This document shows positions 1 through 33,188 of a DNA stretch of 33,188 bases, piece by piece. Position 1 is the first letter of the stretch. Every line of letters begins with the position of its first letter. The stretch lies in the UHGV virus genome UHGV-0218401; one strand, 5' to 3'. This stretch comes from a virus. The notes beneath the pieces were generated by a model that saw nothing but the letters and a program-made list of their open reading frames with translations, was not told the origin of the DNA and made no database searches. A program made the position numbers and the translations under genes.

Positions 1-81
1 GCGGGCACCTACGCAATCGCCAACGTCCTGCTGACGCTGGCAGGGACAATCATCGTCATGGTATGGCCAGGATTAGGATAA
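1..81 (+). CDS. 3' end of a flanking gene (partial; C-terminal hydrophobic segment ...AGTYAIANVLLTLAGTIIVMVWPGLG*)
   Basis: Open frame running in from the window edge to a TAA at 79-81; hydrophobic C-terminus; normal GC content unlike the adjacent AT-rich RT gene. Product not identified. Confidence 0.3.
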   Translation, partial: AGTYAIANVLLTLAGTIIVMVWPGLG

Positions 82-193
82 AACTGAAGTTGCCCTGAAA
101 ATGAAATTTTTTTGCACAACCGCAGAACTTTTCCGCAGGGCATCAGTCTTAATTAGTGCCACTGCTTTTCTTTGATGTCCCCATTTTGTGGAG

Positions 194-236
194 CCCATCA
201 ACCCCGCCATTTCGGTTCAAGGTTGATGGGTTTTTT
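194..236 (+). terminator. Rho-independent terminator (10-bp stem cccatcaacc/ggttgatggg followed by TTTTTT)
   Basis: Perfect 10-bp inverted repeat at 194-203 and 221-230 with a 17-nt loop, immediately followed by a T6 run at 231-236, downstream of the partial plus-strand gene. Confidence 0.5.
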
Positions 237-297
237 GTTGCCTGATTTTTATGCCGTTTAAAATCATGATGTTAGAAGCATTGCTTTTTAATGATGG

Positions 298-344
298 CGA
301 CAAAATGGCGGCAGAGCCTACGCATTCTTCAGAAGTCTTCCGCC
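298..344 (-). terminator. Possible terminator hairpin downstream of the RT gene
   Basis: On the minus strand, ggcgg...ccgcc stem with internal pairing followed by ATTTTG; large loop, so weak. Confidence 0.25.
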
Positions 345-385
345 TTTGCAGTCATAAAGTTACTATTGGATTAAATTTATTCTTT

Positions 386-1156
386 TCATCTAAATAGCTT
401 TGCCTGCTCTAGATTCACGCTCCTCACATAGTTTGCAATCCCTAGCTTATGTTGCTCATCATTACTTGCATAAAAATCAATCAAAAATTCACTCAACCTT
501 TCCGCTGTAACTGACATGTTTCCATGACGTAAAGAAATATTAAAAACCACAATTTTGTTAGACGGCGGCTGAGACTTCTTCAAATTCAATTTATACCCAG
601 ATTTTTCCATTGCTTGAAGGATTTCTTGGTAAGTTGTTTGTAGCGTCTGGAAATCATTTGAAGATATGATCACATCATCCATATATATGCTAAGTTTCAT
701 AGTCCCTTTACGGCTTAGCTTTCGTAACAGACTCCCCAGATAACTCTTATCTAAACAAAGAGTTGCAAGTATAGGAGACTGTACAAAACCAAAAGGTAGG
801 ACGTATTTGTGTAATCCAGATGATGGATTCTTAACTGTAGAATATCGAGAGATCTCTCGTGCTTTTTCGTATGAAAAATATTCATTTAAACAACGAGTTA
901 CTCTGCTTCGGCTTGTAGACAGGAAAAATTGTTTGATGTCCACAACAGCAAAATAAGTATTTTTCAGGTGTAAACGTGTGGCTTTTAAATGCCCACCAGT
1001 CCTGAGATGAAAAAAATAAAGTGGAGGATTCCAGTGCTTCCTTACAGCGTTTAATATTTTACTACCGTTTTTTACTGCCTCTGGAGATGGCGCAAAAACC
1101 CATACTCCTGGTTTAATCTCAAATTTGTGCTTCCATCTTTGGAGTTCTAACGTCAT
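386..1156 (-). CDS. Compact reverse transcriptase (RT domain only, 256 aa), candidate defence-associated RT
   Basis: ATG start. RT motifs read directly from the translation: AVVDIKQFF (motif 2), LPFGFVQSPILATL (motif 4), SIYMDDVIIS (motif 5, YxDD catalytic box), GYKLNLKKS (motif 6). No thumb or extra C-terminal domain. Strongly AT-rich compared with the phage backbone. Confidence 0.75.
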   Translation of the reverse strand: MTLELQRWKHKFEIKPGVWVFAPSPEAVKNGSKILNAVRKHWNPPLYFFHLRTGGHLKATRLHLKNTYFAVVDIKQFFLSTSRSRVTRCLNEYFSYEKAREISRYSTVKNPSSGLHKYVLPFGFVQSPILATLCLDKSYLGSLLRKLSRKGTMKLSIYMDDVIISSNDFQTLQTTYQEILQAMEKSGYKLNLKKSQPPSNKIVVFNISLRHGNMSVTAERLSEFLIDFYASNDEQHKLGIANYVRSVNLEQAKLFR

Positions 1157-1298
1157 ATTTTAACTGCAAATAGTTGAAGGCCATGTTAAGAACGCCGATG
1201 ACCGCACCGACTAACATGACAAACGCAGTTGCGCATTTGAGCATAGCGGTGATCAGTTCAACACGCGCCTTAACTAAGCCAAGTTCGTTTGTATCCAT
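1119..1298 (-). CDS. Small single-pass membrane protein (59 aa from the second ATG), overlapping the RT start
   Basis: The ORF track gives 1119..1313; the second ATG at 1298 is preceded by GGAGGA. One hydrophobic helix (ATAFVMLVGAVIGVLNMAF). 3' end overlaps the RT start by 38 nt, suggesting co-transcription. Confidence 0.4.
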   Translation of the reverse strand: MDTNELGLVKARVELITAMLKCATAFVMLVGAVIGVLNMAFNYLQLKYDVRTPKMEAQI

Positions 1299-1559
1299 AA
1301 CTTGTTCCTCCATAGATACCTGACGTCTCTTAGCGCAAGCGCATGGCCCTAACTAAATAAAAAATAACAACCAGTAAGCCCAGAAAGCTTAACAAGTCGG
1401 CGCCCGATTACATGGCAATCAGGTAATCGGTCCGCAGTCGCAAAGCGACAAACTACATATCTACGGAGTGGGGATAAATCCCCGCTAACGTCAGGCATTA
1501 TTAATTTAACCTCAACTTATGGAAAAGTATAGTTTTAAATCATGTAGTTATGTAGCGGT

Positions 1560-1778
1560 TTAAATCGGCAATCCCACTTGTTTAAATTTATGAGGATGCG
1601 GCTGAACCGGATTTGACTCTTTGGGCGTTGCAATCGAACGAACAAAAGTTTCATGGGTAACAAAAGTATGGCTGCAGTTAATGTTCTGGCACTGGTTGTA
1701 ACGCTCTTTGGTCAATGAAGATACCTGAAAACTGCTGCGAGTATGGGCGGCACTTCCACACAGTGGGCAAATCATCAT
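1560..1778 (-). CDS. ogr: Ogr-type late gene activator (zinc-finger, 72 aa)
   Basis: Translation MMICPLCGSAAH...KERYNQCQNINCSHTF carries the Cys4 arrangement and KERY(H/N)QCQN(V/I)NC motif of P2 Ogr / 186 B; start moved to the ATG at 1778, which has an upstream GGGGAGAA RBS; 72 aa like P2 Ogr. Confidence 0.85.
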   Translation of the reverse strand: MMICPLCGSAAHTRSSFQVSSLTKERYNQCQNINCSHTFVTHETFVRSIATPKESNPVQPHPHKFKQVGLPI

Positions 1779-1868
1779 TTTTCGAGTTCTCCCCATTTTT
1801 GCTAAATTCACAATAATGATACCGCATTATTCCATTTTGCAAACTTAAAAGTTCTCCATTGCGAAGAA

Positions 1869-2969
1869 TCATTCCATTTCGAAATCATCAATCTTCACTT
1901 CAAGCTCCAGACTGGTCGTAAAACCGTTATCCTGGCTGACGGTATGTGTCAGGGTGGTAATGGTCCATTCCGCATCATCTATCGGCTGTTTAAAGCCACT
2001 GACTTTCACTGGCATTTCCGTGTAGAGATCTGCCCGCCCTTCCGCCAGTTGTAGCGAGAATGCCGCAACACCGCGTTGCAGACGTTCCCACTGCATTTTC
2101 GCCGCTCGTTCGGCGTTGCTCCGGTTGGCATAAGTGCGATTAAGTACCAGCACGTTTTCATCCGTACCCACCAGGTAATCGCCCTGCTTCGCTTCTGGCT
2201 CTTTCTTCTGCTTCTTAGTTCTGCGCTTACGCTTCACCGTGGTGCTTTCTTTCTTCGCGGGTTCGCGGGTATGCAACCAGCTGGCAATTACGCCCGTGTA
2301 GGCTCCGCGATCTGCCAGGGTAAAGCGGTGACTGTCGCCGTCCTTGCGTGTGATAGTGATCACCGGCAGTGGTTTACCAGTGGCGCTTTTGCCCTGTCCC
2401 TGCCGGATGAATAACAGATTGCCATTTTTCACCGACGCGATGGCACCGTACTGGCGCGCCAGCCGCATCAGAAAACTGCCGTCACTCTCATTAGTCTGGT
2501 CTATATGCTCCACGGGCTTATCCGACAGGTCTTTACCCAGTGCCATCTTCAGCTTGTGACGCGCGGCTATTTCCTTCACCACTTCCCCGACAGTGGTCTT
2601 GTGCCACGATTTTTCACGGCGGGTATTCAGCGTTTCCCTAAAATCAGCACTTCGCGCCCGGATAGTCAGGCGATCCGGTGCGCCAGTGTGTTCAATCTCG
2701 TCCACCGTGAATGCCCCTTTCGGGAAAAGCGGCTGCCCCTTCCAGCCCAGCGCCAGCGTGATGACCGCACCACGGCGCGGCAGCACGATTTTTCCGTCGG
2801 CGTCGTCCAGTTCCAGATCAAGCTGGTCTGCTTCAAAGCCCCGATTGTCCGTCAGCGTCAGACTCATCAGGCGGTTATCCAGCACAGTGGTGATATCCTT
2901 TCCCTCAATACTGATGCTGAATGCGGGAGTTTTGTTGCCTTTGTTAAGCAGTTCAGAGCTGAAATTCAC
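1869..2969 (-). CDS. D: Tail protein D (P2 gpD-like)
   Basis: 366-aa ORF at the P2 gpD position (last gene of the FI-FII-E-T-U-D operon, before ogr); GTG start overlaps the U stop (GTGA). Confidence 0.85.
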   Translation of the reverse strand: MNFSSELLNKGNKTPAFSISIEGKDITTVLDNRLMSLTLTDNRGFEADQLDLELDDADGKIVLPRRGAVITLALGWKGQPLFPKGAFTVDEIEHTGAPDRLTIRARSADFRETLNTRREKSWHKTTVGEVVKEIAARHKLKMALGKDLSDKPVEHIDQTNESDGSFLMRLARQYGAIASVKNGNLLFIRQGQGKSATGKPLPVITITRKDGDSHRFTLADRGAYTGVIASWLHTREPAKKESTTVKRKRRTKKQKKEPEAKQGDYLVGTDENVLVLNRTYANRSNAERAAKMQWERLQRGVAAFSLQLAEGRADLYTEMPVKVSGFKQPIDDAEWTITTLTHTVSQDNGFTTSLELEVKIDDFEME

Positions 2970-3451
2970 GACAGCAGCCCTCCCACCGTTTTACTGATAT
3001 CGCTTAAGGCAGACGTTGCCGTATCCTGCAAATTATTCAGCTGCGCACTGAGATCACCGAACATATCGGACAGGGATTCATCCACCCGTTTGAGCGACAG
3101 CGTGAACTCAATCCGGCGCGGCATACCATCGCGGAAAAACTCCGTTTTAGTCTGATTCAGCCCCTCAATCACATAAATGCCGTAAATCGTGCCGCTGCCT
3201 TCAATCAGGGGCCATGCTTTTCCCTGTTCTGCCATCTGCTCCAGAGCCAGCAACGACAGCCTGCCGCCCGTTATCTCCGGCATAAGAACACCAGAAAGCG
3301 TCAGCATGTCGTTGTCCGGTCCCAGAAACTGCATGGACGGACGTCGGTTGACCCGGCTGTTTGCCGCATGTCGCCAGCTGCGTTGATACTGCAGTTCCTG
3401 ATACGGCACAGTGCGCAGCATAAACACGTACAATCCCAGCACCATCATCAT
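2966..3451 (-). CDS. U: Tail protein U (P2 gpU-like)
   Basis: 161 aa; ATG overlaps the T stop (ATGA); position between T and D as in P2. Confidence 0.85.
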   Translation of the reverse strand: MMMVLGLYVFMLRTVPYQELQYQRSWRHAANSRVNRRPSMQFLGPDNDMLTLSGVLMPEITGGRLSLLALEQMAEQGKAWPLIEGSGTIYGIYVIEGLNQTKTEFFRDGMPRRIEFTLSLKRVDESLSDMFGDLSAQLNNLQDTATSALSDISKTVGGLLS

Positions 3452-6400
3452 GCGTCGTATCCCCCCTGATCGCTGTAGTTACTCCTGGCTTTTGCCTTCA
3501 GCCTGCGTTCACGTTCATCAAGCTGGCGGGCCACCTCCCGCGCAATATCCTGCGCACTTTGTCCTGGCTGCGTCTGAATGATGATCTGCGTCGGTGCCTC
3601 AATCCGTTGAACGGGCGGCACAGTGGCTGCACGACTCACCATCGCTTCGCCGCCTTTCGAGGGAAGTGCCAAAGGATGCAACGGTGGAAGCTCTGCAGGC
3701 GCGGCAGCAACGCCCATCATTCCGGCAACAACGGCAGCCAGTGAAGCTGTATTTCTCCGGCTGGTCACATTTGCCGGGCCGTTAACAATTTCCGGCCCGT
3801 TTTCACCGACGATGCCAAACTGCCCGCGCGGGATATAGCCGCCGCTGTCATACATCCCCGCAAAGCCATATCCCCATGACGGAAAACCACCCGATGGCAT
3901 CATCACTTTACCGTCTGCATTCACCGTCGCAGGTTGCTGACGCGTCACGCTTTCCGGCAGTTTCGCCTTTGCGGCCTCTTTACTGACAATGCCGAGTTTT
4001 TCCAGCAACCAGGATACGCCGGATTTCAGGGAGTCCAGCGGATGCATGACCATATTCAGCCCTTCCGCCAGCGCCTCCCCGAATCGTCGCCCCATTGCCG
4101 CTGCGCTCTGCAGTTCGGCAGAAGTCGACTTAACGGGCGTCAGCAAATCAGTAAACCAGCCCCACAGCGCCTGCACTTTGTCGCCAATCCACTGGAACAC
4201 AGGCTTAAGCGGTTCGAATGCGGCACTGATGGGTCCTGCCGCCGCTTTGAATCCTTCCACCACGCCACCGAGAAATGCGGTGATGGGTTGCCAGTATTTC
4301 CAGACAACCAGCGCCACGCCCGCCAGTGCAGTAACCACAAGACCTATCGGACTGAGCAGAGCACCTAACAGACCAGATACGGCATACAGGGCAACGCGCA
4401 GCATCGCCAGTGGACCAGATGCCAGTACTCGCAGCACCGTGCCTGCGGCGGCCAGTCCACCGCGCAGTACCGCCAGAGGATTCATAAACATCACAGCAGC
4501 AGCACGTAAACCGGATAATCCAGACCGGAACAGTGCAACCGGCGCACCTGCTACAGTTTTCAGGACATTCCCCGTCAGTGATGCCGTGCGACGCAAAGAC
4601 GACAACGGAGCAGTAAGTAAACCCGCTGCGTTGCCCGATGAAGCAAGCCCGCGTCGCAGCAGTGCCAGTGGAGCGCCAGCTAACCAGGACAACGCGCTGC
4701 TGGTTCGTGTTACTGCTGCGGTAACGGAAGGTAACGTTTTGATACCCAGCACAGAGAATCCCAGACGGATGACTGCCAGCGGCCCCAGCACTGCAGCCAG
4801 CGCCACCGCTAAGGTGCCGAGGCCTACGGTAACCGCAGCCACAACAGCCGCTACTTTCATCAGTGTGCCTGTCAGTTCCGGGTTAGCTTCCACCCAGCGG
4901 CGCAACGCCCCCGTGATGCTTTTCACCGTGTACAGAATATCCATCAGCGGCTGGCGCAGCGTTTCGCCCAGGCTGCTGAAGGTGTTCTGCGCTCCGGTTT
5001 TGACCAGCAACCACTGAGCAGAAAGTGAGTCTTTGTTGATGTCGGATTCTTTCTGCATGGAACCGAGCGCATCATTGCCCGCTGTCAGTTTTAGCTGGCG
5101 CTGCAGTTCCGGAAGGTTGTTTGCCAGTTTCGCCGCGTCATCACCAAACTCTTTACCAAACAACATGGTCATGGCAGACAGACGCTTGTCCTGCGGCAGT
5201 GCGTTCACCTTCTCCAGCACACGCTGGATAGTTCCCATCGCATCCTTCGTCATCTGCTTTTCAATCACTTCAGGATTGAGTTTCAGCAGATTCATCCCTT
5301 CAAAGAAACTCTTGCTTTGCATGGTGGCAATGGACAATTCACGCACCATCGCGTTTGCTGCACTGGCTGCAACCTCCGGTGCAGCGCCCAGTGTCAGGAA
5401 GGTGGAACCCAGCGCCGCCGCTTTACGATAATCCAGACGGTCAGCCACACCGCCCAGACGCTGCATCACATCAATGATGTCCGCCCCTTTCGACATGGCG
5501 TTATCATCCAGAAAGTTCAGCGCATCACCGAGCTGTTCAATATTGCGGGTTGGTATTTTGTAGAGCTGGGCGATTTTCCCCAGACTTTCTGACAGTTCAT
5601 CCGCTGGCAGCTCAAAGGCTGTTGCCGCTTTTGCTGCCGTACTGGCGAAGGCCAGCAGGTCACGTTTCTGGTCCTCCCAGCTGTCGTCAGGGTTTGCCAC
5701 ATTCATGCGCGCACCACCTTCAACCAGTGCGGCGAAGTCCACAGCACCGTTTTCCATTGGCAGCTGTTCACTGGCAGCTTTGATGGCATCCTGCATTTCG
5801 TAAAAACGCGCAGTGCGGTTGCCATTATCGTCACGCAGACCATTGACCTGCTTTGCCACACCTTTCATGGCATCTTCCATGCTGGTATAGCTTTTTACCG
5901 CCGCCATCACTGGCGCGCCCATTGCCAGCCCTGCAGCCGTGGTGGTGGCTCCGGCTCCTGCGATGCGATCGCGCACTTCAAGCCGTCTTGAGTATTGTTC
6001 TCTGGCAACGTTCATCCGTGCCTGTTGTTCACCCAGACGTTTAAGTGCTTTTTGCTGGCCCTCCAGTGCCTGACGAGTTTCTTCGGCATTTTTCTTAAGT
6101 TCTCGCTGGGCACTACTGAGTTGTCTGGTATCAATCCCTGATTCTTTAAGTGCCTGACGTTGTCTCTGGACCGCCCCCAACAAGCCGTTATAGGTCTGCT
6201 GAAGTTCCTGTACTCGTGTTTTGGCCTGACTGAATAACTTTGCTTGCGCGGCGGTTGGCCTGTTAGTGGCAGCAAATTGTGTGGCGAGTTTTGCCGCCTC
6301 TTCGCGGGCTGTGTTCAGGTTGTTGGCTGTTATGGCTAGTTGCGAGCGCGTCTTGCGAAATTCATCAATTCTGCCAGCCTGCTTATTCAGTTCTTTGAGG

Positions 6401-6525
6401 CTGTTTCGGGTATTCTGAATTGCGCCAGCCAGCTCTTTCGAACTGGCCTGTGCAGCACGGAATGGGCGGGTGAGTTTGTCAACCGCATTAAGAATGACCT
6501 GCAGGCGCAGGTTATTATCACTCAT
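3448..6525 (-). CDS. T: Tail tape measure protein (P2 gpT-like)
   Basis: 1025-aa ORF with an N-terminal coiled-coil-like region, central hydrophobic and Ala/Gly-rich repeats and a C-terminal domain; lies directly downstream of E/E' as in P2. Confidence 0.9.
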   Translation of the reverse strand: MSDNNLRLQVILNAVDKLTRPFRAAQASSKELAGAIQNTRNSLKELNKQAGRIDEFRKTRSQLAITANNLNTAREEAAKLATQFAATNRPTAAQAKLFSQAKTRVQELQQTYNGLLGAVQRQRQALKESGIDTRQLSSAQRELKKNAEETRQALEGQQKALKRLGEQQARMNVAREQYSRRLEVRDRIAGAGATTTAAGLAMGAPVMAAVKSYTSMEDAMKGVAKQVNGLRDDNGNRTARFYEMQDAIKAASEQLPMENGAVDFAALVEGGARMNVANPDDSWEDQKRDLLAFASTAAKAATAFELPADELSESLGKIAQLYKIPTRNIEQLGDALNFLDDNAMSKGADIIDVMQRLGGVADRLDYRKAAALGSTFLTLGAAPEVAASAANAMVRELSIATMQSKSFFEGMNLLKLNPEVIEKQMTKDAMGTIQRVLEKVNALPQDKRLSAMTMLFGKEFGDDAAKLANNLPELQRQLKLTAGNDALGSMQKESDINKDSLSAQWLLVKTGAQNTFSSLGETLRQPLMDILYTVKSITGALRRWVEANPELTGTLMKVAAVVAAVTVGLGTLAVALAAVLGPLAVIRLGFSVLGIKTLPSVTAAVTRTSSALSWLAGAPLALLRRGLASSGNAAGLLTAPLSSLRRTASLTGNVLKTVAGAPVALFRSGLSGLRAAAVMFMNPLAVLRGGLAAAGTVLRVLASGPLAMLRVALYAVSGLLGALLSPIGLVVTALAGVALVVWKYWQPITAFLGGVVEGFKAAAGPISAAFEPLKPVFQWIGDKVQALWGWFTDLLTPVKSTSAELQSAAAMGRRFGEALAEGLNMVMHPLDSLKSGVSWLLEKLGIVSKEAAKAKLPESVTRQQPATVNADGKVMMPSGGFPSWGYGFAGMYDSGGYIPRGQFGIVGENGPEIVNGPANVTSRRNTASLAAVVAGMMGVAAAPAELPPLHPLALPSKGGEAMVSRAATVPPVQRIEAPTQIIIQTQPGQSAQDIAREVARQLDERERRLKAKARSNYSDQGGYDA

Positions 6526-6954
6526 CGTTGGCCCCGCTTCTCTGAATCGCTTTATACCGCCATTCCAGCACTTCGGTCAGCGGCATAACGTCAGTAACGG
6601 ATGGCGGCCAGTGAAAGATGGTGGCGATATCAGCCACCAGATCGTCAACCGTCAGGCTGTCGGTAAACCGGCAAGCACCGACTTCTTCAACAAAAAAGTG
6701 ACAACCTCAACCGACATGGCAGTGAGATCTGCCGGGTCCATCTCTGCAATTTCCTGTGCAGTCAGTGCCGGACTGGAGATGCGGGGGATCACGGTCATCA
6801 TCGCGTTCACATCCATATCCATAATGGCCTGCAGGCGTGTACCGCGCAGCGCACCGGACTGCGGTTTACGCAGCACAATTTCGGTGATTTCTGTTTTACC
6901 GCGCTTGATGGGGGTATCCAGTTGAATAGTCTTTTCAGTCTGCTTATCGCTCAT
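6518..6954 (-). CDS. E+E': E+E' -1 frameshift fusion product (tail assembly chaperone, long form)
   Basis: After a -1 slip at the heptamer (plus-strand 6691-6697) the -1 frame stays open for about 58 codons (FVEEVGACRFTDSL...RSGANDE) and stops at a TGA overlapping the first codons of T, as in P2. Confidence 0.6.
6652..6954 (-). CDS. E: Tail assembly chaperone E (P2 gpE-like)
   Basis: 100-aa ORF upstream of T; AGGA RBS; contains the conserved T TTT TTG slippery heptamer near its 3' end. Confidence 0.85.
   Translation of the reverse strand: MSDKQTEKTIQLDTPIKRGKTEITEIVLRKPQSGALRGTRLQAIMDMDVNAMMTVIPRISSPALTAQEIAEMDPADLTAMSVEVVTFLLKKSVLAGLPTA
6691..6697 (-). other. Programmed -1 ribosomal frameshift slippery site T TTT TTG
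   Basis: Minus-strand TTTTTTG in the E reading frame as T|TTT|TTG; the same heptamer is used by P2 E/E'. Confidence 0.6.
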
Positions 6955-7008
6955 TTTGCTGTCCTGTAAATTGGGTTCTGGCGCGGTATCCCGCGCCGTT
7001 CAGATACA

Positions 7009-7524
7009 TCAGAGGCCGAGGGCGTTGCGGTGCGCTTCCATCAGGTCCACACCGTCCACAATTTCCACCATGTTGATAAGGTCCACTTCATAGAGCACCT
7101 CACCATTTATAGTCAGCTTCGCGTAGCTGTTGGTACTGGTCACTTTGGTGGTGTTGCTTTCGCCCGTCTTCCACTCGCCGGAATCCACTTCTTTGTGACG
7201 TCCACGCACCACAAGCTCCACGGCCTGCACTTCCCCGGTATCGTCACGCTGGATAGAGCCGGTAAAGCGCAACTGGATACCATCCACCGTGGCTTTGCCC
7301 ATCTGCTTAAACAGCAGCAGTTCAGTACCACCAATGGAAAATTCCGTATCCAGTGCGCCGTCATCCAGCCCCAGATCCACATCCACTGCACCCGGCATTC
7401 CGCCGCCGCGATACTTCTCATATTTGCGGGTAAATTTCGGCAGCGTCAGCGACTCAACGATCCCCTGCCAGTTGTTCCCGTCATTAAACAGGTTCAGGTG
7501 TTTTAATTTGCGTGGTAAAGCCAT
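7009..7524 (-). CDS. FII: Tail tube protein (P2 gpFII-like)
   Basis: 171-aa ORF downstream of the sheath gene; ATG start; P2 order FI-FII-E. Confidence 0.9.
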   Translation of the reverse strand: MALPRKLKHLNLFNDGNNWQGIVESLTLPKFTRKYEKYRGGGMPGAVDVDLGLDDGALDTEFSIGGTELLLFKQMGKATVDGIQLRFTGSIQRDDTGEVQAVELVVRGRHKEVDSGEWKTGESNTTKVTSTNSYAKLTINGEVLYEVDLINMVEIVDGVDLMEAHRNALGL

Positions 7525-7533
7525 GTTGTCCCC

Positions 7534-8706
7534 TTACGCGCTGACCTGGCTGGAGAAATTCACCAGGTACTGATCGGTGATGCGCTGACGCAGCATCAGG
7601 TTTTCAAGTGGCGGCACTGGCGTGTAGTCGTAGTCGATGGTGAGTTTTCCGGCTTTCAGCGTGTCTTTGTCGTTCACCGACTCATCCAGCCAGCAATCAC
7701 CACCAATGAGATAGCCCTGACTGACCAGGCTGCGCATTTTGGCGCGGATACCCTCGATAATGTCGCGGGCCAGCGACGGATTCAGCGGTTTATCCACCGC
7801 CCACATGTGCGCTTCTGCCATCGTGTCCGTCAGCACCTGCGCCGTGCGGGTGTAGTTTTCGAAGGCAAAGAGCGGGTCATCACTCAGGCAGCGGGAACCC
7901 CAGAAGCGAAAACCGTCTTTGCGGATAAGGGTGGTGACGTCGTTCTGGTTCAGCAGTCCCGCATCGGTTGCCGGGTCCTGCAGATCCCAGAACACATCAG
8001 CAGAAATTCCGGTGACACCGTTAACGCCCACGTTGGACAGGCTTTTGTGCCATCCGGTCTGCTCGTCAATTTTGGCGCGCAGACCAAGCGCACGAGCGGT
8101 GGCATAAGCCGTTGCTTCGGCATTCAGCACCGTGTCCCAGCCAGTAAAGTCGGGCCAGATCAGCATTCCTTCACGCTGACTGAAGTTTTCACGGTAAGTG
8201 ATTGCTTCCTGCACCGTCTTGCAACCATACGCTGACAGGTAAGCAAATCCACGCAGGCTTTGCGCCACGCTCAGCAACTCAGTAGCTACCGCCTTCGTGT
8301 CGTGACCTGGCACGCCGAGAATGCGCGGTTTAACGCCGAGCTGTGACTGGGCAGATAACAGGGCTTTCATGCCTGTTTTTTTACCTTCAGCGGTCACTGC
8401 TCCGATGATATTGGTCGTGGTTTCTTCTTCCGTTTCACCCTGCGGCACACGCACAACAACGGTCACGGGTTTTGCCTGGTCAGCGATGGCATCCAGCGAA
8501 CGAGCCAGCGTGCCTGACTCACCCGCTTTACCGCTGGCAGTCAGCACATCAGTGATCAGCACGGGTTTATTAAGAGGAAACATTTTTGCATCGGCATCAT
8601 CGCCCGTGCAGACCATACCCACGATGGCGGTGCTCACCGTGGTAATGGATCGGGTGCCTTCGTTGACTTCAACAACGCGCACCCCGTGGTGGTAATCCTG
8701 AGCCAT
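7534..8706 (-). CDS. FI: Contractile tail sheath protein (P2 gpFI-like)
   Basis: 390-aa ORF, AGGAGG RBS upstream of the ATG; first gene of the F operon, with a late-promoter dyad upstream. Confidence 0.9.
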
Positions 8707-8782
8707 AGTGGCGAACCTCCTGATTGGATTAGGCTTCGCCCTATGTTGAAGTGATTGTGCCTGACAAACAGCTAAGCGCAGT

Positions 8783-8800
8783 TGTACCGTTATTCACACA
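8783..8800. promoter_or_regulatory. Ogr-dependent late promoter element (TGT-N12-ACA dyad) for the FI operon
   Basis: tgtACCGTTATTCACaca; dyad centre about 85 nt upstream of the FI start codon, consistent with an activator site at about -55 and a roughly 30-nt leader. Confidence 0.5.
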
Positions 8801-8848
8801 AAATGACGGTATTTGTCTGCTTTCAGGGATAATCAAAATAATGCTGAT

Positions 8849-9415
8849 TCAGGGGGATTCATTACTCTTATTTGCCGGAAATTTTCTATAAATTGTGGAA
8901 ACACCCACATCAAAAATCAGTGCAATACGCTGTCTTGATTCTCCGGCCTCGAGTAAGCGTCCAATCTGTGCCCACTGTTCGGTAGTCAACTTAGGACGGC
9001 GTCCACCTACTCTGCCTTTGGCGCGAGCTGCAGCAAGCCCCGCCCTGGTACGTTCAACTATCAGTTCGCGTTCCATTTCAGCCAGGGCACCCATGACATG
9101 AAAAAAGAAACGGCCCATTGGGGTACTGGTATCAATACTGTCAGTCAGGCTTCGGAAATTCACACCTCGCTGGCGCAACTCTTCTATCAACGTAACAAGA
9201 TGCCGCATACTGCGCCCCAACCTGTCCAGCTTCCAGACAACCAGCGTGTCTCCTGCCGATAGTGTCCTGAGCAGTTTTTTCAGCCCCGGTCTGTTGGACT
9301 TAGTGCCACTGATTTTGTCCTCAAAAATCCGCTCACATCCCGCGCAGTTCAGTGCATTACGTTGCAAATCGGTGTTCTGGTCATTTGTTGACACGCGTAC
9401 ATAGCCAATAAGCAT
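8849..9415 (-). CDS. Serine recombinase / DNA invertase of the Gin/Pin/Cin/Hin family
   Basis: Translation MLIGYVRVSTNDQNTDLQRNAL...VVWKLDRLGRSM...GRFFFHVMGALAEMERELI is near-identical in its motifs to Mu Gin / e14 Pin (catalytic Ser in YVRVST). ATG at 9415 chosen over the TTG the ORF track starts on. Adjacent to an invertible tail-fibre segment. Confidence 0.9.
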   Translation of the reverse strand: MLIGYVRVSTNDQNTDLQRNALNCAGCERIFEDKISGTKSNRPGLKKLLRTLSAGDTLVVWKLDRLGRSMRHLVTLIEELRQRGVNFRSLTDSIDTSTPMGRFFFHVMGALAEMERELIVERTRAGLAAARAKGRVGGRRPKLTTEQWAQIGRLLEAGESRQRIALIFDVGVSTIYRKFPANKSNESP

Positions 9416-9470
9416 GATCAATCCCCTGAATAAAAACCGGGGATGATGCCAGTTAGCCGTTATCTCTGCA

Positions 9471-9496
9471 TTTTCATAAACGTTGGTTTGGGAGAA
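9471..9496. repeat. Invertase crossover site (gix/hix-like, 26 bp), invertase-proximal end
   Basis: ttttcataaacgTTGGTTTGGGAGAA; its right half is identical to the reverse complement of the site at 10926-10951 and resembles hix/gix half-sites. Confidence 0.6.
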
Positions 9497-9826
9497 GCCA
9501 GATATGTCATTCAGCGAGGAGCTAATGTCAATGGAGCATGGATACGCTGGTCAGATGGTGCAATAGAAGTATTTGGAACTGGTGGTTCCAATGATAATGG
9601 GCTGGCTAAAGTCGTTTATCCAATTGCACTACCTAAGCTTTCACGTTTTATCAGCATAGCGGAAAGAATAAGAACAGATTACGAGGCCACACCTAATAAC
9701 GTTCACGTTTCAATGATCGTGGATGACCAGGTCAGTAATACAGGTTTTTATGTCCGCTGCCAGATGTACGACGGAAGACCATCAACAAGTGCTTTTTCCT
9801 GGAGAGTTTATTGTGCGCCTGTTTAA
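9497..9826 (+). CDS. Alternative (currently silent) tail-fibre variable C-terminal segment
   Basis: Plus-strand frame open through the crossover site and sharing the GLGEAR junction codons with H; no start or promoter of its own in this orientation; about 110 codons to TAA at 9824-9826. Confidence 0.45.
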   Translation, partial: ARYVIQRGANVNGAWIRWSDGAIEVFGTGGSNDNGLAKVVYPIALPKLSRFISIAERIRTDYEATPNNVHVSMIVDDQVSNTGFYVRCQMYDGRPSTSAFSWRVYCAPV

Positions 9827-10010
9827 TCCTGTTACTTTGACTGAAGTAATCCCCGGTCTTCATGACGTGACCGGGGCTGTGGAATTACCAGAAGATAACT
9901 GGTTTTTTACTGCATCTGAAATCCCTGAAGGAATGGAAATATCTGTTAACGAGAAGGGCGAACCCATTCTGATTGAGATTAAACCATCTCAGGTGGAACT
10001 GGCCAGATAA
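9813..10010 (+). CDS. Alternative tail-fibre assembly/chaperone protein (silent orientation)
   Basis: GTG start with GGAGAG RBS 6 nt upstream, overlapping the end of the alternative fibre segment; 65 aa; convergent with the active assembly gene, as U/U' in the Mu G segment. Confidence 0.4.
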   Translation: MRLFNPVTLTEVIPGLHDVTGAVELPEDNWFFTASEIPEGMEISVNEKGEPILIEIKPSQVELAR

Positions 10011-10245
10011 CCCCCGGCGCGGTGCTGGTATCTGCTTCCATCACCGCGTCGATATTACCAACATCATATTCAGTCATTTCCGGTTCCGGTGGTGCTATAA
10101 ACTCTCCGTCAGAATAGAACCAACCGACGCCTGCATCTATATGATCAACATTTATAATTTCGCAATTAGAGAATAAATCACCCTCTCCATCCCAGATAAT
10201 AATATTTTTCACCACGCCATGTTCAATCAGAGCAAAATTACTCAT
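9979..10245 (-). CDS. Tail-fibre assembly/chaperone protein (active orientation; gpG position)
   Basis: 88 aa; ATG overlaps the H stop (ATGA); C-terminus ...TSTAPGVIWPVPPEMV resembles the conserved C-terminal end of tail-fibre assembly proteins. Confidence 0.55.
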   Translation of the reverse strand: MSNFALIEHGVVKNIIIWDGEGDLFSNCEIINVDHIDAGVGWFYSDGEFIAPPEPEMTEYDVGNIDAVMEADTSTAPGVIWPVPPEMV

Positions 10246-11987
10246 CAGGCATACTCCTCAACAATAACTATTCCCGGGGCACCGTCACCTCCCGATTGAG
10301 CCTCACTTCCGGCAGGTGCGCAGGCTCCGCCTCCGCCAGCACCAAAGCCCTCAGCTTTACCACCACCACGTCCTCTGAATGATGAAGAACTTGCACCACC
10401 TATACCGCCTGAACCTAATGGTGTATCCCCCCCGGTACCACCTGCTACAGCTTTAACAGAGATAACCATTGCTCCTGGTGTTTTTGCACTACAGCGAAAT
10501 GCTCTTAGTACAGTGCCGGACGATGTCGGACTGGCACCCCATGAAATACCCTGAATATATGATGTGTTTGCAGATGCTCCCCCCGCGCCACCGCCTGTAC
10601 CACCAGGTGCAGTTATCATGGAACCGAAATAAGTTGTGCCACCTTCACTACCTGAATTTCTTCCGGCTCCCCCCCCTTTACCTGCAGCACCGATAATAAC
10701 GTTGACTTCGAAATCATTATCAACCTCGAAAAATGCTTCAATAAATGCGCCGCTCAATCCAGCTCCGGCTGTTGCCTGCTGATTTTCTGTTGTTTCAGGA
10801 ACCCCACCGCCGCCGCCGCCACCACCAGAGGCAATGACCCTTATCTTTTTTGTCCCTGGTGTTGGGATATATTTTCCAGAGCTTTTAAAAATATTCGTGT
10901 TTAACAAACGACCAGAGAATCTGGCTTCTCCCAAACCAAGGTATGCGAGAAGACCAGTTACATCCTTTCCACTCAAATTAGTCAACGTATTGTCCAGCGG
11001 TTGTTTACCTGCCAGCGCATTAAGCATTGTCGTGGCAAAGTTCGGATCATTCCCCAGTGCCGCCGCCAGTTCGTTCAGTGTATCCAGTGCCGCAGGTGCA
11101 GAACCCACCATTGCTGCAATCGCTGATTTCACAAAAGCCGTAGTGGCAATCTGTGTATTGTTGACCGACTGCGCCGCCGTGGGGGCTGTTGGCGTTCCGG
11201 TGAGTACCGGACTCGACAGCGGCGCTTTCAGTGCCAGCGCATTGTTAATGGTGGTACTGAATTTCGGATCATTGTTAATGGCTACGGCTATTTCTTTCAG
11301 CGTGTCCAGCGTGGCTGGCGCACCATTAATAAGAGCCGTCAGTGCCGCCTGAACAAATGCTGTGGTCGCAAGCTGCGTGGTATTATTCCCCGCCGCTGGC
11401 GTTGGCGCTTTGGGGGTTCCGGTAAACGTCGGACTTTCTTTGGGTGCATACTGTGAATGCGGGTCCGGTGCGGCAAGATGTTTTGCCATCAGGTCATCCA
11501 CGTACACCTTCAACTCCAGTGCTTTGTCATCCACATACTTGCGGGTTGCCAGCACTACAGCAGGGTCGATTTTCAGGGTGATATTGTCCGTGCTGCTGGT
11601 TATCAGCACCATGCGCACGGTCTGGGTGCGCCCGCTGCCTTCAGCCAGTTGCGGCTTATAGCTTTCCGGGCAGTTGCCCACGGCAATCAATGCCCCGGAC
11701 TCATCAAACAGGCCCACTTCACGGATCCACCAACCGCCCTCGTTTTCAGGGATCACCTGTTCGGCAATAATCTGGCTGCTGTTCTGCGGGTCGATATAGA
11801 GCATATTCAGCGCAGCCCGGCGTTTCTCATTTACCAGTGCAGTCTGCTTTGCGTCCGGCGTTGGCAATCTTCCGCCGCCATCGCCGACCGCCATATGGGT
11901 AATTTTTAACGGCACACCGAGCGCGGCGGCGCTGGCAAGTTTCGCCGCGCCAATATCCGTCAGCAGGGTATAAAATTTTGTGCTCAT
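10245..11987 (-). CDS. H: Tail fibre protein (P2 gpH-like): constant N-terminal part plus invertible Gly-rich C-terminal part
   Basis: 580 aa; ATG overlaps the I stop; two tandem tail-fibre repeat units of about 60 aa (ATTAFV...); crossover site at codons 346-354; C-terminal 225 aa is Gly-rich (run of 8 Gly). Confidence 0.85.
   Translation of the reverse strand: MSTKFYTLLTDIGAAKLASAAALGVPLKITHMAVGDGGGRLPTPDAKQTALVNEKRRAALNMLYIDPQNSSQIIAEQVIPENEGGWWIREVGLFDESGALIAVGNCPESYKPQLAEGSGRTQTVRMVLITSSTDNITLKIDPAVVLATRKYVDDKALELKVYVDDLMAKHLAAPDPHSQYAPKESPTFTGTPKAPTPAAGNNTTQLATTAFVQAALTALINGAPATLDTLKEIAVAINNDPKFSTTINNALALKAPLSSPVLTGTPTAPTAAQSVNNTQIATTAFVKSAIAAMVGSAPAALDTLNELAAALGNDPNFATTMLNALAGKQPLDNTLTNLSGKDVTGLLAYLGLGEARFSGRLLNTNIFKSSGKYIPTPGTKKIRVIASGGGGGGGGVPETTENQQATAGAGLSGAFIEAFFEVDNDFEVNVIIGAAGKGGGAGRNSGSEGGTTYFGSMITAPGGTGGGAGGASANTSYIQGISWGASPTSSGTVLRAFRCSAKTPGAMVISVKAVAGGTGGDTPLGSGGIGGASSSSFRGRGGGKAEGFGAGGGGACAPAGSEAQSGGDGAPGIVIVEEYA
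10926..10951. repeat. Invertase crossover site (26 bp) inside tail-fibre gene H
   Basis: TTCTCCCAAACCAAggtatgcgagaa; inverted relative to 9471-9496 with 14 bp identical; lies in H codons for LGLGEAR at the constant/variable junction. Confidence 0.6.
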
Positions 11988-12589
11988 GGATTCACTCTCA
12001 TTGTGTCAATAACATGGACCGCCCCGCCTTCATGCACGGTGCCGCCAGAAATAATTGTTTCGTTGATATACGGATAGATCGTGATTTCTTCGCCAAGATA
12101 GCTTGCAGCCCCCACCCAATGCGGACCGCTGGTCTGCAGATTGATGGACATGCCGATCATGTGACGGCTACATGGTTTGGCATCGCTTATCAGCCGCTCA
12201 AGTTCCAGATAGGTATCTTCAGTGATGCCCTGGTCCTGCACGCCGATATCCAGGCGAAACGTGCCCGGTGTTTCTCCGGTCTGCCACCACTCAATAATGC
12301 GGATCAGGAATCCGAACGGTTCCACCACCCGCCGCACGGCACTGGTGGTTCCTTTATGCTGATGAATATAAAAAGCATCCTTCACTACCTGGCGTTTGAC
12401 GCTTTCTGTCCAGCCCTCGTCCCAGCGATCCACAGAGAACGCCCAGGCGAGATAAGGCAGGAAGCTGACCGGACAGGTAGCCGGATTCCACAAATCACGA
12501 AGCGGCACCTGCAGATCAGAAATCCCGCTGCAGGTTTGCGCCAGTCGGCGCTCCAGTGGTGTTGAACCCGGTGGCAGCAGACTATTCAT
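11984..12589 (-). CDS. I: Baseplate assembly protein (P2 gpI-like)
   Basis: 201 aa; GGAGGA RBS; overlaps J stop and H start; P2 order J-I-H. Confidence 0.8.
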   Translation of the reverse strand: MNSLLPPGSTPLERRLAQTCSGISDLQVPLRDLWNPATCPVSFLPYLAWAFSVDRWDEGWTESVKRQVVKDAFYIHQHKGTTSAVRRVVEPFGFLIRIIEWWQTGETPGTFRLDIGVQDQGITEDTYLELERLISDAKPCSRHMIGMSINLQTSGPHWVGAASYLGEEITIYPYINETIISGGTVHEGGAVHVIDTMRVNP

Positions 12590-13490
12590 CCGTTCCTCCG
12601 TTGGTTACGCTCCACTGCGTACATGATGCCGCCTGTGTTTTGTTCAGGACCACATCCGCCAGAGGAGAAGCCAGCTCCACACGCTGCACACCCTCAACAT
12701 GCAGGGCGGCAAAGATGGCGCTACGGCGAATATCCCGCCCAAGACGCGTCTGACTGGCGATGTACTTCTGCAGGCTGGCTTTTGCCGCTGCCATTACCGG
12801 CTCTGCTTCCGGTCCCGGATAGAGAAAAATGCTGGCTTCCACGCGATACGGGATGATTTCTGCGCTGCGAACCGTCAGACGGTCAGCCACCGGGCGGACG
12901 TTCTCACTGTTCAGAGCTTTTTCCACCACGTCCAGCAGGTCTTTTTCTGCAGTTCCGTCGCCTTCGCGACTCAGGACAGTCAGCACCACCTCTGCAGGTG
13001 CCGGACTGGTTGCACTGGCATCCGCCACCCGACCGTCGGCGCTTCGGGCATGAAATTCATAAGCTGCAGTTGGCCCCGCAACTGATAGCCCTTCAAAGGC
13101 TGCAGCCACACGCAGGCGTAACGCTTCATCACTTTCCATCACAGCCGCGACGGGCGGCACAGCGTCATTATCAGCAGGCGTCACCGTCAGGCGTTTCACG
13201 TTGTAATTGGCAGCGAGCTGGTCCAGATCGCTCCCTATGGCATAAGCCGCCATCACCGCCTGCGCGGCTTCGTTAATGCGCTGGCGCAGAAGCAACTCAC
13301 GATAAGCGTTCTCCTGCAACAATTTGGTGACGGGTTCAGATTCCAGTTCCAGCGTGCGGATCACTGCTTCCTGCTCATCTTTCGGATGAAGCGCCACAAA
13401 TTCTGCCTTGCGTTCGGCAAGCAGCGTCTCAAAGTCCGGCACATCCACAATCTGCGGCGCAGGCAACTGCGAAAGGTCAATCACTGCCAT
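12582..13490 (-). CDS. J: Baseplate protein J (P2 gpJ-like, 302 aa)
   Basis: ORF track starts at an upstream GTG; the ATG at 13490 (MAVIDLSQLPAPQIV...) with AGGAG RBS gives 302 aa, as P2 gpJ. Confidence 0.8.
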   Translation of the reverse strand: MAVIDLSQLPAPQIVDVPDFETLLAERKAEFVALHPKDEQEAVIRTLELESEPVTKLLQENAYRELLLRQRINEAAQAVMAAYAIGSDLDQLAANYNVKRLTVTPADNDAVPPVAAVMESDEALRLRVAAAFEGLSVAGPTAAYEFHARSADGRVADASATSPAPAEVVLTVLSREGDGTAEKDLLDVVEKALNSENVRPVADRLTVRSAEIIPYRVEASIFLYPGPEAEPVMAAAKASLQKYIASQTRLGRDIRRSAIFAALHVEGVQRVELASPLADVVLNKTQAASCTQWSVTNGGTDE

Positions 13491-13836
13491 TCTCTGCTCC
13501 TGTTGATACGGAAAGGGAAACAGGCACACCGTTATTACGCCGCCCGATCAGCTCCACCACCATTGAACCGTCAAAATTGCTATTGATGGTGATGGAATCC
13601 AGCGTCAGCCGTGGCTCCCAGCGACTCAGCGCCACATACACTGCCGACATGACCTGCAGGCGTAATGCCGGATTTTGTGGCTGGTCTATCAGTGTCGACA
13701 GCAGGGAACCATATTCACGACGGGCAATGCGGCTACCCTGCGGTGTCAGTAGAATGTCCCGCACCGACTGACGCAGATGGTCAATATCAGTAATGGCTTT
13801 ACCGCTGGTATTGTTCATCCCGCTATAAAGCGTCAT
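13477..13836 (-). CDS. W: Baseplate wedge protein W (gp25/GPW family)
   Basis: 119 aa; ATG overlaps the V stop; P2 order V-W-J. Confidence 0.8.
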   Translation of the reverse strand: MTLYSGMNNTSGKAITDIDHLRQSVRDILLTPQGSRIARREYGSLLSTLIDQPQNPALRLQVMSAVYVALSRWEPRLTLDSITINSNFDGSMVVELIGRRNNGVPVSLSVSTGAENGSD

Positions 13837-14411
13837 ACCGGGCCTCCGGTTGTGTCGCCGCCTTTCAGGACGCCAGTATGCTGATGTGCATCAACCACAA
13901 TTCCGTTAGAACTCATTGCACCGCCGCCCTGGGTAACACCACCATTGATCACTACTTCGCTGTTAATGCGTGTGCGGTCAGCCTCCAGTACAAACTCACT
14001 GGTTTTCATGGTGATATTGTCGGCGGTCTCAATGACCATTGATTTGATGCCCCTGACATACCAGCGCCCGGTGGCGGGTTCGTATTCAAACCAGCCGCCG
14101 TCAGGATGCTCTGTCACGCAGGCATCCGCCGACGTCGACGGTGGTGCGAACTGATTCGAATAGATGGCGGGCAGCGCAAACGCGGTTTCAAGATTTCCGC
14201 CCAGACTCAGCAGCACCACCTGCTCACCTTCCGATGGTTTCCACCATGTGCGGGCATTCCCGGCACGCAGCGTCAGCCAGCTGATCCAGTTGGTTTCGAG
14301 GTCGCCAGTTTTCACCCGACACAGCCAGTTTGCCCTGTCCACTTCGGTGACTACACCTGTGCGGATCAGGTTGGTGATAAGGCGCATGATTTCGGTTAAT
14401 TGTGCGTTCAT
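13833..14411 (-). CDS. V: Baseplate spike protein V (P2 gpV-like)
   Basis: Start placed at the internal ATG (MNAQLTEIMRLITNL...); the 80-codon N-terminal extension in the ORF track runs into AT-rich intergenic DNA and across the late-promoter dyad, so is probably not coding. Confidence 0.75.
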   Translation of the reverse strand: MNAQLTEIMRLITNLIRTGVVTEVDRANWLCRVKTGDLETNWISWLTLRAGNARTWWKPSEGEQVVLLSLGGNLETAFALPAIYSNQFAPPSTSADACVTEHPDGGWFEYEPATGRWYVRGIKSMVIETADNITMKTSEFVLEADRTRINSEVVINGGVTQGGGAMSSNGIVVDAHQHTGVLKGGDTTGGPV

Positions 14412-14457
14412 AGATATATGATGACAGCTGAAAACTTGTTTATAACTTCTTGCAAAT

Positions 14458-14475
14458 TGTGGTATCGATGGTACA
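14458..14475. promoter_or_regulatory. Ogr-dependent late promoter dyad (TGT-N12-ACA) for the V-W-J-I-H-G operon
   Basis: tgtGGTATCGATGGTaca, centred about 55 nt upstream of the chosen V start; perfect dyad. Confidence 0.45.
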
Positions 14476-14514
14476 AATTGATAAAAGGATAAAAAACAAC
14501 CAATAGGTGGATAA

Positions 14515-15321
14515 ATGAGTGTTATGAATCCAATAAGTTCTAATATATTTAATGCTGAATTTTTAAACACCCCGGCAGCGGCACTTGCCGCATGGATTTC
14601 CATTATTGGAGCTGTTATAACTTTGGTGACGATAGTTATAAGAGCACTATTCAAATATAGAAAATCTCATGATGTAATTTTGAAAAAATCAGGAATACCT
14701 GCGTTTATATTAAATTTTTTTCTTATACGAATATCATTAAAAAGGCTGCCTACTATCACATGGGCTGAAAAATCAATCACGGTTCTCTTTTCACTTCTTT
14801 TTTTGTGTGCAATTTATATTTTTGGTCCAGTTTTCATCCAAGCCATTAGAACCCCACCAAATAGCACATTGCTTTATTGGATAAAATCCGGTGAATCATT
14901 TTATATGTCAAAAAAACTGGCGACTGCAGCTACAATATTAACCACTCCTGATTGGGAAATATCAAAGGATGATTGCGAAGAGTCATCCTCTGCCAGTACA
15001 GAGAAGTACAAATCATTAACTATCGAACATAAAGAAATTCTTTGTAAACTACTAACCACTGATGAAGGGAATGCTTACATTGATGAAGAAGTCAAGAATT
15101 TCGTTAAAGACAAATTCTTTATCTATTCCTTTGCCCCAACAACCATATTTATTCTATTATGGATTTCTTTGGGTTTTATACTGACCATTCACTATTCTAA
15201 AAAAGTTAGGAAATATATTCTGACTGAACAAAAAAATGCAATTCATTGGGCATATGGTGAATTCAAGACAGAAGGAATCTATTCAATATATCAAGAGTTA
15301 GAACGTAAGACTCACCATTAA
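14515..15321 (+). CDS. AT-rich moron: polytopic membrane protein of unknown function (268 aa)
   Basis: ATG with AGGTGGA RBS; several hydrophobic helices (e.g. AALAAWISIIGAVITLVTIVIRALF, ITVLFSLLFLCAIYIFGPVF, TTIFILLWISLGFILTIHY); strongly AT-rich; divergent from V and convergent with S; occupies the S-V position where P2 carries orf30. Confidence 0.7.
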   Translation: MSVMNPISSNIFNAEFLNTPAAALAAWISIIGAVITLVTIVIRALFKYRKSHDVILKKSGIPAFILNFFLIRISLKRLPTITWAEKSITVLFSLLFLCAIYIFGPVFIQAIRTPPNSTLLYWIKSGESFYMSKKLATAATILTTPDWEISKDDCEESSSASTEKYKSLTIEHKEILCKLLTTDEGNAYIDEEVKNFVKDKFFIYSFAPTTIFILLWISLGFILTIHYSKKVRKYILTEQKNAIHWAYGEFKTEGIYSIYQELERKTHH

Positions 15322-15709
15322 GACCCAACAAACGACGCTCTGCGTAACGCACTTCCGGTCCTTTGCGGCTGACGCGATCGCGCAGGCCATAATGGTGAAC
15401 GCGGGCAATGCGCTGCACCTTACTTTCAAACTGTACGCTGGCAGAGTCGGCGCTGGCGGCGGTTTTCAGGTATTTGGTGGTGCGCAGCTTTGCAAACATC
15501 TGACGTTTGATGCGGCCTTTTTTACTGCGCGCCGTGACCTTGCGCGGTTCATAACTGCTGCCATCTGGATTGCGCTGCATCCTGATATTCTGCTGCTGTG
15601 TCCGGCGCAGTTCCTGCGCCAGCTGGCGCATCATGCGGCTTCTTGCGACTGGTTCCAGATTCGCCAGTAAGGCACTAAGCCAGTCGTCCACTTTCTGCAG
15701 TTCAGCCAC
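15263..15709 (-). CDS. S: Tail completion protein S (P2 gpS-like)
   Basis: 148 aa; GTG start overlapping the R stop; last about 20 codons lie in the AT-rich moron DNA and overlap the moron 3' end. Confidence 0.75.
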   Translation of the reverse strand: MAELQKVDDWLSALLANLEPVARSRMMRQLAQELRRTQQQNIRMQRNPDGSSYEPRKVTARSKKGRIKRQMFAKLRTTKYLKTAASADSASVQFESKVQRIARVHHYGLRDRVSRKGPEVRYAERRLLGLNGESYVLTLDILNRFLLS

Positions 15710-16133
15710 GTTTCACCGTCCACATTTCTTCAGGTTCATCAGGTTCCGCTATAGCTTCAACGCTCGACACACTGCCGTCAGTGCTGACCAGCACACGCTC
15801 CGTCAGTTGCAGGTTGAGGCTGATATCACAGACATCGTTGCGCAGAATATCCACCTCAAAGGTGAATAGCTTTTCCCGTAACGCCGGGTTATTGATGGCA
15901 TCGGGCTGGTTATCACGCAGCCACAGCAAAACCGGGGCCATCAGCAGATTCTGGTCGCCGCTGAAATCCTCAATCACCACGTTCAGGGTGTAGCGGTACT
16001 CCCATGACATGGAGCTGGCCCCCGTGGCAACCAGCGAACCGTTATCCACAAACAGATGCAGTTTGTCCGGGTTATTTCGGACATAAGGCACCGCTTTCTT
16101 GAGGGCGTGGCGCAGGGATTGTGGTTTGTTCAC
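15702..16133 (-). CDS. R: Tail completion protein R (P2 gpR-like)
   Basis: Start refined to the GTG at 16133 (AGGAG RBS 7 nt upstream), giving (M)NKPQSLRHALKKAV..., which matches the P2 gpR N-terminus as recalled; 143 aa. Confidence 0.8.
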   Translation of the reverse strand: MNKPQSLRHALKKAVPYVRNNPDKLHLFVDNGSLVATGASSMSWEYRYTLNVVIEDFSGDQNLLMAPVLLWLRDNQPDAINNPALREKLFTFEVDILRNDVCDISLNLQLTERVLVSTDGSVSSVEAIAEPDEPEEMWTVKRG

Positions 16134-16386
16134 TGTTTCGCTCCTGACACGCAATAATCATGTCCACTTTGTCTGCACAGACCGCCCAGGCGGCCTCCGT
16201 TTCATCCAGCAACTCGTTCAGGTCACCGTTAGTGCGCGGCGCTGCCTGCCCCAGCCGACACGGCGTCACTCGCGGACAACCACTGACGGTAAGCTGCACC
16301 TCCGGTGAGTGCCGGACGTTCCCGCAGCCGGATAATGTCAGCAGGCAAAGGAGTATCAGCCCAGCGGCGTAAATCCTCGTTCTCAC
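16072..16386 (-). CDS. lysC: Outer-membrane spanin lipoprotein (LysC / Rz1-like)
   Basis: Signal peptide with lipobox LTLSG|C; Pro-rich mature part; out of frame within the 3' part of lysB and extending into R, the typical Rz/Rz1 overlap. Confidence 0.65.
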   Translation of the reverse strand: MRTRIYAAGLILLCLLTLSGCGNVRHSPEVQLTVSGCPRVTPCRLGQAAPRTNGDLNELLDETEAAWAVCADKVDMIIACQERNSEQTTIPAPRPQESGALCPK

Positions 16387-16657
16387 GTTTCAGTTCCTCG
16401 ATCCGGCGTTGTCGTTGTCTCAGCTGTGCGCTGGTCTGTTCTGCTTCGGCATAGAGCCGCGCCTGCTCCCGGTTATTGGTTTCAGTCAGAATGGACAGGC
16501 TGATAAGCTGGCTGTTGCTCTTTGCCAGTGCCTGGCTTTTGCTCTGCAGCTCGTCTGCCTGCGTGCTGATGGTCTGGCTGGCATCAGCCAGCCGCCACGT
16601 CTGCCAGCCCAGCGCCGCCAGTAATAAAGCCAGCACAACCAGCAGCAACCGGTTCAT
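16229..16657 (-). CDS. lysB: Inner-membrane spanin (LysB / Rz-like)
   Basis: N-terminal TM helix (LLLVVLALLLAALGW) followed by a coiled-coil-like charged periplasmic region; follows lysA. Confidence 0.75.
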   Translation of the reverse strand: MNRLLLVVLALLLAALGWQTWRLADASQTISTQADELQSKSQALAKSNSQLISLSILTETNNREQARLYAEAEQTSAQLRQRQRRIEELKRENEDLRRWADTPLPADIIRLRERPALTGGAAYRQWLSASDAVSAGAGSAAH

Positions 16658-17031
16658 GCTGCTACCTGTTGCGCCATCTGATTACGGGTGATCCAGAAGG
16701 CAATAACGGTCAGTAGATAAAAGACTAGGGTAATAGCCCACCCCGTCCAGGCGAGACTTACAACAATCAGCAATCGCATCACCCAACTGGTAAATACGTT
16801 TTCTTTTCGGGTAATTGTCTTCAGCAAAGATGCCCTTAACTCCTGCCAGAGCGGGCCATTCTTAATTAACGCAGCCAGTGCTACCGGAATTACCGCCCAT
16901 GTCAGCAAACAGGCTACCCAAACGCCGGACGCTGCCAGTACCGGAAAAATCCCCTGCGGATACACCATTGCTGCGATTAACAGCGCCATCCATAACATCA
17001 GAAACAGTCCGCTGATTAATTTCTTTTTCAT
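16654..17031 (-). CDS. lysA: LysA-like membrane protein (lysis timing/antiholin-like)
   Basis: Start taken at the ATG at 17031 (MKKKLISGLF...) with GGGAG RBS; four predicted TM helices; immediately after the endolysin stop. Confidence 0.65.
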   Translation of the reverse strand: MKKKLISGLFLMLWMALLIAAMVYPQGIFPVLAASGVWVACLLTWAVIPVALAALIKNGPLWQELRASLLKTITRKENVFTSWVMRLLIVVSLAWTGWAITLVFYLLTVIAFWITRNQMAQQVAA

Positions 17032-17032
17032 T

Positions 17033-17545
17033 TCAGTTTGCTCCCTGTAAACACCAGGCCATCTCCCGCGCACGGCGGTTATCCAGCCCCTGATTAAAAA
17101 CACCTTTCACATAAACCCAGCGCGGCAACTGTCGGCACGCATCTGCCCAGCGCCGCTGATTGAGTAAATTCACCAGCGTGGAACTGCAGGCATTGCCCGT
17201 TCCCACGTTGAAGGCAAACGACACCGCAGCGTCATACACCTTCTGCGGCGGCTGTTGCTTCACACACCTTTCCAGCGCCCGCTCGACACGCAGCACGTTG
17301 GAGATCAGCCCTTCTGCTGCCTGTCGCTCCGTAATGGTTTTGCCGGGAATGACGCCTGACGTATTACCAATGCCGTCGGTCCAGACACCCGCGCTGCACT
17401 GATACGGCTGCAGACGACAACCTTCGTAATCGGCAATCAGTTTCAGCCCCTCCACGGAGGTGTGAAGCTGCTGAAAACCCGGCAGCGTGGCAGCAATAGC
17501 CAGCACGGCCCCGACAAGGCAGCGTTTAACGATTGATGGATTCAT
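17033..17545 (-). CDS. K: Endolysin (lysozyme-like, P2 gpK position), possibly with an N-terminal signal-anchor
   Basis: 170 aa; GGGAGGA RBS; N-terminal hydrophobic segment (CLVGAVLAIAATLPGF) followed by an E...D...T catalytic arrangement typical of T4-lysozyme-like (GH24) enzymes. Confidence 0.85.
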   Translation of the reverse strand: MNPSIVKRCLVGAVLAIAATLPGFQQLHTSVEGLKLIADYEGCRLQPYQCSAGVWTDGIGNTSGVIPGKTITERQAAEGLISNVLRVERALERCVKQQPPQKVYDAAVSFAFNVGTGNACSSTLVNLLNQRRWADACRQLPRWVYVKGVFNQGLDNRRAREMAWCLQGAN

Positions 17546-17741
17546 AGTCCTCCCGCGAGATCTGCCCGTCGCGCAGAAGCTGGTAGGCTTTGTGTTTGTA
17601 GTACCAGTTGATAGCCAGCATCAGCACACCAATCATCAGGCCGCCCAGCGTTGAGGCATCCTTGATGGACAAATCGCCCAGCCAGGCCAGCACGACGGCG
17701 ATGCAATACGTGATAAAGGCGCTGATTCGCTCAAGCGTCAT
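17526..17741 (-). CDS. Y: Holin (P2 gpY position)
   Basis: 71 aa, two hydrophobic helices and a charged C-terminus; directly upstream of the endolysin with overlap. Confidence 0.7.
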   Translation of the reverse strand: MTLERISAFITYCIAVVLAWLGDLSIKDASTLGGLMIGVLMLAINWYYKHKAYQLLRDGQISREDYESINR

Positions 17742-17744
17742 AAT

Positions 17745-17948
17745 TCAGTCCCATAGCTGGACGGTCTGCACGGTGGTGGTGGTCGGAATGTCCGGCAGCT
17801 CCACCTGCAGCCCGTGAGGTAAAAAGGGGCCGTATTCGGCAAGCCCCGGATTTGCCTTCAGTACCTGCTCCGTGACACCCTGCGTGCGCCCGTAATGACG
17901 CCAGCAAAGCGCGTCCACCGTGTCATACTGATGCGCACGCACTTTCAT
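17745..17948 (-). CDS. X: Tail protein X (P2 gpX-like)
   Basis: 67 aa; ATG with GGAG RBS; position between L and the holin as in P2. Confidence 0.8.
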   Translation of the reverse strand: MKVRAHQYDTVDALCWRHYGRTQGVTEQVLKANPGLAEYGPFLPHGLQVELPDIPTTTTVQTVQLWD

Positions 17949-18412
17949 CAGATAAGCTCCACTGTGCAGTGCGGCGCATCCTGCACCCGGCTGATGGCCC
18001 AGCGGGCGTCACGCCACAAATCACCGCTGGCTTCTGCCAGTTCTTCGCCTCGCTTCACACCGGATGCCGTGGCGTCATAGTCCTGGTATCGTTCGTTGAG
18101 CATGGCGCGTGCCCAGCAGTAAACCGCATTGAAATAGTGCTGAATGCGCTCACTTTTGCCGTCCAGCTGCTCCGCCGGAACCTCTGCCAGCGAGGCATAT
18201 CCCAGCATCTGCTGGCGTCTGCGAAACTCATACAGCTCTGCGTTGACCTCCGAAATTGCCGACAGCGCAACCTGCTTTAAACGCGGCTGCGTCACCGTGC
18301 CGTCAGTGCGCATGACACTGCGAAACTCCGACAGGTCCACATCAGGCCAGAACGGCGTGTTTCTGATGATTTCCGCCTGTTCCGGTGCCTGTTCTGGCGC
18401 AACAAACTTCAT
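17948..18412 (-). CDS. L: Head completion protein L (P2 gpL-like)
   Basis: Start refined to the ATG at 18412 (MKFVAPEQ...) with AGGAGA RBS; the conserved C-terminal part resembles P2 gpL as recalled (NAELYE, LWRD..RWA). Confidence 0.8.
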   Translation of the reverse strand: MKFVAPEQAPEQAEIIRNTPFWPDVDLSEFRSVMRTDGTVTQPRLKQVALSAISEVNAELYEFRRRQQMLGYASLAEVPAEQLDGKSERIQHYFNAVYCWARAMLNERYQDYDATASGVKRGEELAEASGDLWRDARWAISRVQDAPHCTVELI

Positions 18413-18507
18413 GCTGCTTTCTCCTGAAATAGAGGGCGGTGGACGGGGTTTTGATGTGGCTGTGCCTTTCGCCACCCCGTGCCGCCCGTGCGCGGGGGCA
18501 CGTTCTG

Positions 18508-19158
18508 TCAGCGGCTGTCATTGCGCAGTCTGCGCTCCAGCTGCTGTTTGTCTTTTTTCACGCCACAGCGGGGATCGAGCTGTAACGCATGGTTGAGATG
18601 ATTAAGGGCGGAAGCCGGATTGCTTTCACTCAGGACAGCGCCAATCGCTTTATGCAGACGCGCCCGTGACTGGTCCGGCATATCCAGACCGTCTGTCAGC
18701 TCCAGCGTCTGCAACAACAGATCGGCATCAAAGCCGGTGGCGGCAAGCATTGCGCTCTGCGCGGCGTCTGCCATTTCCTCTGCCAGCACGGTCTGCACGT
18801 TGCGGTTACCCAGCGGCATCACCCAGCCATGACGCAGGGCATGACGCCCGATCTCCAGCGCCCCGGCATAATCTCCGGCATCAATGCGCCACAGCATCAC
18901 GTACATCAGCACGTCATCCTGTTGAGCGCCTCCGGCAGCCAGGACCCCCTCTGCCCAGGCGGCGTACTTCGGCAGCAGCTCCACCTTGATTTCCGCTTTT
19001 TTGACCGTGGACTGAACGCCCTTGAGACGGCGGCGGTCTTCCGCCAGTTGCAGCAGCATCAGGTCATAGCCTGATGCGTGGCGAACACTGCCGCCCTCGC
19101 GGGCGGCCTGTTCAGCCTGAACGCGCAGGCGATGCTGCCGTGCGGGACTCAGGCTCAT
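18508..19158 (-). CDS. M: Terminase small/endonuclease subunit (P2 gpM-like)
   Basis: 216 aa; GGAG RBS; position between N and L as in P2. Confidence 0.75.
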   Translation of the reverse strand: MSLSPARQHRLRVQAEQAAREGGSVRHASGYDLMLLQLAEDRRRLKGVQSTVKKAEIKVELLPKYAAWAEGVLAAGGAQQDDVLMYVMLWRIDAGDYAGALEIGRHALRHGWVMPLGNRNVQTVLAEEMADAAQSAMLAATGFDADLLLQTLELTDGLDMPDQSRARLHKAIGAVLSESNPASALNHLNHALQLDPRCGVKKDKQQLERRLRNDSR

Positions 19159-19161
19159 GGA

Positions 19162-20220
19162 TTACGCTCCGGTTTCGGCTGCGGCGGCGCTGAAATCACC
19201 AATCTGGATGTTTTCCACCAGTGCGGCGCAGCGGTAGTCCTCAACCACATAGGCTTCATTAACGGATTCAAAGTTTTCAATCCGGTCACGTTTCGGGTTG
19301 TCGATAACTGAACGGCGGCGGGTATCTTCCTGCCAGTAGATGGACAGGTTATCCAGACGGGTGATCAGCAGCGCATTCGCCGGGAAGAACGGCGCACGCA
19401 CGGCCTGCAGGCCACCCATGCGCTTCTGACTGATGATCATATCGGCAGCCAGTTTTTCACTGTTTTCCTGCTCTTTGTTGACCAGCGGGAAATACTTGTC
19501 AGACAGCAGTTCACGCCCGCAAATCACCACCAGATCGTCATCGTCCTGGTAGACAACGTCGATAAGCTCATTGACGGCATCCATCACCACGGCGTCCAGG
19601 TTGGCATATTCGCCACCTTTCCCGACTTTCACCGCACCCGGTGTGGTTTCACCGCCCGTGGTGGTGCTGCCCATGACGTGATCCGGTGCATCCTCACGGA
19701 TTTTCTGCAGCCAGCCTTTGTTCACATCCTGCAGCAGCGGGTTTTCGCTACGGTTGGAGGTTTTCGCACGCTTCACGCCGTTAAAGCCGATCATGATGCG
19801 GTCCAGTGCCTGACGTTTCACGATGGCGTTACGGATACGCACCTGGAAATCCTGAAACTTCGCCCACAGGTCCAGCTTCGCGTAGGTCAGCACCGTGTCA
19901 AAGTTGGTCTGCTCGCATTTATATTCCACATCGACCATCAGCGTCGGATCGACAGGCTCACGCTCTTTCGCGGTGGTATCAGTGGTTCCGGCAATGGTGC
20001 TGCCAACACCCAATCCAAGCAGCTGACCGGACTGCTCAGTCACTGGCGTGACGTTAATCAGCGTCAGGAAAGCGGCGGACTGCTGGATCTGGTCTTCCAG
20101 CGTCTGCTGTACAGACGGCTCTACGGTGAATTTGCTGGACAGTTCTTCAACTGCCACACCGTTCAGACGCGCCAGCTGCTGCAGGTAAGCGTTAAAAGCA
20201 AAGCGGGTATTCTTCTTCAT
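19162..20220 (-). CDS. N: Major capsid protein (P2 gpN-like)
   Basis: 352 aa at the P2 gpN position, similar in length to P2 gpN (357 aa). Confidence 0.9.
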   Translation of the reverse strand: MKKNTRFAFNAYLQQLARLNGVAVEELSSKFTVEPSVQQTLEDQIQQSAAFLTLINVTPVTEQSGQLLGLGVGSTIAGTTDTTAKEREPVDPTLMVDVEYKCEQTNFDTVLTYAKLDLWAKFQDFQVRIRNAIVKRQALDRIMIGFNGVKRAKTSNRSENPLLQDVNKGWLQKIREDAPDHVMGSTTTGGETTPGAVKVGKGGEYANLDAVVMDAVNELIDVVYQDDDDLVVICGRELLSDKYFPLVNKEQENSEKLAADMIISQKRMGGLQAVRAPFFPANALLITRLDNLSIYWQEDTRRRSVIDNPKRDRIENFESVNEAYVVEDYRCAALVENIQIGDFSAAAAETGA

Positions 20221-20236
20221 CAGGTTTTGTGCTCCA

Positions 20237-21070
20237 TCAGCAATTGGTCAGAGTGTCAGCGGGGGCGTTACCGCCTGTTGCACGCTGGCGGTAGTCCTGG
20301 CGGCTGTCTTCATGACTCAGCTTATTCACCAGTTCGTTAAAGGAGGTTTGCTGCTCCTGCAGAGCAGTCTCCAGCTCAGACAGGCGTTCTTCCTGCTCAG
20401 ACAGGGATTTTTCGGTGCGTGCGCTCAGGTTCTGCTGCTCAGTGGCGATCAGCTCCACGGCCTTATGCACATCAGAGAACCGGGCGTCATCGGACTGCTC
20501 TTTTTTGGTAAACAGCGCCGTGACGCGGGCAAACAGGGACGGTTTGTCATCCTGGATTTCTTCCAGTTCGATCACCGTTTCCTCTGCAGCGGTAAAGAGA
20601 TTTGCAGGATTCTGCTTGCGGTTTGCCAGCGGGTTATGAGCTGCACTGGCGCTGAATGTCAGCATTTCCGTACCCAGACTGGCAGGGTCATCAGTTGCAG
20701 CCAGGCCGACCAGGTAGGCTTTGCCCGTATCAGCGAACTTCGGGCTGACTTCCATAGAGGTGAATAATTTCTGGCCTTTTTTCACCAGCTCCACCAGGGA
20801 TTCCGTTGGCTCAACGTCGGCATACAGCGCCATCTTGCCTGCCAGCGGACCTTCCGTGATTTCTTCGGCAAACAGCGCCGTCACCTTGCCGTAACGGTTA
20901 AAGGTGCTGTCCGGCAGATAAGACTTGATGTGCTCAAGGTTAATCAGCGCGGTATACACCGCCGGGTTGTAGCTGGCTGCCATCTGTTCCAGCCATTCAC
21001 GCTGGATTTCGCGTCCGTCGGTGGTGGCACCTTCCACCCCGATGCGAAAACGCTTTGCTTTCACTGTCAT
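20237..21070 (-). CDS. O: Capsid scaffolding protein (P2 gpO-like)
   Basis: 277 aa; GGAG RBS; acidic, coiled-coil-like C-terminal half; first gene of the leftward head operon, divergent from P. Confidence 0.85.
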   Translation of the reverse strand: MTVKAKRFRIGVEGATTDGREIQREWLEQMAASYNPAVYTALINLEHIKSYLPDSTFNRYGKVTALFAEEITEGPLAGKMALYADVEPTESLVELVKKGQKLFTSMEVSPKFADTGKAYLVGLAATDDPASLGTEMLTFSASAAHNPLANRKQNPANLFTAAEETVIELEEIQDDKPSLFARVTALFTKKEQSDDARFSDVHKAVELIATEQQNLSARTEKSLSEQEERLSELETALQEQQTSFNELVNKLSHEDSRQDYRQRATGGNAPADTLTNC

Positions 21071-21148
21071 GAGCCGTGCTCCGTTAGAAAAAACTTACTG
21101 GAGCCTTATGGTTGCGGTGATGGGGGCAGTGAAACAATGCGCGGTATT

Positions 21149-21166
21149 TGTACCGACAACCACACA
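21149..21166. promoter_or_regulatory. Late promoter dyad (TGT-N12-ACA) in the divergent O/P control region
   Basis: tgtACCGACAACCACaca between the O start (21070) and P start (21213); cannot be assigned to one direction from sequence alone. Confidence 0.4.
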
Positions 21167-21212
21167 AACCGCAGGCGGGGAAAGCCTTCATTCAAGGCTG
21201 TAGGTTTGTGCC

Positions 21213-22979
21213 ATGAACACCACACTGACACCCGCAGATCTCGATCCCCGTCGGCAGGCCATGCTGCTGTACTTTCAGGGATACCGCGTAGCCCGCATTG
21301 CTGAAATGCTGGGCGAGAAAGTTGCAACCGTTCACAGCTGGAAAAAACGCGACAAGTGGGGTGACTATGGGCCGCTGGATCAGATGCAGCTCACCACCGC
21401 CGCACGCTACTGCCAGCTCATTATGAAGGAGCACAAAGAAGGGAAAGATTTCAAAGAGATTGACCTGCTGGCGCGCCAGTCGGAACGCCACGCGCGGATC
21501 GGCAAGTTTAACAATGGCGGCAACGAAGCCGACTTAAACCCAAACGTCGCCAACCGCAACAAAGGCCCGCGCCGTCAGCCGGAAAAGAATGTTTTCACCG
21601 ATGAACAGATTGAGAAGCTGGAAGAAATCTTCCATTCCTCCATGTTCAACTACCAGCGCCACTGGTGGGAAGCCGGAAAAACCAACCGCATCCGCAACCT
21701 GCTGAAGTCACGCCAGATCGGCGCGACCTTTTACTTTGCCCGTGAAGCCCTGATTGACGCCCTGCTGACCGGACGTAACCAGATTTTCCTTTCCGCCAGC
21801 AAGGCACAGGCCCACGTCTTTAAGCAGTACATCATCGACTTCGCCAAAGAAGTGGAAGTGGAGCTGAAAGGCGATCCGATGGTGCTTCCCAACGGGGCCA
21901 CGCTTTACTTCCTCGGCACCAATGCCCGCACGGCCCAGAGTTACCACGGCAACCTGTATCTGGATGAATATTTCTGGATACCGAAATTCCAGGAGCTGCG
22001 CAAAGTGGCTTCCGGTATGGCTATTCACAAAAAATGGCGACAGACCTATTTTTCCACGCCATCCAGCCTGACACACAGTGCTTATCCGTTCTGGTCCGGT
22101 GCACTGTTCAACCGTGGGCGCAACAAAGCCGATAAGGTGGACATCGACCTGTCCCACAGCAACCTGGCCCCCGGCCTGCTGTGCGCAGATGGGCAATACC
22201 GCCAGATAGTCACCGTGGAAGATGCGGTGCGCGGCGGCTGTAACCTGTTCGACCTCGACCAGCTGCGCATGGAGTACAGCCCGGACGAATACCAGAACCT
22301 GCTGATGTGCGAGTTTGTGGACGATCTCGCGTCCGTGTTCCCGCTCAGCGAGCTGCAGGCGTGCATGGTGGACAGCTGGGAAGTCTGGAGCGACTTTCAT
22401 GCACTGGCGCTGCGCCCGTTTGGCTGGCACGAAGTGTGGATCGGTTATGACCCGGCAAAAGGTACGCAGAACGGCGACAGCGCCGGATGCGTGGTGGTGG
22501 CACCGCCAGCCGTGCCGGGCGGTAAGTTCCGCATTCTTGAGCGTCACCAGTGGCGCGGGATGGACTTCCGCGCCCAGGCTGACGCCATCAAAAAACTGAC
22601 TGAACAGTACAACGTGACATACATCGGTATCGACTCAACCGGCGTCGGTCACGGGGTTTACGAGAACGTGAAAGCGTTTTTTCCTGCCGTCCGGGAGTTT
22701 GTCTACAACCCCAACGTTAAAAATGCCCTGGTACTCAAGGCCTACGACATTATCAGTCACCGCCGTCTGGAGTTTGACGCCGGACACACCGACATAGCGC
22801 AGTCATTTATGGCAATCCGTCGCGCCACCACCGCCAGCGGCAACCGCCCGACCTATGAAGCCAGCCGCAGCGAAGAAGCCAGCCATGCCGATCTGGCGTG
22901 GGCAACAATGCACGCACTGTTTAACGAACCGCTGCAGGGCGAGTCCGCCAATACCAGCAATATTGTGGAGATTTTTTGA
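21213..22979 (+). CDS. P: Terminase large subunit, ATPase (P2 gpP-like)
   Basis: 588 aa; translation consistent with P2 gpP as recalled; stop overlaps the Q start (TGATG). Confidence 0.9.
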   Translation: MNTTLTPADLDPRRQAMLLYFQGYRVARIAEMLGEKVATVHSWKKRDKWGDYGPLDQMQLTTAARYCQLIMKEHKEGKDFKEIDLLARQSERHARIGKFNNGGNEADLNPNVANRNKGPRRQPEKNVFTDEQIEKLEEIFHSSMFNYQRHWWEAGKTNRIRNLLKSRQIGATFYFAREALIDALLTGRNQIFLSASKAQAHVFKQYIIDFAKEVEVELKGDPMVLPNGATLYFLGTNARTAQSYHGNLYLDEYFWIPKFQELRKVASGMAIHKKWRQTYFSTPSSLTHSAYPFWSGALFNRGRNKADKVDIDLSHSNLAPGLLCADGQYRQIVTVEDAVRGGCNLFDLDQLRMEYSPDEYQNLLMCEFVDDLASVFPLSELQACMVDSWEVWSDFHALALRPFGWHEVWIGYDPAKGTQNGDSAGCVVVAPPAVPGGKFRILERHQWRGMDFRAQADAIKKLTEQYNVTYIGIDSTGVGHGVYENVKAFFPAVREFVYNPNVKNALVLKAYDIISHRRLEFDAGHTDIAQSFMAIRRATTASGNRPTYEASRSEEASHADLAWATMHALFNEPLQGESANTSNIVEIF

Positions 22980-24007
22980 TGGGAAAGAGTAAGAAAAACC
23001 GCACTGCGGCGACGAATCAGATCCAGCATAAAAACCAAACTTCAGCCGAAGCATTCAGCTTCGGCGATCCCGTTCCTGTTCTGGACCGCCGAGAATTACT
23101 GGACTATGTGGAATGCGTACAGATGGACCGTTGGTATGAGCCGCCCGTCAGCTTTGACGGACTGGCGCGCACCTTCCGCGCTGCCGTGCATCACAGTTCC
23201 CCGATTGCAGTAAAGTGCAACATTCTGACCAGTACCTATATCCCTCATCCTCTGCTCAGCCAGCAGGCTTTTTCGCGTTTTGTGCAGGACTATCTGGTAT
23301 TTGGCAACGCCTATCTGGAGAAACGCACGAACCGCTTCGGTGAAGTGATCGCCCTTGAGCCTGCGCTGGCAAAATACACCCGACGCGGATTAGACCTGGA
23401 TACCTACTGGTTTGTGCAATACGGTATGACAACCCAGCCGTATCAGTTCACGAAAGGCAGCATCTTTCATCTGATGGAACCCGATATCAACCAGGAGATC
23501 TACGGCCTGCCCGGTTATCTTTCTGCTATTCCGTCCGCCCTGCTCAATGAGTCCGCCACGCTGTTCCGTCGAAAGTATTACATAAACGGCAGTCATGCTG
23601 GCTTCATCATGTACATGACCGATGCCGCGCAGAACCAGGAGGATGTGAACAACCTCCGCAACGCGATGAAAAGCGCCAAAGGACCGGGTAACTTCCGCAA
23701 CCTGTTTATGTACTCGCCTAACGGCAAAAAGGACGGGCTTCAGATCATCCCATTGTCAGAAGTCGCGGCGAAGGATGAGTTTTTGAATATCAAGAACGTG
23801 AGCCGTGATGACATGATGGCTGCGCACCGCGTGCCGCCGCAAATGATGGGGATAATGCCTAATAATGTTGGGGGGTTTGGGGATGTGGAGAAGGCTAGTA
23901 AGGTTTTTGTTATAAATGAACTGATACCTTTACAAAAACGGTTACAAGAACTAAATTATTGGATAGATGAAGATATAATCCAATTTGAAGATTATAGTTT
24001 AACTTAA
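22979..24007 (+). CDS. Q: Portal protein (P2 gpQ-like)
   Basis: ATG at 22979 (the ORF track starts one codon earlier at TTG); 342 aa; the last roughly 50 codons shift to AT-rich composition. Confidence 0.9.
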   Translation: MGKSKKNRTAATNQIQHKNQTSAEAFSFGDPVPVLDRRELLDYVECVQMDRWYEPPVSFDGLARTFRAAVHHSSPIAVKCNILTSTYIPHPLLSQQAFSRFVQDYLVFGNAYLEKRTNRFGEVIALEPALAKYTRRGLDLDTYWFVQYGMTTQPYQFTKGSIFHLMEPDINQEIYGLPGYLSAIPSALLNESATLFRRKYYINGSHAGFIMYMTDAAQNQEDVNNLRNAMKSAKGPGNFRNLFMYSPNGKKDGLQIIPLSEVAAKDEFLNIKNVSRDDMMAAHRVPPQMMGIMPNNVGGFGDVEKASKVFVINELIPLQKRLQELNYWIDEDIIQFEDYSLT

Positions 24008-24021
24008 ATAATGATAACACA

Positions 24022-24038
24022 GGGCCTAGAATCGGCCC
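24022..24038. terminator. Possible bidirectional terminator hairpin between Q and the HNH gene
   Basis: gggcc-tagaatc-ggccc stem-loop in the 37-bp gap between convergent genes; the flanks are only moderately T/A-rich. Confidence 0.3.
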
Positions 24039-24044
24039 TAAAAA

Positions 24045-24716
24045 TTAAAAACCAAGCTCATCTCTGATTCTTGGGAATTTTTTCATTACTCGAATATCAG
24101 TTAATAAATGCCAACGCCAAAAAACAGAAAATGGATATGATACATTACACATTGGCTTTAGCTTATTCTTGGCCTCTTGGATTTCTTGTTCTGTGCTTCG
24201 ATCACTGACAAGTTTCATTCTCCAACCAGTAAAGTAAAACAATTCATCTTGTAACTTCTCTGAGAGATTTGCTCTTGTAATGCCCCTCAACCCCGTACTC
24301 GAAGAGTTAAAACACTTATCTAATAATTTGACTGTATTTAAAACCTTTCTACTTGGTCTTTTTCTTCTTGGGTATACTTGAACACCACTCGTTATAGCGT
24401 TCCCTGCGAGATGAACAATCTCACTGAAAACATCAACATCACTCTTTGTGCAATCAAGTAAGTTTTCAAAAGAATCACTTTTAATACTATTGCATCGACT
24501 GCAAGCTAAAAATAGATTGTTCCAATCATATTTGAGCTCATCAAGATCACGATGTGGAATAAAATGTTCTATCTCTGGATCCATAAGATTACCTTGCTCA
24601 CAGAGATAACATTTTCCATGAAATATTTCGTCTAAAGCATTTACAACTGTTTTATGGTTATATACTTTTCTCGACAAGCATTGAGGTGCAGGAATGTTTC
24701 TAGTAACATTAAACAT
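24045..24716 (-). CDS. ptuB: HNH endonuclease, Septu PtuB-like
   Basis: Motifs CYLCE...EHFIPH...NLFLACSRCNSIK (Cys pairs and His/Asn of an HNH fold); 223 aa; overlaps the upstream ATPase gene; AT-rich. My manual indexing is 1 nt off the ORF track here. Confidence 0.7.
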   Translation of the reverse strand: MFNVTRNIPAPQCLSRKVYNHKTVVNALDEIFHGKCYLCEQGNLMDPEIEHFIPHRDLDELKYDWNNLFLACSRCNSIKSDSFENLLDCTKSDVDVFSEIVHLAGNAITSGVQVYPRRKRPSRKVLNTVKLLDKCFNSSSTGLRGITRANLSEKLQDELFYFTGWRMKLVSDRSTEQEIQEAKNKLKPMCNVSYPFSVFWRWHLLTDIRVMKKFPRIRDELGF

Positions 24717-25947
24717 CGTCTTCCCTTTCGCTATAATCTAAATATTTACTCTTAGCGATCATAAAAGCTGCTTTTGAACTTTTATCAAGAAAATCAATAC
24801 TCTTCTGTAACGTTTTCATTATAGAATGAAATCTATCGTCGAAGAGATTATTTTCTACTAAAGTCATTAATTCTTTAACTAATGCATTTAGCTTATCCGA
24901 AGATACATCCTCACCCAACAATCCCTTTATAATTGCTGTGTAAGAATACAATGATAAATCACCCATCTGATCCAATGTTGAGAGATTAAATATAATCGCA
25001 TCAGATACTGATTGGATTACGAAAGGTGAATGCGTAGAAACAATAAATTGTATTTGCGGAAAAGATGATGAAAAAAAACTAAATACTTTCTTTTGCAATG
25101 TTACATGAAGATGAGCATCAATTTCATCAATAAGTACTATCCCTGTCATATCATGTTTTCTGATTTTATCAAGCTCTGCTTTTATCAATAAATCAGTATA
25201 AATAGAAAGAATTGATGAAAAACCAGATGACAACTTATCAAGTCCAAATGGTTCCTTATTATTTTGTAAAAGATAGATTTTCAACTTGTCGAGATCAAAA
25301 TCCATTCTAATACTTTCATCTTCAAAAAGTTCTTTTAAGTCATCATTAATACTCTCAATAATATCAAAGGCTCTTTTATAGTCATCATCCTTGCCCACTC
25401 CCTTACTGACTAAAGCATAATTCCACAATGTAACTATGTATCTTTCAAAATACATACCAGCATCAATCTTAGAATTATTTCTCTGTGCGTTCCCATACTC
25501 AGTTAACAACAAATCGAGGCTGCTAATCTTACCATCATTTTTTATTTTCGCTTCTCGAATAGCAGGAAATAATCTTATAATTGATTTTTTCTTTTTTGCA
25601 GCAACCCTGAAATCAACCACATCATTAAAAGTAATATCAAAGCTCTCAAATTCTTTTAATTTTTCTTTCAGTCTCTCAATTTCTTCGTTTAAATAGCTAT
25701 AATTACCATCCCCTCTATTTGAATACTTTAAGTTTTCTTGACTGGAATTCAATTCCTTTTGTAGCTGCTCCTTAGTATAAGGATCATGTGAATTAATCGA
25801 TTTTTCTATAAACTCATAAATATTCTCGATCAACCTAGTTTTACCAGAGCCATTATCTCCTGATATTATTAGATTCTTACCATCAAGATTTAATGTGTAA
25901 GGCTCATCGTTCCTTTTAAAGAAGATAGTTTCGATGAAATGTCGCAT
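24709..25947 (-). CDS. ptuA: P-loop ATPase (AAA_15/21-like), Septu PtuA-like
   Basis: Walker A GDNGSGKT, Walker B VLIDEIDAHLH, and STHSP after Walker B; start taken at the ATG at 25947 preceded by GGGAGGA (the ORF track starts 5 codons earlier); 412 aa. Confidence 0.7.
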   Translation of the reverse strand: MRHFIETIFFKRNDEPYTLNLDGKNLIISGDNGSGKTRLIENIYEFIEKSINSHDPYTKEQLQKELNSSQENLKYSNRGDGNYSYLNEEIERLKEKLKEFESFDITFNDVVDFRVAAKKKKSIIRLFPAIREAKIKNDGKISSLDLLLTEYGNAQRNNSKIDAGMYFERYIVTLWNYALVSKGVGKDDDYKRAFDIIESINDDLKELFEDESIRMDFDLDKLKIYLLQNNKEPFGLDKLSSGFSSILSIYTDLLIKAELDKIRKHDMTGIVLIDEIDAHLHVTLQKKVFSFFSSSFPQIQFIVSTHSPFVIQSVSDAIIFNLSTLDQMGDLSLYSYTAIIKGLLGEDVSSDKLNALVKELMTLVENNLFDDRFHSIMKTLQKSIDFLDKSSKAAFMIAKSKYLDYSEREDDV

Positions 25948-26037
25948 TATTCCTCCCGTCATACTTAACAGCTTTTAGATAATATGACATTACATGTTAG
26001 ATTTCATCCGTTTTGTGAACATATCCACTGCCGCGCG

Positions 26038-26056
26038 CTCGTATCCCCGCCACGCC
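26038..26056. other. Probable cos site (19-nt cohesive end region, 186/P2-like)
   Basis: Minus strand reads GGCGTGGCGGGGATACGAG; the first 13 nt match the 186 cohesive end GGCGTGGCGGGGAAAGCAT as I recall it (P2: GGCGAGGCGGGGAAAGCAC), and are followed by GCGCGC. Confidence 0.5.
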
Positions 26057-26097
26057 TGCCCGCTTTATGTAGTGGTTTTCATGCACCTGCATGACAT

Positions 26098-26125
26098 GAG
26101 CAAAAGCCCGCCAGTTCTGGCGGGC
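26098..26125 (-). terminator. Rho-independent terminator downstream of the kinase cassette
   Basis: Minus-strand hairpin gcccgccag-aact-ggcgggc followed by TTTTGC. Confidence 0.45.
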
Positions 26126-26436
26126 CTTAACAAAAACGAGCCTCAAACGTTCATGCAAACTCATGCAGCATAGACATACACTACATCAACAGCATCCATT
26201 GCTATCATTTCCAGTTCGCTTCCTACAACATCATTGCGAATAGTTATGTTACCAAGCGGCTTTTTCATACCTTTTCGGCATGACACTTCAGACGCACCAA
26301 TACTGACGTGTAATGCTTCCCCCGCAACGTCAACCCACTTAATGGTAATTTAATGTAGTTGCATGAGACGAAAAAATCTCCATAGTTGACAGACTCTATA
26401 AATGCAGTATCACTAGCAAGCATGAATAAACATGCA

Positions 26437-27141
26437 TCATCTAACAGATACTTTTGCATAAATCAAAGGCCTATCCGAAGAGCCATTTTTACGTACGACC
26501 ACTCCACTGATATCATGGTTTTTACCAAGATCTCGTAATGAGGCGCACAATGCCTTGTTGACATATCCTAGATGATTGTCGTTTTTCGTTACTAATATGG
26601 CCAGCGGATCAACAGTATTGGTATCTTCATTGCGCAATATGACTTCATCACCAATTGATATCTCGTCAAGAGCTAGACGCCCTTCCTTAATCATGTGTCT
26701 CGTTCCGGCGACCTCCATGACATAATCAAAAGGTGGCCGAATAGAAGACAAGTCTGGGACAAAATAAAAACCATCACTAGCCACTTTTCCGCCAGTACAA
26801 GCGAGCAAAACGAAGTCATTCTCTCTAAAATCAGCAGGAAGACGAAACGTCAGCAAGTAATCGGCAAAATCTTCTCTTTTCCTAGAGGGTAACCTTCTTG
26901 AAAAGGTTTGCATAACGTCTTTGCGATGAGTCGTAACTTTTATGTCAAAAGCAGGAAAACCGTGAAAGCCTTTATCCACAGCTTTAGCAAAATCTTTGCT
27001 ATCCGTAAGATAATTAAACTCGTAGCCTTCAGACTCATCTTGAAGAAGTTCACCAACGACATAGCGAGAGCCGCCGTCGGTCGGTTGCCATGTCAGTAAG
27101 AGCCTACTTGGCATGGGAATTTTTTCTATTAAGATAGTCAT
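26437..27141 (-). CDS. Hypothetical protein (234 aa), third gene of the exonuclease-kinase cassette
   Basis: ATG overlaps the kinase stop (ATGA), implying translational coupling; AT-rich; no motif I can recognise by eye. Confidence 0.6.
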   Translation of the reverse strand: MTILIEKIPMPSRLLLTWQPTDGGSRYVVGELLQDESEGYEFNYLTDSKDFAKAVDKGFHGFPAFDIKVTTHRKDVMQTFSRRLPSRKREDFADYLLTFRLPADFRENDFVLLACTGGKVASDGFYFVPDLSSIRPPFDYVMEVAGTRHMIKEGRLALDEISIGDEVILRNEDTNTVDPLAILVTKNDNHLGYVNKALCASLRDLGKNHDISGVVVRKNGSSDRPLIYAKVSVR

Positions 27142-28049
27142 GAAGTAACACCTTTAATCAGTTCAATACGCATGTTTGTTACACGAACAATCCATGCAGC
27201 ACGTTCTCTAGTCAGCGGAACAGGGCAGTTTATTTCCGTCAACTCCGCAAAAGTTGAGTCCCAAAAGTCATGGTTCAAACGAGCCAGTCTTTCAGCTACC
27301 CGCTGTTTTAATTCTTCTTTTTTATCACAAAGTTCTTTGATTAACTCTAAATGACCTAATCTCTGATACTCATCTTTGCCCAGAGTCTTACGCAAATGAT
27401 GCTTTCCCCGGCTAACATGCTCCCTGAGTCTATGATCGGTCCAATCAGCAACATGTTCCGGAAAACGTTCGTAGCATAAGCTCGTACCATTATCGAAAAA
27501 TGGTGCAAGCTGACACTCGCTGGTTAAAGGTGAGAAGATAAACCCCCAGTTTTCTTGATGTCTATCTGTATTACCTATTACTGCGTCAAAGAGAGCCATA
27601 TTCTCCAACCACTCAACATAGTCAACTTTAAGAGCTTTCGCGATAATCCTCAGCCCTTCAATGGAATGCTTAGCTCCTTTCTCACGATCAAAATTTGGAT
27701 CTCTTCGAACAAAGTAATCACCAGCGGGAGCAAATTTCTCATAATCTTTATGATGAAACCACTCAATGAGGGCCCCGCAAAACGTATGCCCCAAATCATT
27801 AGTCTTTAACGAAGGAACTGCTTTGGGGACATTAAAACCAAGCTGCAATCCAATCCTGTAGGCAACGATCTCACACCAAAATTGATCTGGGTATTTTTTA
27901 ATACTTCTCTTAAAAAGATACGGCCACGATGCTTTGATACCATGGGGGGCAACATCAGGGGAAATAACCAATGCCTTAGAGCGAGCACCAACAGGATACT
28001 GTGCGAAAACATCTAGCTCAGTCCAATAGGTTACATCTAAGCAATCCAT
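27138..28049 (-). CDS. HipA-like Ser/Thr protein kinase (HipA_C-type core, 303 aa)
   Basis: Catalytic-loop signature VIGNTDRHQENWGF (compare HipA ...GATDGHAKNFS); AGGA RBS; ATG start; 15-nt gap after the exonuclease gene. Confidence 0.65.
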   Translation of the reverse strand: MDCLDVTYWTELDVFAQYPVGARSKALVISPDVAPHGIKASWPYLFKRSIKKYPDQFWCEIVAYRIGLQLGFNVPKAVPSLKTNDLGHTFCGALIEWFHHKDYEKFAPAGDYFVRRDPNFDREKGAKHSIEGLRIIAKALKVDYVEWLENMALFDAVIGNTDRHQENWGFIFSPLTSECQLAPFFDNGTSLCYERFPEHVADWTDHRLREHVSRGKHHLRKTLGKDEYQRLGHLELIKELCDKKEELKQRVAERLARLNHDFWDSTFAELTEINCPVPLTRERAAWIVRVTNMRIELIKGVTS

Positions 28050-28064
28050 AGCTAAGTCCTATAT

Positions 28065-28610
28065 TTATTTTTTATTTAAATTCATATAGATGTGAGAAAC
28101 CTGTGCGATCTGAAATAAAACATCATCGAATGCTGTGTGCCTAATGCCAGTGAAATTTTTATCAGCATGAGAAAAAATTCCTTTGCTTTCACCAAGTGCT
28201 AAGATGGTTCTAACGTCAAGAGTATCTCTGAATGACCATGGGCAATCCAGACCCGCCTGTAACAGGGCATGATGCATGATCGTGCAGTCAAACTCTTTCC
28301 CGTTTCCCCACACTTTTACTCGGCCAGTACGATTATGAAGAATAAATGCCACAAATTCATTCAGAACCTCTAAAAGGTCCTTAGTGCCATCAAAATTTTC
28401 GTTTTTAGCTTCAGTACTTTGATTCATCCACCACTTTACAGTAGAGGGGGCAATGGTTCTGCCTGCTTGTTCATGATCAAGCGAAATAACTTGATAGAAA
28501 CCCGGACCAATCTCGCCAGTCTCCGGCACGAAAAAAGCCGCACCAACTGAAAGGATATAAGCTGTTTTTTCAACATCCAATGTTTCTATATCTAACATTA
28601 CATGATTCAT
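28065..28610 (-). CDS. DEDDh-type 3'-5' exonuclease (DnaQ/RNase T-like fold)
   Basis: Exo I MLDIETLD (D-x-E), Exo II VWGNGKEFD, Exo III H-x4-D in GIRHTAFDDV; ATG at 28610 chosen (ORF track begins at a TTG three codons earlier); about 181 aa. Confidence 0.7.
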   Translation of the reverse strand: MNHVMLDIETLDVEKTAYILSVGAAFFVPETGEIGPGFYQVISLDHEQAGRTIAPSTVKWWMNQSTEAKNENFDGTKDLLEVLNEFVAFILHNRTGRVKVWGNGKEFDCTIMHHALLQAGLDCPWSFRDTLDVRTILALGESKGIFSHADKNFTGIRHTAFDDVLFQIAQVSHIYMNLNKK

Positions 28611-28783
28611 AAGAAGCAATTGAAACCATTTAGTAAAAATTGAAAGCTATCACCACATTAATGCATGGCATATACATTTGTGGACGAAAACAAGTATTCT
28701 GATTATAACCCAAGTGAAAATCTCAAGTGTCGTAACTTTCACTCGGTTGTTTTCAGTTTCGAAAAACTACTGGGAAGATCCAT

Positions 28784-28954
28784 CTAGTGGTTGTATTCAT
28801 GAGCGCGAATTCTCGCCATCAGCTCATCAGTCAACTCAGAAACCCACTGCAGAGCCAGCCCCTTCTCTTCATCACTACACTCACTAGCCGCTACAAGCTT
28901 AAGAAAAAAATCAATGCGCTGGAGCTTCAAAGACTCCAAAAAATAGTCCTGCAT
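28784..28954 (-). CDS. Small ORF (56 aa) between A and the cassette, not in the ORF track
   Basis: ATG at 28954 with GGAGGAAAG RBS 6 nt upstream; translation MQDYFLESLKLQRIDFFLKLVAASECSDEEKGLALQWVSELTDELMARIRAHEYNH; stop TAG at 28784-28786. Confidence 0.3.
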   Translation of the reverse strand: MQDYFLESLKLQRIDFFLKLVAASECSDEEKGLALQWVSELTDELMARIRAHEYNH

Positions 28955-29106
28955 CTTTCCTCCTATGACACCACAAGCAACACTGTATGCACAACCACTG
29001 TTTATATTTACAGTATATAATAATCTTACTGATGTAAAACGTTTTTTACGTTCATCAGCCTGATATGCCTGGTATTATTAAGAGCACGAATTGTTAACCC
29101 ACGTGA

Positions 29107-31521
29107 TTAATACAGGTTCCGCCACTTATCATCTTCCTGCAAACGCTGGTTCCGATAGAAGATACGCAGGCCTGCTCCTGACGGAATACTGCCACCGCGA
29201 AGGAGCAAATCGACCTCTTTCTCGCTGCCATCAAATCCTCTTGACTTCAGTTCATAGACGAGCTGCTGACGCTGATACTCTGTAATTCGCTGTTTGTAGT
29301 CTTTACGCCGTTTCGGTTTCATCAGGCGTAATCTTGCTGCCAGTTCCTGGCGCTCTTTTTTGCTCATACTGTGCAGGTAATCGTGCAACTCCTTGTCATC
29401 CATACAGGTAATGTCAGTTCTGGGATCCCCATCTGTTGATTTATCTTTCTCCTGTTGGTTCAAATTTTCAGCAAGGGGACAGTTATTGCCACGAGTCCAA
29501 GGGGCGCAAGCGCCCTGGTCGGCTGCCGCCTCCTGAACGTCAACGGCCTTACGAACCATTTTCCACTTCACCGCATGAGTGCAGATCTTGCCCTCTGCAA
29601 TGGGTGACCAGATGCCATAAATACGAATACCGTGATCGCCATATGCGGTCGGTTCTTCGTTGATTTCATAAGCAGTTCTGATGAGGTGATATTTGCGGGG
29701 AACCAGTACGCCGCCCTGCTTCATGATGTAGGTGGCAAAACAACCAGCATCAGCAGCAGCCAGGATTGCATCAAGACGCGGGTTATCCAGTACCGGCGCA
29801 CCTGCTTTTTTGTCACCCTGTTGCCTTGCCGCCTGACCAGCCAGCAATCGCAGTTCACGGTAAGCCTGACGCCCCGGAATGCCAAAGAAGCGGAATTGCT
29901 GAACACGATGCAGAGACGCCCAGGCATTAACGTATTCAGCGTTATCACGCAGGGATTTACCCGTTTCCTTGCTGATCTCCCCAGCCAGACCACGCCCGTC
30001 AATGTTCTTACTGATGTATTTCGCGATATAGCTTGTTGGCGTACCTTTGCGCGGGTTTATCAGCTCAGACTTAAAGCGTGGTCCCGTGTTATTGCCCAGC
30101 TCCTCACGGTCTTCACGGATGGCAAACTTACGCAGTAATGCAGTGATGGCTCGGCGGTCTTTTTTACGCATGAAACACATGAGATGCCAGTGCACAGTAC
30201 CGTCATGATGCGGCTCAGCTACCCGCACGCCATACCAGCGCAACTCGGCTTTATGCATAGCCTTACGAAATGCAGCAAACATGCCGACCAGATAATCGCT
30301 ACTTTGTCTTACCGTCGCGTTTGTCCAGGTCGGGTTTGGTCTGCCGTTATTGAGCGTGGAATGGAAACGCGACGGACAGGTGATAGTGTAGAAAACGGCA
30401 CAGTCACTGCGCATTTCCGCGATAAGCTCCAGACCTTTAACACAGGCCATCATCTCATTGCGGCGATGCGCCGGGTTGCTGCTGCTGGCGTTTACCACAT
30501 CTTCCATATCCAGCGTGTCGCCGTCTTCGTTCACCAGTTCATGAGAACGAAAAAACTCCAGCGACTTACGGCGCTGCTCACGTTTATGCATCACGGCTTC
30601 ATAGCTGACATAGGGGGATGCTTTTTTGCTGACCAGGCAGACAGCACGCAACTGCTCTTCCCGCCATTCGCAACGCATCTTCCATAATTTCCGATACCAC
30701 CAGTCGGCACACAACATACGCGCCAGCGAACCCGGGATGAGTTCATAGGGCACTGGTTTGCGGCGGTTTCTTTTCCGACGAAGTTTCTCAAACGCAGGCG
30801 GGATAACATCCAGACGCAGGGTTTCCGCTGCCACCTTTTCCCATGTCTTGCGGATTTCTTCTGGCTTAACGTCATCGGTGGCATACAAATCACCACAAGC
30901 GTCCTCAAGACACATGCTCATATGCGCTGCTACCAGGGTGGACAGGCGTTTCACCTGATCCTGGCTCATTTCAGGCAGGATCAGCAGACCCTCCAGCCCT
31001 TGATGGCTTGCCATAAAACGGAAAGAAACAGATAGCTGACTGTCACGTACACAATCCAGTCGCTCCAGACATGGCTTAATCGTCTCACGCAAATAGCGGG
31101 AATAAGCCTTTGGCCTGCCCAGGCTGCTGAAGTATTCAATACGTTGCATCAGCGGCTTGCTGATATGGGAAGGCTGGGCGTTTACGTCCGCCAGAATGAC
31201 CATGTCCGGATTAAAACGCTGCTGCTCATGCGCCAGCTTTGCCCGGCTAATGAGCTTATCCTGCTCCATTTCGCGCTGGACAGGATCACGGGATTCATTA
31301 AAGAAATAACGCTCCCAGACCTGCTCACTCAGTGCCTCGCGGCGCAGTTGTTCCTGCTCGTTATCGGCAGCGTACAGAGTGATCAGGTTTGAAAGTGCAG
31401 ACTCCGGCGCAACTTCCGCCGGGTCCAGATAAGGGTTAATGGCCTTTTTCGAGCCGTTCCATGAAAATGCTGCGGCGGCCTCGTTAAAGCCGCTGCAATT
31501 GTTCATATCGTCATGACTCAT
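29107..31521 (-). CDS. A: Rolling-circle replication initiator (P2 gpA-like)
   Basis: HUH motif TVHWHLMCF and tandem-Tyr active-site region SYIAKYISK; ATG at 31521 with GGAG RBS (the ORF track starts at the GTG 2 codons earlier); ATGA overlap with the dam stop. Confidence 0.9.
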
Positions 31522-32375
31522 ACACACACTCCGTACACGGCAGAACTATCCACGCCACGCGAAGGATCAAATCCCAACCAGCAGCTCGGCCCGGAAACAG
31601 CAATGATTTCTGTTGCAGATTTACCCTCGCCAGCTGACACGCCGATGCTGCGTTTTGCCTTGATATAGTGGTGAGTAAAATTGCGATACAGCGAACGAAT
31701 CAGGGATGTGTCATTGTTAGAAACAATGACCGGATGTCCTTCTGATGACCGATGTTCAAGAATGGATGCCAGGTGATACTGGTCATCTTCAGTGAAACCA
31801 TCAGTGTGATAGCCGGAAAACGTACCGTCATACGGCGGATCGCAATACACCACATCCCCCACCTGCAGCATCGCCAGCGTTTCATCAAAGCTCGCGCAGA
31901 TAAACGTTGCCCGCTGGGCTTTCTCTGCAAATGCGCGAATTTCTTTTTCAGGGAAATACGGATTTTTATAATTACCGTAGGGAATGTTGAAATACCCGCT
32001 CTTGTTATAGCGACATAAACCACGGTAACCGTGACGATTGAGATACAGGAAATATATCGCCTTCATGAAATCAGTAATTTCAGTTGAGTAATTAAACTCC
32101 TGTCTTATGTTGTAATAAGCCAGCTCACTGTTTGCTTCCTCAAATAAAACTTTGGCACGAGATATAAACGCTTCGCAATCAGCGGCAATCTTTTTATAGA
32201 GGTTGATTAAATCAGGATTAATATCCGCAACCAGATAGCTGGGGTAATCCGTCGCCATCATCACAGCACAAGAACCCGCGAAAGGTTCAACCAGTCGCGG
32301 GCCAGCAGGAAGGTATTTTTTCAGTTCGGACATAATGGCGGTTTTATTACCCGCCCATTTCAGGATGGTGCTCAT
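31518..32375 (-). CDS. dam: DNA adenine methyltransferase (Dam-like, GATC class)
   Basis: Motif [10 protein letters not shown] and motif IV DPPY ([10 protein letters not shown]), and overall collinearity with E. coli Dam (KWAG(G/N)K, LYLNR.GY.GLCRYN); start at the ATG at 32375 with GGAGG RBS. Confidence 0.85.
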
Positions 32376-32599
32376 ACAGCACCTCCGTTGTAATGTTTGC
32401 CTTTCAGCTCTGCGATTTCCTGGCAGGTAATGCAAAGCTGCACTCCAGGAATGGCACGGCGGCGTGCTGGCGGAATTGGCGCTTCACACTCAACGCAAAG
32501 CACGCGGGACACGCCCGGCGTTTTGGCACGGGCAGCACGGATATGGCGTTGGCGTTCTTCTTCAACGCGCTGCTGTACGAGATCCATTGCATCAGCCAT
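32372..32599 (-). CDS. TraR/DksA-family C4 zinc-finger protein (P2 orf82-like)
   Basis: CVECEAPIP...CITCQ Cys4 arrangement in a 75-aa protein; typical of the P2 early region between B and A. Confidence 0.7.
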   Translation of the reverse strand: MADAMDLVQQRVEEERQRHIRAARAKTPGVSRVLCVECEAPIPPARRRAIPGVQLCITCQEIAELKGKHYNGGAV

Positions 32600-32832
32600 C
32601 AGTGGATCTCCTGCGCTTCGTTCTGGATTGCTTCAGCAGTCACACGCAGCAGTTCTGCCGCTTCGACGTGGTTTAGCTGGCGGGAGGTGATATGACACGC
32701 CAGGCTATCGAGGCGAGCAGCCATTGCTTCAGCCCTTGCCCGGCGTTCTTCCAGACGAGCCTCTGTCAGTAAAAGATTAAGACCTGCATCATCCGGTCCG
32801 GTTTTGGTCGTGAGGGTTTCAATATTACGCAT
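32599..32832 (-). CDS. Hypothetical early-region protein (77 aa)
   Basis: ATG at 32832 with AGGAGA RBS; overlaps the downstream gene start; function unknown. Confidence 0.5.
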   Translation of the reverse strand: MRNIETLTTKTGPDDAGLNLLLTEARLEERRARAEAMAARLDSLACHITSRQLNHVEAAELLRVTAEAIQNEAQEIH

Positions 32833-32899
32833 AAGCAATTCTCCTGAATTTAGATAAAGGGATGCCCGGCGGGTTTACGCCATTAATTTCATTAGTTGG

Positions 32900-33142
32900 T
32901 TAATTCGGCATGGTTAGCCGTCTGGGAAATAAGCTCACCACTGCACGAAAATGATTCATTGCTTTAATCAACTCCCGCTTTTCGTCAGTGGTCAGCTCAT
33001 TAATGCTGATGCTATGACGTTCAGCTGGAATTTTTGCCATAAAGAATATGGCAGCCAGTGCCCGTTTATTTTGTTCATTATTGATATCCTGTGGATCACG
33101 CATATCTTTAATAAACCGCTCAAGCTCTGACTCAATATTCAA
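32900..33142 (-). CDS. Hypothetical protein (AT-rich), start uncertain
   Basis: The ORF track starts on a TTG with no RBS; the internal ATGs also lack a clear RBS; AT-rich composition. Confidence 0.25.
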   Translation of the reverse strand: MNIESELERFIKDMRDPQDINNEQNKRALAAIFFMAKIPAERHSISINELTTDEKRELIKAMNHFRAVVSLFPRRLTMPN

Positions 33143-33188
33143 ACCAAAAACTTTCGCCCTTAACTCCGCAATATGATTAAGTCCATTC

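Follow-up and report, generated by a model that had tools for sequence, protein, structure and literature searches.

A self-contained, prophage-borne retron-like module of approximately 1.1 kb probably occupies positions 386–1508 on the minus strand of the virus genome UHGV-0218401, the whole 33,188-nt stretch of which is referred to below as the window. We put the probability of this reading, in which a translationally gated helical peptide serves as an anti-phage effector, at about 55%. The best reading of the parts themselves is an uncharacterised minimal retron-like set consisting of a non-coding RNA (ncRNA), a helical peptide, and a compact reverse transcriptase (RT), for which we infer a role in defence and the synthesis of msDNA. 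More tentatively, and with odds somewhat short of even, the set may represent an undescribed fourteenth and smallest kind of retron, widespread in Proteobacteria and comprising an RT of about 255 aa, an effector helix of about 40 aa ending in Asn-Tyr (NY), and an ncRNA of about 150–180 nt that is both a template and a translational gate. The features of the locus are as follows.

161–239: host RybB sRNA (Rfam, 105 bits), the terminator of which carries the att core
226..239, plus strand: att core ATGGGTTTTTTGTT, attR side, at the 3' end of host RybB; identified by its repeat beyond the integrase
386..1156, minus strand: compact RT gene (256-aa ORF; Pfam RVT_1 match)
1119..1298, minus strand: small ORF of 59 aa, or 64 aa from the ATG at 1313 (ORF list, PGAP)
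1306..1318, minus strand: Shine-Dalgarno (SD) sequence GGAGGA (1311–1306) and the 3' strand of the predicted SD-sequestering helix, UAUCUAUGGAG (1318–1308)
1316..1499, minus strand: structured ncRNA resembling msr-msd (folding, RNAalifold, covariance model)
1487–1498 with 1316–1327, minus strand: terminal stem P0, core CCUGACG/CGUCAGG
1486–1485, minus strand: conserved AG beside the 5' arm of P0
about 1468–1486, minus strand: hairpin P1, in nearly all members
1458..1468, minus strand: anti-SD linker CUCCGUAGAUA between P1 and P2, predicted to pair with 1308–1318
1437–1449, minus strand: hairpin P2
about 1365–1436, minus strand: variable hairpins P3
1333–1342, minus strand: conserved hairpin P4, GCGC-UU-GCGC
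1503..1508, minus strand: candidate -10 hexamer TAAATT of the ncRNA/operon promoter (positional conservation across loci)
1560..1811, minus strand: ogr late activator (Pfam Ogr_Delta, 6.7e-22, and annotation), the last core phage gene before the module

The interval given in the preliminary description of this DNA leaves out an essential part of the module, namely, the ncRNA with its promoter (1316–1508).

Prophage setting and distribution

The module is accessory cargo of a P2-like prophage, situated between ogr and the attachment site. The preliminary description was right in having ogr adjoin the locus and in calling the region AT-rich, its GC content being 35–39% versus about 55% in the phage late genes. 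It had also placed the RT beyond the prophage, in the host flank, and this location is ruled out. E. coli S171-1 (NZ_CP058725.1) has an identical prophage, in which the att 14-mer of 226–239 recurs past the integrase, on its downstream side; hence the module is inside the prophage. Copies of the module also occupy the ends of prophages whose integration sites are rybB, ssrA, and mug-rpoD. Two other systems, Septu and PDC-M03, are present elsewhere in the same prophage, in its known hotspots. An Rfam scan of positions 1–2000 (E≤1) returned RybB and a chance match to CyVA-1 only, and thus no known retron or other RNA family; no tRNA or tmRNA was found in the window.

Homologues of the RT number more than 160, and the 273 representatives selected at 50% identity (E≤1e-30) are all 250–260 aa long. 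Family loci are spread over α-, β-, and γ-Proteobacteria, many of them without common neighbouring genes, and the three parts (ncRNA, small ORF, and RT) co-occur across Proteobacteria. An all-against-all comparison of neighbouring ORFs at 80 loci yielded no third component, with no family being common to more than four loci. In the examined prophage copies, which represent three integration sites, the module takes the extreme, att-proximal end of a P2- or HP1-like prophage, the carriers including E. coli, Klebsiella, Dickeya, and Salmonella Typhi; it is also present in 13 deposited Klebsiella phage genomes. The S. Typhi member, STY2879, has been used as a diagnostic marker (PMC4409374). Our literature searches returned no description of the RT family, and STY2879 appeared in diagnostic papers only. 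The present reconstruction thus offers a candidate function for a gene that is conserved in S. Typhi and has hitherto been a diagnostic target only.

The structured RNA and its pairing with the Shine-Dalgarno region

The suspicion of an accompanying ncRNA, voiced in the preliminary description, was borne out when the region upstream of the RT was searched by covariation. The structured RNA at 1316–1499 on the minus strand has a minimum free energy of -67.7 kcal/mol (z = -4.07) and is matched by the covariance model R1 with 55.8 bits (E=1e-10), in a single copy in the window. Of the 82 sequence sources, 62 are matched by the same model, each of them once, with the match just upstream of the RT and on its strand; in the alphaproteobacterial loci the RT and the small ORF are present while the covariance-model match is mostly absent. 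In the ncRNA alignment, 98.2% of cells are paired, versus 23–37% when the partner columns are slid, and compensatory changes occur in 11 of 17 pairs, including six of the seven pairs of the terminal stem. As predicted from the alignment, the ncRNA has the layout of a retron msr-msd, with a stem joining the ends, small conserved hairpins, and a variable hairpin. A candidate for the branching guanosine, which in retrons is conserved and ends the 5' inverted repeat, is a conserved AG(G) 2–5 nt past the 5' arm, preceded by U in most aligned members (UAG in 57/62, CAG or AAG in the others). In 52 of the 54 foldable members, however, the prediction has this AG base-paired at the foot of P1, and not unpaired.

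The promoter is evident from positional conservation across loci, as a consensus scan of the window returned a weak site only. Relative to the ncRNA start, a sigma-70 -10 element TANNNT begins at -10/-9 in 40 of 50 loci, and TTGNNN at -33/-32 in 23 of the 50; the -35 element is poor in the window copy.

A new observation is that the linker between P1 and P2 appears to base-pair with the SD region of the small ORF, in a predicted helix that covaries across lineages. The SD lies a median of 6 nt after the 3' arm of the ncRNA in 58 of 62 loci, and in the window an 11-bp helix can be formed by 1458–1468 with 1308–1318. An earlier wide search for such helices had been barely above background (8.9 bp for cognate pairs versus 7.5 bp for non-cognate and 7.4 bp for shuffled ones) and was replaced by a positionally restricted test. 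The latter took in 45 distinct strand sequences and yielded a cognate mean of 8.25 bp, versus 5.58 bp for non-cognate and 5.41 bp for shuffled pairs (p=6e-24). The SD helix crosses the terminal stem, and hence the two may not coexist.

The reverse transcriptase and its small partner

The 256-aa ORF at 386..1156 is a real RT gene, as had been proposed: the product matches Pfam RVT_1 (E=2e-18, 67 bits), and both D73 and the YMDD box (Y158-M-D160-D161) are intact, with D73, D160, and D161 invariant throughout the family. The AF2 model (pLDDT 90.9) contains no additional domain, again in line with the preliminary description, whose further statement that the enzyme has no thumb is contradicted by a helical bundle at residues 218–252. 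Indeed, the family profile is collinear with residues 60–296 of the Ec86 RT, including a common thumb helix G-x-x-[YF]-[VI]-x-S-V-[ND], so that a compact thumb is present.

By profile, fold, and best-model matches, the closest relatives of the enzyme appear to be RTs of the retron or retron-like clade, and the attempt to set it apart from retrons has to be given up. The best PDB matches of the profile are all retron RTs (Kva2, Ec86, Eco8, Ec78, Ec67, Ec83), as are the first 18 Foldseek matches of the model (TM 0.70–0.77); DRT9 RTs come next after retrons, while DRT2 ranks 43rd and a diversity-generating retroelement RT ranks 46th. The best PADLOC and NCBIfam models are likewise retron RTs. Judged by the scores, however, the protein falls outside the well-characterised defence RT families of PADLOC and NCBIfam, as had been suggested earlier, since these best matches are at about 60 bits, far under the family cut-offs. 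Thus, the PADLOC model RT_VI gives 62.9 bits in a partial alignment, about as much as the I-B and CRISPR-RT models, and the St85 family model gives 56 bits at a cut-off of 235. No family-level match was obtained in PADLOC, NCBIfam, or PHROGs, and DRT models are absent among the best 25 of 42 PADLOC matches.

Two motifs of retron RTs are modified. The region corresponding to NAXXH, aligned to NNATPH of Ec86, reads A59-[A/T/I/L]60-x-x-H63, where H63, the region X histidine, is invariant, A59 is nearly invariant, and the asparagine is replaced by alanine. The VTG motif of retrons is implicated in msr recognition and priming. Here, KVTGL of Ec86 aligns with (I/K)VFNL, with F205 and N206 invariant and the glycine absent.

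The small partner ORF is found where it had been described, upstream of the RT and overlapping its start by 38 nt (1119..1313 on the minus strand, 64 aa). RefSeq/PGAP starts it at the second ATG (1119..1298, 59 aa), with the GGAGGA SD 7 nt upstream; the RT gene, which begins within the end of this ORF, has no SD of its own. Homologous small ORFs, always next to the RT gene, were detected at 56 or more of 80 related loci. Among 55 distinct peptides the only invariant feature is the C-terminal NY (55/55), which marks the end of the conserved region. The family forms an amphipathic helix of about 40 aa in which five of seven heptad positions are hydrophobic and the charged residues fall on a heptad-like stripe. 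The earlier view of a single-transmembrane protein is weakly favoured by the E. coli peptide, which has an uncharged stretch of 25 residues, and is contradicted by the charged stripe in the family at large. On these patterns, a transmembrane segment is not convincing outside the enterobacterial copies, and an amphipathic helix closed by the invariant NY seems a better description of the peptide than a conserved transmembrane protein. No match was found in PADLOC or PHROGs, and NCBIfam gave a weak, sub-threshold match only. In lineages P0034, P0021, P0070, and P0227 the peptide is fused in frame to the N-terminus of the RT. The AF2 model of a natural fusion contains a confident single helix (residues 2–40) followed by a disordered linker, with no confident docking of the helix on the RT and a pTM that fell to 0.79.

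Possible function and comparison with known systems

We propose that one promoter would give rise to the ncRNA of about 180 nt, the 59-aa helical protein, and the 256-aa RT, and that the RT would bind its own ncRNA and copy part of it into DNA in a retron-like manner. In the resting state the RNA fold would hold translation of the helical peptide low. Translation of the RT, whose gene lacks a separate SD and begins inside the peptide ORF, is probably restrained as well. Upon phage infection, altered reverse transcription or RNA remodelling would free the ribosome-binding site, a possible route being cDNA synthesis or RNase H action that reaches the anti-SD linker and opens the site. The freed peptide would then act as a toxic effector, most plausibly on the membrane, and abort the infection, so that the lysogen, and with it the prophage, would be protected against competing phages.

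A different role for the peptide, unlikely in our judgement but deserving serious consideration, is that of a detachable N-terminal subunit of the RT that replaces the approximately 45–59 missing residues; the output would then come from the DNA product or the ribonucleoprotein, as in effector-less DRT systems, and sequestration of the SD would serve autoregulation of RT expression. The RT family indeed aligns to Ec86 only from residue 60 on, no separate effector gene is conserved, and the conserved polar stripe of the amphipathic helix suggests an interface, while the overlap with the RT start and the missing SD suggest coupled, stoichiometric synthesis. The in-frame fusions also agree with a subunit, but retron effectors are fused to RTs in known types (PMC7736814), and hence the fusions fit an effector and a subunit equally. 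The modelled fusion, moreover, has a free-standing 39-residue helix on a disordered linker rather than a docked domain; five hydrophobic heptad positions out of seven are more than a soluble interface helix usually needs; and an endless ORF like that of DRT2 is present in only 8 of 62 circularised ncRNAs and absent from that of the window. The invariant tyrosine of NY might instead provide the priming hydroxyl for protein-primed synthesis, as in AbiK, Abi-P2, and DRT9-type enzymes, with the ncRNA as a scaffold or template. Protein-primed RTs are among the enzymes documented in the literature (PMC12483538). This proposal would account for NY as the sole invariant feature of a peptide that is fused to or co-translated with the RT, and it agrees with the absence of the VTG motif and with the position of DRT9 RTs next after retrons among fold matches. 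Yet it is highly improbable, as the covarying terminal stem with an AG by its 5' arm reproduces the retron layout and the geometry for 2'-OH priming, and the RT sides with retrons, and not with UG/Abi enzymes, in both sequence and fold.

Rather than defending the lysogen, the module could serve the phage or itself, either by controlling lysogeny or induction or as a selfish retroelement hitch-hiking at prophage ends. Its consistent place beside the att site of P2- and HP1-like prophages, mosaic exchange between prophages, in which the ncRNA is 98.9% identical and the RT only about 66%, and the purely diagnostic literature on STY2879 (PMC4409374) are compatible with such a role. We nevertheless regard it as improbable: many family loci in α-, β-, and γ-Proteobacteria have no neighbouring genes in common, the window holds a single copy, in which none of the marks of a mobile retroelement (integrase, endonuclease, target-site feature) is seen, and accessory cargo of the AT-rich kind that occupies prophage ends or hotspots is typically anti-phage (PMC9122126), this prophage having Septu and PDC-M03 elsewhere. 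The preliminary description had contemplated a remnant, degraded or truncated, of a classical retron or another RT system, which the short RT (256 aa) and low HMM scores against known families might suggest. This reading is effectively refuted by sequence comparison, as the same length is kept in the 273 representatives, the catalytic residues are invariant, the AF2 model is confident and complete, and conservation extends to the partner ORF, ncRNA, and promoter.

The anti-phage reading with a gated peptide has its closest mechanistic precedent, and probably its nearest functional analogue, in type VI retrons such as Retron-Vpa2 and Retron-Sen3, in which a small toxin with a hydrophobic core (SP) directly follows msr-msd in a "hybrid RNA" and msDNA derepresses its translation (10.1101/2025.10.22.683967; 10.64898/2026.04.27.721009). 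Both systems combine a compact retron RT, RT_VI being the best PADLOC retron model here, with a small helical protein with a hydrophobic core encoded right after msr-msd on the same transcript; in both, RNA structure occludes the ribosome-binding site of the small protein, here by a predicted covarying helix, and neither has an enzymatic effector domain. They differ in several respects. In type VI retrons the genes of the small protein and the RT are separated by that of an HTH (Cro/C1-type) antitoxin, which the module lacks. The type VI RT model scores only 63 bits, which is not family level; the enzyme, at about 255 aa, is smaller than type VI RTs, and VTG is replaced in it by VFN. Instead of a bundle of two or three helices, the peptide consists of one helix that ends in NY, with no similarity to PADLOC models, and the inverted repeats close before the small ORF, whereas those of type VI enclose it. 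If confirmed, the module would constitute a new minimal architecture within the retron family and would extend beyond type VI the principle that reverse transcription controls translation of a small toxin from the same RNA. At about 1.1 kb and with an RT of 255 aa, it would also be attractive for retron-based genome engineering; the three-part system is so small that the terminal stem, AG, anti-SD, NY, and YMDD can all be mutated on a single plasmid.

Canonical retrons resemble the module in the position of the ncRNA, which precedes the RT on the same strand, and in its a1/a2-like terminal stem, its small hairpins on the 5' side, and its variable hairpin on the 3' side. In comparison with Ec86 (type II-A), its best structural match (TM 0.73), the RT is collinear over residues 60–296 and retains the region X histidine and the thumb helix, and the window copy also has UUAG after the 5' arm. 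The RT differs from Ec86 in lacking approximately 45–59 N-terminal and 24 C-terminal residues and in the replacements of VTG by VFN and of NA by A[A/T]. What sets the module apart from canonical retrons is the conserved small hairpin GCGC-NNN-GCGC beside the 3' arm and a candidate effector that is non-enzymatic. Type IV retrons (Ec48, Retron-Eco6), with their 2TM effector, likewise join a retron-type RT to a small hydrophobic, possibly membrane-active partner and are also carried on mobile elements, but their RT is much longer and of another clade, and the partner here is one helix of about 40 aa rather than two transmembrane segments, with no PADLOC match.

Several other classes of RT systems were considered and rejected. 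A group II intron RT is excluded by a TIGR04416 score of 27 bits (cut-off 300) and by the absence of any Rfam ribozyme match in positions 1–2000. A diversity-generating retroelement is excluded by the lack of a template and variable repeat pair: the ncRNA occurs once in the window, and no direct repeat of at least 17 nt touches 1316–1499. UG/Abi RTs (DRT1–9, AbiA/K/P2) were discarded given only 18 bits for the NCBIfam models Drt3a and Drt5 (cut-offs 200–550) and no extra domain in the RT. DRT2 (UG2) resembles the module in having an RT with an upstream structured ncRNA and no enzymatic effector; the module, in contrast, has a conserved small ORF and an RT nearer to retrons in fold and sequence. 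A concatemeric "neo" ORF of the DRT2 kind is also rejected, given the rarity of stop-free frames among the circularised ncRNAs.

Finally, Abi-P2 and other RTs and retrons of P2-like prophages (Odegrip 2006; PMC9122126) are comparable as RT-based, AT-rich moron cargo of P2-like coliphages. The module differs from them in its RT lineage, with no family-level UG/Abi score, and in the presence of the ncRNA and the small ORF. It also lies at the junction of ogr and the att site rather than in the hotspots of PMC9122126, which marks this junction out as a place for cargo in the present prophage and its P2-like relatives.

Composition and prophage location of the RT module

Three parts, i.e., a structured ncRNA, a small ORF, and a compact reverse transcriptase (RT), occupy the minus strand between ogr and the attachment site of this P2-like prophage.

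Features at the ogr–att junction
161–239, plus strand: RybB, host sRNA (Rfam, 105 bits)
226–239: att core ATGGGTTTTTTGTT, the last 14 nt of the RybB terminator
386–1156, minus strand: RT ORF, 256 aa (Pfam RVT_1, E=2e-18)
1119–1313, minus strand: small ORF directly upstream of the RT, its 3' end overlapping the RT start by 38 nt
1316–1499, minus strand: ncRNA (covariance model, 55.8 bits, E=1e-10)
1508–1503: candidate −10 hexamer TAAATT, with a poor −35
1560–1811: ogr

Both ORFs lie where the preliminary description had placed them, and the AT-richness it reported is borne out by a GC content of 35–39% in the module vs. ~55% in the adjacent phage late genes. In the RefSeq annotation of an identical E. 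coli locus, the small ORF begins at its second ATG (1119–1298, 59 aa), which is preceded by GGAGGA at proper spacing.

The same description had assigned the RT to the host flank; the evidence places it on the other side of the boundary. The sequence ATGGGTTTTTTGTT is repeated in E. coli S171-1, whose identical prophage, inserted between ybjL-rybB and rcdA, has it immediately downstream of the integrase. Hence, this repeat is the att core, phage DNA extends from ~240 on, and the module is inside the prophage. This is independently supported by related modules at similar prophage ends: a second version, 82% identical, is situated between ogr and att of an ssrA-integrated P2-like prophage in other E. 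coli; the Klebsiella and Dickeya relatives are the final gene of HP1- or P2-like prophages, beside mug-rpoD or other host genes; and an RT with 66% identity is found at the extreme record end in 13 deposited Klebsiella phage genomes. In total, the module matches 72 of 5426 complete E. coli genomes. Judged by these positions, it is evidently accessory cargo of the ogr–att junction. Integration takes place in the terminator of an sRNA gene (rybB) and restores that gene, which ends in the 14-nt att core.

A compact reverse transcriptase related to retron enzymes

Among 5.8 billion proteins, more than 160 relatives of the RT were found, all of 250–270 aa except for a few longer fusions, in α-, β-, and γ-Proteobacteria and a few other MAGs. 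An exhaustive profile search yielded 273 cluster representatives at E<=1e-30, and those covering the full profile are ~250–260 aa long. In motif A, D73 is invariant across the relatives, as are both aspartates of YMDD (D160 and D161). Since the relatives are uniformly this short, the length of the RT is native and not a result of truncation, and the reading of the enzyme as a remnant, which the preliminary description had set against its own proposal, was rejected.

Scores against existing models are weak: in PADLOC, 63 bits for retron RT_VI, 59 for retron I-B, and 63 for CRISPR-RT; in NCBIfam, 56 bits for the St85 retron RT (cut-off 235), 27 for group II, and 18 for Drt3a and Drt5. The top PDB-sequence matches of the family profile are retron RTs only (Kva2, Ec86, Eco8, Ec78, Ec67, Ec83). 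The AlphaFold2 (AF2) model (pLDDT 90.9) has 18 retron RTs as its best structure matches (TM 0.70–0.77), followed by DRT9 and group II RTs. Thus, an enzyme initially set apart from retrons has retron RTs as its nearest matches in both profile and fold. DGR, group II, and CRISPR-RT readings of the module were rejected (HMM scores, Rfam scan, single ncRNA, repeat search).

The family HMM is collinear with residues 60–296 of Ec86, compared to which the compact RT is shorter by ~45–59 N-terminal and ~24 C-terminal residues. Region X, NNATPH in Ec86, reads A59-[A/T]-x-x-H63 in the compact family, with H63 invariant; the thumb helix G-W-L-S-F-I-L-S-V-D corresponds to G-I-x-x-Y-V-x-S-V-N; and an invariant V-F-N takes the place of VTG, the retron hallmark. 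The enzyme thus has a short thumb (helices 218–252) in addition to fingers and palm, where the preliminary description had seen no thumb. From profile and model, we consider the RT to be a complete, compact, retron-clade enzyme.

The ncRNA and the ribosome-binding site of the small ORF

The 247-nt stretch separating ogr from the small ORF has a minimum free energy of −67.7 kcal/mol (z = −4.07 vs. shuffled controls), and a 12-bp stem joins the ends of its RNA. A common block was evident in the upstream regions of 80 related loci taken from species-representative genomes. A 35-sequence alignment provided an RNAalifold consensus and a covariance model with exactly one match in 62 of 82 sources, many outside the training set; the match is always located immediately 5' of the small ORF, on the same strand as the RT. 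In the 62-sequence alignment, 98.2% of cells are paired, vs. 23–37% with slid partners; compensatory changes were observed in 11 of 17 pairs, and six of the seven terminal-stem pairs covary. The ncRNA suspected from the single sequence is thereby supported.

In 5' to 3' order, the ncRNA contains the terminal stem P0, a conserved [U/C/A]AG, hairpin P1, a single-stranded linker, the short hairpin P2 (GUCAC-NNN-GUGA), one or two variable hairpins P3, a conserved U-rich stretch, the small invariant hairpin P4 (GCGC-NNN-GCGC), and the 3' arm. The same arrangement has been described for retron msr-msd RNAs, where inverted repeats join the ends and one to three msr hairpins are accompanied by a variable msd hairpin (PMC7736814). 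A sigma-70 −10 hexamer begins 9–10 nt ahead of the ncRNA in 40 of 50 loci, with a TTG −35 at −32/−33 in 23 of the 50; given this conserved promoter position, the ncRNA heads its own transcription unit.

The alphaproteobacterial loci (L062–L082) have the RT and a small ORF ending in the Asn-Tyr (NY) pair discussed below, and the covariance model matches almost none of them. A terminal pair CCCCAGC...GCUGGGG is seen by eye in two (L064, L068), and these loci probably carry a diverged version of the ncRNA. Two E. coli prophage versions (240–1560 of the window and 4536–5820 of locus L002) display a steep gradient of nucleotide identity: 98.9% in the ncRNA, 84.6% in the small ORF, 70% and 61% in the N- and C-terminal halves of the RT, and 49% downstream, with identical ogr proteins. 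Such a gradient is indicative of recombination with a breakpoint within the small ORF; it also suggests that a near-identical ncRNA can serve divergent RTs.

The Shine-Dalgarno (SD) sequence of the small ORF starts at a median of 6 nt past the 3' arm (58 of 62 loci) and is mostly paired in predictions, its partner being the linker between P1 and P2, e.g., CCUCAUCA with UGAUGAGG, CCUCGUCUC with GAGAUGAGG, CCUUAAUC with GAUUAAGG, CCCUCUAUUC with GAAUAGAGG, and CCUUUGACAUA with UAUGUCAAAGG. The window copy forms an 11-bp helix of CUCCGUAGAUA (1468–1458) with UAUCUAUGGAG (1318–1308). An initial wide search for the anti-SD helix barely exceeded background. In a restricted test, pairing the 22 nt before P2 with at most 19 nt ending at the SD, the mean helix length was 8.25 bp for cognate strands, 5.58 for non-cognate ones, and 5.41 for shuffles (p=6e-24), and helices of at least 8 bp constituted 67%, 11%, and 6%, respectively (45 distinct strand sequences). 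Hence, the extension beyond the generic SD/anti-SD core covaries, and the ncRNA is predicted to occlude the ribosome-binding site of the small ORF. As the SD helix crosses P0, it must represent a pseudoknot or else an alternative conformation. The RT in the window has no SD of its own and its start overlaps the small ORF; the translation of the two is thus probably coupled.

The small protein, a possible mode of action, and other prophage cargo

In at least 56 of 80 loci, a homologous small ORF is located ahead of the RT and overlaps it. The sole invariant feature of its product is a C-terminal NY (55 of 55 distinct sequences). Aligned on NY, the proteins form a helix of ~35–40 residues with hydrophobic residues at five of seven heptad positions and polar or charged ones recurring at −4, −7, −11, −14, −18, −21, −25, and −28; the tail after NY, i.e., the part overlapping the RT start, is unconserved. 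The single transmembrane segment proposed earlier is not characteristic of the family: the E. coli copy, with 25 uncharged residues in a row, could span the membrane, whereas most other family members have a mid-helix Arg, Lys, or Glu.

No other conserved gene was found near the module, so the system consists of RNA, peptide, and RT alone. In Klebsiella and Dickeya prophages (L084–L092, ~2350–4090), HP1_ORF34 and the RT module are separated by a gene for a protein of ~550–560 aa without Pfam domains; this gene is missing from L086, whose RT is identical, and hence the module does not require it.

Type VI retrons come nearest as a precedent. The "hybrid RNA" of Retron-Vpa2 carries, right after msr-msd, the coding sequence of a small hydrophobic-core toxin whose translation is repressed until phage infection induces msDNA (bioRxiv 10.1101/2025.10.22.683967); in Retron-Sen3, a small-protein toxin related to that one is paired with an HTH antitoxin (10.64898/2026.04.27.721009). 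Lacking the HTH gene and scoring too low against the RT_VI model, the module falls outside type VI. Its parts, their co-occurrence, two covarying RNA features, and the kinship of the RT to retrons are established; msDNA, its priming chemistry, toxicity, and defence would belong to a scheme proposed by analogy with type VI. The RT would bind the ncRNA and copy the P4–P3 region into DNA, while the SD helix would hold the peptide, and the RT along with it, at a low level. Infection would alter reverse transcription or RNA integrity and free the SD, an obvious route being that cDNA synthesis or RNase H action extends as far as the anti-SD linker. The released helical peptide would then kill or arrest the cell, most plausibly at the membrane.

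Instead of being an effector, the peptide may belong to the RT as its detachable N-terminal subunit. This would account for the N-terminus missing from the compact enzyme and for the in-frame fusions of the peptide to the RT N-terminus in Klebsiella, Serratia, and two other lineages. However, the AF2 model of one such natural fusion has one long helix (residues 2–40), a disordered linker, and no confident docking of the peptide, and effector–retron RT fusions are known too. The invariant tyrosine of NY could provide protein priming of the AbiK or DRT9 type, a reading that the retron-like geometry of the RNA speaks against. A DRT2-like "neo" mechanism is unlikely, as a stop-free circular frame is not conserved.

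We classify the module as a retron-like system distinguished by an RT clade, an RNA family, and a partner of its own. Membership among retrons proper is partial: the RT clade, RNA layout, and region X histidine agree, and VTG is absent. No specific model was found in PADLOC-DB v2, NCBIfam, or PHROGs, and no description of the RT family in a literature search of incomplete coverage, which a mention in a supplementary list might have escaped. The Salmonella Typhi member STY2879 occurs in the literature found only as a LAMP diagnostic target, its function being stated as unknown (PMC4409374).

The module might serve the phage itself; a role in defence fits the prophage context, since Septu and PDC-M03 sit in known hotspots of the same prophage.

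Defence-related cargo in the window
24045–25962, minus strand: complete Septu in an AT-rich island (PtuA, 417 aa, 405 bits; PtuB, 223 aa, HNH, 274 bits)
26437–28049, minus strand: PDC-M03, a PADLOC candidate system (HipA_C-like kinase, 303 aa; HIRAN-domain protein, 234 aa)

An Rv2179c-like 3'-5' exoribonuclease (184 aa) comes after PDC-M03, the minus-strand region 26437–28619 having a GC content of 30–41%. A gene for a DUF6216 protein (14515–15321, plus strand) forms an AT-rich insert (34% GC) among the tail genes, on the strand opposite to its neighbours, and is probably another moron. Past the window end, in the same prophage (L083, NZ_CP058725.1, 2306–3982), a DUF4041-domain gene between the CI repressor and the integrase is possibly another accessory or defence gene.

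Follow-up and report, generated by a model that had tools for sequence, protein, structure and literature searches.

A probable Pin/Gin-type inversion switch for the tail-fibre tip of an Escherichia coli P2-like prophage

A short segment of the tail-fibre operon of an E. coli P2-like prophage is found exactly inverted, in nature and within a laboratory lineage, between two crossover sites that flank it. We studied this segment in UHGV virus genome UHGV-0218401, in a window of 33,188 nucleotides (the window is the whole stretch of DNA that was analysed, and all positions refer to it). We consider it very likely that the locus is an inversion switch of the Pin/Gin/Cin/Hin family, in which a serine invertase exchanges one fibre tip and its small partner gene for another. 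The features on which this reading rests are listed below in the order of their positions.

8849-9415, minus strand: DNA invertase, a Pin/Gin/Fin-type small serine recombinase of 188 aa, with its ATG at 9415
9331-9394, minus strand: putative recombinational (Fis) enhancer at the 5' end of the invertase gene (gene nucleotides 22-85)
9471-9496, plus strand: invertase-proximal, pix-like crossover site, TTTTCATAAACG-TT-GGTTTGGGAGAA, with the central TT at 9483-9484
9482-9826, plus strand: alternative fibre C-terminus, an in-frame continuation of 107 aa after ...GLGEAR, silent in the present orientation
9813-10010, plus strand: 65-aa partner of the alternative tip; it starts at a GTG with an overlap of 14 nt with the stop of the tip, and GGAGAG lies upstream
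9979-10245, minus strand: 88-aa partner of the glycine-rich tip, a cut-down Tfa-like protein whose ATG overlaps the H stop (TGATG)
10245-11987, minus strand: tail-fibre gene H, 580 aa in the present orientation
10245-10925, minus strand: variable part of H, at present a glycine-rich tip of 224 aa (26% glycine)
10926-10951, minus strand: crossover site within H, read on the minus strand as TTCTCGCATACC-TT-GGTTTGGGAGAA and coding for part of ...LLAYLGLGE...
10952-11987, minus strand: constant N-terminal part of H (Pfam Phage_tail_fib, 3.7e-65, residues 1-150)

An inverting segment at the Z/fun position

The prophage that carries the locus appears to be complete, with genes for tail, lysis, head, terminase, portal and replication. 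Pfam finds Tail_P2_I, Phage_tail_fib, Phage_sheath_1, Phage_GPD, Phage_GPA, terminase and portal in P2 order, and the flanks are 95-97% identical in DNA to Peduoviridae phages. On one side of the locus lies FI, the sheath gene (7534-8706), and on the other the fibre genes. The late genes of P2 run V-W-J-I-H-(G)-[hotspot]-FI-FII-E-T-U-D. The P2 record gives the order G - fun(Z) - FI, and together with the gene order here it confirms the initial annotation in placing this variable locus at the position of Z/fun in P2. According to a survey of hotspots, the one at Z/fun often holds an invertase (bioRxiv 10.1101/2024.10.15.618418). Sequencing and PCR have documented inversion with coexisting orientations in P2-like prophages of EPEC (PMC4272514). 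Salmonella LT2 and LT7 differ in the orientation of the Fels-2 fibre gene, and the adjacent fin, a homologue of pin, is proposed by the authors to have mediated the inversion (PMC7953296). An invertible fibre segment with an invertase at Z/fun in P2-like prophages is thus already in the literature, from Fels-2 and EPEC.

That the segment inverts had been predicted from the window alone, and deposited genomes bear this out with exact inversion between the two sites. Among complete E. coli genomes, the full-length 3.4-kb locus occurs in the orientation of the window in 15 records and in the computed flipped form, again at full length, in nine. Both orientations occur among relatives that are 99.9% identical. 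In strain HZDC01, whose copy of this prophage is 99.8-99.9% identical, the stretch 9483-10942 is exactly inverted and the flanks on either side remain colinear. UC4316 and UC4315, each deposited as 'mutant of UC4224', come from a lineage whose copy is 97% identical to the window locus, and their sole difference is a 1460-bp inversion; the flanks are 100% identical over 15.8 and 16.2 kb, and the outer half-sites stay put.

These genomes bear on whether the segment could be a frozen relic in the window's own strain, its invertase unexpressed or its outer half-sites poor substrates. A single window makes one orientation visible, and the outer half-sites of its two crossover sites differ at 5 of 12 positions, a divergence that is normal for this family of invertase sites. 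However, relatives identical to it at 99.9% occur in both orientations and the copy identical at 97% has flipped in a laboratory lineage, and we regard a relic as highly improbable.

The two orientations in the databases might also have arisen by RecA-mediated exchange at the 33-bp repeats around the segment, or by assembly error, rather than by site-specific recombination. The exchange point can be localised no finer than a stretch of 21 nt over which the two sites are identical (TTGGTTTGGGAGAAGCCAGAT), and in strain 214-4 two copies of the locus, of opposite orientation, stand about 35 kb apart, where an assembly artefact is possible. An identity of 21 nt is, however, very short as a substrate for homologous recombination. 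Each orientation is seen repeatedly among 24 independent complete assemblies, most of them long-read, the sites have an exact 12-2-12 pix/gix architecture beside an intact invertase, and PCR-verified flipping has been published for P2-like prophages (PMC4272514). Taken with this evidence, exchange by RecA or misassembly is extremely unlikely.

Crossover sites, invertase and candidate enhancer

A repeat finder recovered 9471-9503 and 10919-10951 as the arms of an inverted repeat of 33 nt, 85% complementary, with 1415 nt between them. Within these arms lie the two 26-bp sites, each with two imperfect 12-bp half-sites around a 2-bp core, in inverted orientation and with the core dinucleotide shared. 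Oriented alike they are equal at 21 of 26 positions, and their inner halves are identical, both reading ...-TT-GGTTTGGGAGAA. The pair of inverted 26-bp sites with identical right halves that the initial annotation described is therefore present, and it is the sole pair in the window: a 19-nt site pattern allowing up to three mismatches matched only these two sites in the 33 kb and matched 0 of 100 shuffles. The same scan found no third, shufflon-like site in the 33-kb window, unlike one EPEC prophage, which has three repeats and four variants. One site does fall inside H, at the codons for LGLGEAR as had been claimed (residues 350-356 of the 580-aa protein).

Aligned with known sites of the family, as had been proposed, both show the 12-2-12 layout of hix, gix and pix. 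The reverse complement of the proximal site, TTCTCCCAAACCAACGTTTATGAAAA, equals the e14 site that precedes pinE, and the site within H corresponds to the one that e14 has in ycfK/stfP (AAACCTTGGTTTGGGAGAAGG). From the centre of the proximal site to the invertase ATG is 68 bp, compared to 67 bp in Mu and e14, and the 68 bp from the proximal site to the start codon closely resemble the e14 pix/pinE leader.

The Gin/Pin-type invertase reported to adjoin the segment is indeed there as an intact ORF of 188 aa, a size within the ~185-195 aa of the family, its ORF start 50 bp from the left crossover site. It matches Pfam Resolvase (2.9e-53, residues 5-137) and HTH_7 (1.5e-15, residues 140-183) as well as the DNA invertases of PHROG 125 (1.4e-101), and it is 87% identical to e14 PinE and 75% identical to Mu Gin. 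The catalytic Ser9 is kept in a YVRVST motif, and MLIGYVRVSTNDQ is the same in this invertase, Gin and PinE. An NCBIfam search with the invertase returned only sub-threshold matches, to other serine recombinases. Judged by its sequence, the protein is a member of the Gin/Hin/Pin/Cin family, and this particular enzyme probably catalyses the inversion. The ORF list starts the gene two codons earlier, at a TTG at 9421.

Flipping could instead be carried out mainly in trans by Pin-family invertases of the host (e14 PinE, Qin PinQ, Rac PinR, or those of other P2-like or Mu-like prophages), with the local gene redundant or silent. Identity of the proximal site with e14 pix would allow this, and there is cross-action within the family, PinQ of Qin inverting the e14 P segment (PMC12529663). 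The 3.4-kb query, which spans the invertase gene, has at least a partial match in about half of complete E. coli genomes. A consensus scan for promoters and terminators across 8600-11100 gave counts at or near shuffle expectation and no convincing invertase promoter. Yet the local ORF is intact and adjoins the segment in all 24 full-length relatives, and conservation with e14 extends over the leader from site to gene. We judge flipping mainly in trans to be unlikely; it would alter which enzyme works and not the identity of the element.

A search for a Fis-bound enhancer in the 5' part of the invertase gene had been suggested. There, two 15-mers of the form G-N13-C occur at nucleotides 22-36 (GTGTCAACAAATGAC) and 71-85 (GCGCGGGATGTGAGC), about 90-150 bp from the centre of the crossover site, and Mu gin, e14 pinE and phage S164 have G-N13-C 15-mers at the same aligned positions. 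In Hin, the Fis sites are separated by sequence with two A/T-rich tracts, ATTTA and TAATG (PMC3798978). Between the 15-mers here, TAATG is present as in Hin, and ATTTG stands in place of ATTTA. A strict Fis-consensus scan of the invertase 5' region gave no match, and its matches in Mu gin were off the expected spacing, which makes the scan uninformative. Synonymous-site conservation in the enhancer-aligned codons 7-30 showed no excess over the rest of the gene (p = 0.70, 0.34 and 0.06 in three pairs). The search thus yielded aligned 15-mers, and neither a strict Fis match nor synonymous constraint. Systems of the Gin/Hin/Pin/Cin family have an enhancer with two Fis sites about 100 bp from the nearest crossover site, and they depend on Fis and on negative supercoiling. 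By its relatives, inversion here may depend on Fis and the candidate enhancer.

Two fibre tips and their small partner proteins

Phages Cartapus, KP12 and 500465-1 have the constant part of H at 95-97% DNA identity and bear other cassettes. In the present orientation this part of H continues into the glycine-rich tip, which matches Gly_rich_2 (PF21722; Pam3 gp24-like) above the Pfam gathering score and whose fold comes out as TNF-like plus a glycine-rich lattice. Inversion joins the alternative tip to H in frame, giving a 463-aa H, and the frame is kept across the junction both ways. This upholds the proposal that two alternative C-termini lie in opposite orientations and that inversion swaps the Gly-rich one for one of about 110 aa, the two being 224 and 107 aa long. 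In flipped genomes the alternative tip forms the C-terminal end of an annotated 463-aa 'phage tail protein'. The tip matches PHROG 2557, a virion structural protein (4e-15), and weakly Pfam Gp53-like_C (0.0064). PDB sequence searches gave no significant match for the alternative tip and none by sequence for the glycine-rich tip, NCBIfam gave no family match for the fibre, the tips or the partner proteins, and single-sequence AlphaFold2 returned an unusable model of the alternative tip (pLDDT 39.6). Going by Mu and P1, the two tips would switch receptor specificity. Host-range change by alternation of the Mu segment is established knowledge.

In either orientation the silent cassette keeps an ORF with its own ATG, namely 9443-9826 (127 aa) in the window and a glycine-rich ORF of 243/244 aa in flipped genomes.

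The initial annotation gave each tip an assembly-protein gene of its own. For the 88-aa protein this description fits in part. Over residues 4-57 it shares 51% identity with the N-terminal part of phage Goslar gp089, a Caudo_TAP protein (E 1e-19) whose gene comes after a Gly_rich_2 fibre, and by hhalign its last 24 residues (64-87) fit the C-terminal motif of Tfa (90%, E 1.6e-6). It lacks the helical middle of canonical Tfa, the part for trimerisation, the central ~50 aa being absent relative to the Caudo_TAP protein. For the 65-aa protein hhalign detects no similarity to Tfa proteins (probability 0.6%); it is a member of a widespread family of 57-65 aa found across Enterobacterales in many genera, and otherwise gave a weak match to PHROG 188 (E 0.0039). 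Mu U, U' and Goslar gp089 do match the Pfam Caudo_TAP profile (PF02413), whereas the 88-aa and 65-aa ORFs have no Pfam match at E <= 0.01. PDB sequence searches with both small ORFs also gave no significant match. A word-indexed protein search with the 88-aa ORF returned near-identical E. coli proteins only; its informative relatives were obtained by tblastn against phages.

Both small ORFs were also considered as what is left of two convergent Tfa genes, once full-length and since truncated at the 3' end, and both readings were rejected. The family of the 65-aa ORF is naturally 57-65 aa long, with a version of 61 aa in S164, and comparison of the 88-aa ORF with Goslar gp089 reveals an internal gap rather than a truncation. 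Other short versions of the 88-aa-type partner exist, of 60 aa in Kp4865-2 and of 63 positions in PHROG 14370.

Goslar and Kp4865-2 carry the glycine-rich tip with its partner, and S164 carries a related alternative tip with its partner. Since these pairs recur in different phages, tip and partner appear to travel together. Both small proteins may act as helpers in fibre assembly.

A second and weaker possibility is a host-defence role of one orientation, like that of PinQ/StfE2. Inversion would then serve the host, one orientation yielding a protein derived from the fibre that would hide a receptor on the cell surface and so keep other phages out. PinQ and StfE2 of e14 provide a precedent in a nearly identical pix/Pin system (PMC12529663), and an ORF with its own ATG in each orientation of the silent cassette would fit it. 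However, no signal peptide was found in the orphan ORFs of the silent cassettes, and as the prophage looks complete, a role in phage host range is sufficient. That the inversion serves the host is improbable.

Proposed mechanism and relation to known switches

In the inversion switch that we favour, the 188-aa serine invertase would bind the two 26-bp sites as dimers and cut each at its TT/AA core, half of the synaptic tetramer would rotate, and religation would leave the 1.45-kb segment between 9484 and 10938 turned. Codons 1 to ~353 of H and the operon promoter would stay fixed, so that a single shaft would continue in frame into either tip, depending on the orientation, with the small partner gene that belongs to this tip directly downstream of H. 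The present orientation would yield the 580-aa H with its glycine-rich, Pam3-gp24-like tip and the 88-aa mini-Tfa, and the flipped orientation the 463-aa H with the 107-aa tip and the 65-aa protein. Given two fibre states, a lysogen population should release two kinds of virion that differ in adsorption specificity.

The closest known system is the P segment of e14 with PinE. Besides the 87% identical invertase, the identical proximal 26-bp site and a nearly identical leader, e14 has a second site that shares the AAACCTTGGTTTGGGAGAAG core and lies at the same LGLGE codons of its fibre gene. It also has the same layout of constant part, site, tip and partner, convergent partner and tip, site, and outward-reading invertase. 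However, e14 is a lambdoid remnant and a defective prophage, whereas the locus here sits in a complete P2-like prophage. Its partners TfaP and TfaE are canonical Caudo_TAP proteins, in contrast to the 88-aa and 65-aa partners, and its tips are unrelated to the glycine-rich and 107-aa tips. The segment is 1.45 kb here, compared to 1.8 kb in e14 and 3.0 kb in Mu.

The G segment of Mu with Gin (and the C segment of P1 with Cin) follows the same logic, a constant Sc fused to Sv or S'v and followed by U or U', and alternation of the Mu segment changes host range (PMC7953296). Gin is 75% identical to the invertase here, and the site layout and the 67-68 bp from site to start are shared. The half-sites of Mu gix differ in sequence (TTATCCAAAACC against TTCTCCCAAACC), its partners are full-length Caudo_TAP proteins of 175/177 aa, and the phage is Mu-like rather than P2-like.

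Fels-2 with fin and the P2-like prophages of EPEC E2348/69 agree with the present locus in phage family, in the position between fibre and sheath genes and in invertase family, and they too place alternative C-termini on one N-terminus (PMC7953296). Their cassette content is different, judged from published accounts. Pam3 pairs the glycine-rich fibre gp24 with gp25 and has no inversion switch. Its chaperone gp25 is 162 aa long with a helical trimerisation domain at 64-162, whereas of the C-terminal region of Tfa the 88-aa protein retains no more than the last ~24 residues.

As a switch, the locus adds nothing conceptually, Pin/Gin-type alternation of fibre tips having been textbook material since Mu, P1 and e14. 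Relative to the literature that we found, what is new may be the cargo only, a compact segment with two tips and their small partners. The locus also carries a warning for annotation: what is annotated as H and nearby "hypothetical proteins" represents two states of a single gene, and assemblies of strains with such a switch may be mixed. The modules of tip and partner are compact, naturally exchangeable receptor-binding cassettes, which might be used in retargeting P2-type phages or tailocins. If the locus has anything new to teach about fibre assembly, it would be through its small partner proteins alone. It is possible, if doubtful, that they are minimal helpers which replace canonical Tfa chaperones in an unusually compact switch, the 88-aa one with a fibre-binding N-domain and no trimerising helices; if both are sufficient assembly factors, they would represent new minimal classes of fibre chaperone.

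Position and architecture of the invertible locus

The window holds an almost complete E. coli P2-like prophage with a short host flank, and its late genes lie on the minus strand in P2 order.

Tail genes around the invertible locus (window positions)
1869-2969, minus strand, gene D
3448-6525, minus strand, tape measure
7009-7524, minus strand, tube
7534-8706, minus strand, sheath gene FI, with the invertible locus next
10245-11987, minus strand, tail-fibre gene H
11984-12589, minus strand, gene I, then J and further genes

Beyond these, lysis, head, terminase and portal genes and replication gene A are present. On either side of the locus the DNA is 95-97% identical to that of Peduoviridae phages (Cartapus, KP12 and 500465-1 among them); for two of these three, Cartapus and KP12, the records list at this place a DNA invertase together with two fibre-assembly genes. 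The locus lies between H and FI and the P2 record has fun(Z) between G and FI, bearing out its initial placement at the Z/fun position.

A repeat finder returned an inverted repeat (9471-9503 and 10919-10951) with 33-nt arms, 85% complementarity and a spacing of 1415 nt. It contains two 26-bp crossover sites, 9471-9496 and 10926-10951: the left reads TTTTCATAAACG-TT-GGTTTGGGAGAA and the right, on the opposite strand, TTCTCGCATACC-TT-GGTTTGGGAGAA, with the identical right halves described in the initial annotation. Allowing up to 3 mismatches, the 19-nt site pattern occurs at two places only in the 33 kb, both of them crossover sites, and in 0 of 100 shuffled sequences. The right site lies within H, at residues 350-356 (LGLGEAR), as first annotated. 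Downstream of it, H ends in a 224-aa tip that is 26% glycine, while on the plus strand past the left site ...GLGEAR stays in frame for 107 aa more, so that inversion would yield a 463-aa H. The two opposed C-termini proposed earlier are thus present, with the frame kept in the inverted form. A small ORF directly follows each tip: an 88-aa ORF whose ATG overlaps the H stop, and a 65-aa ORF whose GTG overlaps the end of the alternative tip. The invertase gene abuts the segment: 50 bp separate the start of its ORF from the left site, and it reads away from the segment.

The 188-aa invertase has Resolvase and HTH_7 domains (Pfam), hits the DNA-invertase family of PHROG (1e-101) and contains the catalytic serine motif MLIGYVRVSTNDQ; at 87% identity to e14 PinE and 75% to Mu Gin, it is of the Gin/Pin type, as had been claimed. 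Comparison with known sites, suggested in the initial annotation, showed that the invertase-proximal site TTCTCCCAAACCAACGTTTATGAAAA, read towards the gene, is identical to the one that precedes pinE of e14 in E. coli K-12; the leader that follows is closely similar. At its ends the e14 P segment has AAACCTTGGTTTGGGAGAAGG and CCTTCTCCCAAACCAACGTTT, with the same core as in the window; Mu has the same geometry but its own gix sequence. Site centre and start codon are 68 bp apart in the window and 67 bp apart in e14 as in Mu. By its site, core, leader and spacing, the locus is a pix/Pin-type inversion system in the strict sense.

Invertase genes of the Hin/Gin type contain, in their 5' part, a Fis-bound enhancer some 100 bp away from the nearest site (PMC3798978). 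The window gene contains two G-N13-C 15-mers (gene nt 22-36 and 71-85), both conserved at corresponding alignment positions in Mu gin, e14 pinE and phage S164. The Fis sites of the Hin enhancer presumably occupy the same codons. TAATG stands between the two 15-mers, as it does between the Fis sites of Hin (PMC3798978). A strict Fis-consensus scan and a synonymous-site test of the gene gave no support for an enhancer; by homology, the 5' part of the gene likely holds one.

Both orientations in E. coli genomes

The flipped sequence, computed with the central dinucleotides as exchange points, was used to search complete E. coli genomes. For a 900-nt probe over the predicted new H junction, three genomes gave 100.0% identity, and in 34 the match covered 80% or more of the probe. 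Of the records with the full-length 3.4-kb locus, 15 (H1-H15) have it in the window orientation and 9 (H96-H104) in the computed flipped form. Strain HZDC01 has flanks colinear with the window (99.8-99.9% identity) and an exact inversion of 9483-10942. The most telling pair is UC4316 and UC4315, each deposited as "mutant of UC4224": the sequences to either side (15,804 and 16,182 bp) are 100% identical, and the sole difference is an inverted 1460-bp middle. The outer half-sites are unchanged, and the exchange point resolves to a 21-nt identical stretch and no finer. The parent, UC4224, has the window orientation. This pair shows that a copy 97% identical to the element inverts within a laboratory time scale. 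The initial proposal that the segment inverts therefore holds.

RecA-mediated exchange or assembly artefacts are unlikely sources of the two orientations, given the crossover-site architecture, the intact invertase adjoining the segment and the 24 independent complete assemblies. That the segment is a frozen relic in the window strain is likewise unlikely, because near-identical relatives occur in both states. Catalysis in trans by other Pin-family enzymes is plausible, since the invertase-proximal site is identical to that of e14 and PinQ is reported to invert the e14 segment (PMC12529663), but it would alter only the identity of the enzyme.

Strain 214-4 (NZ_CP025840.1) has the 3.4-kb locus twice, at 5121139-5124539 and 17501-20901, one copy per orientation; each is 99.0% identical to the window, and the roughly 35 kb between them include the record origin of the circular chromosome. 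This is either a tandem double lysogen in both states or an assembler duplication of a mixed-orientation region. Among chicken isolates with genomes of identical length (5,067,659 bp), E. coli DG341-1 differs from DG342-2, DG343-1 and DG351-2 in the orientation of a related segment, which shares the alternative-tip cassette but pairs it with another second cassette, one containing a canonical Tfa, apparently a second case of flipping within a clone.

Tips and partner genes

The glycine-rich tip matches many viral glycine-rich proteins in BFVD, including the Goslar fibre, whose tip opens with the same LGL...GRLLN motif. In Pam3, this glycine-rich domain is the proposed receptor-binding end, held by a 162-aa chaperone whose N-terminal beta-sandwich (residues 1-55) binds the tip and whose C-terminal helical domain trimerises (PMC9608196). 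The 88-aa ORF had no match in a Pfam search. Over residues 4-57 it shares 51% identity with the N-terminus of the 138-aa Goslar gp089, a Caudo_TAP protein encoded after a Gly_rich_2 fibre. The final 24 residues of the 88-aa ORF (NIDAVMEADTSTAPGVIWPVPPEM) correspond to the conserved C-terminus of Tfa (hhalign 90%, E 1.6e-6), and its helical middle lacks about 50 residues. Klebsiella phage Kp4865-2 encodes a 60-aa version after a related tip. Together, these similarities indicate that the 88-aa ORF is a Tfa relative in reduced form, passed on with its tip. The equivalent segment of the P2-like Kp4865-2 (L006, about 3400-3750), which has the glycine-rich tip and 60-aa partner, carries an IS1-like ORF in place of the second cassette, so its switch appears disrupted.

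The alternative tip matches PHROG 2557 (4e-15) and, only weakly, Gp53-like_C; single-sequence structure modelling of it yielded no usable model. The 65-aa ORF belongs to a family of 57-65-aa proteins from Escherichia, Enterobacter, Salmonella, Yersinia, Cronobacter, Hafnia and others, one member of which occurs on 997 contigs. Phage S164 has the same 65-aa-type partner after a related tip, within its own invertible segment. Profile comparison of the 65-aa ORF with Tfa proteins was negative, and it is position that makes it a putative assembly protein. Of the claim that each tip has its own assembly-protein gene, the half concerning the 88-aa ORF, a putative assembly factor, has support from Tfa similarity; the 65-aa ORF has none of this kind. 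G+C is 43-44% in the alternative cassette and both partner genes against 50-55% in the flanks, which fits horizontally exchanged modules.

In either orientation, RefSeq annotates the silent cassette as a free-standing protein with its ATG in the invertase leader: a 126-127-aa 'hypothetical protein' in the window orientation (9443-9826, plus strand), and in flipped genomes (compared sequences L001, 1955-2689, and L010, 15744-16478) a 244-aa 'phage tail protein' or 'glycine-rich domain-containing protein'. A 243-aa protein cluster with 291 member sequences is probably the same product. These ORFs are most likely orphan gene halves, not proteins.

Other cargo and related fibre switches

An RybB sRNA gene (161-239, plus strand; Rfam, 105 bits) shows that the left ~380 bases are host chromosome and that the prophage sits in the ybjL/rybB attachment region, as in UC4316. 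Between this flank and ogr (1560-1811) lies a reverse transcriptase module, possibly of the Abi-P2 type that P2-like coliphages carry. The related UC4316 prophage lacks the module and has ybjL directly beside ogr, so the module is cargo specific to the strain, located at the end of the prophage. Between portal and gene A, the P2 old/tin hotspot holds a Septu-type defence pair (24045-25962, minus strand) and a second two-gene cargo (26437-28049, minus strand) matching PDC-M03, a candidate defence system.

Additional cargo (window positions)
386-1313, minus strand, module with a 256-aa reverse transcriptase (Pfam RVT_1 2e-18; PADLOC RT matches moderate)
1119-1313, minus strand, 64-aa hydrophobic ORF overlapping the reverse transcriptase
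24045-24716, minus strand, PtuB, HNH (PADLOC 1.8e-82)
24709-25962, minus strand, PtuA, AAA_21 (PADLOC 1.1e-121)
26437-27141, minus strand, HIRAN-domain protein adjoining the kinase (PADLOC PDC-M03B 1e-36)
27138-28049, minus strand, HipA_C-like kinase (PADLOC PDC-M03A 4e-36)
28065-28619, Rv2179c-like 3'-5' exoribonuclease, after the HipA_C-like/HIRAN pair

We found no description in the literature of this cassette pair with reduced partners. The observation in the initial annotation is confirmed and its interpretation supported, apart from the partner genes. By analogy with PinQ/StfE2, a role in host defence may be possible. In EPEC E2348/69, sequencing and PCR revealed coexisting orientations in two P2-like prophages, one with three repeats (PMC4272514). 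In Fels-2, a P2-like Salmonella prophage, a tail-fibre gene beside the pin homologue fin is inverted between LT2 and LT7, and fin was proposed as the mediator (PMC7953296). A survey of phage hotspots reported that the Z/fun hotspot of P2-like phages often encodes a DNA invertase with adjacent genes inverted (bioRxiv 10.1101/2024.10.15.618418). The Pin-type fibre switch at Z/fun of P2-like phages is already described in the literature.

Follow-up and report, generated by a model that had tools for sequence, protein, structure and literature searches.

An AT-rich cassette between genes S and V

The window, that is, the whole 33,188-nt stretch of the UHGV virus genome UHGV-0218401 that was analyzed, carries an AT-rich cargo cassette at positions 14414–15332 (no strand assigned), which was delimited by base composition and by alignment to the corresponding empty site. 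It holds a gene of the DUF6216 family on the plus strand (14515–15321, the end including the stop codon), which encodes 268 aa and was recognized from its ORF, Pfam PF19723 and its homologues. The left neighbor is the baseplate spike gene V (13833–14411, minus strand, 192 aa; Pfam Phage_base_V and Apex motif), and the right neighbor is the tail completion gene S (15263–15709, minus strand, 148 aa; Pfam Phage_tail_S, 1.9e-38). The cassette is 919 bp long with a GC content of 0.328, well below that of the window as a whole (0.504) and of the DNA on either side (0.552 and 0.570), in agreement with the AT-rich block of roughly 0.9 kb proposed in the first-pass annotation. Three low-GC islands are present in the window, the cassette being one of them.

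Alignment to the empty site of Escherichia phage 500465-1 placed the left border at 14413/14414, two bases past the V start codon, and the right border at approximately 15332/15333, so that the cassette stands in place of ~134 bp of the empty S-V junction of related phages. Among prophages with near-identical flanks, the site is either filled or empty: the full block was found in 111 of 5426 complete E. coli genomes, the empty configuration (~366 bp) occurs in many others, and most prophages with the V type of the window do not carry the cassette gene. The gene lies between S and V on the opposite strand, is non-core and deviates in base composition. Its position and orientation are those of P2 Orf30, and close relatives have an empty junction, which bears out the proposal of a moron placed divergently from V at the P2 orf30 position. 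Thus, the cassette is horizontally acquired cargo of a P2/186-like prophage and occupies the S-V (orf30) slot, whose contents are known to vary; this prophage sits in the ybjL-rybB-rcdA interval of E. coli. In P2-like phages, the S-V locus has been given as a third locus of horizontally acquired genes (PMC3091744). Three parts make up the cassette, namely, a candidate extended -10 sigma-70 promoter of its own, the DUF6216 gene and a recoded 3' end of S.

These data raise the question of whether the cassette was acquired by recombination in the manner first suggested. The foreign, AT-rich nature of the cargo is consistent with that suggestion, but a one-off recent insertion is not, since DUF6216 members at ~19% identity already fill the slot with the same S overlap. 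The comparison of the S-V interval across P2-like phages, which had been recommended as a check, revealed filled and empty sites, distant members in the slot and the slot with other cargo. The DUF6216 family is a long-standing resident of the S-V slot.

The two convergent genes share 59 nt (15263–15321), in which S codons 130–148 face, on the other strand, the final 19 sense codons and the stop codon of the DUF6216 gene. These last 19 codons of S lie in AT-rich DNA (GC 0.35 versus 0.57 in the rest of S) and differ from those in the S genes of empty-site phages. The AT-rich end nevertheless preserves the residue pattern of the normal S C-terminus, and it moves together with the cassette. The earlier view that the end of S was rebuilt on acquisition therefore holds insofar as the last ~20 codons are AT-rich and overlapping, but the rebuilding was not arbitrary, since the normal C-terminal pattern was kept.

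Upstream of the gene, a Shine-Dalgarno sequence, AGGTGG (14505–14510, plus strand), is located 4 nt from the ATG, as expected from the good ribosome-binding site noted previously; upstream alignment showed GGAGG in most relatives. A candidate sigma-70 promoter occupies 14450–14477 on the plus strand, with the -35 element TTGCAA at 14450–14455, a 16-nt spacer and the -10 element TACAAA at 14472–14477, which is exactly where the first-pass annotation had put it, overlapping the V dyad. The spacer ends in TGG (14469–14471) with TG at 14469–14470, corresponding to an extended -10 "TGn". A simple consensus promoter scan did not call TTGCAA-N16-TACAAA because its -10 lacks the final T. The TTGCAA (TTGAAA in locus L023) and GGTACAA motifs are retained in all nine close relatives, and the distant members L010, L013 and L019 also possess TGnTA(c/a)AAA.

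Could this motif be nothing but the activator site of the V late promoter? The Ogr-type late-gene activator dyad TTGT-N12-ACAA (14457–14476, no strand assigned; recognized from the sequence and the P2 annotation) covers the spacer and the -10 element. Exactly three such dyads are present in the window, versus 0.73 expected by chance, and the other two are located in the FI/G and O/P intergenic regions, which are the sites of the other late promoters of P2. The distance from the dyad center to the V ATG is 55.5 bp, in keeping with the geometry annotated in P2, in which transcription of V begins at its ATG; the empty site of Escherichia phage 500465-1 also has the dyad. We rejected the dyad-only explanation because TTGCAA and TGnTACAAA outlast the loss of the dyad TGT half and of V: the promoter elements persist in L022, L023 and L006, in which V is missing or degenerate and the dyad no longer has its TGT half. 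The conserved -35 and extended -10 elements that survive the loss of V mark a candidate promoter of the DUF6216 gene that is separate from the late promoters.

The DUF6216 protein and its probable relation to P2 Orf30

The 268-aa protein passes the gathering threshold of Pfam PF19723 (45.6 bits versus 27.3, E 7e-12), with the match confined to protein residues 72–237 on profile positions 114–265 of 270, and a precomputed PF19723 match is present in all close homologues. In BL21(DE3), DNA 99% identical to the cassette encodes the RefSeq product WP_000115390.1, "DUF6216 family protein", an accession that also covers the REL606 copy. We found 32 homologues, the close ones being 50–99% identical to the protein, and a contig profile scan with an alignment of close relatives returned five loci. 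The family is tiny and patchy in distribution, with 49 representatives among 1.84 billion proteins. A tblastn search of the protein against 50,697 phage records gave no match; the gene is thus in no deposited phage genome of this collection. Scans against PHROGs (best E 0.16) and NCBIfam yielded nothing significant, no PADLOC-DB v2 defense family matched at E <= 10, no match to a known exclusion or structural family emerged, and literature searches on DUF6216 and the RefSeq accession found no paper on function.

The dN/dS ratio of the gene is 0.15–0.3 at unsaturated dS (dS up to ~2); the gene is real, conserved and under purifying selection. In the closest complete genome, it is frameshifted and therefore dispensable.

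Another important question is whether the product is a polytopic membrane protein, as initially proposed. Three segments (residues ~21–45, 86–109 and 201–226) pass the Kyte-Doolittle criterion (19-residue window, >=1.6) and persist when hydropathy is averaged over 33 members of the family, and the AlphaFold2 model (pLDDT 79) has long helices at all three. The proposal thus gained support from conserved homologues under purifying selection as well as from the transmembrane (TM) helices themselves. TM1 (residues 21–45, 14575–14649; AlphaFold2 helix 20–46) would follow a periplasmic N-terminus, according to hydropathy and the positive-inside count. It leads into a predicted cytoplasmic loop (residues 46–85, 14650–14769) with eight K/R and two D/E residues and short amphipathic helices modeled at 54–58 and 63–68. 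After TM2 (residues 86–109, 14770–14841), a central domain (residues 110–200, 14842–15114), which model and charge place in the periplasm, contains four beta strands and helices (strands within 118–150, helices 151–181). It is followed by TM3 (residues 201–226, 15115–15192) and a basic tail (residues 227–268, 15193–15318) that is predicted to be cytoplasmic from alignments and charge counts and includes the conserved motif YSKKxRKYILxEQ; all of these segments are encoded on the plus strand. The K/R counts of the N-terminus, loop, central domain and tail are 0, 8, 12 of 91 residues (net negative) and 8, respectively. The predicted topology is therefore a periplasmic N-terminus, TM1, a basic cytoplasmic loop, TM2, a periplasmic beta/alpha domain of ~90 residues, TM3 and a basic cytoplasmic tail, and the three conserved TM segments together with the positive-inside pattern predict an inner-membrane location.

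Only F129, C154 and C177 are invariant in the family (33 sequences, down to 18% identity), and the predicted periplasmic domain is probably held by a C154–C177 disulfide. A C-terminal extension from residue ~246 is present in relatives located beside S or in some prophage remnants, and the short orphans (225–246 aa) do not have it.

Is the protein related to the occupant of the same slot in P2? P2 Orf30 (NP_046770.1), which is marked "nonessential" in the P2 record, also lies between S and V, divergent from V and convergent with S, and is of similar size (261 versus 268 aa). In both AlphaFold2 models, the predicted elements come in one order: TM1, helices on the cytoplasmic side, TM2, four beta strands, a short helix that carries the first Cys ("DC"), another that carries the second and, last, a long helix that includes TM3. 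The profile-profile score is 29.3 over the Cys-Cys-TM3 region, ~6 sd above shuffled controls (60 column-shuffled profiles, mean 14.1 and maximum 19.2; 60 block-shuffled profiles, maximum 22.3; reversed profile, 16.9). At the sequence level, the resemblance is borderline (E 0.04 by BLASTP; a probability of 14% and E 0.002 by hhalign), and Orf30 does not match Pfam DUF6216. Two differences were also observed: the cytoplasmic loop of Orf30 is longer, and P2 has a terminator between S and orf30 where S and the DUF6216 gene overlap here. P2 Orf30 is probably a remote relative of DUF6216, a kinship that yields no mechanism for the protein.

Retention in decayed prophages and the defense context

The defective prophage of E. 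coli B has the gene intact, and so do Citrobacter youngae, Klebsiella aerogenes, Serratia rubidaea and Scandinavium, in which its neighbors are pseudogene fragments of V/S/R. Citrobacter sedlakii has it as the sole phage gene detected between ybjL and rcdA, i.e., at the attachment site, and DUF6216 is recorded there on >150 contigs of Citrobacter assemblies. Orphan copies in the same interval were also found in Franconibacter (many F. pulveris and F. daqui records) and Cedecea, and one relative lies inside the transfer module of an integrative and conjugative element (ICE). All habitats found are mobile elements or attachment sites (the phage S-V slot, the ICE and remnants at ybjL-rcdA and rpoD-mug), and no conserved partner gene adjoins the DUF6216 gene in any context examined.

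As prophages decay, their hosts selectively keep this gene, and host-level selection acts on it apart from phage functions. Such retention argues for a benefit to the host and not specifically for anti-phage activity. Could the phage gene instead have come from the chromosome, with the ybjL-rcdA orphans as its ancestral source? We judged this less likely, since several orphans have fragments of V, S, R, ogr, CI and int on their flanks. In L010 and L013, which diverge most, no phage remnant is detectable, and for these two orphans a chromosomal source may apply.

The S-V slot of another E. coli prophage at the same attachment site contains a GmrSD-like nuclease (PADLOC NsnA 2e-23, PD-T4-2_A 1e-17), and in the window itself a reverse transcriptase, Septu and PDC-M03 are encoded on the other two AT-rich islands. 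The cargo of L026 (288 aa) was considered as a possible DUF6216 relative and rejected; it is soluble and unrelated. The findings that are new here are the cassette in E. coli B/BL21 and in the 111 complete E. coli genomes, the distant members in the slot, the repeated survival of the gene, the probable kinship with Orf30 and the nuclease in the slot.

Possible functions and comparison with known systems

What, then, might the protein do for the lysogen? It is a good candidate for blocking infection by other phages, and our best guess, which we hold tentatively and at somewhat less than even confidence, is superinfection exclusion at the level of the cell envelope. The gene would be transcribed in the lysogen from its own promoter, and the late activator bound to the overlapping dyad would shut it off, with late transcription through S, antisense into the DUF6216 gene, adding to the effect. 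The protein would act alone at the envelope, where its predicted periplasmic domain would hinder, at the inner membrane, the passage of incoming phage DNA or the injection apparatus, and the cell would survive. Action at the envelope is preferred over cytoplasmic sensing because no other soluble part of the protein is as large as the predicted periplasmic domain. Against exclusion stand the missing final T of the -10 element and the promoter scan that passed it over, the frequent H-NS silencing of AT-rich foreign DNA in E. coli, the frameshift in the closest complete genome, the lack of the gene in most prophages with this V type and the negative comparisons with known exclusion and defense families. 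Overall, circumstantial evidence speaks for an envelope function that is expressed in the lysogen and benefits the host, and it does so more strongly than could be known from the first-pass annotation.

The same observations might also reflect an envelope protein that serves host fitness without relation to phages, for example, through tolerance of colicins, tailocins, contact-dependent toxins, bile or antimicrobial peptides or through modulation of a host membrane complex; in broad terms, the gene would then serve lysogenic conversion. An orphan chromosomal gene fixed in whole species (C. sedlakii, Franconibacter) is what would be expected of a general fitness gene, no defense model matched, and a predicted periplasm-facing domain fits many envelope roles. 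Nevertheless, every habitat found is a mobile element or an attachment site, defense genes are found in the slot as well as in the remaining cargo islands of this phage, and so tiny and patchy a family is unlike typical housekeeping envelope factors. We consider this explanation unlikely.

Abortive infection or another post-entry defense, in which the protein would sense infection, collapse membrane integrity or the proton-motive force and kill the infected cell ahead of phage completion in the manner of RexB- or Abi-type systems, is improbable. Single-gene and membrane-effector defenses are common in P2/P4 hotspots, whose TM proteins are usually interpreted as suicide effectors (PMC9122126), and the nuclease in the slot and the reverse transcriptase, Septu and PDC-M03 islands provide a context of defense cargo. 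However, only a 40-residue loop and a 42-residue tail are predicted to be cytoplasmic, too little to accommodate a cytoplasmic sensor easily, no conserved partner gene adjoins, PADLOC gave no match, and stable species-wide orphans speak against a hair-trigger toxin.

A silent, nearly neutral passenger, hitchhiking as H-NS-silenced AT-rich DNA without current function, is very improbable. H-NS silencing of AT-rich foreign DNA is frequent in E. coli, and the non-canonical -10 element, the frameshift in the closest genome and the absence of the gene from most related prophages would fit. The dN/dS values of 0.15–0.3 over dS up to ~2 contradict neutrality, as do the conservation of the cysteines, TM segments and promoter across 18–99% identity and the intact ORFs beside pseudogenised neighbors in several genera. 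A role in phage development, such as lysis timing (holin/antiholin-like) or accessory tail or baseplate assembly, would account for the S-V location in the middle of the late region and the 59-nt overlap with S, and a sub-threshold Pfam match to the HP1-family holin (PF16080, E 0.037) was noted, but this match (14.5 bits versus the threshold of 28.8) covers the TM1 helix only and was rejected, and the role itself is hardly credible for a gene that lies opposite to both late operons with its promoter overlapped by the late activator site, is absent from many near-identical prophages and all 50,697 phage records, shares its slot with the nonessential Orf30 of P2 and stays intact in remnants that have lost their lysis and tail genes or keep them only as pseudogenes.

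If phage exclusion is true, DUF6216 would represent a new exclusion or defense family with an unrecognized fold, P2 Orf30, which has lacked an explanation ever since annotation of the P2 genome, would gain a function, and the S-V interval would be a third defense-cargo slot of P2-like phages. The gene is carried by the E. coli B derivatives BL21(DE3), REL606, C41/C43 and T7 Express and could thus affect how susceptible the commonest protein-expression strains, as well as the long-term evolution strain, are to phages. At ybjL-rcdA, moreover, the decay series offers a clean natural case of prophage moron domestication. A wider proposal, which is speculative and which we regard as doubtful, is that DUF6216 and P2 Orf30 belong to a single ancient superfamily of inner-membrane proteins that work alone, dedicated S-V cargo that occasionally enters ICEs and that would block, at the inner membrane, the entry of foreign DNA or penetration by contractile injection machines through a disulfide-stabilized periplasmic domain without a solved fold relative. 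This function would be of such value that Enterobacterales have repeatedly domesticated members of the superfamily as the last survivors of prophages in decay, and the late activator might switch them off via the promoter overlap.

Among known systems, T4 Imm and HK97 gp15 are inner-membrane proteins by which phages exclude superinfection, and F TraS and SXT Eex are small inner-membrane entry-exclusion proteins by which conjugative elements block incoming DNA. The DUF6216 protein resembles TraS/Eex-type proteins in its small size, predicted inner-membrane location and residence on mobile elements, and one relative lies in an ICE transfer cluster, a parallel that rests on a single example and may reflect ordinary cargo. 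In P22, the single prophage-expressed inner-membrane protein SieA is sufficient to block DNA injection at the inner membrane (PMC10883804); like SieA, the DUF6216 product is a small, prophage-borne, predicted inner-membrane protein encoded in non-essential accessory DNA. No homology to conjugative entry-exclusion proteins and no sequence or fold similarity to characterized exclusion proteins was detected, and the predicted architecture of three TM segments with a Cys-containing periplasmic domain of ~90 residues is unlike that of SieA, Imm or gp15. The cassette itself is comparable to P2 cargo (old, tin, Z/fun) and to the P2/P4 defense hotspots, in which AT-rich non-essential cargo occupies fixed slots between core genes and is swapped among similar phages (PMC9122126, PMC13586616, 10.1101/2024.10.15.618418). 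The S-V slot lies outside the hotspots analyzed in PMC9122126 and PMC13586616, in which term searches found no mention of orf30, gpS or gpV. Whereas P2/P4 hotspot cargo is rapidly swapped, DUF6216 has stayed with its own slot over deep divergence.

A low-GC cassette in the S-V interval

The late genes of the P2/186-like prophage lie on the minus strand, and between the spike gene V (13833-14411) and the tail-completion gene S (15263-15709), both with strong Pfam matches, there is an AT-rich block of 919 bp (14414-15332) with a GC content of 32.8%, compared with 55.2% and 57.0% in its flanks and 50.4% in the whole window. The edges were set by alignment to the empty S-V junction of Escherichia phage 500465-1 (68-bp intergenic region): identity ends 2 bases past the V start codon and returns within S at ~15333, so that 919 bp stand in for ~134 bp. 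The sole long ORF of the block (14515-15321, plus strand) encodes 268 aa and is preceded by AGGTGG 4 nt ahead of its ATG. The first-pass annotation had described a roughly 0.9 kb AT-rich block between S and V coding for a 268-aa membrane protein with a good ribosome-binding site, and its description of the locus proved correct in every particular. The product passes the Pfam DUF6216 gathering threshold (45.6 bits against 27.3), and a near-identical cassette, named 'DUF6216 family protein' by RefSeq, is present in the defective P2-like prophage of E. coli B (BL21(DE3), REL606, C41/C43 and others).

The cassette also includes the end of S. The S proteins of the window and of the empty-site phage, both 148 aa, are near-identical to residue 129 and then diverge. 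All prophages examined that carry DUF6216 have the final 17-25 codons of S in AT-rich sequence (GC 0.15-0.37, versus 0.52-0.60 across the rest of S), and these codons overlap the DUF6216 gene at its 3' end, as had been noted for the window. These ends retain the ordinary residue pattern of the S C-terminus (LLGLNGESYVLTLDILNRFLLS in the window, LLGVNDDVEAMTRDMILQWLAG in the empty site, LLGFTGEDVQMIEEIILAHLER in P2), which indicates a functional variant travelling with the cassette rather than debris. A C-terminal extension of the DUF6216 protein (residues ~246-268) occurs in members adjoining S or in some prophage remnants, and the short orphan copies (225-246 aa) are without it.

The orf30 position is one of three horizontally acquired gene loci in P2-like phages (PMC3091744). 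The slot was already known, and the gene was already catalogued as a DUF. In term searches, neither of two hotspot studies, PMC9122126 and PMC13586616, refers to orf30, gpS or gpV; 10.1101/2024.10.15.618418 does not mention orf30 either. The comparison of the S-V interval proposed earlier, carried out on E. coli prophages with this V type, revealed several states: nothing (~366-bp span, many genomes); DUF6216 (full-length cassette in 111 of 5426 complete E. coli genomes); a soluble 288-aa hypothetical protein, WP_001579974.1, in E. coli DG341-1 (NZ_OZ392436.1, locus L026, 508-1374); and a 461-aa GmrSD-like nuclease with a GmrSD_N domain in E. coli P276M (NZ_CP044293.1, locus L027, 2891-4276). 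The 288-aa protein has no Pfam or PADLOC match and was rejected as a DUF6216 or Orf30 relative. The nuclease matches NsnA (2e-23) and PD-T4-2_A (1e-17) in PADLOC, and its degraded prophage shares the att site and a V 5' end that is 100% identical over 114 nt.

The window contains only three low-GC islands, the cassette being one. Another (386-1313, minus strand), between the RybB-side junction and ogr (1560-1811), encodes a 256-aa reverse transcriptase (PF00078, 2e-18; PADLOC RT_VI/RT_I-B, ~1e-17) followed by a 64-aa hydrophobic ORF (1119-1313, minus strand), possibly a defence pair of reverse transcriptase and small membrane effector. The third (24045-28619), in the portal-replication (old/tin) hotspot, carries on the minus strand Septu (24045-25962; PtuA, 417 aa, PADLOC 1e-121; PtuB, 223 aa, HNH, 2e-82) and three more cargo genes (26437-28619): the PADLOC candidate system PDC-M03, with HipA_C-like A (27138-28049) and HIRAN-domain B (26437-27141), and an Rv2179c-like 3'-5' exoribonuclease (28065-28619). 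In the E. coli B prophage (BL21(DE3), locus L014, 9890-11938), the same hotspot holds a retron St85-family reverse transcriptase and effector, so related prophages sharing the DUF6216 cassette carry differing defence cargo. A 149-aa hydrophobic ORF without a Pfam match was also observed in the lysis cassette between the endolysin gene and lysB (16654-17103, minus strand); the protein at this position in a relative is a 'DNZ54_00345 family protein' in RefSeq.

The DUF6216 protein and its relation to P2 Orf30

The protein had been called polytopic, and topology prediction agreed: three hydrophobic segments (residues ~21-45, 86-109 and 201-226; Kyte-Doolittle, 19-residue threshold) are kept in the mean hydropathy profile of 33 family members. 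Lysine and arginine number 0 in the N-terminus, 8 in loop 46-85, 12 among the 91 residues of the net-negative central segment 110-200 and 8 in tail 227-268, which predicts an N-out, loop-in, central domain-out, tail-in topology. An AlphaFold2 model (18-sequence alignment, pLDDT 79, pTM 0.62) places helices at all three segments, the third within a long helix, and four beta strands (118-150) followed by short helices (151-181). Only F129, C154 and C177 are invariant family-wide, down to 18% identity, and the cysteines would fit a structural disulfide in the predicted periplasmic domain. No known fold or family was matched in the searches run: PADLOC gave no match, PHROGs a best E of 0.16, NCBIfam nothing significant, Foldseek against BFVD (predicted viral protein structures) and PDB nothing below E 0.4, and tblastn against 50,697 phage records no match.

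Conserved homologs do exist, and the family is small. A search of 5.8 billion proteins returned 32 relatives of 50-99% identity in Escherichia, Salmonella, Klebsiella, Citrobacter and Serratia, and among 1.84 billion representatives an exhaustive profile search identified just 49 members. dN/dS is 0.15-0.3 (Nei-Gojobori, pairs with unsaturated dS; dN 0.096 and dS 0.369 between the window and Citrobacter youngae genes), and the GC content of all copies stays low (33-41%). The ORF at 14515-15321 is a real gene, conserved and under selection, that stands alone on cargo DNA of a mobile element and encodes a membrane protein.

P2 Orf30 (261 aa) occupies this slot in the same orientation, as the assignment to the orf30 position, divergent from V, had implied. 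It does not match Pfam DUF6216, and BLASTP against the window protein is marginal (E 0.04). Profile-profile comparison over the Cys-Cys-TM3 region gave a probability of 14% and E 0.002, with a score of 29.3, higher than that of any of 60 column-shuffled controls (mean 14.1, sd 2.5, max 19.2), of any of 60 block-shuffled controls (max 22.3) and of the reversed control (16.9). In the AlphaFold2 model of Orf30 (pLDDT 72), the elements follow one another as in the window protein, with cysteines at equivalent spots (the short helix after strand 4 and the helix before TM3). Remote homology is probable, though not proven.

Promoter architecture and genomic habitats

Exactly three copies of the late-activator dyad TTGT-N12-ACAA lie in the window (0.73 expected), at positions corresponding to P2 late promoters. 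The perfect dyads between FI and G (8782-8801) and between O and P (21148-21167) are the expected PF and PO/PP promoters. The third (14457-14476), upstream of V, is centred 55.5 bp from the V ATG; P2 is annotated alike, with an activator site and then a V transcript starting at the ATG. Overlapping this dyad, the previously suggested TTGCAA-N16-TACAAA was found at 14450-14477; a generic promoter scan missed it because the -10 lacks the final T. Two features speak in its favour: the -10 is preceded by TG (extended -10), and CTTGCAA and GATGGTACAA are kept in nine of nine close relatives, with the variants CTTGAAA in L023 and GAGTGGTACAA in L006. Among these are L022, L023 and L006, loci with no V or only a V pseudogene and with a decayed TGT half-site in the dyad, and TGnTA(c/a)AAA recurs in the distant members L010, L013 and L019. 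We read TTGCAA-N16-TACAAA as the gene's own candidate promoter, kept by selection on the gene itself. Judging from the geometry, a late activator at the dyad would occlude it, and late transcription continuing through S would be antisense to the gene.

The habitats of the gene are the most informative result. Very distant relatives occupy the same slot in the same orientation and with the S overlap, including those of Buttiauxella (47% identity) and Tatumella sp. (19% identity to the window protein); the family has long been resident in this slot. The gene is intact in E. coli B, whose prophage has large deletions, and in C. youngae amid V, S and R pseudogene fragments; it accompanies an ogr fragment in an uncultured Enterobacteriaceae bacterium, and a V pseudogene, CI, an Old-like ATPase and an int fragment in Scandinavium. 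In C. sedlakii, the ybjL-rcdA interval holds it alone. Orphan copies occur in Cedecea, Franconibacter and others; DUF6216 is recorded on >150 contigs from assemblies of C. sedlakii and other Citrobacter, with many named occurrences in Franconibacter pulveris and F. daqui. At a second site, dnaG-rpoD-mug, it is intact in Klebsiella aerogenes and Serratia rubidaea among truncated fragments of V, S, R, O, P, Q and A, and another relative lies beside a Fic-domain gene near rpoD-mug. Thus, hosts repeatedly retain the gene when the prophage decays, which argues for a host benefit needing no other phage gene. A 244-aa relative (locus L028, 4914-5648) within an ICE-type transfer cluster (TraG-D/T4CP, DtrJ-like, RAQPRD, DUF3262, DUF2976, DUF3487 and others) indicates that the family is not confined to phages.

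The RybB sRNA gene at the host edge of the window (161-239, plus strand; Rfam RF00110, 105 bits against a gathering score of 40) places the prophage in the ybjL-rybB-rcdA interval, also the site of the defective P2-like prophage of E. coli B.

Readings of function

What, then, does the protein do? We infer that the gene is expressed in the lysogen and that its product, with a predicted inner-membrane location and periplasmic domain, acts at the envelope. The prediction puts the largest soluble portion in the periplasm and leaves short stretches in the cytoplasm, and there is no conserved partner gene; together, these features favour superinfection exclusion at the DNA-entry step, tentatively proposed here. 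Homology supports none of the functional readings. A non-defence fitness factor of the envelope would share the predicted location and the host benefit, and we consider it doubtful; abortive infection, the other reading initially put forward, is unlikely given the short cytoplasmic parts and the missing partner. A silent passenger would be carried without benefit, and set against the low dN/dS and repeated retention, it is very improbable. A role in phage development would accord with the place between two late genes and hardly at all with intact orphan genes, and we give it scarcely any weight.

The initial interpretation, an AT-rich membrane-protein moron lying divergent from V at the P2 orf30 position, is supported and sharpened. 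Its faithfulness to the slot, its series of domesticated copies, the layout of its promoter and its presence in E. coli B make the gene a worthwhile and easily tested candidate, and the proposed exclusion has an analogue in SieA of P22 (PMC10883804).

Follow-up and report, generated by a model that had tools for sequence, protein, structure and literature searches.

A probable stand-alone type I Septu system in the cargo slot between portal gene Q and cos of a P2/186-like Escherichia coli prophage

The two genes between portal gene Q and the cos site of UHGV-0218401, a P2/186-like prophage of E. coli, very probably form a stand-alone Septu anti-phage system of type I that occupies the Q-cos slot as exchangeable cargo. 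The window, i.e. the whole stretch of 33,188 nucleotides that was analysed, has the gene order Q (22976-24007), Septu pair, cos (26038-26056), PDC-M03 module and replication gene A (29107-31527). The spacer between Q and cos measures about 2.0 kb, versus about 170 nt in P2 and 186, and the listing of open reading frames places only ptuA and ptuB in it. The assignment is correct but ordinary, being that of a known system in a known hotspot. The features on the Q side of cos are as follows:

22976..24007, plus strand: portal gene Q, which bounds the slot; homologous E. coli records carry the annotation phage portal protein
24020..24040: intergenic GC-rich hairpin where Q and ptuB converge, a terminator-like site on the minus strand with a 7-bp stem containing five GC pairs
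24045..24716, minus strand: ptuB, Septu HNH nuclease of 223 aa (PADLOC, Pfam HNH, invariant residues, fold)
24709..25947, minus strand: ptuA, Septu ABC-type ATPase of 412 aa (PADLOC, Pfam, motifs, fold)
25979..26007, minus strand: candidate sigma-70-like promoter for ptuAB within the cassette (ATGAAA-17-TATTAT, 9 of 12 consensus positions matched), a weak consensus match from a scan whose yield was no higher than in shuffled sequence

The first-pass annotation had described two overlapping AT-rich genes, and both open reading frames are present as it gave them, on the same strand with ptuA first, sharing 8 nt (ATGTTTAA) and with a GC content of about 31%. The composition of the pair is AT-rich and foreign; GC is 0.30-0.35 across 24001-26000, versus about 0.55 in the structural genes. 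The longest open reading frame for ptuA spans 24709..25962 on the minus strand (417 aa). Translation probably starts at the second ATG (25947), giving a protein of 412 aa, because a GGGAGG Shine-Dalgarno sequence lies 5 nt upstream of it, the PADLOC alignment begins at residue 6, and PGAP annotates 412 aa in the enterotoxigenic E. coli (ETEC) and Enterobacter copies.

The product of ptuA matches the PADLOC PtuA profile PDLC00268 with an E-value of 1.1e-121, residues 6-413 aligning to profile positions 1-409 of 411, and contains the Pfam domains AAA_21, AAA_15 and SMC_N. In the 412-residue numbering, the Walker A motif GDNGSGKT occupies residues 30-37, the signature LSSG is at 239, the Walker B motif IVLIDE at 270-275 and the H-loop THS at 305. 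Among 53 PtuA homologues there is no variation in the residues of Walker A, the signature, Walker B, the D-loop and the H-loop. The AlphaFold2 model has a pLDDT of 82.6, and its best 50 matches in the Protein Data Bank (PDB) are all PtuA chains. The Pfam domains AAA_15 and AAA_21 are shared with the ABC-ATPases of other defence families, and the protein might be thought to belong to OLD, Gabija GajA or PARIS AriA, its pairing with an HNH protein being a coincidence. AriA chains are indeed found in a search of PDB sequences, and P2 itself carries old near cos. However, the AriA matches are weak (1.4e-4, versus 3.8e-14 to 2e-10 for PtuA chains), AriA is absent from the best 50 fold matches, and 24 of the 25 best PADLOC matches are PtuA models, the remaining one being the retron ATPase_I-A. 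Pfam detects a Toprim domain in neither protein, and the partner of the ATPase is a genuine PtuB. An assignment to OLD, GajA or AriA, the probability of which we regard as practically negligible, is refuted by the profile and fold rankings.

The signature motif of this PtuA reads LSSGF, not LSGGQ. In the stand-alone E. coli Septu the signature glutamine is absent too, and that protein has no ATPase activity (PMC12819146). Given these two observations, the PtuA described here may bind ATP rather than hydrolyse it.

PtuB is matched over its full length by the PADLOC PtuB profile PDLC00331 (1.8e-82), and Pfam HNH scores 32.1 bits, above the cut-off of 21.4. The motif consists of CYLC (from residue 36), His51, Asn67 and CSRCN (72-76), of which Cys36, Cys39, His51, Asn67, Cys72, Cys75 and Asn76 are invariant among 53 homologues. 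A phmmer search of PtuB against PDB sequences gave no match, so the HNH/PtuB fold had to come from the predicted structure. The AlphaFold2 model, with a pLDDT of 93.3, has PtuB chains as its top 11 PDB matches, aligned over the whole length (about 220 columns). The earlier reading of a P-loop ATPase with Walker A GDNGSGKT and Walker B DE, followed by an HNH nuclease in the PtuA-PtuB arrangement of Septu, is thus borne out: the motifs are in place, both PADLOC profiles match end to end, Pfam HNH exceeds its gathering score, and the significant PDB matches of the PtuB model are PtuB chains only.

Retron type I-A effectors are themselves PtuA-PtuB homologues, and the pair could in principle be the effector half of such a retron (Ec78/Eco7-like), either orphaned or served by a reverse transcriptase whose gene lies at 386-1156, at the opposite end of the prophage. 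An RVT_1 open reading frame is present in the window, the PADLOC models ATPase_I-A (4.2e-26) and HNH_I-A (1.5e-8) match as well, and retron PtuA and PtuB chains rank first among the structural matches. This dominance of retron chains among the fold matches reflects the much larger number of them that has been deposited. The retron effectors (Ec78/Eco7, Ec83) have homologous ATPase and HNH folds and the same HNH catalytic core, but the Septu profiles (1e-121 for PtuA and 1e-82 for PtuB) far outscore the retron I-A profiles, and the NCBIfam models for retron Ec78 remain far under their cut-offs (NF041760, 86 bits versus 500; NF041761, 23.7 versus 150). At 412 aa, versus about 550 aa for retron PtuA, the protein is missing around 140 residues, including the N-terminal extension that, with a helical flap also absent here, binds the reverse transcriptase and msDNA (PMC12819146). 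No reverse transcriptase open reading frame or Rfam retron RNA lies between Q and cos. The enzyme encoded at 386-1156 gives better matches to RT_VI and RT_I-B than to RT_I-A, and it is found in four E. coli genomes, none of them among the five that carry this Septu. A split retron made up of this reverse transcriptase and ptuAB was therefore rejected, the two occurring in different genomes and the reverse transcriptase not being of type I-A. The retron I-A interpretation is largely refuted, and we consider it highly improbable.

The stand-alone Septu pair is intact. Compared with the Enterobacter copy, dN/dS is 0.078 for ptuA and 0.080 for ptuB, at dS values of 0.5-0.76, and on this sequence comparison the genes are judged real and under strong purifying selection. 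Prophage cargo is often degraded, and in the DS26-1 relative an IS66 element sits in the same slot, so a decaying, non-functional and passively carried remnant has to be considered. Such decay is nevertheless very unlikely: both open reading frames are full length with respect to the profiles, all catalytic residues are retained, dN/dS is 0.08 across this range of dS, and the coupled 8-nt overlap is kept, like the arrangement itself, in the homologue loci. By their sequence, ptuA and ptuB form a translationally coupled operon with an upstream region of its own. In alignments, the spacer between cos and ptuA, which contains the candidate promoter, is kept in the Enterobacter copy and not in relatives with other cargo. 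At the other end of the pair, the hairpin sits between the stop codons of Q (24007) and ptuB (24045), and the equivalent place in P2 and 186 holds the tQ/tW terminators; the hairpin is likely to terminate both Q and ptuB.

The cassette is framed by the final ~70 nt of Q and by the cos core. The Q protein is 94-96% identical to the portal protein of 80 IMG/VR P2-like contigs, and homology on the Q side to relatives with other cargo stops at 23936-24014. The features at cos and on its A side are:

26032..26185: conserved cos core of about 155 nt between two variable cargo slots (sequence sharing)
26038..26056, minus strand: cos cohesive end GGCGTGGCGGGGATACGAG, where the packaged genome has its left end (aligned with the end junctions of P2 and 186)
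26437..28619, minus strand: second cargo module, a PDC-M03 candidate system (PADLOC and Pfam), comprising the three genes below
26437-27141, minus strand: HIRAN protein (Pfam HIRAN)
27138-28049, minus strand: HipA-like kinase (Pfam HipA_C)
28065-28619, minus strand: Rv2179c-like 3'-5' exonuclease (Pfam)

The cos site was spotted by eye and then confirmed by alignment with the P2 and 186 junctions. The first 13 nt of the cohesive end are the same as in phage 186, while four of the last six positions differ. A literal search for the P2 cohesive end gave no match at up to three mismatches. The lone match of the corresponding 186 search, at 26313-26331, is spurious, the true site being at 26056-26038 according to the junction alignment. 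An identical 19-mer is present 88-90 nt upstream of ptuA in sister loci of Enterobacter and E. coli. Within 23900-26450, the cos core is the only widely shared part, occurring in 1276 of 5426 E. coli genomes and in 58 phage records. In a multiple alignment, the homology on the Q side ends about 6 nt past the cohesive end.

HNH genes beside terminase genes are common in cos phages. As the pair adjoins cos, the portal gene and the terminase gene, the HNH protein might instead be a packaging accessory, like the HNH endonucleases of HK97-like phages that aid terminase at cos, with the ATPase as its partner. We consider this extremely improbable, because P2 and 186 package with a gene-free spacer of about 170 nt, and neither gene has a homologue in the 80 closest relatives, whose slots are filled by unrelated cargo; an HK97-style packaging HNH protein was rejected on these grounds. 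Furthermore, the composition of the pair is foreign, and the similarity of PtuB to PtuB profiles and folds extends over the entire protein, the PtuA-binding C-terminal domain included.

With the cohesive end at 26056..26038 and the Q stop at 24007, the Septu pair lies on the Q side of cos, where the first-pass annotation had put it. That annotation had also proposed two cargo modules flanking cos, and the second is found at 26437-28619, between cos and gene A. It matches PADLOC PDC-M03B (1.3e-36) and PDC-M03A (4.1e-36). By eye, its kinase and HIRAN protein look identical or near-identical to those of system 121 of Rousset et al. 2022 (Table S5B), the exonuclease being a different variant. The implication that the Q-side position is unusual does not hold. 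Of 74 close relatives, 72 have 0.5 kb or more of AT-rich cargo of diverse kinds in the Q-cos slot, and other P2-like prophages carry diverged Septu copies of the same lineage at this position. The gpA-gpQ interval around cos is a published defence hotspot of P2 in which Septu is already listed (PMC9122126), and it is also covered in PMC13586616. The locus described here has variable AT-rich cargo between gene A and gene Q around a conserved cos, as in the definition of that hotspot (PMC9122126).

The gpA-gpQ hotspot is really two slots, which are parted by the cos core of about 155 nt and assort independently. The same Septu cassette, at 99.1% identity, is found in five ETEC genomes with other genes across cos, and the HIRAN side is found in other genomes with different cargo on the Q side. 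Neither this Septu nor the trio of HipA, HIRAN and exonuclease genes is present in the 80 closest IMG/VR P2-like contigs. The slot on the Q side is almost always filled in this lineage, whereas P2 and 186, the reference phages, have it empty. Many of the Q-cos cargo proteins of relatives match defence families, and 51 of 52 representative open reading frames are oriented from cos to Q, convergent with the late P-Q operon. With cargo oriented in this way, the phage could use antisense read-through to damp its own defence cassette while growing lytically.

Exact-protein look-ups yielded Septu pairs of 91% and 52% identity in the same slot of other prophages, with cos 88-90 nt upstream of ptuA. 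The allele of the window and the 52%-identical one occupy the exact same position in different P2-like prophages. This shared position, together with the distance of 88-90 nt between the ptuA start and the cos end, suggests long residence and divergence in place, not repeated capture. One might go further and regard the compact Septu clade as a lineage adapted to P2-like phages, possibly with a different trigger or target, and with damping of the cassette by antisense read-through; we hold this to be unlikely. If true, the trigger or target could differ from that of characterised Septu systems and be, for instance, rival P2-like phages or P4 satellites.

In its general organisation the pair resembles stand-alone type I Septu (Doron et al. 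2018; 8EE4, 8EEA and 8SUX; EcB88), having an ABC/SMC-type ATPase gene followed by that of an HNH nuclease with a helical C-terminal domain, no reverse transcriptase, and fold matches to PtuA and PtuB of 8EEA. The absence of the canonical signature glutamine is likewise shared with stand-alone E. coli Septu (PMC12819146). In contrast, identity to the solved E. coli Septu chains is only about 13-15% (13-20% for any PtuA or PtuB of solved structure), and both proteins are smaller, PtuA having 412 versus 465 aa and PtuB 223 versus about 234 aa. The Septu of Rousset et al. 2022 (Table S5B, system 105, 30 occurrences) is likewise a system of this kind and comes from the same E. coli P2-like hotspot, but it is of another sequence lineage: PtuA aligns to it in the C-terminal ATPase lobe only (39% over 88 residues) and PtuB at the HNH motif only (32% over 65 residues). 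P2 old and tin and other cos-proximal cargo are comparable in being AT-rich, non-essential exclusion genes next to cos that block competing phages, and P2 OLD is also a nuclease coupled to an ABC-ATPase. However, old and tin are on the A side of cos, and OLD consists of one polypeptide, whose nuclease is of the Toprim type, whereas the window encodes, on the Q side, an ATPase and a separate HNH protein.

For stand-alone PtuAB, a hexamer, ATP-inhibited nicking and sensing of tail fibres have been described (PMC12819146), while Septu EcB88 cleaves tRNA-Tyr, its phage resistance needing Walker A/B and HNH (PMC13096335). Transposing these properties to the prophage, the ptuAB pair would be expressed constitutively in the lysogen. 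PtuA would oligomerise, as in the inflammasome-like hexamer of the E. coli stand-alone Septu, its C-terminal helices holding PtuB through the helical C-terminal domain of the latter, and the nuclease would stay inactive as long as ATP is bound. When a competing phage infects, the HNH nuclease would be freed, the cue perhaps being a drop in ATP, or else a tail fibre or other structural protein of the phage. Phage replication would then be halted at the expense of host growth, in a manner resembling abortive infection, and the prophage would gain by the exclusion of rival phages. The cos core would serve as shared homology for the independent swapping of the flanking cassettes among P2-like phages. 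The putative PtuA-PtuB complex and PtuA oligomerisation are modelled on 8EEA, 8SUX and PMC12819146, our own models being of monomers; trigger, oligomeric state and nucleic-acid target of this allele are likewise extrapolated from characterised homologues. As the allele is very divergent from all Septu systems studied, it would be a reasonable extra case for asking if Septu generally acts by cleaving tRNA-Tyr or by nicking DNA.

The main use of the assignment is in annotation. The RefSeq copies of the two proteins are labelled just "AAA family ATPase" and "HNH endonuclease" and can now be named PtuA and PtuB.

The window encodes a P2/186-like prophage, in which the genes and sites bearing on the Septu pair (ATPase gene ptuA and HNH nuclease gene ptuB) are the following:

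386-1156, minus strand, reverse transcriptase (RVT_1, 256 aa), at the opposite end of the prophage from ptuAB
21213-22979, plus strand, terminase gene P
22976-24007, plus strand, portal gene Q
24040-24020, GC-rich hairpin at the cassette end, common to the convergent Q
24045-24716, minus strand, ptuB open reading frame, 223 aa
24709-25962, minus strand, ptuA, longest open reading frame, 417 aa
26007-25979, weak sigma-70-like site, promoter candidate
26056-26038, minus strand, cohesive end of the packaging site cos, located by aligning the P2 and 186 junctions
26437-27141, minus strand, HIRAN-domain protein (PADLOC PDC-M03B)
27138-28049, minus strand, HipA_C kinase (PADLOC PDC-M03A)
28065-28619, minus strand, Rv2179c-like (Rv2179c/DUF5051-type) 3'-5' exonuclease
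29107-31527, replication gene A (Phage_GPA)

The two overlapping, AT-rich genes that the first-pass annotation had read as a Septu-like pair are indeed present. They overlap by 8 nt on the strand opposite P and Q, and the GC content across 24001-26000 is 0.30-0.35, against about 0.55 in the structural genes. The second ATG of ptuA, at 25947, is most likely the start codon, giving a protein of 412 aa, because GGGAGG sits 5 nt 5' of it, the PADLOC alignment begins only at residue 6, and gene callers assign that same length to the homologues in ETEC and Enterobacter. Comparison with the Enterobacter copy (88-91% identity) gives dN/dS values of 0.078 (ptuA) and 0.080 (ptuB), at dS 0.48-0.76; therefore, both are genuine genes under selection.

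PtuA contains the ABC-ATPase motifs GDNGSGKT, LSSG, IVLIDE and THS, and PtuB the HNH motif residues CYLC, H51, N67 and CSRCN, comprising the motifs quoted previously and the remaining signatures of both families; all are invariant in alignments of 53 homologues per protein. The PADLOC profiles match end to end, PDLC00268 (PtuA) with 1.1e-121 (residues 6-413 aligned to positions 1-409 of the 411 in the profile) and PDLC00331 (PtuB) with 1.8e-82 (residues 1-219 on positions 1-220 of 222). Pfam assigns AAA_21, AAA_15 and SMC_N to PtuA and HNH, exceeding the gathering score, to PtuB. A sequence search of the PDB gave no match for PtuB, and the structures of both proteins were therefore predicted, from the homologue alignments. 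The PtuB model (pLDDT 93.3, pTM 0.89) has 11 PDB matches with E-values no worse than about 1e-3, every one a PtuB chain aligned over its whole length, from retrons Ec78, Ec83 and Eco7 and the E. coli Septu complex 8EEA. An HNH fold in the second protein is thus supported by both Pfam and structure. Assignment of the ATPase to OLD, GajA or AriA was considered and rejected: 24 of its best 25 PADLOC matches are PtuA models, the other being a retron I-A ATPase; its PDB sequence matches are PtuA chains (3.8e-14 to 1e-9) plus a much weaker AriA (1.4e-4); and the best 50 fold matches of its model (pLDDT 82.6) are exclusively PtuA chains. The proposed PtuA-PtuB identity is borne out by these profiles and folds, and the pair is an intact, coupled operon with all catalytic residues, carried as foreign cargo of the prophage.

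A retron link for ptuAB was also weighed and rejected. The two genes are the only ones between Q and cos, and an Rfam search of the window found no retron RNA, the sole match being the host sRNA RybB. The NCBIfam equivalogs for retron Ec78 PtuA and PtuB match only locally, with 86 bits against a cut-off of 500 and 23.7 against 150, respectively. Retron PtuA exceeds the window protein by about 140 residues, and this extra length forms an N-terminal extension and a helical flap binding reverse transcriptase and msDNA (PMC12819146). The distant reverse transcriptase at 386-1156 has as its best PADLOC matches a CRISPR-associated RT model, RT_VI and RT_I-B (about 1e-17), RT_I-A being poorer; it occurs in four E. 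coli genomes, none among the five with the window Septu. The pair is a stand-alone, retron-free Septu.

Literal searches of the window with the P2 and 186 cohesive ends did not locate cos. Alignment to the P2 and 186 junctions places the cohesive end, GGCGTGGCGGGGATACGAG, at 26056-26038; it equals the phage 186 end over the first 13 nt and differs beyond. The pair therefore lies on the Q side of cos, as had been presumed. Q ends with a stop codon at base 187 of P2, and the portal gene of 186 stops at base 196; the reference Q-cos spacer therefore measures about 170 nt, with nothing in it but a terminator, whereas that of the window is 2030 nt long and occupied by ptuAB. In a multiple alignment of 14 cos regions, the conserved cos core spans about 155 nt (window 26032-26185), made up of some 130 nt of A-side sequence, the cohesive end of 19 nt and CGCGCG; towards Q, the lineages cease to be homologous at most about 6 nt past the cohesive end. 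At the other border, homology with differently loaded relatives ends at 23936-24014, inside the last 70 nt of Q. These borders define an exchangeable cassette of about 2.0 kb, which carries its own upstream region, and the position of the recombination boundary in Q implies that C-terminal residues of Q move with the adjoining cargo in some lineages.

On the other side of cos, a cargo of three genes (HIRAN, HipA_C and exonuclease) fills the interval to A. The first-pass annotation had two cargo modules flanking cos, and both its observation and its interpretation prove correct. The A-side module is system 121 of Rousset et al. 2022 (Table S5B, PMC9122126), a DUF5051 / HipA_C / HIRAN system with 25 occurrences; the printed kinase and HIRAN sequences are, by eye, apparently identical or nearly so to those of the window. 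In that study an 'Exonuclease + HipA' construct, pFR108, was cloned; it is absent from the three systems called active in the main text. The module also resembles hipIN-type kinase/antitoxin modules (Gerdes et al. 2021) and matches exonuclease-HipA-HIRAN clusters described in PMC11706625.

This layout is ordinary. The cos-proximal gpA-gpQ interval was described as the defence hotspot of P2 by Rousset et al. 2022 (PMC9122126), who counted 1,650 arrangements among 18,150 loci and listed a Septu as system 105, and a 2026 survey of 1,511 P2-like prophages confirms it as the main hotspot (PMC13586616). Our survey covered the 80 IMG/VR contigs whose portal genes are nearest to that of the window (94-96% identity); cos was located in 74 of them, and there the stretch between the Q stop and cos was measured. 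The median is 1.8 kb; the slot measures at least 532 nt in 72 loci and is 'empty' as in P2/186 (about 190 nt) in two. In 21 of 70 loci, cos and A are separated by no more than the minimal distance of about 804 nt. The contents of the Q-cos slot vary greatly and are AT-rich, with a mean GC of 0.37. Among the representative slot ORFs of at least 150 aa, 51 of 52 have the orientation of ptuAB, reading from cos to Q and so converging on the late P-Q operon. This strong orientation bias is a mildly new, descriptive point. PADLOC matched 138 models (E up to 1e-10) on 51 representative slot proteins, including AbiU, several retron reverse transcriptases, HEC-06 and PDC-S59.

Four loci carry another PDC-M03 variant in the Q-cos slot (PDC-M03A kinase, 2.7e-122; PDC-M03B HIRAN partner, 3.4e-93; L063:5630-6541 and L047:3094-3831 in the relatives). 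Since PDC-M03 is on the A side in the window, both slots share one cargo pool. Five ETEC genomes carry window 23900-26181, containing the Septu genes and cos, at 99.1% identity together with different A-side cargo; the HIRAN side recurs at 99-99.8% identity in further genomes, and in the one inspected, DS26-1, the Q-side slot holds DUF6953 and an IS66 element. What is widely shared is the cos core alone (1276 of 5426 E. coli genomes). The published hotspot is thus two slots split by the cos core and assorting independently, which is mildly new and descriptive. The pair itself is already known: a known system, recognised end to end by PADLOC, in a routinely filled slot of a known hotspot.

As an allele the window Septu is rare, but the theme it belongs to is common. 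It is present in none of the 80 closest IMG/VR relatives and in five of the 5426 complete E. coli genomes; a sister E. coli pair, 52% identical, is in eight of these and is listed in 937 contig-index blocks. An Enterobacter pair is closer (PtuB 91%, PtuA 88% identical). Both pairs are convergent with the portal gene and have a cos 19-mer identical to that of the window 88-90 nt upstream of ptuA. The system 105 Septu aligns only over the C-terminal ATPase lobe of PtuA (39% over 88 residues) and the HNH motif of PtuB (32% over 65 residues); it belongs to a different lineage. The compact Septu clade of the window appears to have long resided in the Q-cos slot, also a mildly new point.

By analogy with characterised systems, the mechanism is likely to be growth arrest by an infection-activated HNH nuclease, a reading we hold with good confidence. 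PtuA would oligomerise, as the stand-alone E. coli Septu forms an inflammasome-like hexamer according to PMC12819146, citing Li et al. 2024, and its C-terminal helices would hold the helical C-terminal domain of PtuB. ATP would keep the nuclease quiet; the same account describes less DNA nicking with rising ATP. The window PtuA (LSSGF), like the stand-alone E. coli PtuA (PMC12819146), lacks the signature-motif Gln and may therefore bind ATP rather than hydrolyse it through turnover. A phage cue would switch the complex on, tail-fibre sensing having been reported for Septu (PMC12819146, citing Li et al. 2024). In E. coli Septu EcB88, T6 infection leads to cleavage of tRNA-Tyr in the variable loop, and protection, abortive-infection-like in behaviour, requires the Walker A/B and HNH residues (PMC13096335). 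The target here might be tRNA-Tyr or DNA; the window clade shares only 13-20% identity with any PtuA or PtuB examined to date.

Elsewhere in the prophage, a 64-aa hydrophobic ORF overlaps the reverse transcriptase. Their block (386-1313, minus strand) lies between the late activator ogr (1560-1811) and the host flank, a further cargo slot at the prophage end, and is 99.9% identical in four complete E. coli genomes without the window Septu. RybB (161-239, plus strand, Rfam 105 bits) and ybjL border this end, identifying the host as E. coli and the site as the rybB-ybjL locus. A serine invertase (Resolvase + HTH_7; 8849-9421, minus strand) lies beside 33-nt inverted repeats (9471-9503 and 10919-10951), 85% complementary and 1.4 kb apart. 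One repeat falls within a 580-aa ORF (10245-11987), whose position suggests that it is the tail-fibre gene; the arrangement resembles an invertible tail-fibre segment of the Gin/Cin type, which would serve to switch host range. A DUF6216 protein gene (14515-15321, plus strand), without a PADLOC match, lies within an island of low GC (0.35-0.40). Baseplate gene V (13833-14654) and tail-completion gene S (15263-15709) flank it and run on the other strand, at what is presumably the P2 orf30 insertion slot.

What the first reader, a model, noticed from the sequence alone, without database searches (positions are those of the whole stretch)
26437..28619. Three-gene AT-rich cassette at the tin/old position: DEDDh exonuclease, HipA-like kinase and an unknown 234-aa protein
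Between replication gene A and cos, where P2 carries tin and old, sits a compact minus-strand operon of three genes: a small DnaQ-like 3'-5' exonuclease with all three Exo motifs, a HipA_C-type Ser/Thr kinase with the GNTDRH..N catalytic loop, and a 234-aa protein with no motif I can recognise. The gaps are 15 nt and a 4-nt overlap, and a terminator follows the last gene. There is no HipB-like HTH antitoxin and no HipA N-terminal domain, so it is not a canonical hipBA or hipBST module. I do not recall any described antiphage system with this gene combination. Its location in a defence hotspot, its foreign base composition and the toxin-like kinase make it a plausible new abortive-infection or defence system. 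An anti-defence or toxin-antitoxin role is not excluded.
Basis: partly seen in the sequence, partly recalled or inferred. Interest (0 to 1): 0.85.

Follow-up and report, generated by a model that had tools for sequence, protein, structure and literature searches.

The report
Prophage HipA-type kinase module plus exonuclease
A P2-like prophage carries a toxin-like protein kinase with a partner that has a DNA-end-binding domain, a pair already catalogued as a candidate phage-defence module (hipIN / PDC-M03); what appears unreported is a 3'-5' exonuclease gene fused to the front of the operon in this phage lineage.

Summary
The three minus-strand genes are real and lie where stated. All three can be assigned to families.

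- **Gene 1** is a DEDDh exonuclease of Pfam family Rv2179c-like (E 5e-50).
- **Gene 2** is a short HipA-family kinase with intact catalytic motifs.
- **Gene 3**, the "unknown" 234-aa protein, is a HipS-like domain fused to a HIRAN domain. It therefore supplies the "missing" HipA N-terminal domain in trans.

Genes 2 and 3 match the hipIN module predicted by Gerdes et al. (2021) and PADLOC candidate PDC-M03. I found no experimental test of it.

- **The pair works without the exonuclease elsewhere.** 74 hipIN loci with enough upstream sequence lack it, and many sit inside type I restriction-modification operons.
- **The exonuclease linkage is lineage-specific but stable.** In P2-like phages, 34 loci in six divergent sequence lineages keep the exonuclease 3-19 nt upstream. 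In some of them kinase and HipN are fused. The three proteins diverge in parallel.
- **The exonuclease is cargo, not backbone.** The block 26186-28777 replaces about 330 nt (dinI) in sister phages.

Best reading: a two-gene kinase toxin-antitoxin / abortive-infection core with a lineage-specific, co-transcribed exonuclease accessory. Verdict: new variant of a known kind, of moderate interest. It is not a categorically new three-gene system.

The parts
28065..28610 (-). DEDDh 3'-5' exonuclease, Rv2179c-like / T4 DexA-like family. It is 181 aa from the ATG at 28610. The mechanical ORF starts at the TTG at 28619.
   Evidence: Pfam PF16473 E 5e-50. PHROG 255 'exonuclease' E 3e-60. Weak PDB match to a 227-aa exodeoxyribonuclease, 8kel. 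Exo I, II and III residues are conserved. The start codon is inferred from homologues.
27138..28049 (-). HipI-type short HipA-family Ser/Thr kinase, 303 aa, without the HipA N-terminal subdomain. This is the predicted toxin/effector.
26437..27141 (-). HipN-type partner, 234 aa. The HipS-like domain covers roughly residues 1-130 (26752-27141). The HIRAN domain covers roughly residues 140-234 (26440-26724). It is the predicted antitoxin and DNA-3'-end sensor.
28611..28777 (-). Cassette-specific upstream region. It holds a perfect -10 hexamer TATAAT at 28707-28702 with no good -35. The 15-nt gap leaves no room for a promoter between the exonuclease and the kinase.
   Evidence: Sequence and pattern position. 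The consensus scan did not call a promoter here. The hexamer is conserved as TATAAT or TACAAT in close relatives. Promoter function is inferred, not shown.
26186..28777 (.). The inserted cargo block, holding all three genes. It is flanked by conserved P2-like backbone.
   Evidence: About 1100 E. coli genomes and 48 phage records share only 28778-29100. 85 phage records share 26032-26185. In Klebsiella phage Kp4845-2 and Escherichia phage 500465-1 the two blocks lie about 330 nt apart, with dinI between them.
26103..26128 (-). Terminator-like hairpin, an 11-bp GC-rich stem followed by UUUU. It lies in the conserved backbone near cos.
   Evidence: RNA fold -22.6 kcal/mol, but z-score only -1.5. 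It lies within the conserved block 26032-26185.
26038..26056 (-). cos-like sequence GGCGTGGCGGGGA.... It marks the boundary between the gene A-cos cargo slot (this cassette) and the cos-portal slot (Septu).
   Evidence: A unique match in the window. The similarity to the P2/186 cohesive ends is recalled from memory and was not tested.

Best explanation
**Core module.** The core is a two-gene hipIN module, which PADLOC lists as candidate PDC-M03.

- HipI is a short HipA-family Ser/Thr kinase.
- HipN, the partner, is a HipS-like domain fused to a HIRAN domain.

**Proposed mechanism.** All of this is inferred by analogy with HipBST, HipBA and the HLTF HIRAN domain.

1. [quoted passage not shown]
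2. The HIRAN domain binds free 3'-OH DNA ends or short DNA fragments. These appear when another phage injects, replicates or degrades host DNA.
3. That binding relieves the inhibition.
4. The kinase then phosphorylates a translation factor, probably an aminoacyl-tRNA synthetase. The infected cell stops growing (abortive infection or superinfection exclusion).

**Role of the exonuclease.** The DEDDh 3'-5' exonuclease is a lineage-specific, co-transcribed accessory and not an obligatory third component. Its most likely role is to act on the same ligand. It would trim 3' ends or oligonucleotides and so set the trigger threshold. That could also protect the prophage's own rolling-circle replication from self-triggering.

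**Shown here:** the domain identities, the operon structure, the cargo status and the pattern of co-inheritance.

**Inferred:** toxicity, the kinase target, the trigger, any antiphage effect and the role of the exonuclease.
For: **Identity of the pair**

- Both PADLOC PDC-M03 models match, at E 4e-36 and 1e-36.
- The architecture matches the hipIN description in PMC8262856.
- Structure models match HipT/HipA/CtkA, and HipS plus HIRAN.
- The kinase catalytic residues are invariant.
- The HIRAN motifs that contact the 3' end in HLTF align: G-x-R-[HY], N-x-x-D-x-x-A and G-[YH].

**Autonomy of the pair**

- The kinase lies immediately upstream of HipN in 68 of 80 genome loci, mostly with a 4-nt overlap.
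- None of those 80 loci has the exonuclease.

**Defence context**

- The cassette fills the variable gene A-cos slot of a P2-like prophage, and a Septu system fills the next slot.
- 16 of the 80 hipIN loci lie directly downstream of hsdR-M-S.
- At least 13 of 54 upstream neighbours are restriction-modification genes.
- A Rhodococcus plasmid carries the pair inside hsdR-hsdS-[kinase]-[HIRAN]-hsdM.
- A HipA-family kinase with a different partner (DS-6/HipAD) gives kinase-dependent phage defence (PMC13092281).

**Link to the exonuclease**

- 34 loci keep the exonuclease 3-19 nt upstream of the kinase.
- These fall into six sequence lineages, with both split and fused kinase-HipN forms.
- Identity to the window for exonuclease / kinase / HipN falls in parallel: 93/95/95, 84/91/93, 53/52/64, 41/38/47 and 38/41/46 %.
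- In E. coli complete genomes the six with the exonuclease are the same six with hipIN.
- Nearly identical backbones carry different versions of the cassette, each with its own exonuclease (L216, L217).
- An unrelated DEDD nuclease (diDNase) sits next to HipA and HIRAN genes in Gram-positive bacteria (PMC11706625).
Against: - I found no paper that reports an experiment on any hipIN or PDC-M03 module. Toxicity, antitoxin activity and defence are all untested.
- 74 hipIN loci with at least 700 nt upstream lack the exonuclease. These include an Aliivibrio P2/186-like prophage and a portal-adjacent locus, L232. So the exonuclease is dispensable for the core.
- The exonuclease family is a common stand-alone gene.
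  - It occurs in 605 phage records.
  - All 80 of the nearest viral loci lack hipIN.
  - In Serratia it is a lone chromosomal gene.
  - One E. coli P2-like prophage has it in the early operon without hipIN.
- The exonuclease-linked HipN sequences form essentially one clade. The linkage may therefore come from a single acquisition that was then inherited as a block.
- No promoter could be called with confidence.
- HIRAN could instead act in autoregulation or in targeting, not in sensing.
Confidence: 0.5

Rival explanations
1. This is an obligate three-component system. The exonuclease would be an essential part of a new defence system. For example, it could generate the DNA-end or nucleotide signal that HipN senses, or act as a second effector.
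For: The exonuclease is linked in all 34 P2-like loci, with a 3-19 nt gap and no room for an internal promoter. The three proteins diverge in parallel. The linkage survives a kinase-HipN gene fusion. The exonuclease catalytic residues are conserved. An analogous DEDD nuclease + HipA + HIRAN cluster exists in Actinobacteria.
Against: 74 hipIN loci lack any such exonuclease, and no other DEDD nuclease recurs next to them. Kinases as close to the window's (41-45% identity) as those of the fused, exonuclease-linked forms occur without it. PADLOC defines the candidate as two genes.
Confidence: 0.12
2. The exonuclease is a functionally unrelated passenger. It would be an ordinary phage exonuclease serving replication, recombination, nucleotide salvage or counter-defence. 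It entered the cargo slot next to hipIN once, and the two have since been inherited and exchanged as a block.
For: The family is widespread as a stand-alone phage and chromosomal gene. Another E. coli P2-like prophage carries one in its early replication operon without hipIN. The exonuclease-linked HipN sequences form one clade, which fits a single origin. Tight gene spacing is normal in phage genomes.
Against: Cargo in this slot turns over quickly: about 1100 E. coli genomes share the backbone but only 6 share the cassette. Even so, no exonuclease-only or hipIN-only derivative of this clade was seen in the gene A-cos slot among 34 loci that diverge to 38-47% identity. A separate DEDD nuclease family is independently associated with HipA and HIRAN genes. 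HIRAN domains and 3'-5' exonucleases both act on 3' DNA ends.
Confidence: 0.3
3. The module does not defend against other phages. It would be a toxin-antitoxin addiction module that stabilises the prophage, a persistence or stress switch, or a regulator of the phage's own lytic cycle. In the last case it would be read through from the early operon downstream of gene A.
For: HipA-family modules are classically linked to persistence and plasmid stabilisation (PMC8262856). The cassette is co-oriented with the early operon, directly after gene A and a small backbone ORF. No independent promoter could be called with confidence. Some hipIN loci sit in ordinary chromosomal contexts.
Against: The cassette occupies a variable slot next to Septu. 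Sister phages carry a TIR-domain gene in the adjacent slot. hipIN modules are repeatedly embedded in type I restriction-modification operons. A related HipA-family kinase system has been shown to defend against phage.
Confidence: 0.15

Closest known systems
hipIN modules (HipI kinase + HipN), predicted by Gerdes, Baerentsen and Brodersen 2021 (PMC8262856); PADLOC phage-defence candidate PDC-M03
   Same: A short core kinase without the HipA N-terminal subdomain. The downstream gene encodes a HipS-like domain plus a HIRAN domain. The gene order is kinase then partner, with a 4-nt overlap. Both PADLOC models match strongly.
   Different: This version has a co-transcribed Rv2179c-like DEDDh exonuclease 15 nt upstream and sits in the gene A-cos slot of a P2-like prophage. 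Neither the 2021 description nor PDC-M03 includes a nuclease. The family itself has no experimental characterisation that I could find.
HipBST (E. coli O127 and Legionella)
   Different: There is no HipB helix-turn-helix gene. The HipS-like domain lies downstream of the kinase and is fused to HIRAN. The gene order is reversed.
HipL kinases (kinase + HipS-like + HIRAN in a single polypeptide; Gerdes 2021)
   Same: The same three domains. Relatives in P2-like phages carry exactly this fusion: 547-549 aa hitting HipA_C, Couple_hipA and HIRAN. They include Escherichia phage 899 and Yersinia phage GMG73.
   Different: In the window the domains are split over two genes. Whether the fused phage forms belong to the published HipL clade was not tested. 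HipL was described as monocistronic, whereas these follow an exonuclease gene.
diDNase-HipA-HIRAN gene clusters of Gram-positive bacteria (PMC11706625)
   Same: A DEDD-superfamily exonuclease directly adjacent to HipA-domain and HIRAN-domain genes, on mobile elements and near defence genes.
   Different: The nuclease is a different subfamily. diDNases are NrnC-like dinucleotide-specific enzymes, solved with NrnC/Orn search models. Here it is an Rv2179c/DexA-like enzyme. The hosts are Actinobacteria and Clostridia, not a P2-like enterobacterial phage.
DS-6 / HipAD (PADLOC PDC-M66)
   Same: A HipA-family kinase with a non-HipB partner. Phage defence was shown experimentally and needs the kinase catalytic residue (PMC13092281; PMC12548924).
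   Different: The partner carries DUF3037/DUF1829, not HipS-HIRAN. The window kinase matches PDC-M66A only at E 0.006, against 4e-36 for PDC-M03A.
P2 tin and old (cargo at the same phage position)
   Same: The same slot between replication gene A and cos in P2-like phages (established knowledge of the P2 map). Cargo there is variable and often defensive.
   Different: There is no sequence or domain relationship to this cassette.

Membership tests
hipIN (HipI + HipN), Gerdes 2021 | Short core kinase of about 300 aa with the HipA-type catalytic motifs and no N-terminal subdomain 1 | tested here: met
   [not shown]
hipIN (HipI + HipN), Gerdes 2021 | [quoted passage not shown] | tested here: met
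   [not shown]
hipIN (HipI + HipN), Gerdes 2021 | Bicistronic arrangement with the kinase first and tightly coupled | tested here: met
   There is a 4-nt overlap in the window and in most of 68 loci. In the window and 33 other loci a third gene precedes the pair.
hipIN (HipI + HipN), Gerdes 2021 | Placement inside the published HipI clade of the Hip kinase tree | not tested
hipIN (HipI + HipN), Gerdes 2021 | Kinase toxicity that is neutralised by HipN | not testable with these tools
   This needs expression experiments. The source paper also only predicts it.
PADLOC PDC-M03 (candidate defence system) | Adjacent genes matching the PDC-M03A and PDC-M03B models | tested here: met
   PDC-M03A matches at E 4.1e-36 and PDC-M03B at E 1.3e-36, and the genes overlap by 4 nt. 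The exonuclease matches no PADLOC model.
Canonical hipBA | HipB helix-turn-helix antitoxin gene, and a full-length HipA of about 440 aa with N-terminal domains in cis | tested here: not met
   No HTH protein is encoded in 26186-28777. The kinase is 303 aa and carries only the HipA_C domain.
hipBST | Tricistronic order hipB-hipS-hipT, with a stand-alone HipS of about 100 aa upstream of the kinase | tested here: not met
   HipB is absent. The HipS-like domain lies downstream of the kinase and is fused to HIRAN.
Rv2179c-like DEDDh 3'-5' exonucleases (PF16473) | Profile match above the gathering score, with intact Exo I/II/III residues (D, E, D, H, D) | tested here: met
   The score is 170 bits against a cut-off of 27. 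D-I-E-T, W-G-N-G-x-x-F-D and H-x-A-x-D-D are conserved across the linked exonucleases.
diDNase-HipA-HIRAN cluster (PMC11706625) | The nuclease is an NrnC-like, dinucleotide-specific diDNase | tested here: not met
   The nuclease belongs to PF16473. Its only nuclease match in the PDB is a DexA-like exodeoxyribonuclease. No NrnC-named or diDNase-named chain matched at E <= 0.01. Substrate length preference cannot be tested here.
DS-6 / HipAD (PDC-M66) | HipA-like kinase paired with a DUF3037/DUF1829 protein | tested here: not met
   The partner is HipS-HIRAN. PDC-M66A matches only at E 0.0059.

The most novel reading that the evidence does not exclude
The exonuclease, HipI and HipN form one sensing circuit for free DNA 3' ends or short DNA oligonucleotides.

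- The HIRAN domain would detect the ends or degradation products made during infection and release a translation-blocking kinase.
- A dedicated 3'-5' exonuclease would clear background ligand, setting the threshold and sparing the prophage's own rolling-circle replication.
- The same logic would have arisen independently with diDNases in Actinobacteria. That would make 'DEDD nuclease + HIRAN sensor + Hip kinase' a recurrent immune design.
Probability: 0.3. Interest if true: 0.75.

Novelty: new variant of a known kind. Interest (0 to 1): 0.5.

Why it matters
hipIN / PDC-M03 modules are widespread. This survey found them across Proteobacteria, in Actinobacteria, in phages and inside restriction-modification operons. 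Yet I found no paper that tests them.

- **It suggests a specific trigger.** The phage-borne version pairs a HIRAN domain, known in HLTF to bind 3'-OH DNA ends, with a 3'-5' exonuclease. That gives a concrete, testable hypothesis about what switches a Hip kinase on.
- **It is tractable.** The cassette is a 2.6-kb block in E. coli that can be cloned.
- **It would add to a small group.** If it defends, it would be another HipA-family kinase defence system, alongside DS-6/HipAD, and would have a different sensor domain.

If the exonuclease turns out to be a passenger, the finding reduces to another instance of a catalogued candidate system in a known P2 hotspot.

Tried and rejected
1. **Kinase-HipN complex model.** I concatenated the two window proteins and aligned them with both sets of homologues (A4). 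MAFFT misaligned the HipN half: identity of P0002 to the query fell from 63% to 35%. I did not submit it and used the last structure job on the kinase alone. The natural fused proteins could not be submitted because they were not returned by the protein search.
2. **Promoter.** The consensus scan called nothing upstream of the exonuclease. Only a perfect -10 hexamer without a -35 was found by eye. The weak inverted repeats nearby are not convincing.
3. **Non-coding RNA.** There was no Rfam match in 25900-29200 at E <= 0.1. A type III-like RNA antitoxin is therefore not supported.
4. **Exonuclease phylogeny.** A neighbour-joining tree placed the linked exonucleases in two groups, interleaved with stand-alone Serratia and lambdoid exonucleases. 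The deep branches are short and unsupported. I did not use this tree to argue for independent recruitment.
5. **A different third gene elsewhere.** Clustering of neighbours and a Pfam scan of 54 upstream genes found only restriction-modification genes and integrases. No nuclease partner recurred.
6. **Literature.** Searches for HipN/HipI, HipL + HIRAN, PDC-M03, HipA-like + defence system, and HipAD found no experimental work on this module. Several hits were false matches to the names Hirano and Hiranuma.
7. **NCBIfam.** It has no specific model for any of the three proteins.
Full report
**1. What is there**

The region holds three tightly packed minus-strand ORFs.
- The first is 184 aa from a TTG at 28619. 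Homologues point to the ATG at 28610, giving 181 aa.
- The second is 303 aa (28049..27138).
- The third is 234 aa (27141..26437).

The gap between the first two is 15 nt. The last two overlap by 4 nt. GC content is 0.39-0.43 across the cassette, against 0.50-0.55 in gene A and the structural genes.

**2. What the proteins are**

Gene 1 is an Rv2179c-like DEDDh exonuclease.
- Pfam PF16473 matches at E 5e-50, and PHROG 255 'exonuclease' at E 3e-60.
- A distant PDB match goes to a 227-aa exodeoxyribonuclease, 8kel.
- The Exo I, II and III residues are conserved in all linked homologues.

Gene 2 is a short HipA-family kinase.
- Pfam HipA_C matches at E 3.6e-10.
- The AlphaFold model has pLDDT 91.3.
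- The ATP-binding loop G-A-R-x-K, K47, the catalytic loop G-N-T-D-R-H-Q-x-N-W and the D-N-G motif are invariant in 45 homologues.

Gene 3 is not an orphan.
- In the profile alignment to HLTF, the motifs around the 3'-end pocket line up: G-x-R-[HY], N-x-x-D-x-x-A and G-[YH].

It is in fact encoded in trans by gene 3.

**3. The pair is already known on paper**

A short kinase followed by a HipS-like + HIRAN protein is the hipIN module that Gerdes et al. predicted in 2021 (PMC8262856). PADLOC lists it as phage-defence candidate PDC-M03. Both PADLOC models match here, at E 4e-36 and 1e-36, while the exonuclease matches nothing in PADLOC. I found no paper that tests hipIN experimentally.

HipA-family kinases have been validated in defence only with a different partner. 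That system is DS-6/HipAD, where the partner carries DUF3037/DUF1829 (PMC13092281; PMC12548924).

**4. Is the exonuclease part of it?**

*Evidence that the core is two genes.*
- I scanned one genome per species with a HipN profile, which gave 80 loci. The kinase sits immediately upstream of HipN in 68 of them, mostly with the same 4-nt overlap. None has an Rv2179c-like exonuclease.
- The upstream neighbours are type I restriction-modification genes and integrases, not nucleases.
- A Rhodococcus plasmid carries the pair inside hsdR-hsdS-[kinase]-[HIRAN]-hsdM.
- Kinases 41-45% identical to the window's occur with HipN but without the exonuclease. One is in an Aliivibrio P2/186-like prophage, one lies beside a Vibrio filamentous phage, and one is in a Thiomicrorhabdus chromosome.
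- In total, 74 loci with at least 700 nt upstream lack the exonuclease.
- The exonuclease family is a common stand-alone gene. It occurs in 605 phage records. All 80 of the nearest viral loci lack hipIN. In Serratia it is a lone chromosomal gene. One E. coli P2-like prophage has it in the early operon without hipIN.

*Evidence that the linkage is not casual.*
- Across genomes, viral contigs and metagenomes, 34 loci carry the exonuclease 3-19 nt upstream of the kinase. Every one of them has P2-like context: gene A, the portal gene, or both. L087 is the exception in position, because its cassette lies beside the integrase and gene A is several kb downstream.
- They fall into six sequence lineages. 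Three have split kinase and HipN genes. Three have kinase, HipS-like and HIRAN domains fused into one protein of 547-549 aa. Escherichia phage 899 and Yersinia phage GMG73 carry the fused form, annotated as hypothetical.
- Identity to the window falls in parallel for exonuclease / kinase / HipN: 93/95/95, 84/91/93, 53/52/64, 41/38/47 and 38/41/46 %.
- Among 5426 complete E. coli genomes, six have the exonuclease, and the same six have hipIN.
- Two metagenomic phages have gene A nearly identical to the window's, yet carry the divergent fused cassette with its own exonuclease (L216, L217). The unit that is exchanged therefore includes the exonuclease.
- On a HipN tree the linked forms sit in one clade of ten tips. 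This fits a single origin followed by long retention.
- A different DEDD nuclease family, the diDNases, has been reported directly adjacent to HipA and HIRAN genes in Gram-positive bacteria (PMC11706625).

**5. Cargo boundaries**

- About 1100 E. coli genomes and 48 phage records share only 28778-29100, which holds the small backbone ORF after gene A.
- 85 P2-like phage records share 26032-26185. This block holds the terminator-like hairpin and overlaps the cos-like sequence.
- In Klebsiella phage Kp4845-2 and Escherichia phage 500465-1 these two blocks lie about 330 nt apart, with dinI between them.

So 26186-28777 is one cargo block, and it includes the exonuclease. The next slot, between cos and the portal gene, holds a Septu system here and a TIR-domain gene in phage 500465-1.

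**6. Mechanism (inferred)**

This follows by analogy with HipBST, where HipS neutralises HipT. It also draws on HipA and HipT phosphorylating aminoacyl-tRNA synthetases, and on HLTF HIRAN binding 3'-OH DNA ends. These points are established knowledge, partly cited.
1. [quoted passage not shown]
2. The HIRAN domain senses 3' DNA ends or fragments produced during infection.
3. The released kinase blocks translation, which aborts the infection.

The exonuclease acts on the same chemical feature, 3' ends. Its most economical role is to tune or reset that signal, or to protect the prophage's own replication. I rate the reading of a two-gene core with a functionally linked accessory at 0.5, an unrelated passenger exonuclease at 0.3, and an obligate three-gene system at 0.12. 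Separately, I rate a non-defence role (addiction, persistence or lytic-cycle control) at 0.15.

**7. Verdict**

The pair is a known but untested candidate family. As far as I could search, the exonuclease-linked P2-like lineage, with its split and fused forms, is not described. This makes it a new variant of a known kind, of moderate interest (0.5).

Noticed in passing
window 24045-25962 (minus strand): A complete Septu system sits in the next cargo slot, between the cos-like site and the portal gene. PtuA is 417 aa (PADLOC E 1e-121) and PtuB is a 223-aa HNH protein (E 1.8e-82). GC content there is only 0.29-0.36. The prophage therefore carries two separate cargo modules on either side of cos.
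   Followed up: partly
L100-L109, L209-L217; Escherichia phage 899 (PV533660, L198 4128-5687); Yersinia phage GMG73 (OP880301): In several P2-like phages the kinase, HipS-like and HIRAN domains are fused into one protein of 547-549 aa (PHROG 26212, function unknown). The fused gene still follows the exonuclease. It is annotated as 'hypothetical protein' in the isolated phage.
   Followed up: yes
L006, L010, L017, L036, L043 and others; Rhodococcus plasmid NZ_CP088976 (L199 3079-4678): hipIN pairs without the exonuclease are often embedded in type I restriction-modification operons. They lie directly after hsdS, or between hsdS and hsdM.
   Followed up: partly
L087 (Logan ERR12342532 contig, 224-2430): One exonuclease-kinase-HipN trio (41/38/47 % identity to the window) lies beside the integrase of a P2/186-like phage and not between gene A and the portal gene. 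The contig ends 224 nt upstream of the exonuclease, so the exact slot could not be determined.
   Followed up: partly
L001 (E. coli DS26-1, NZ_CP035879) 3286-5711: The same trio, at 99.9% identity, is followed by an IS66-family element (ISEc47) and a DUF6953 gene where the window has Septu. The two slots therefore vary independently.
   Followed up: no
window 28784-28954 (minus strand): A 56-aa ORF directly after gene A belongs to the conserved backbone (PHROG 698, E 1.6e-33, function unknown). It is shared by about 1100 E. coli genomes.
   Followed up: no
L197 (E. coli LZSFT34, NZ_CP132728) 4315-5092: Another P2-like prophage carries a distant Rv2179c-like exonuclease inside its early operon. 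It sits next to a ParE-like toxin gene and a Dam methylase gene, with no hipIN.
   Followed up: no
L203 (Escherichia phage 500465-1, NC_049342) 4696-5643: A sister phage has dinI in the gene A-cos slot and a TIR-domain protein in the cos-portal slot.
   Followed up: no
[not shown]
   Followed up: no
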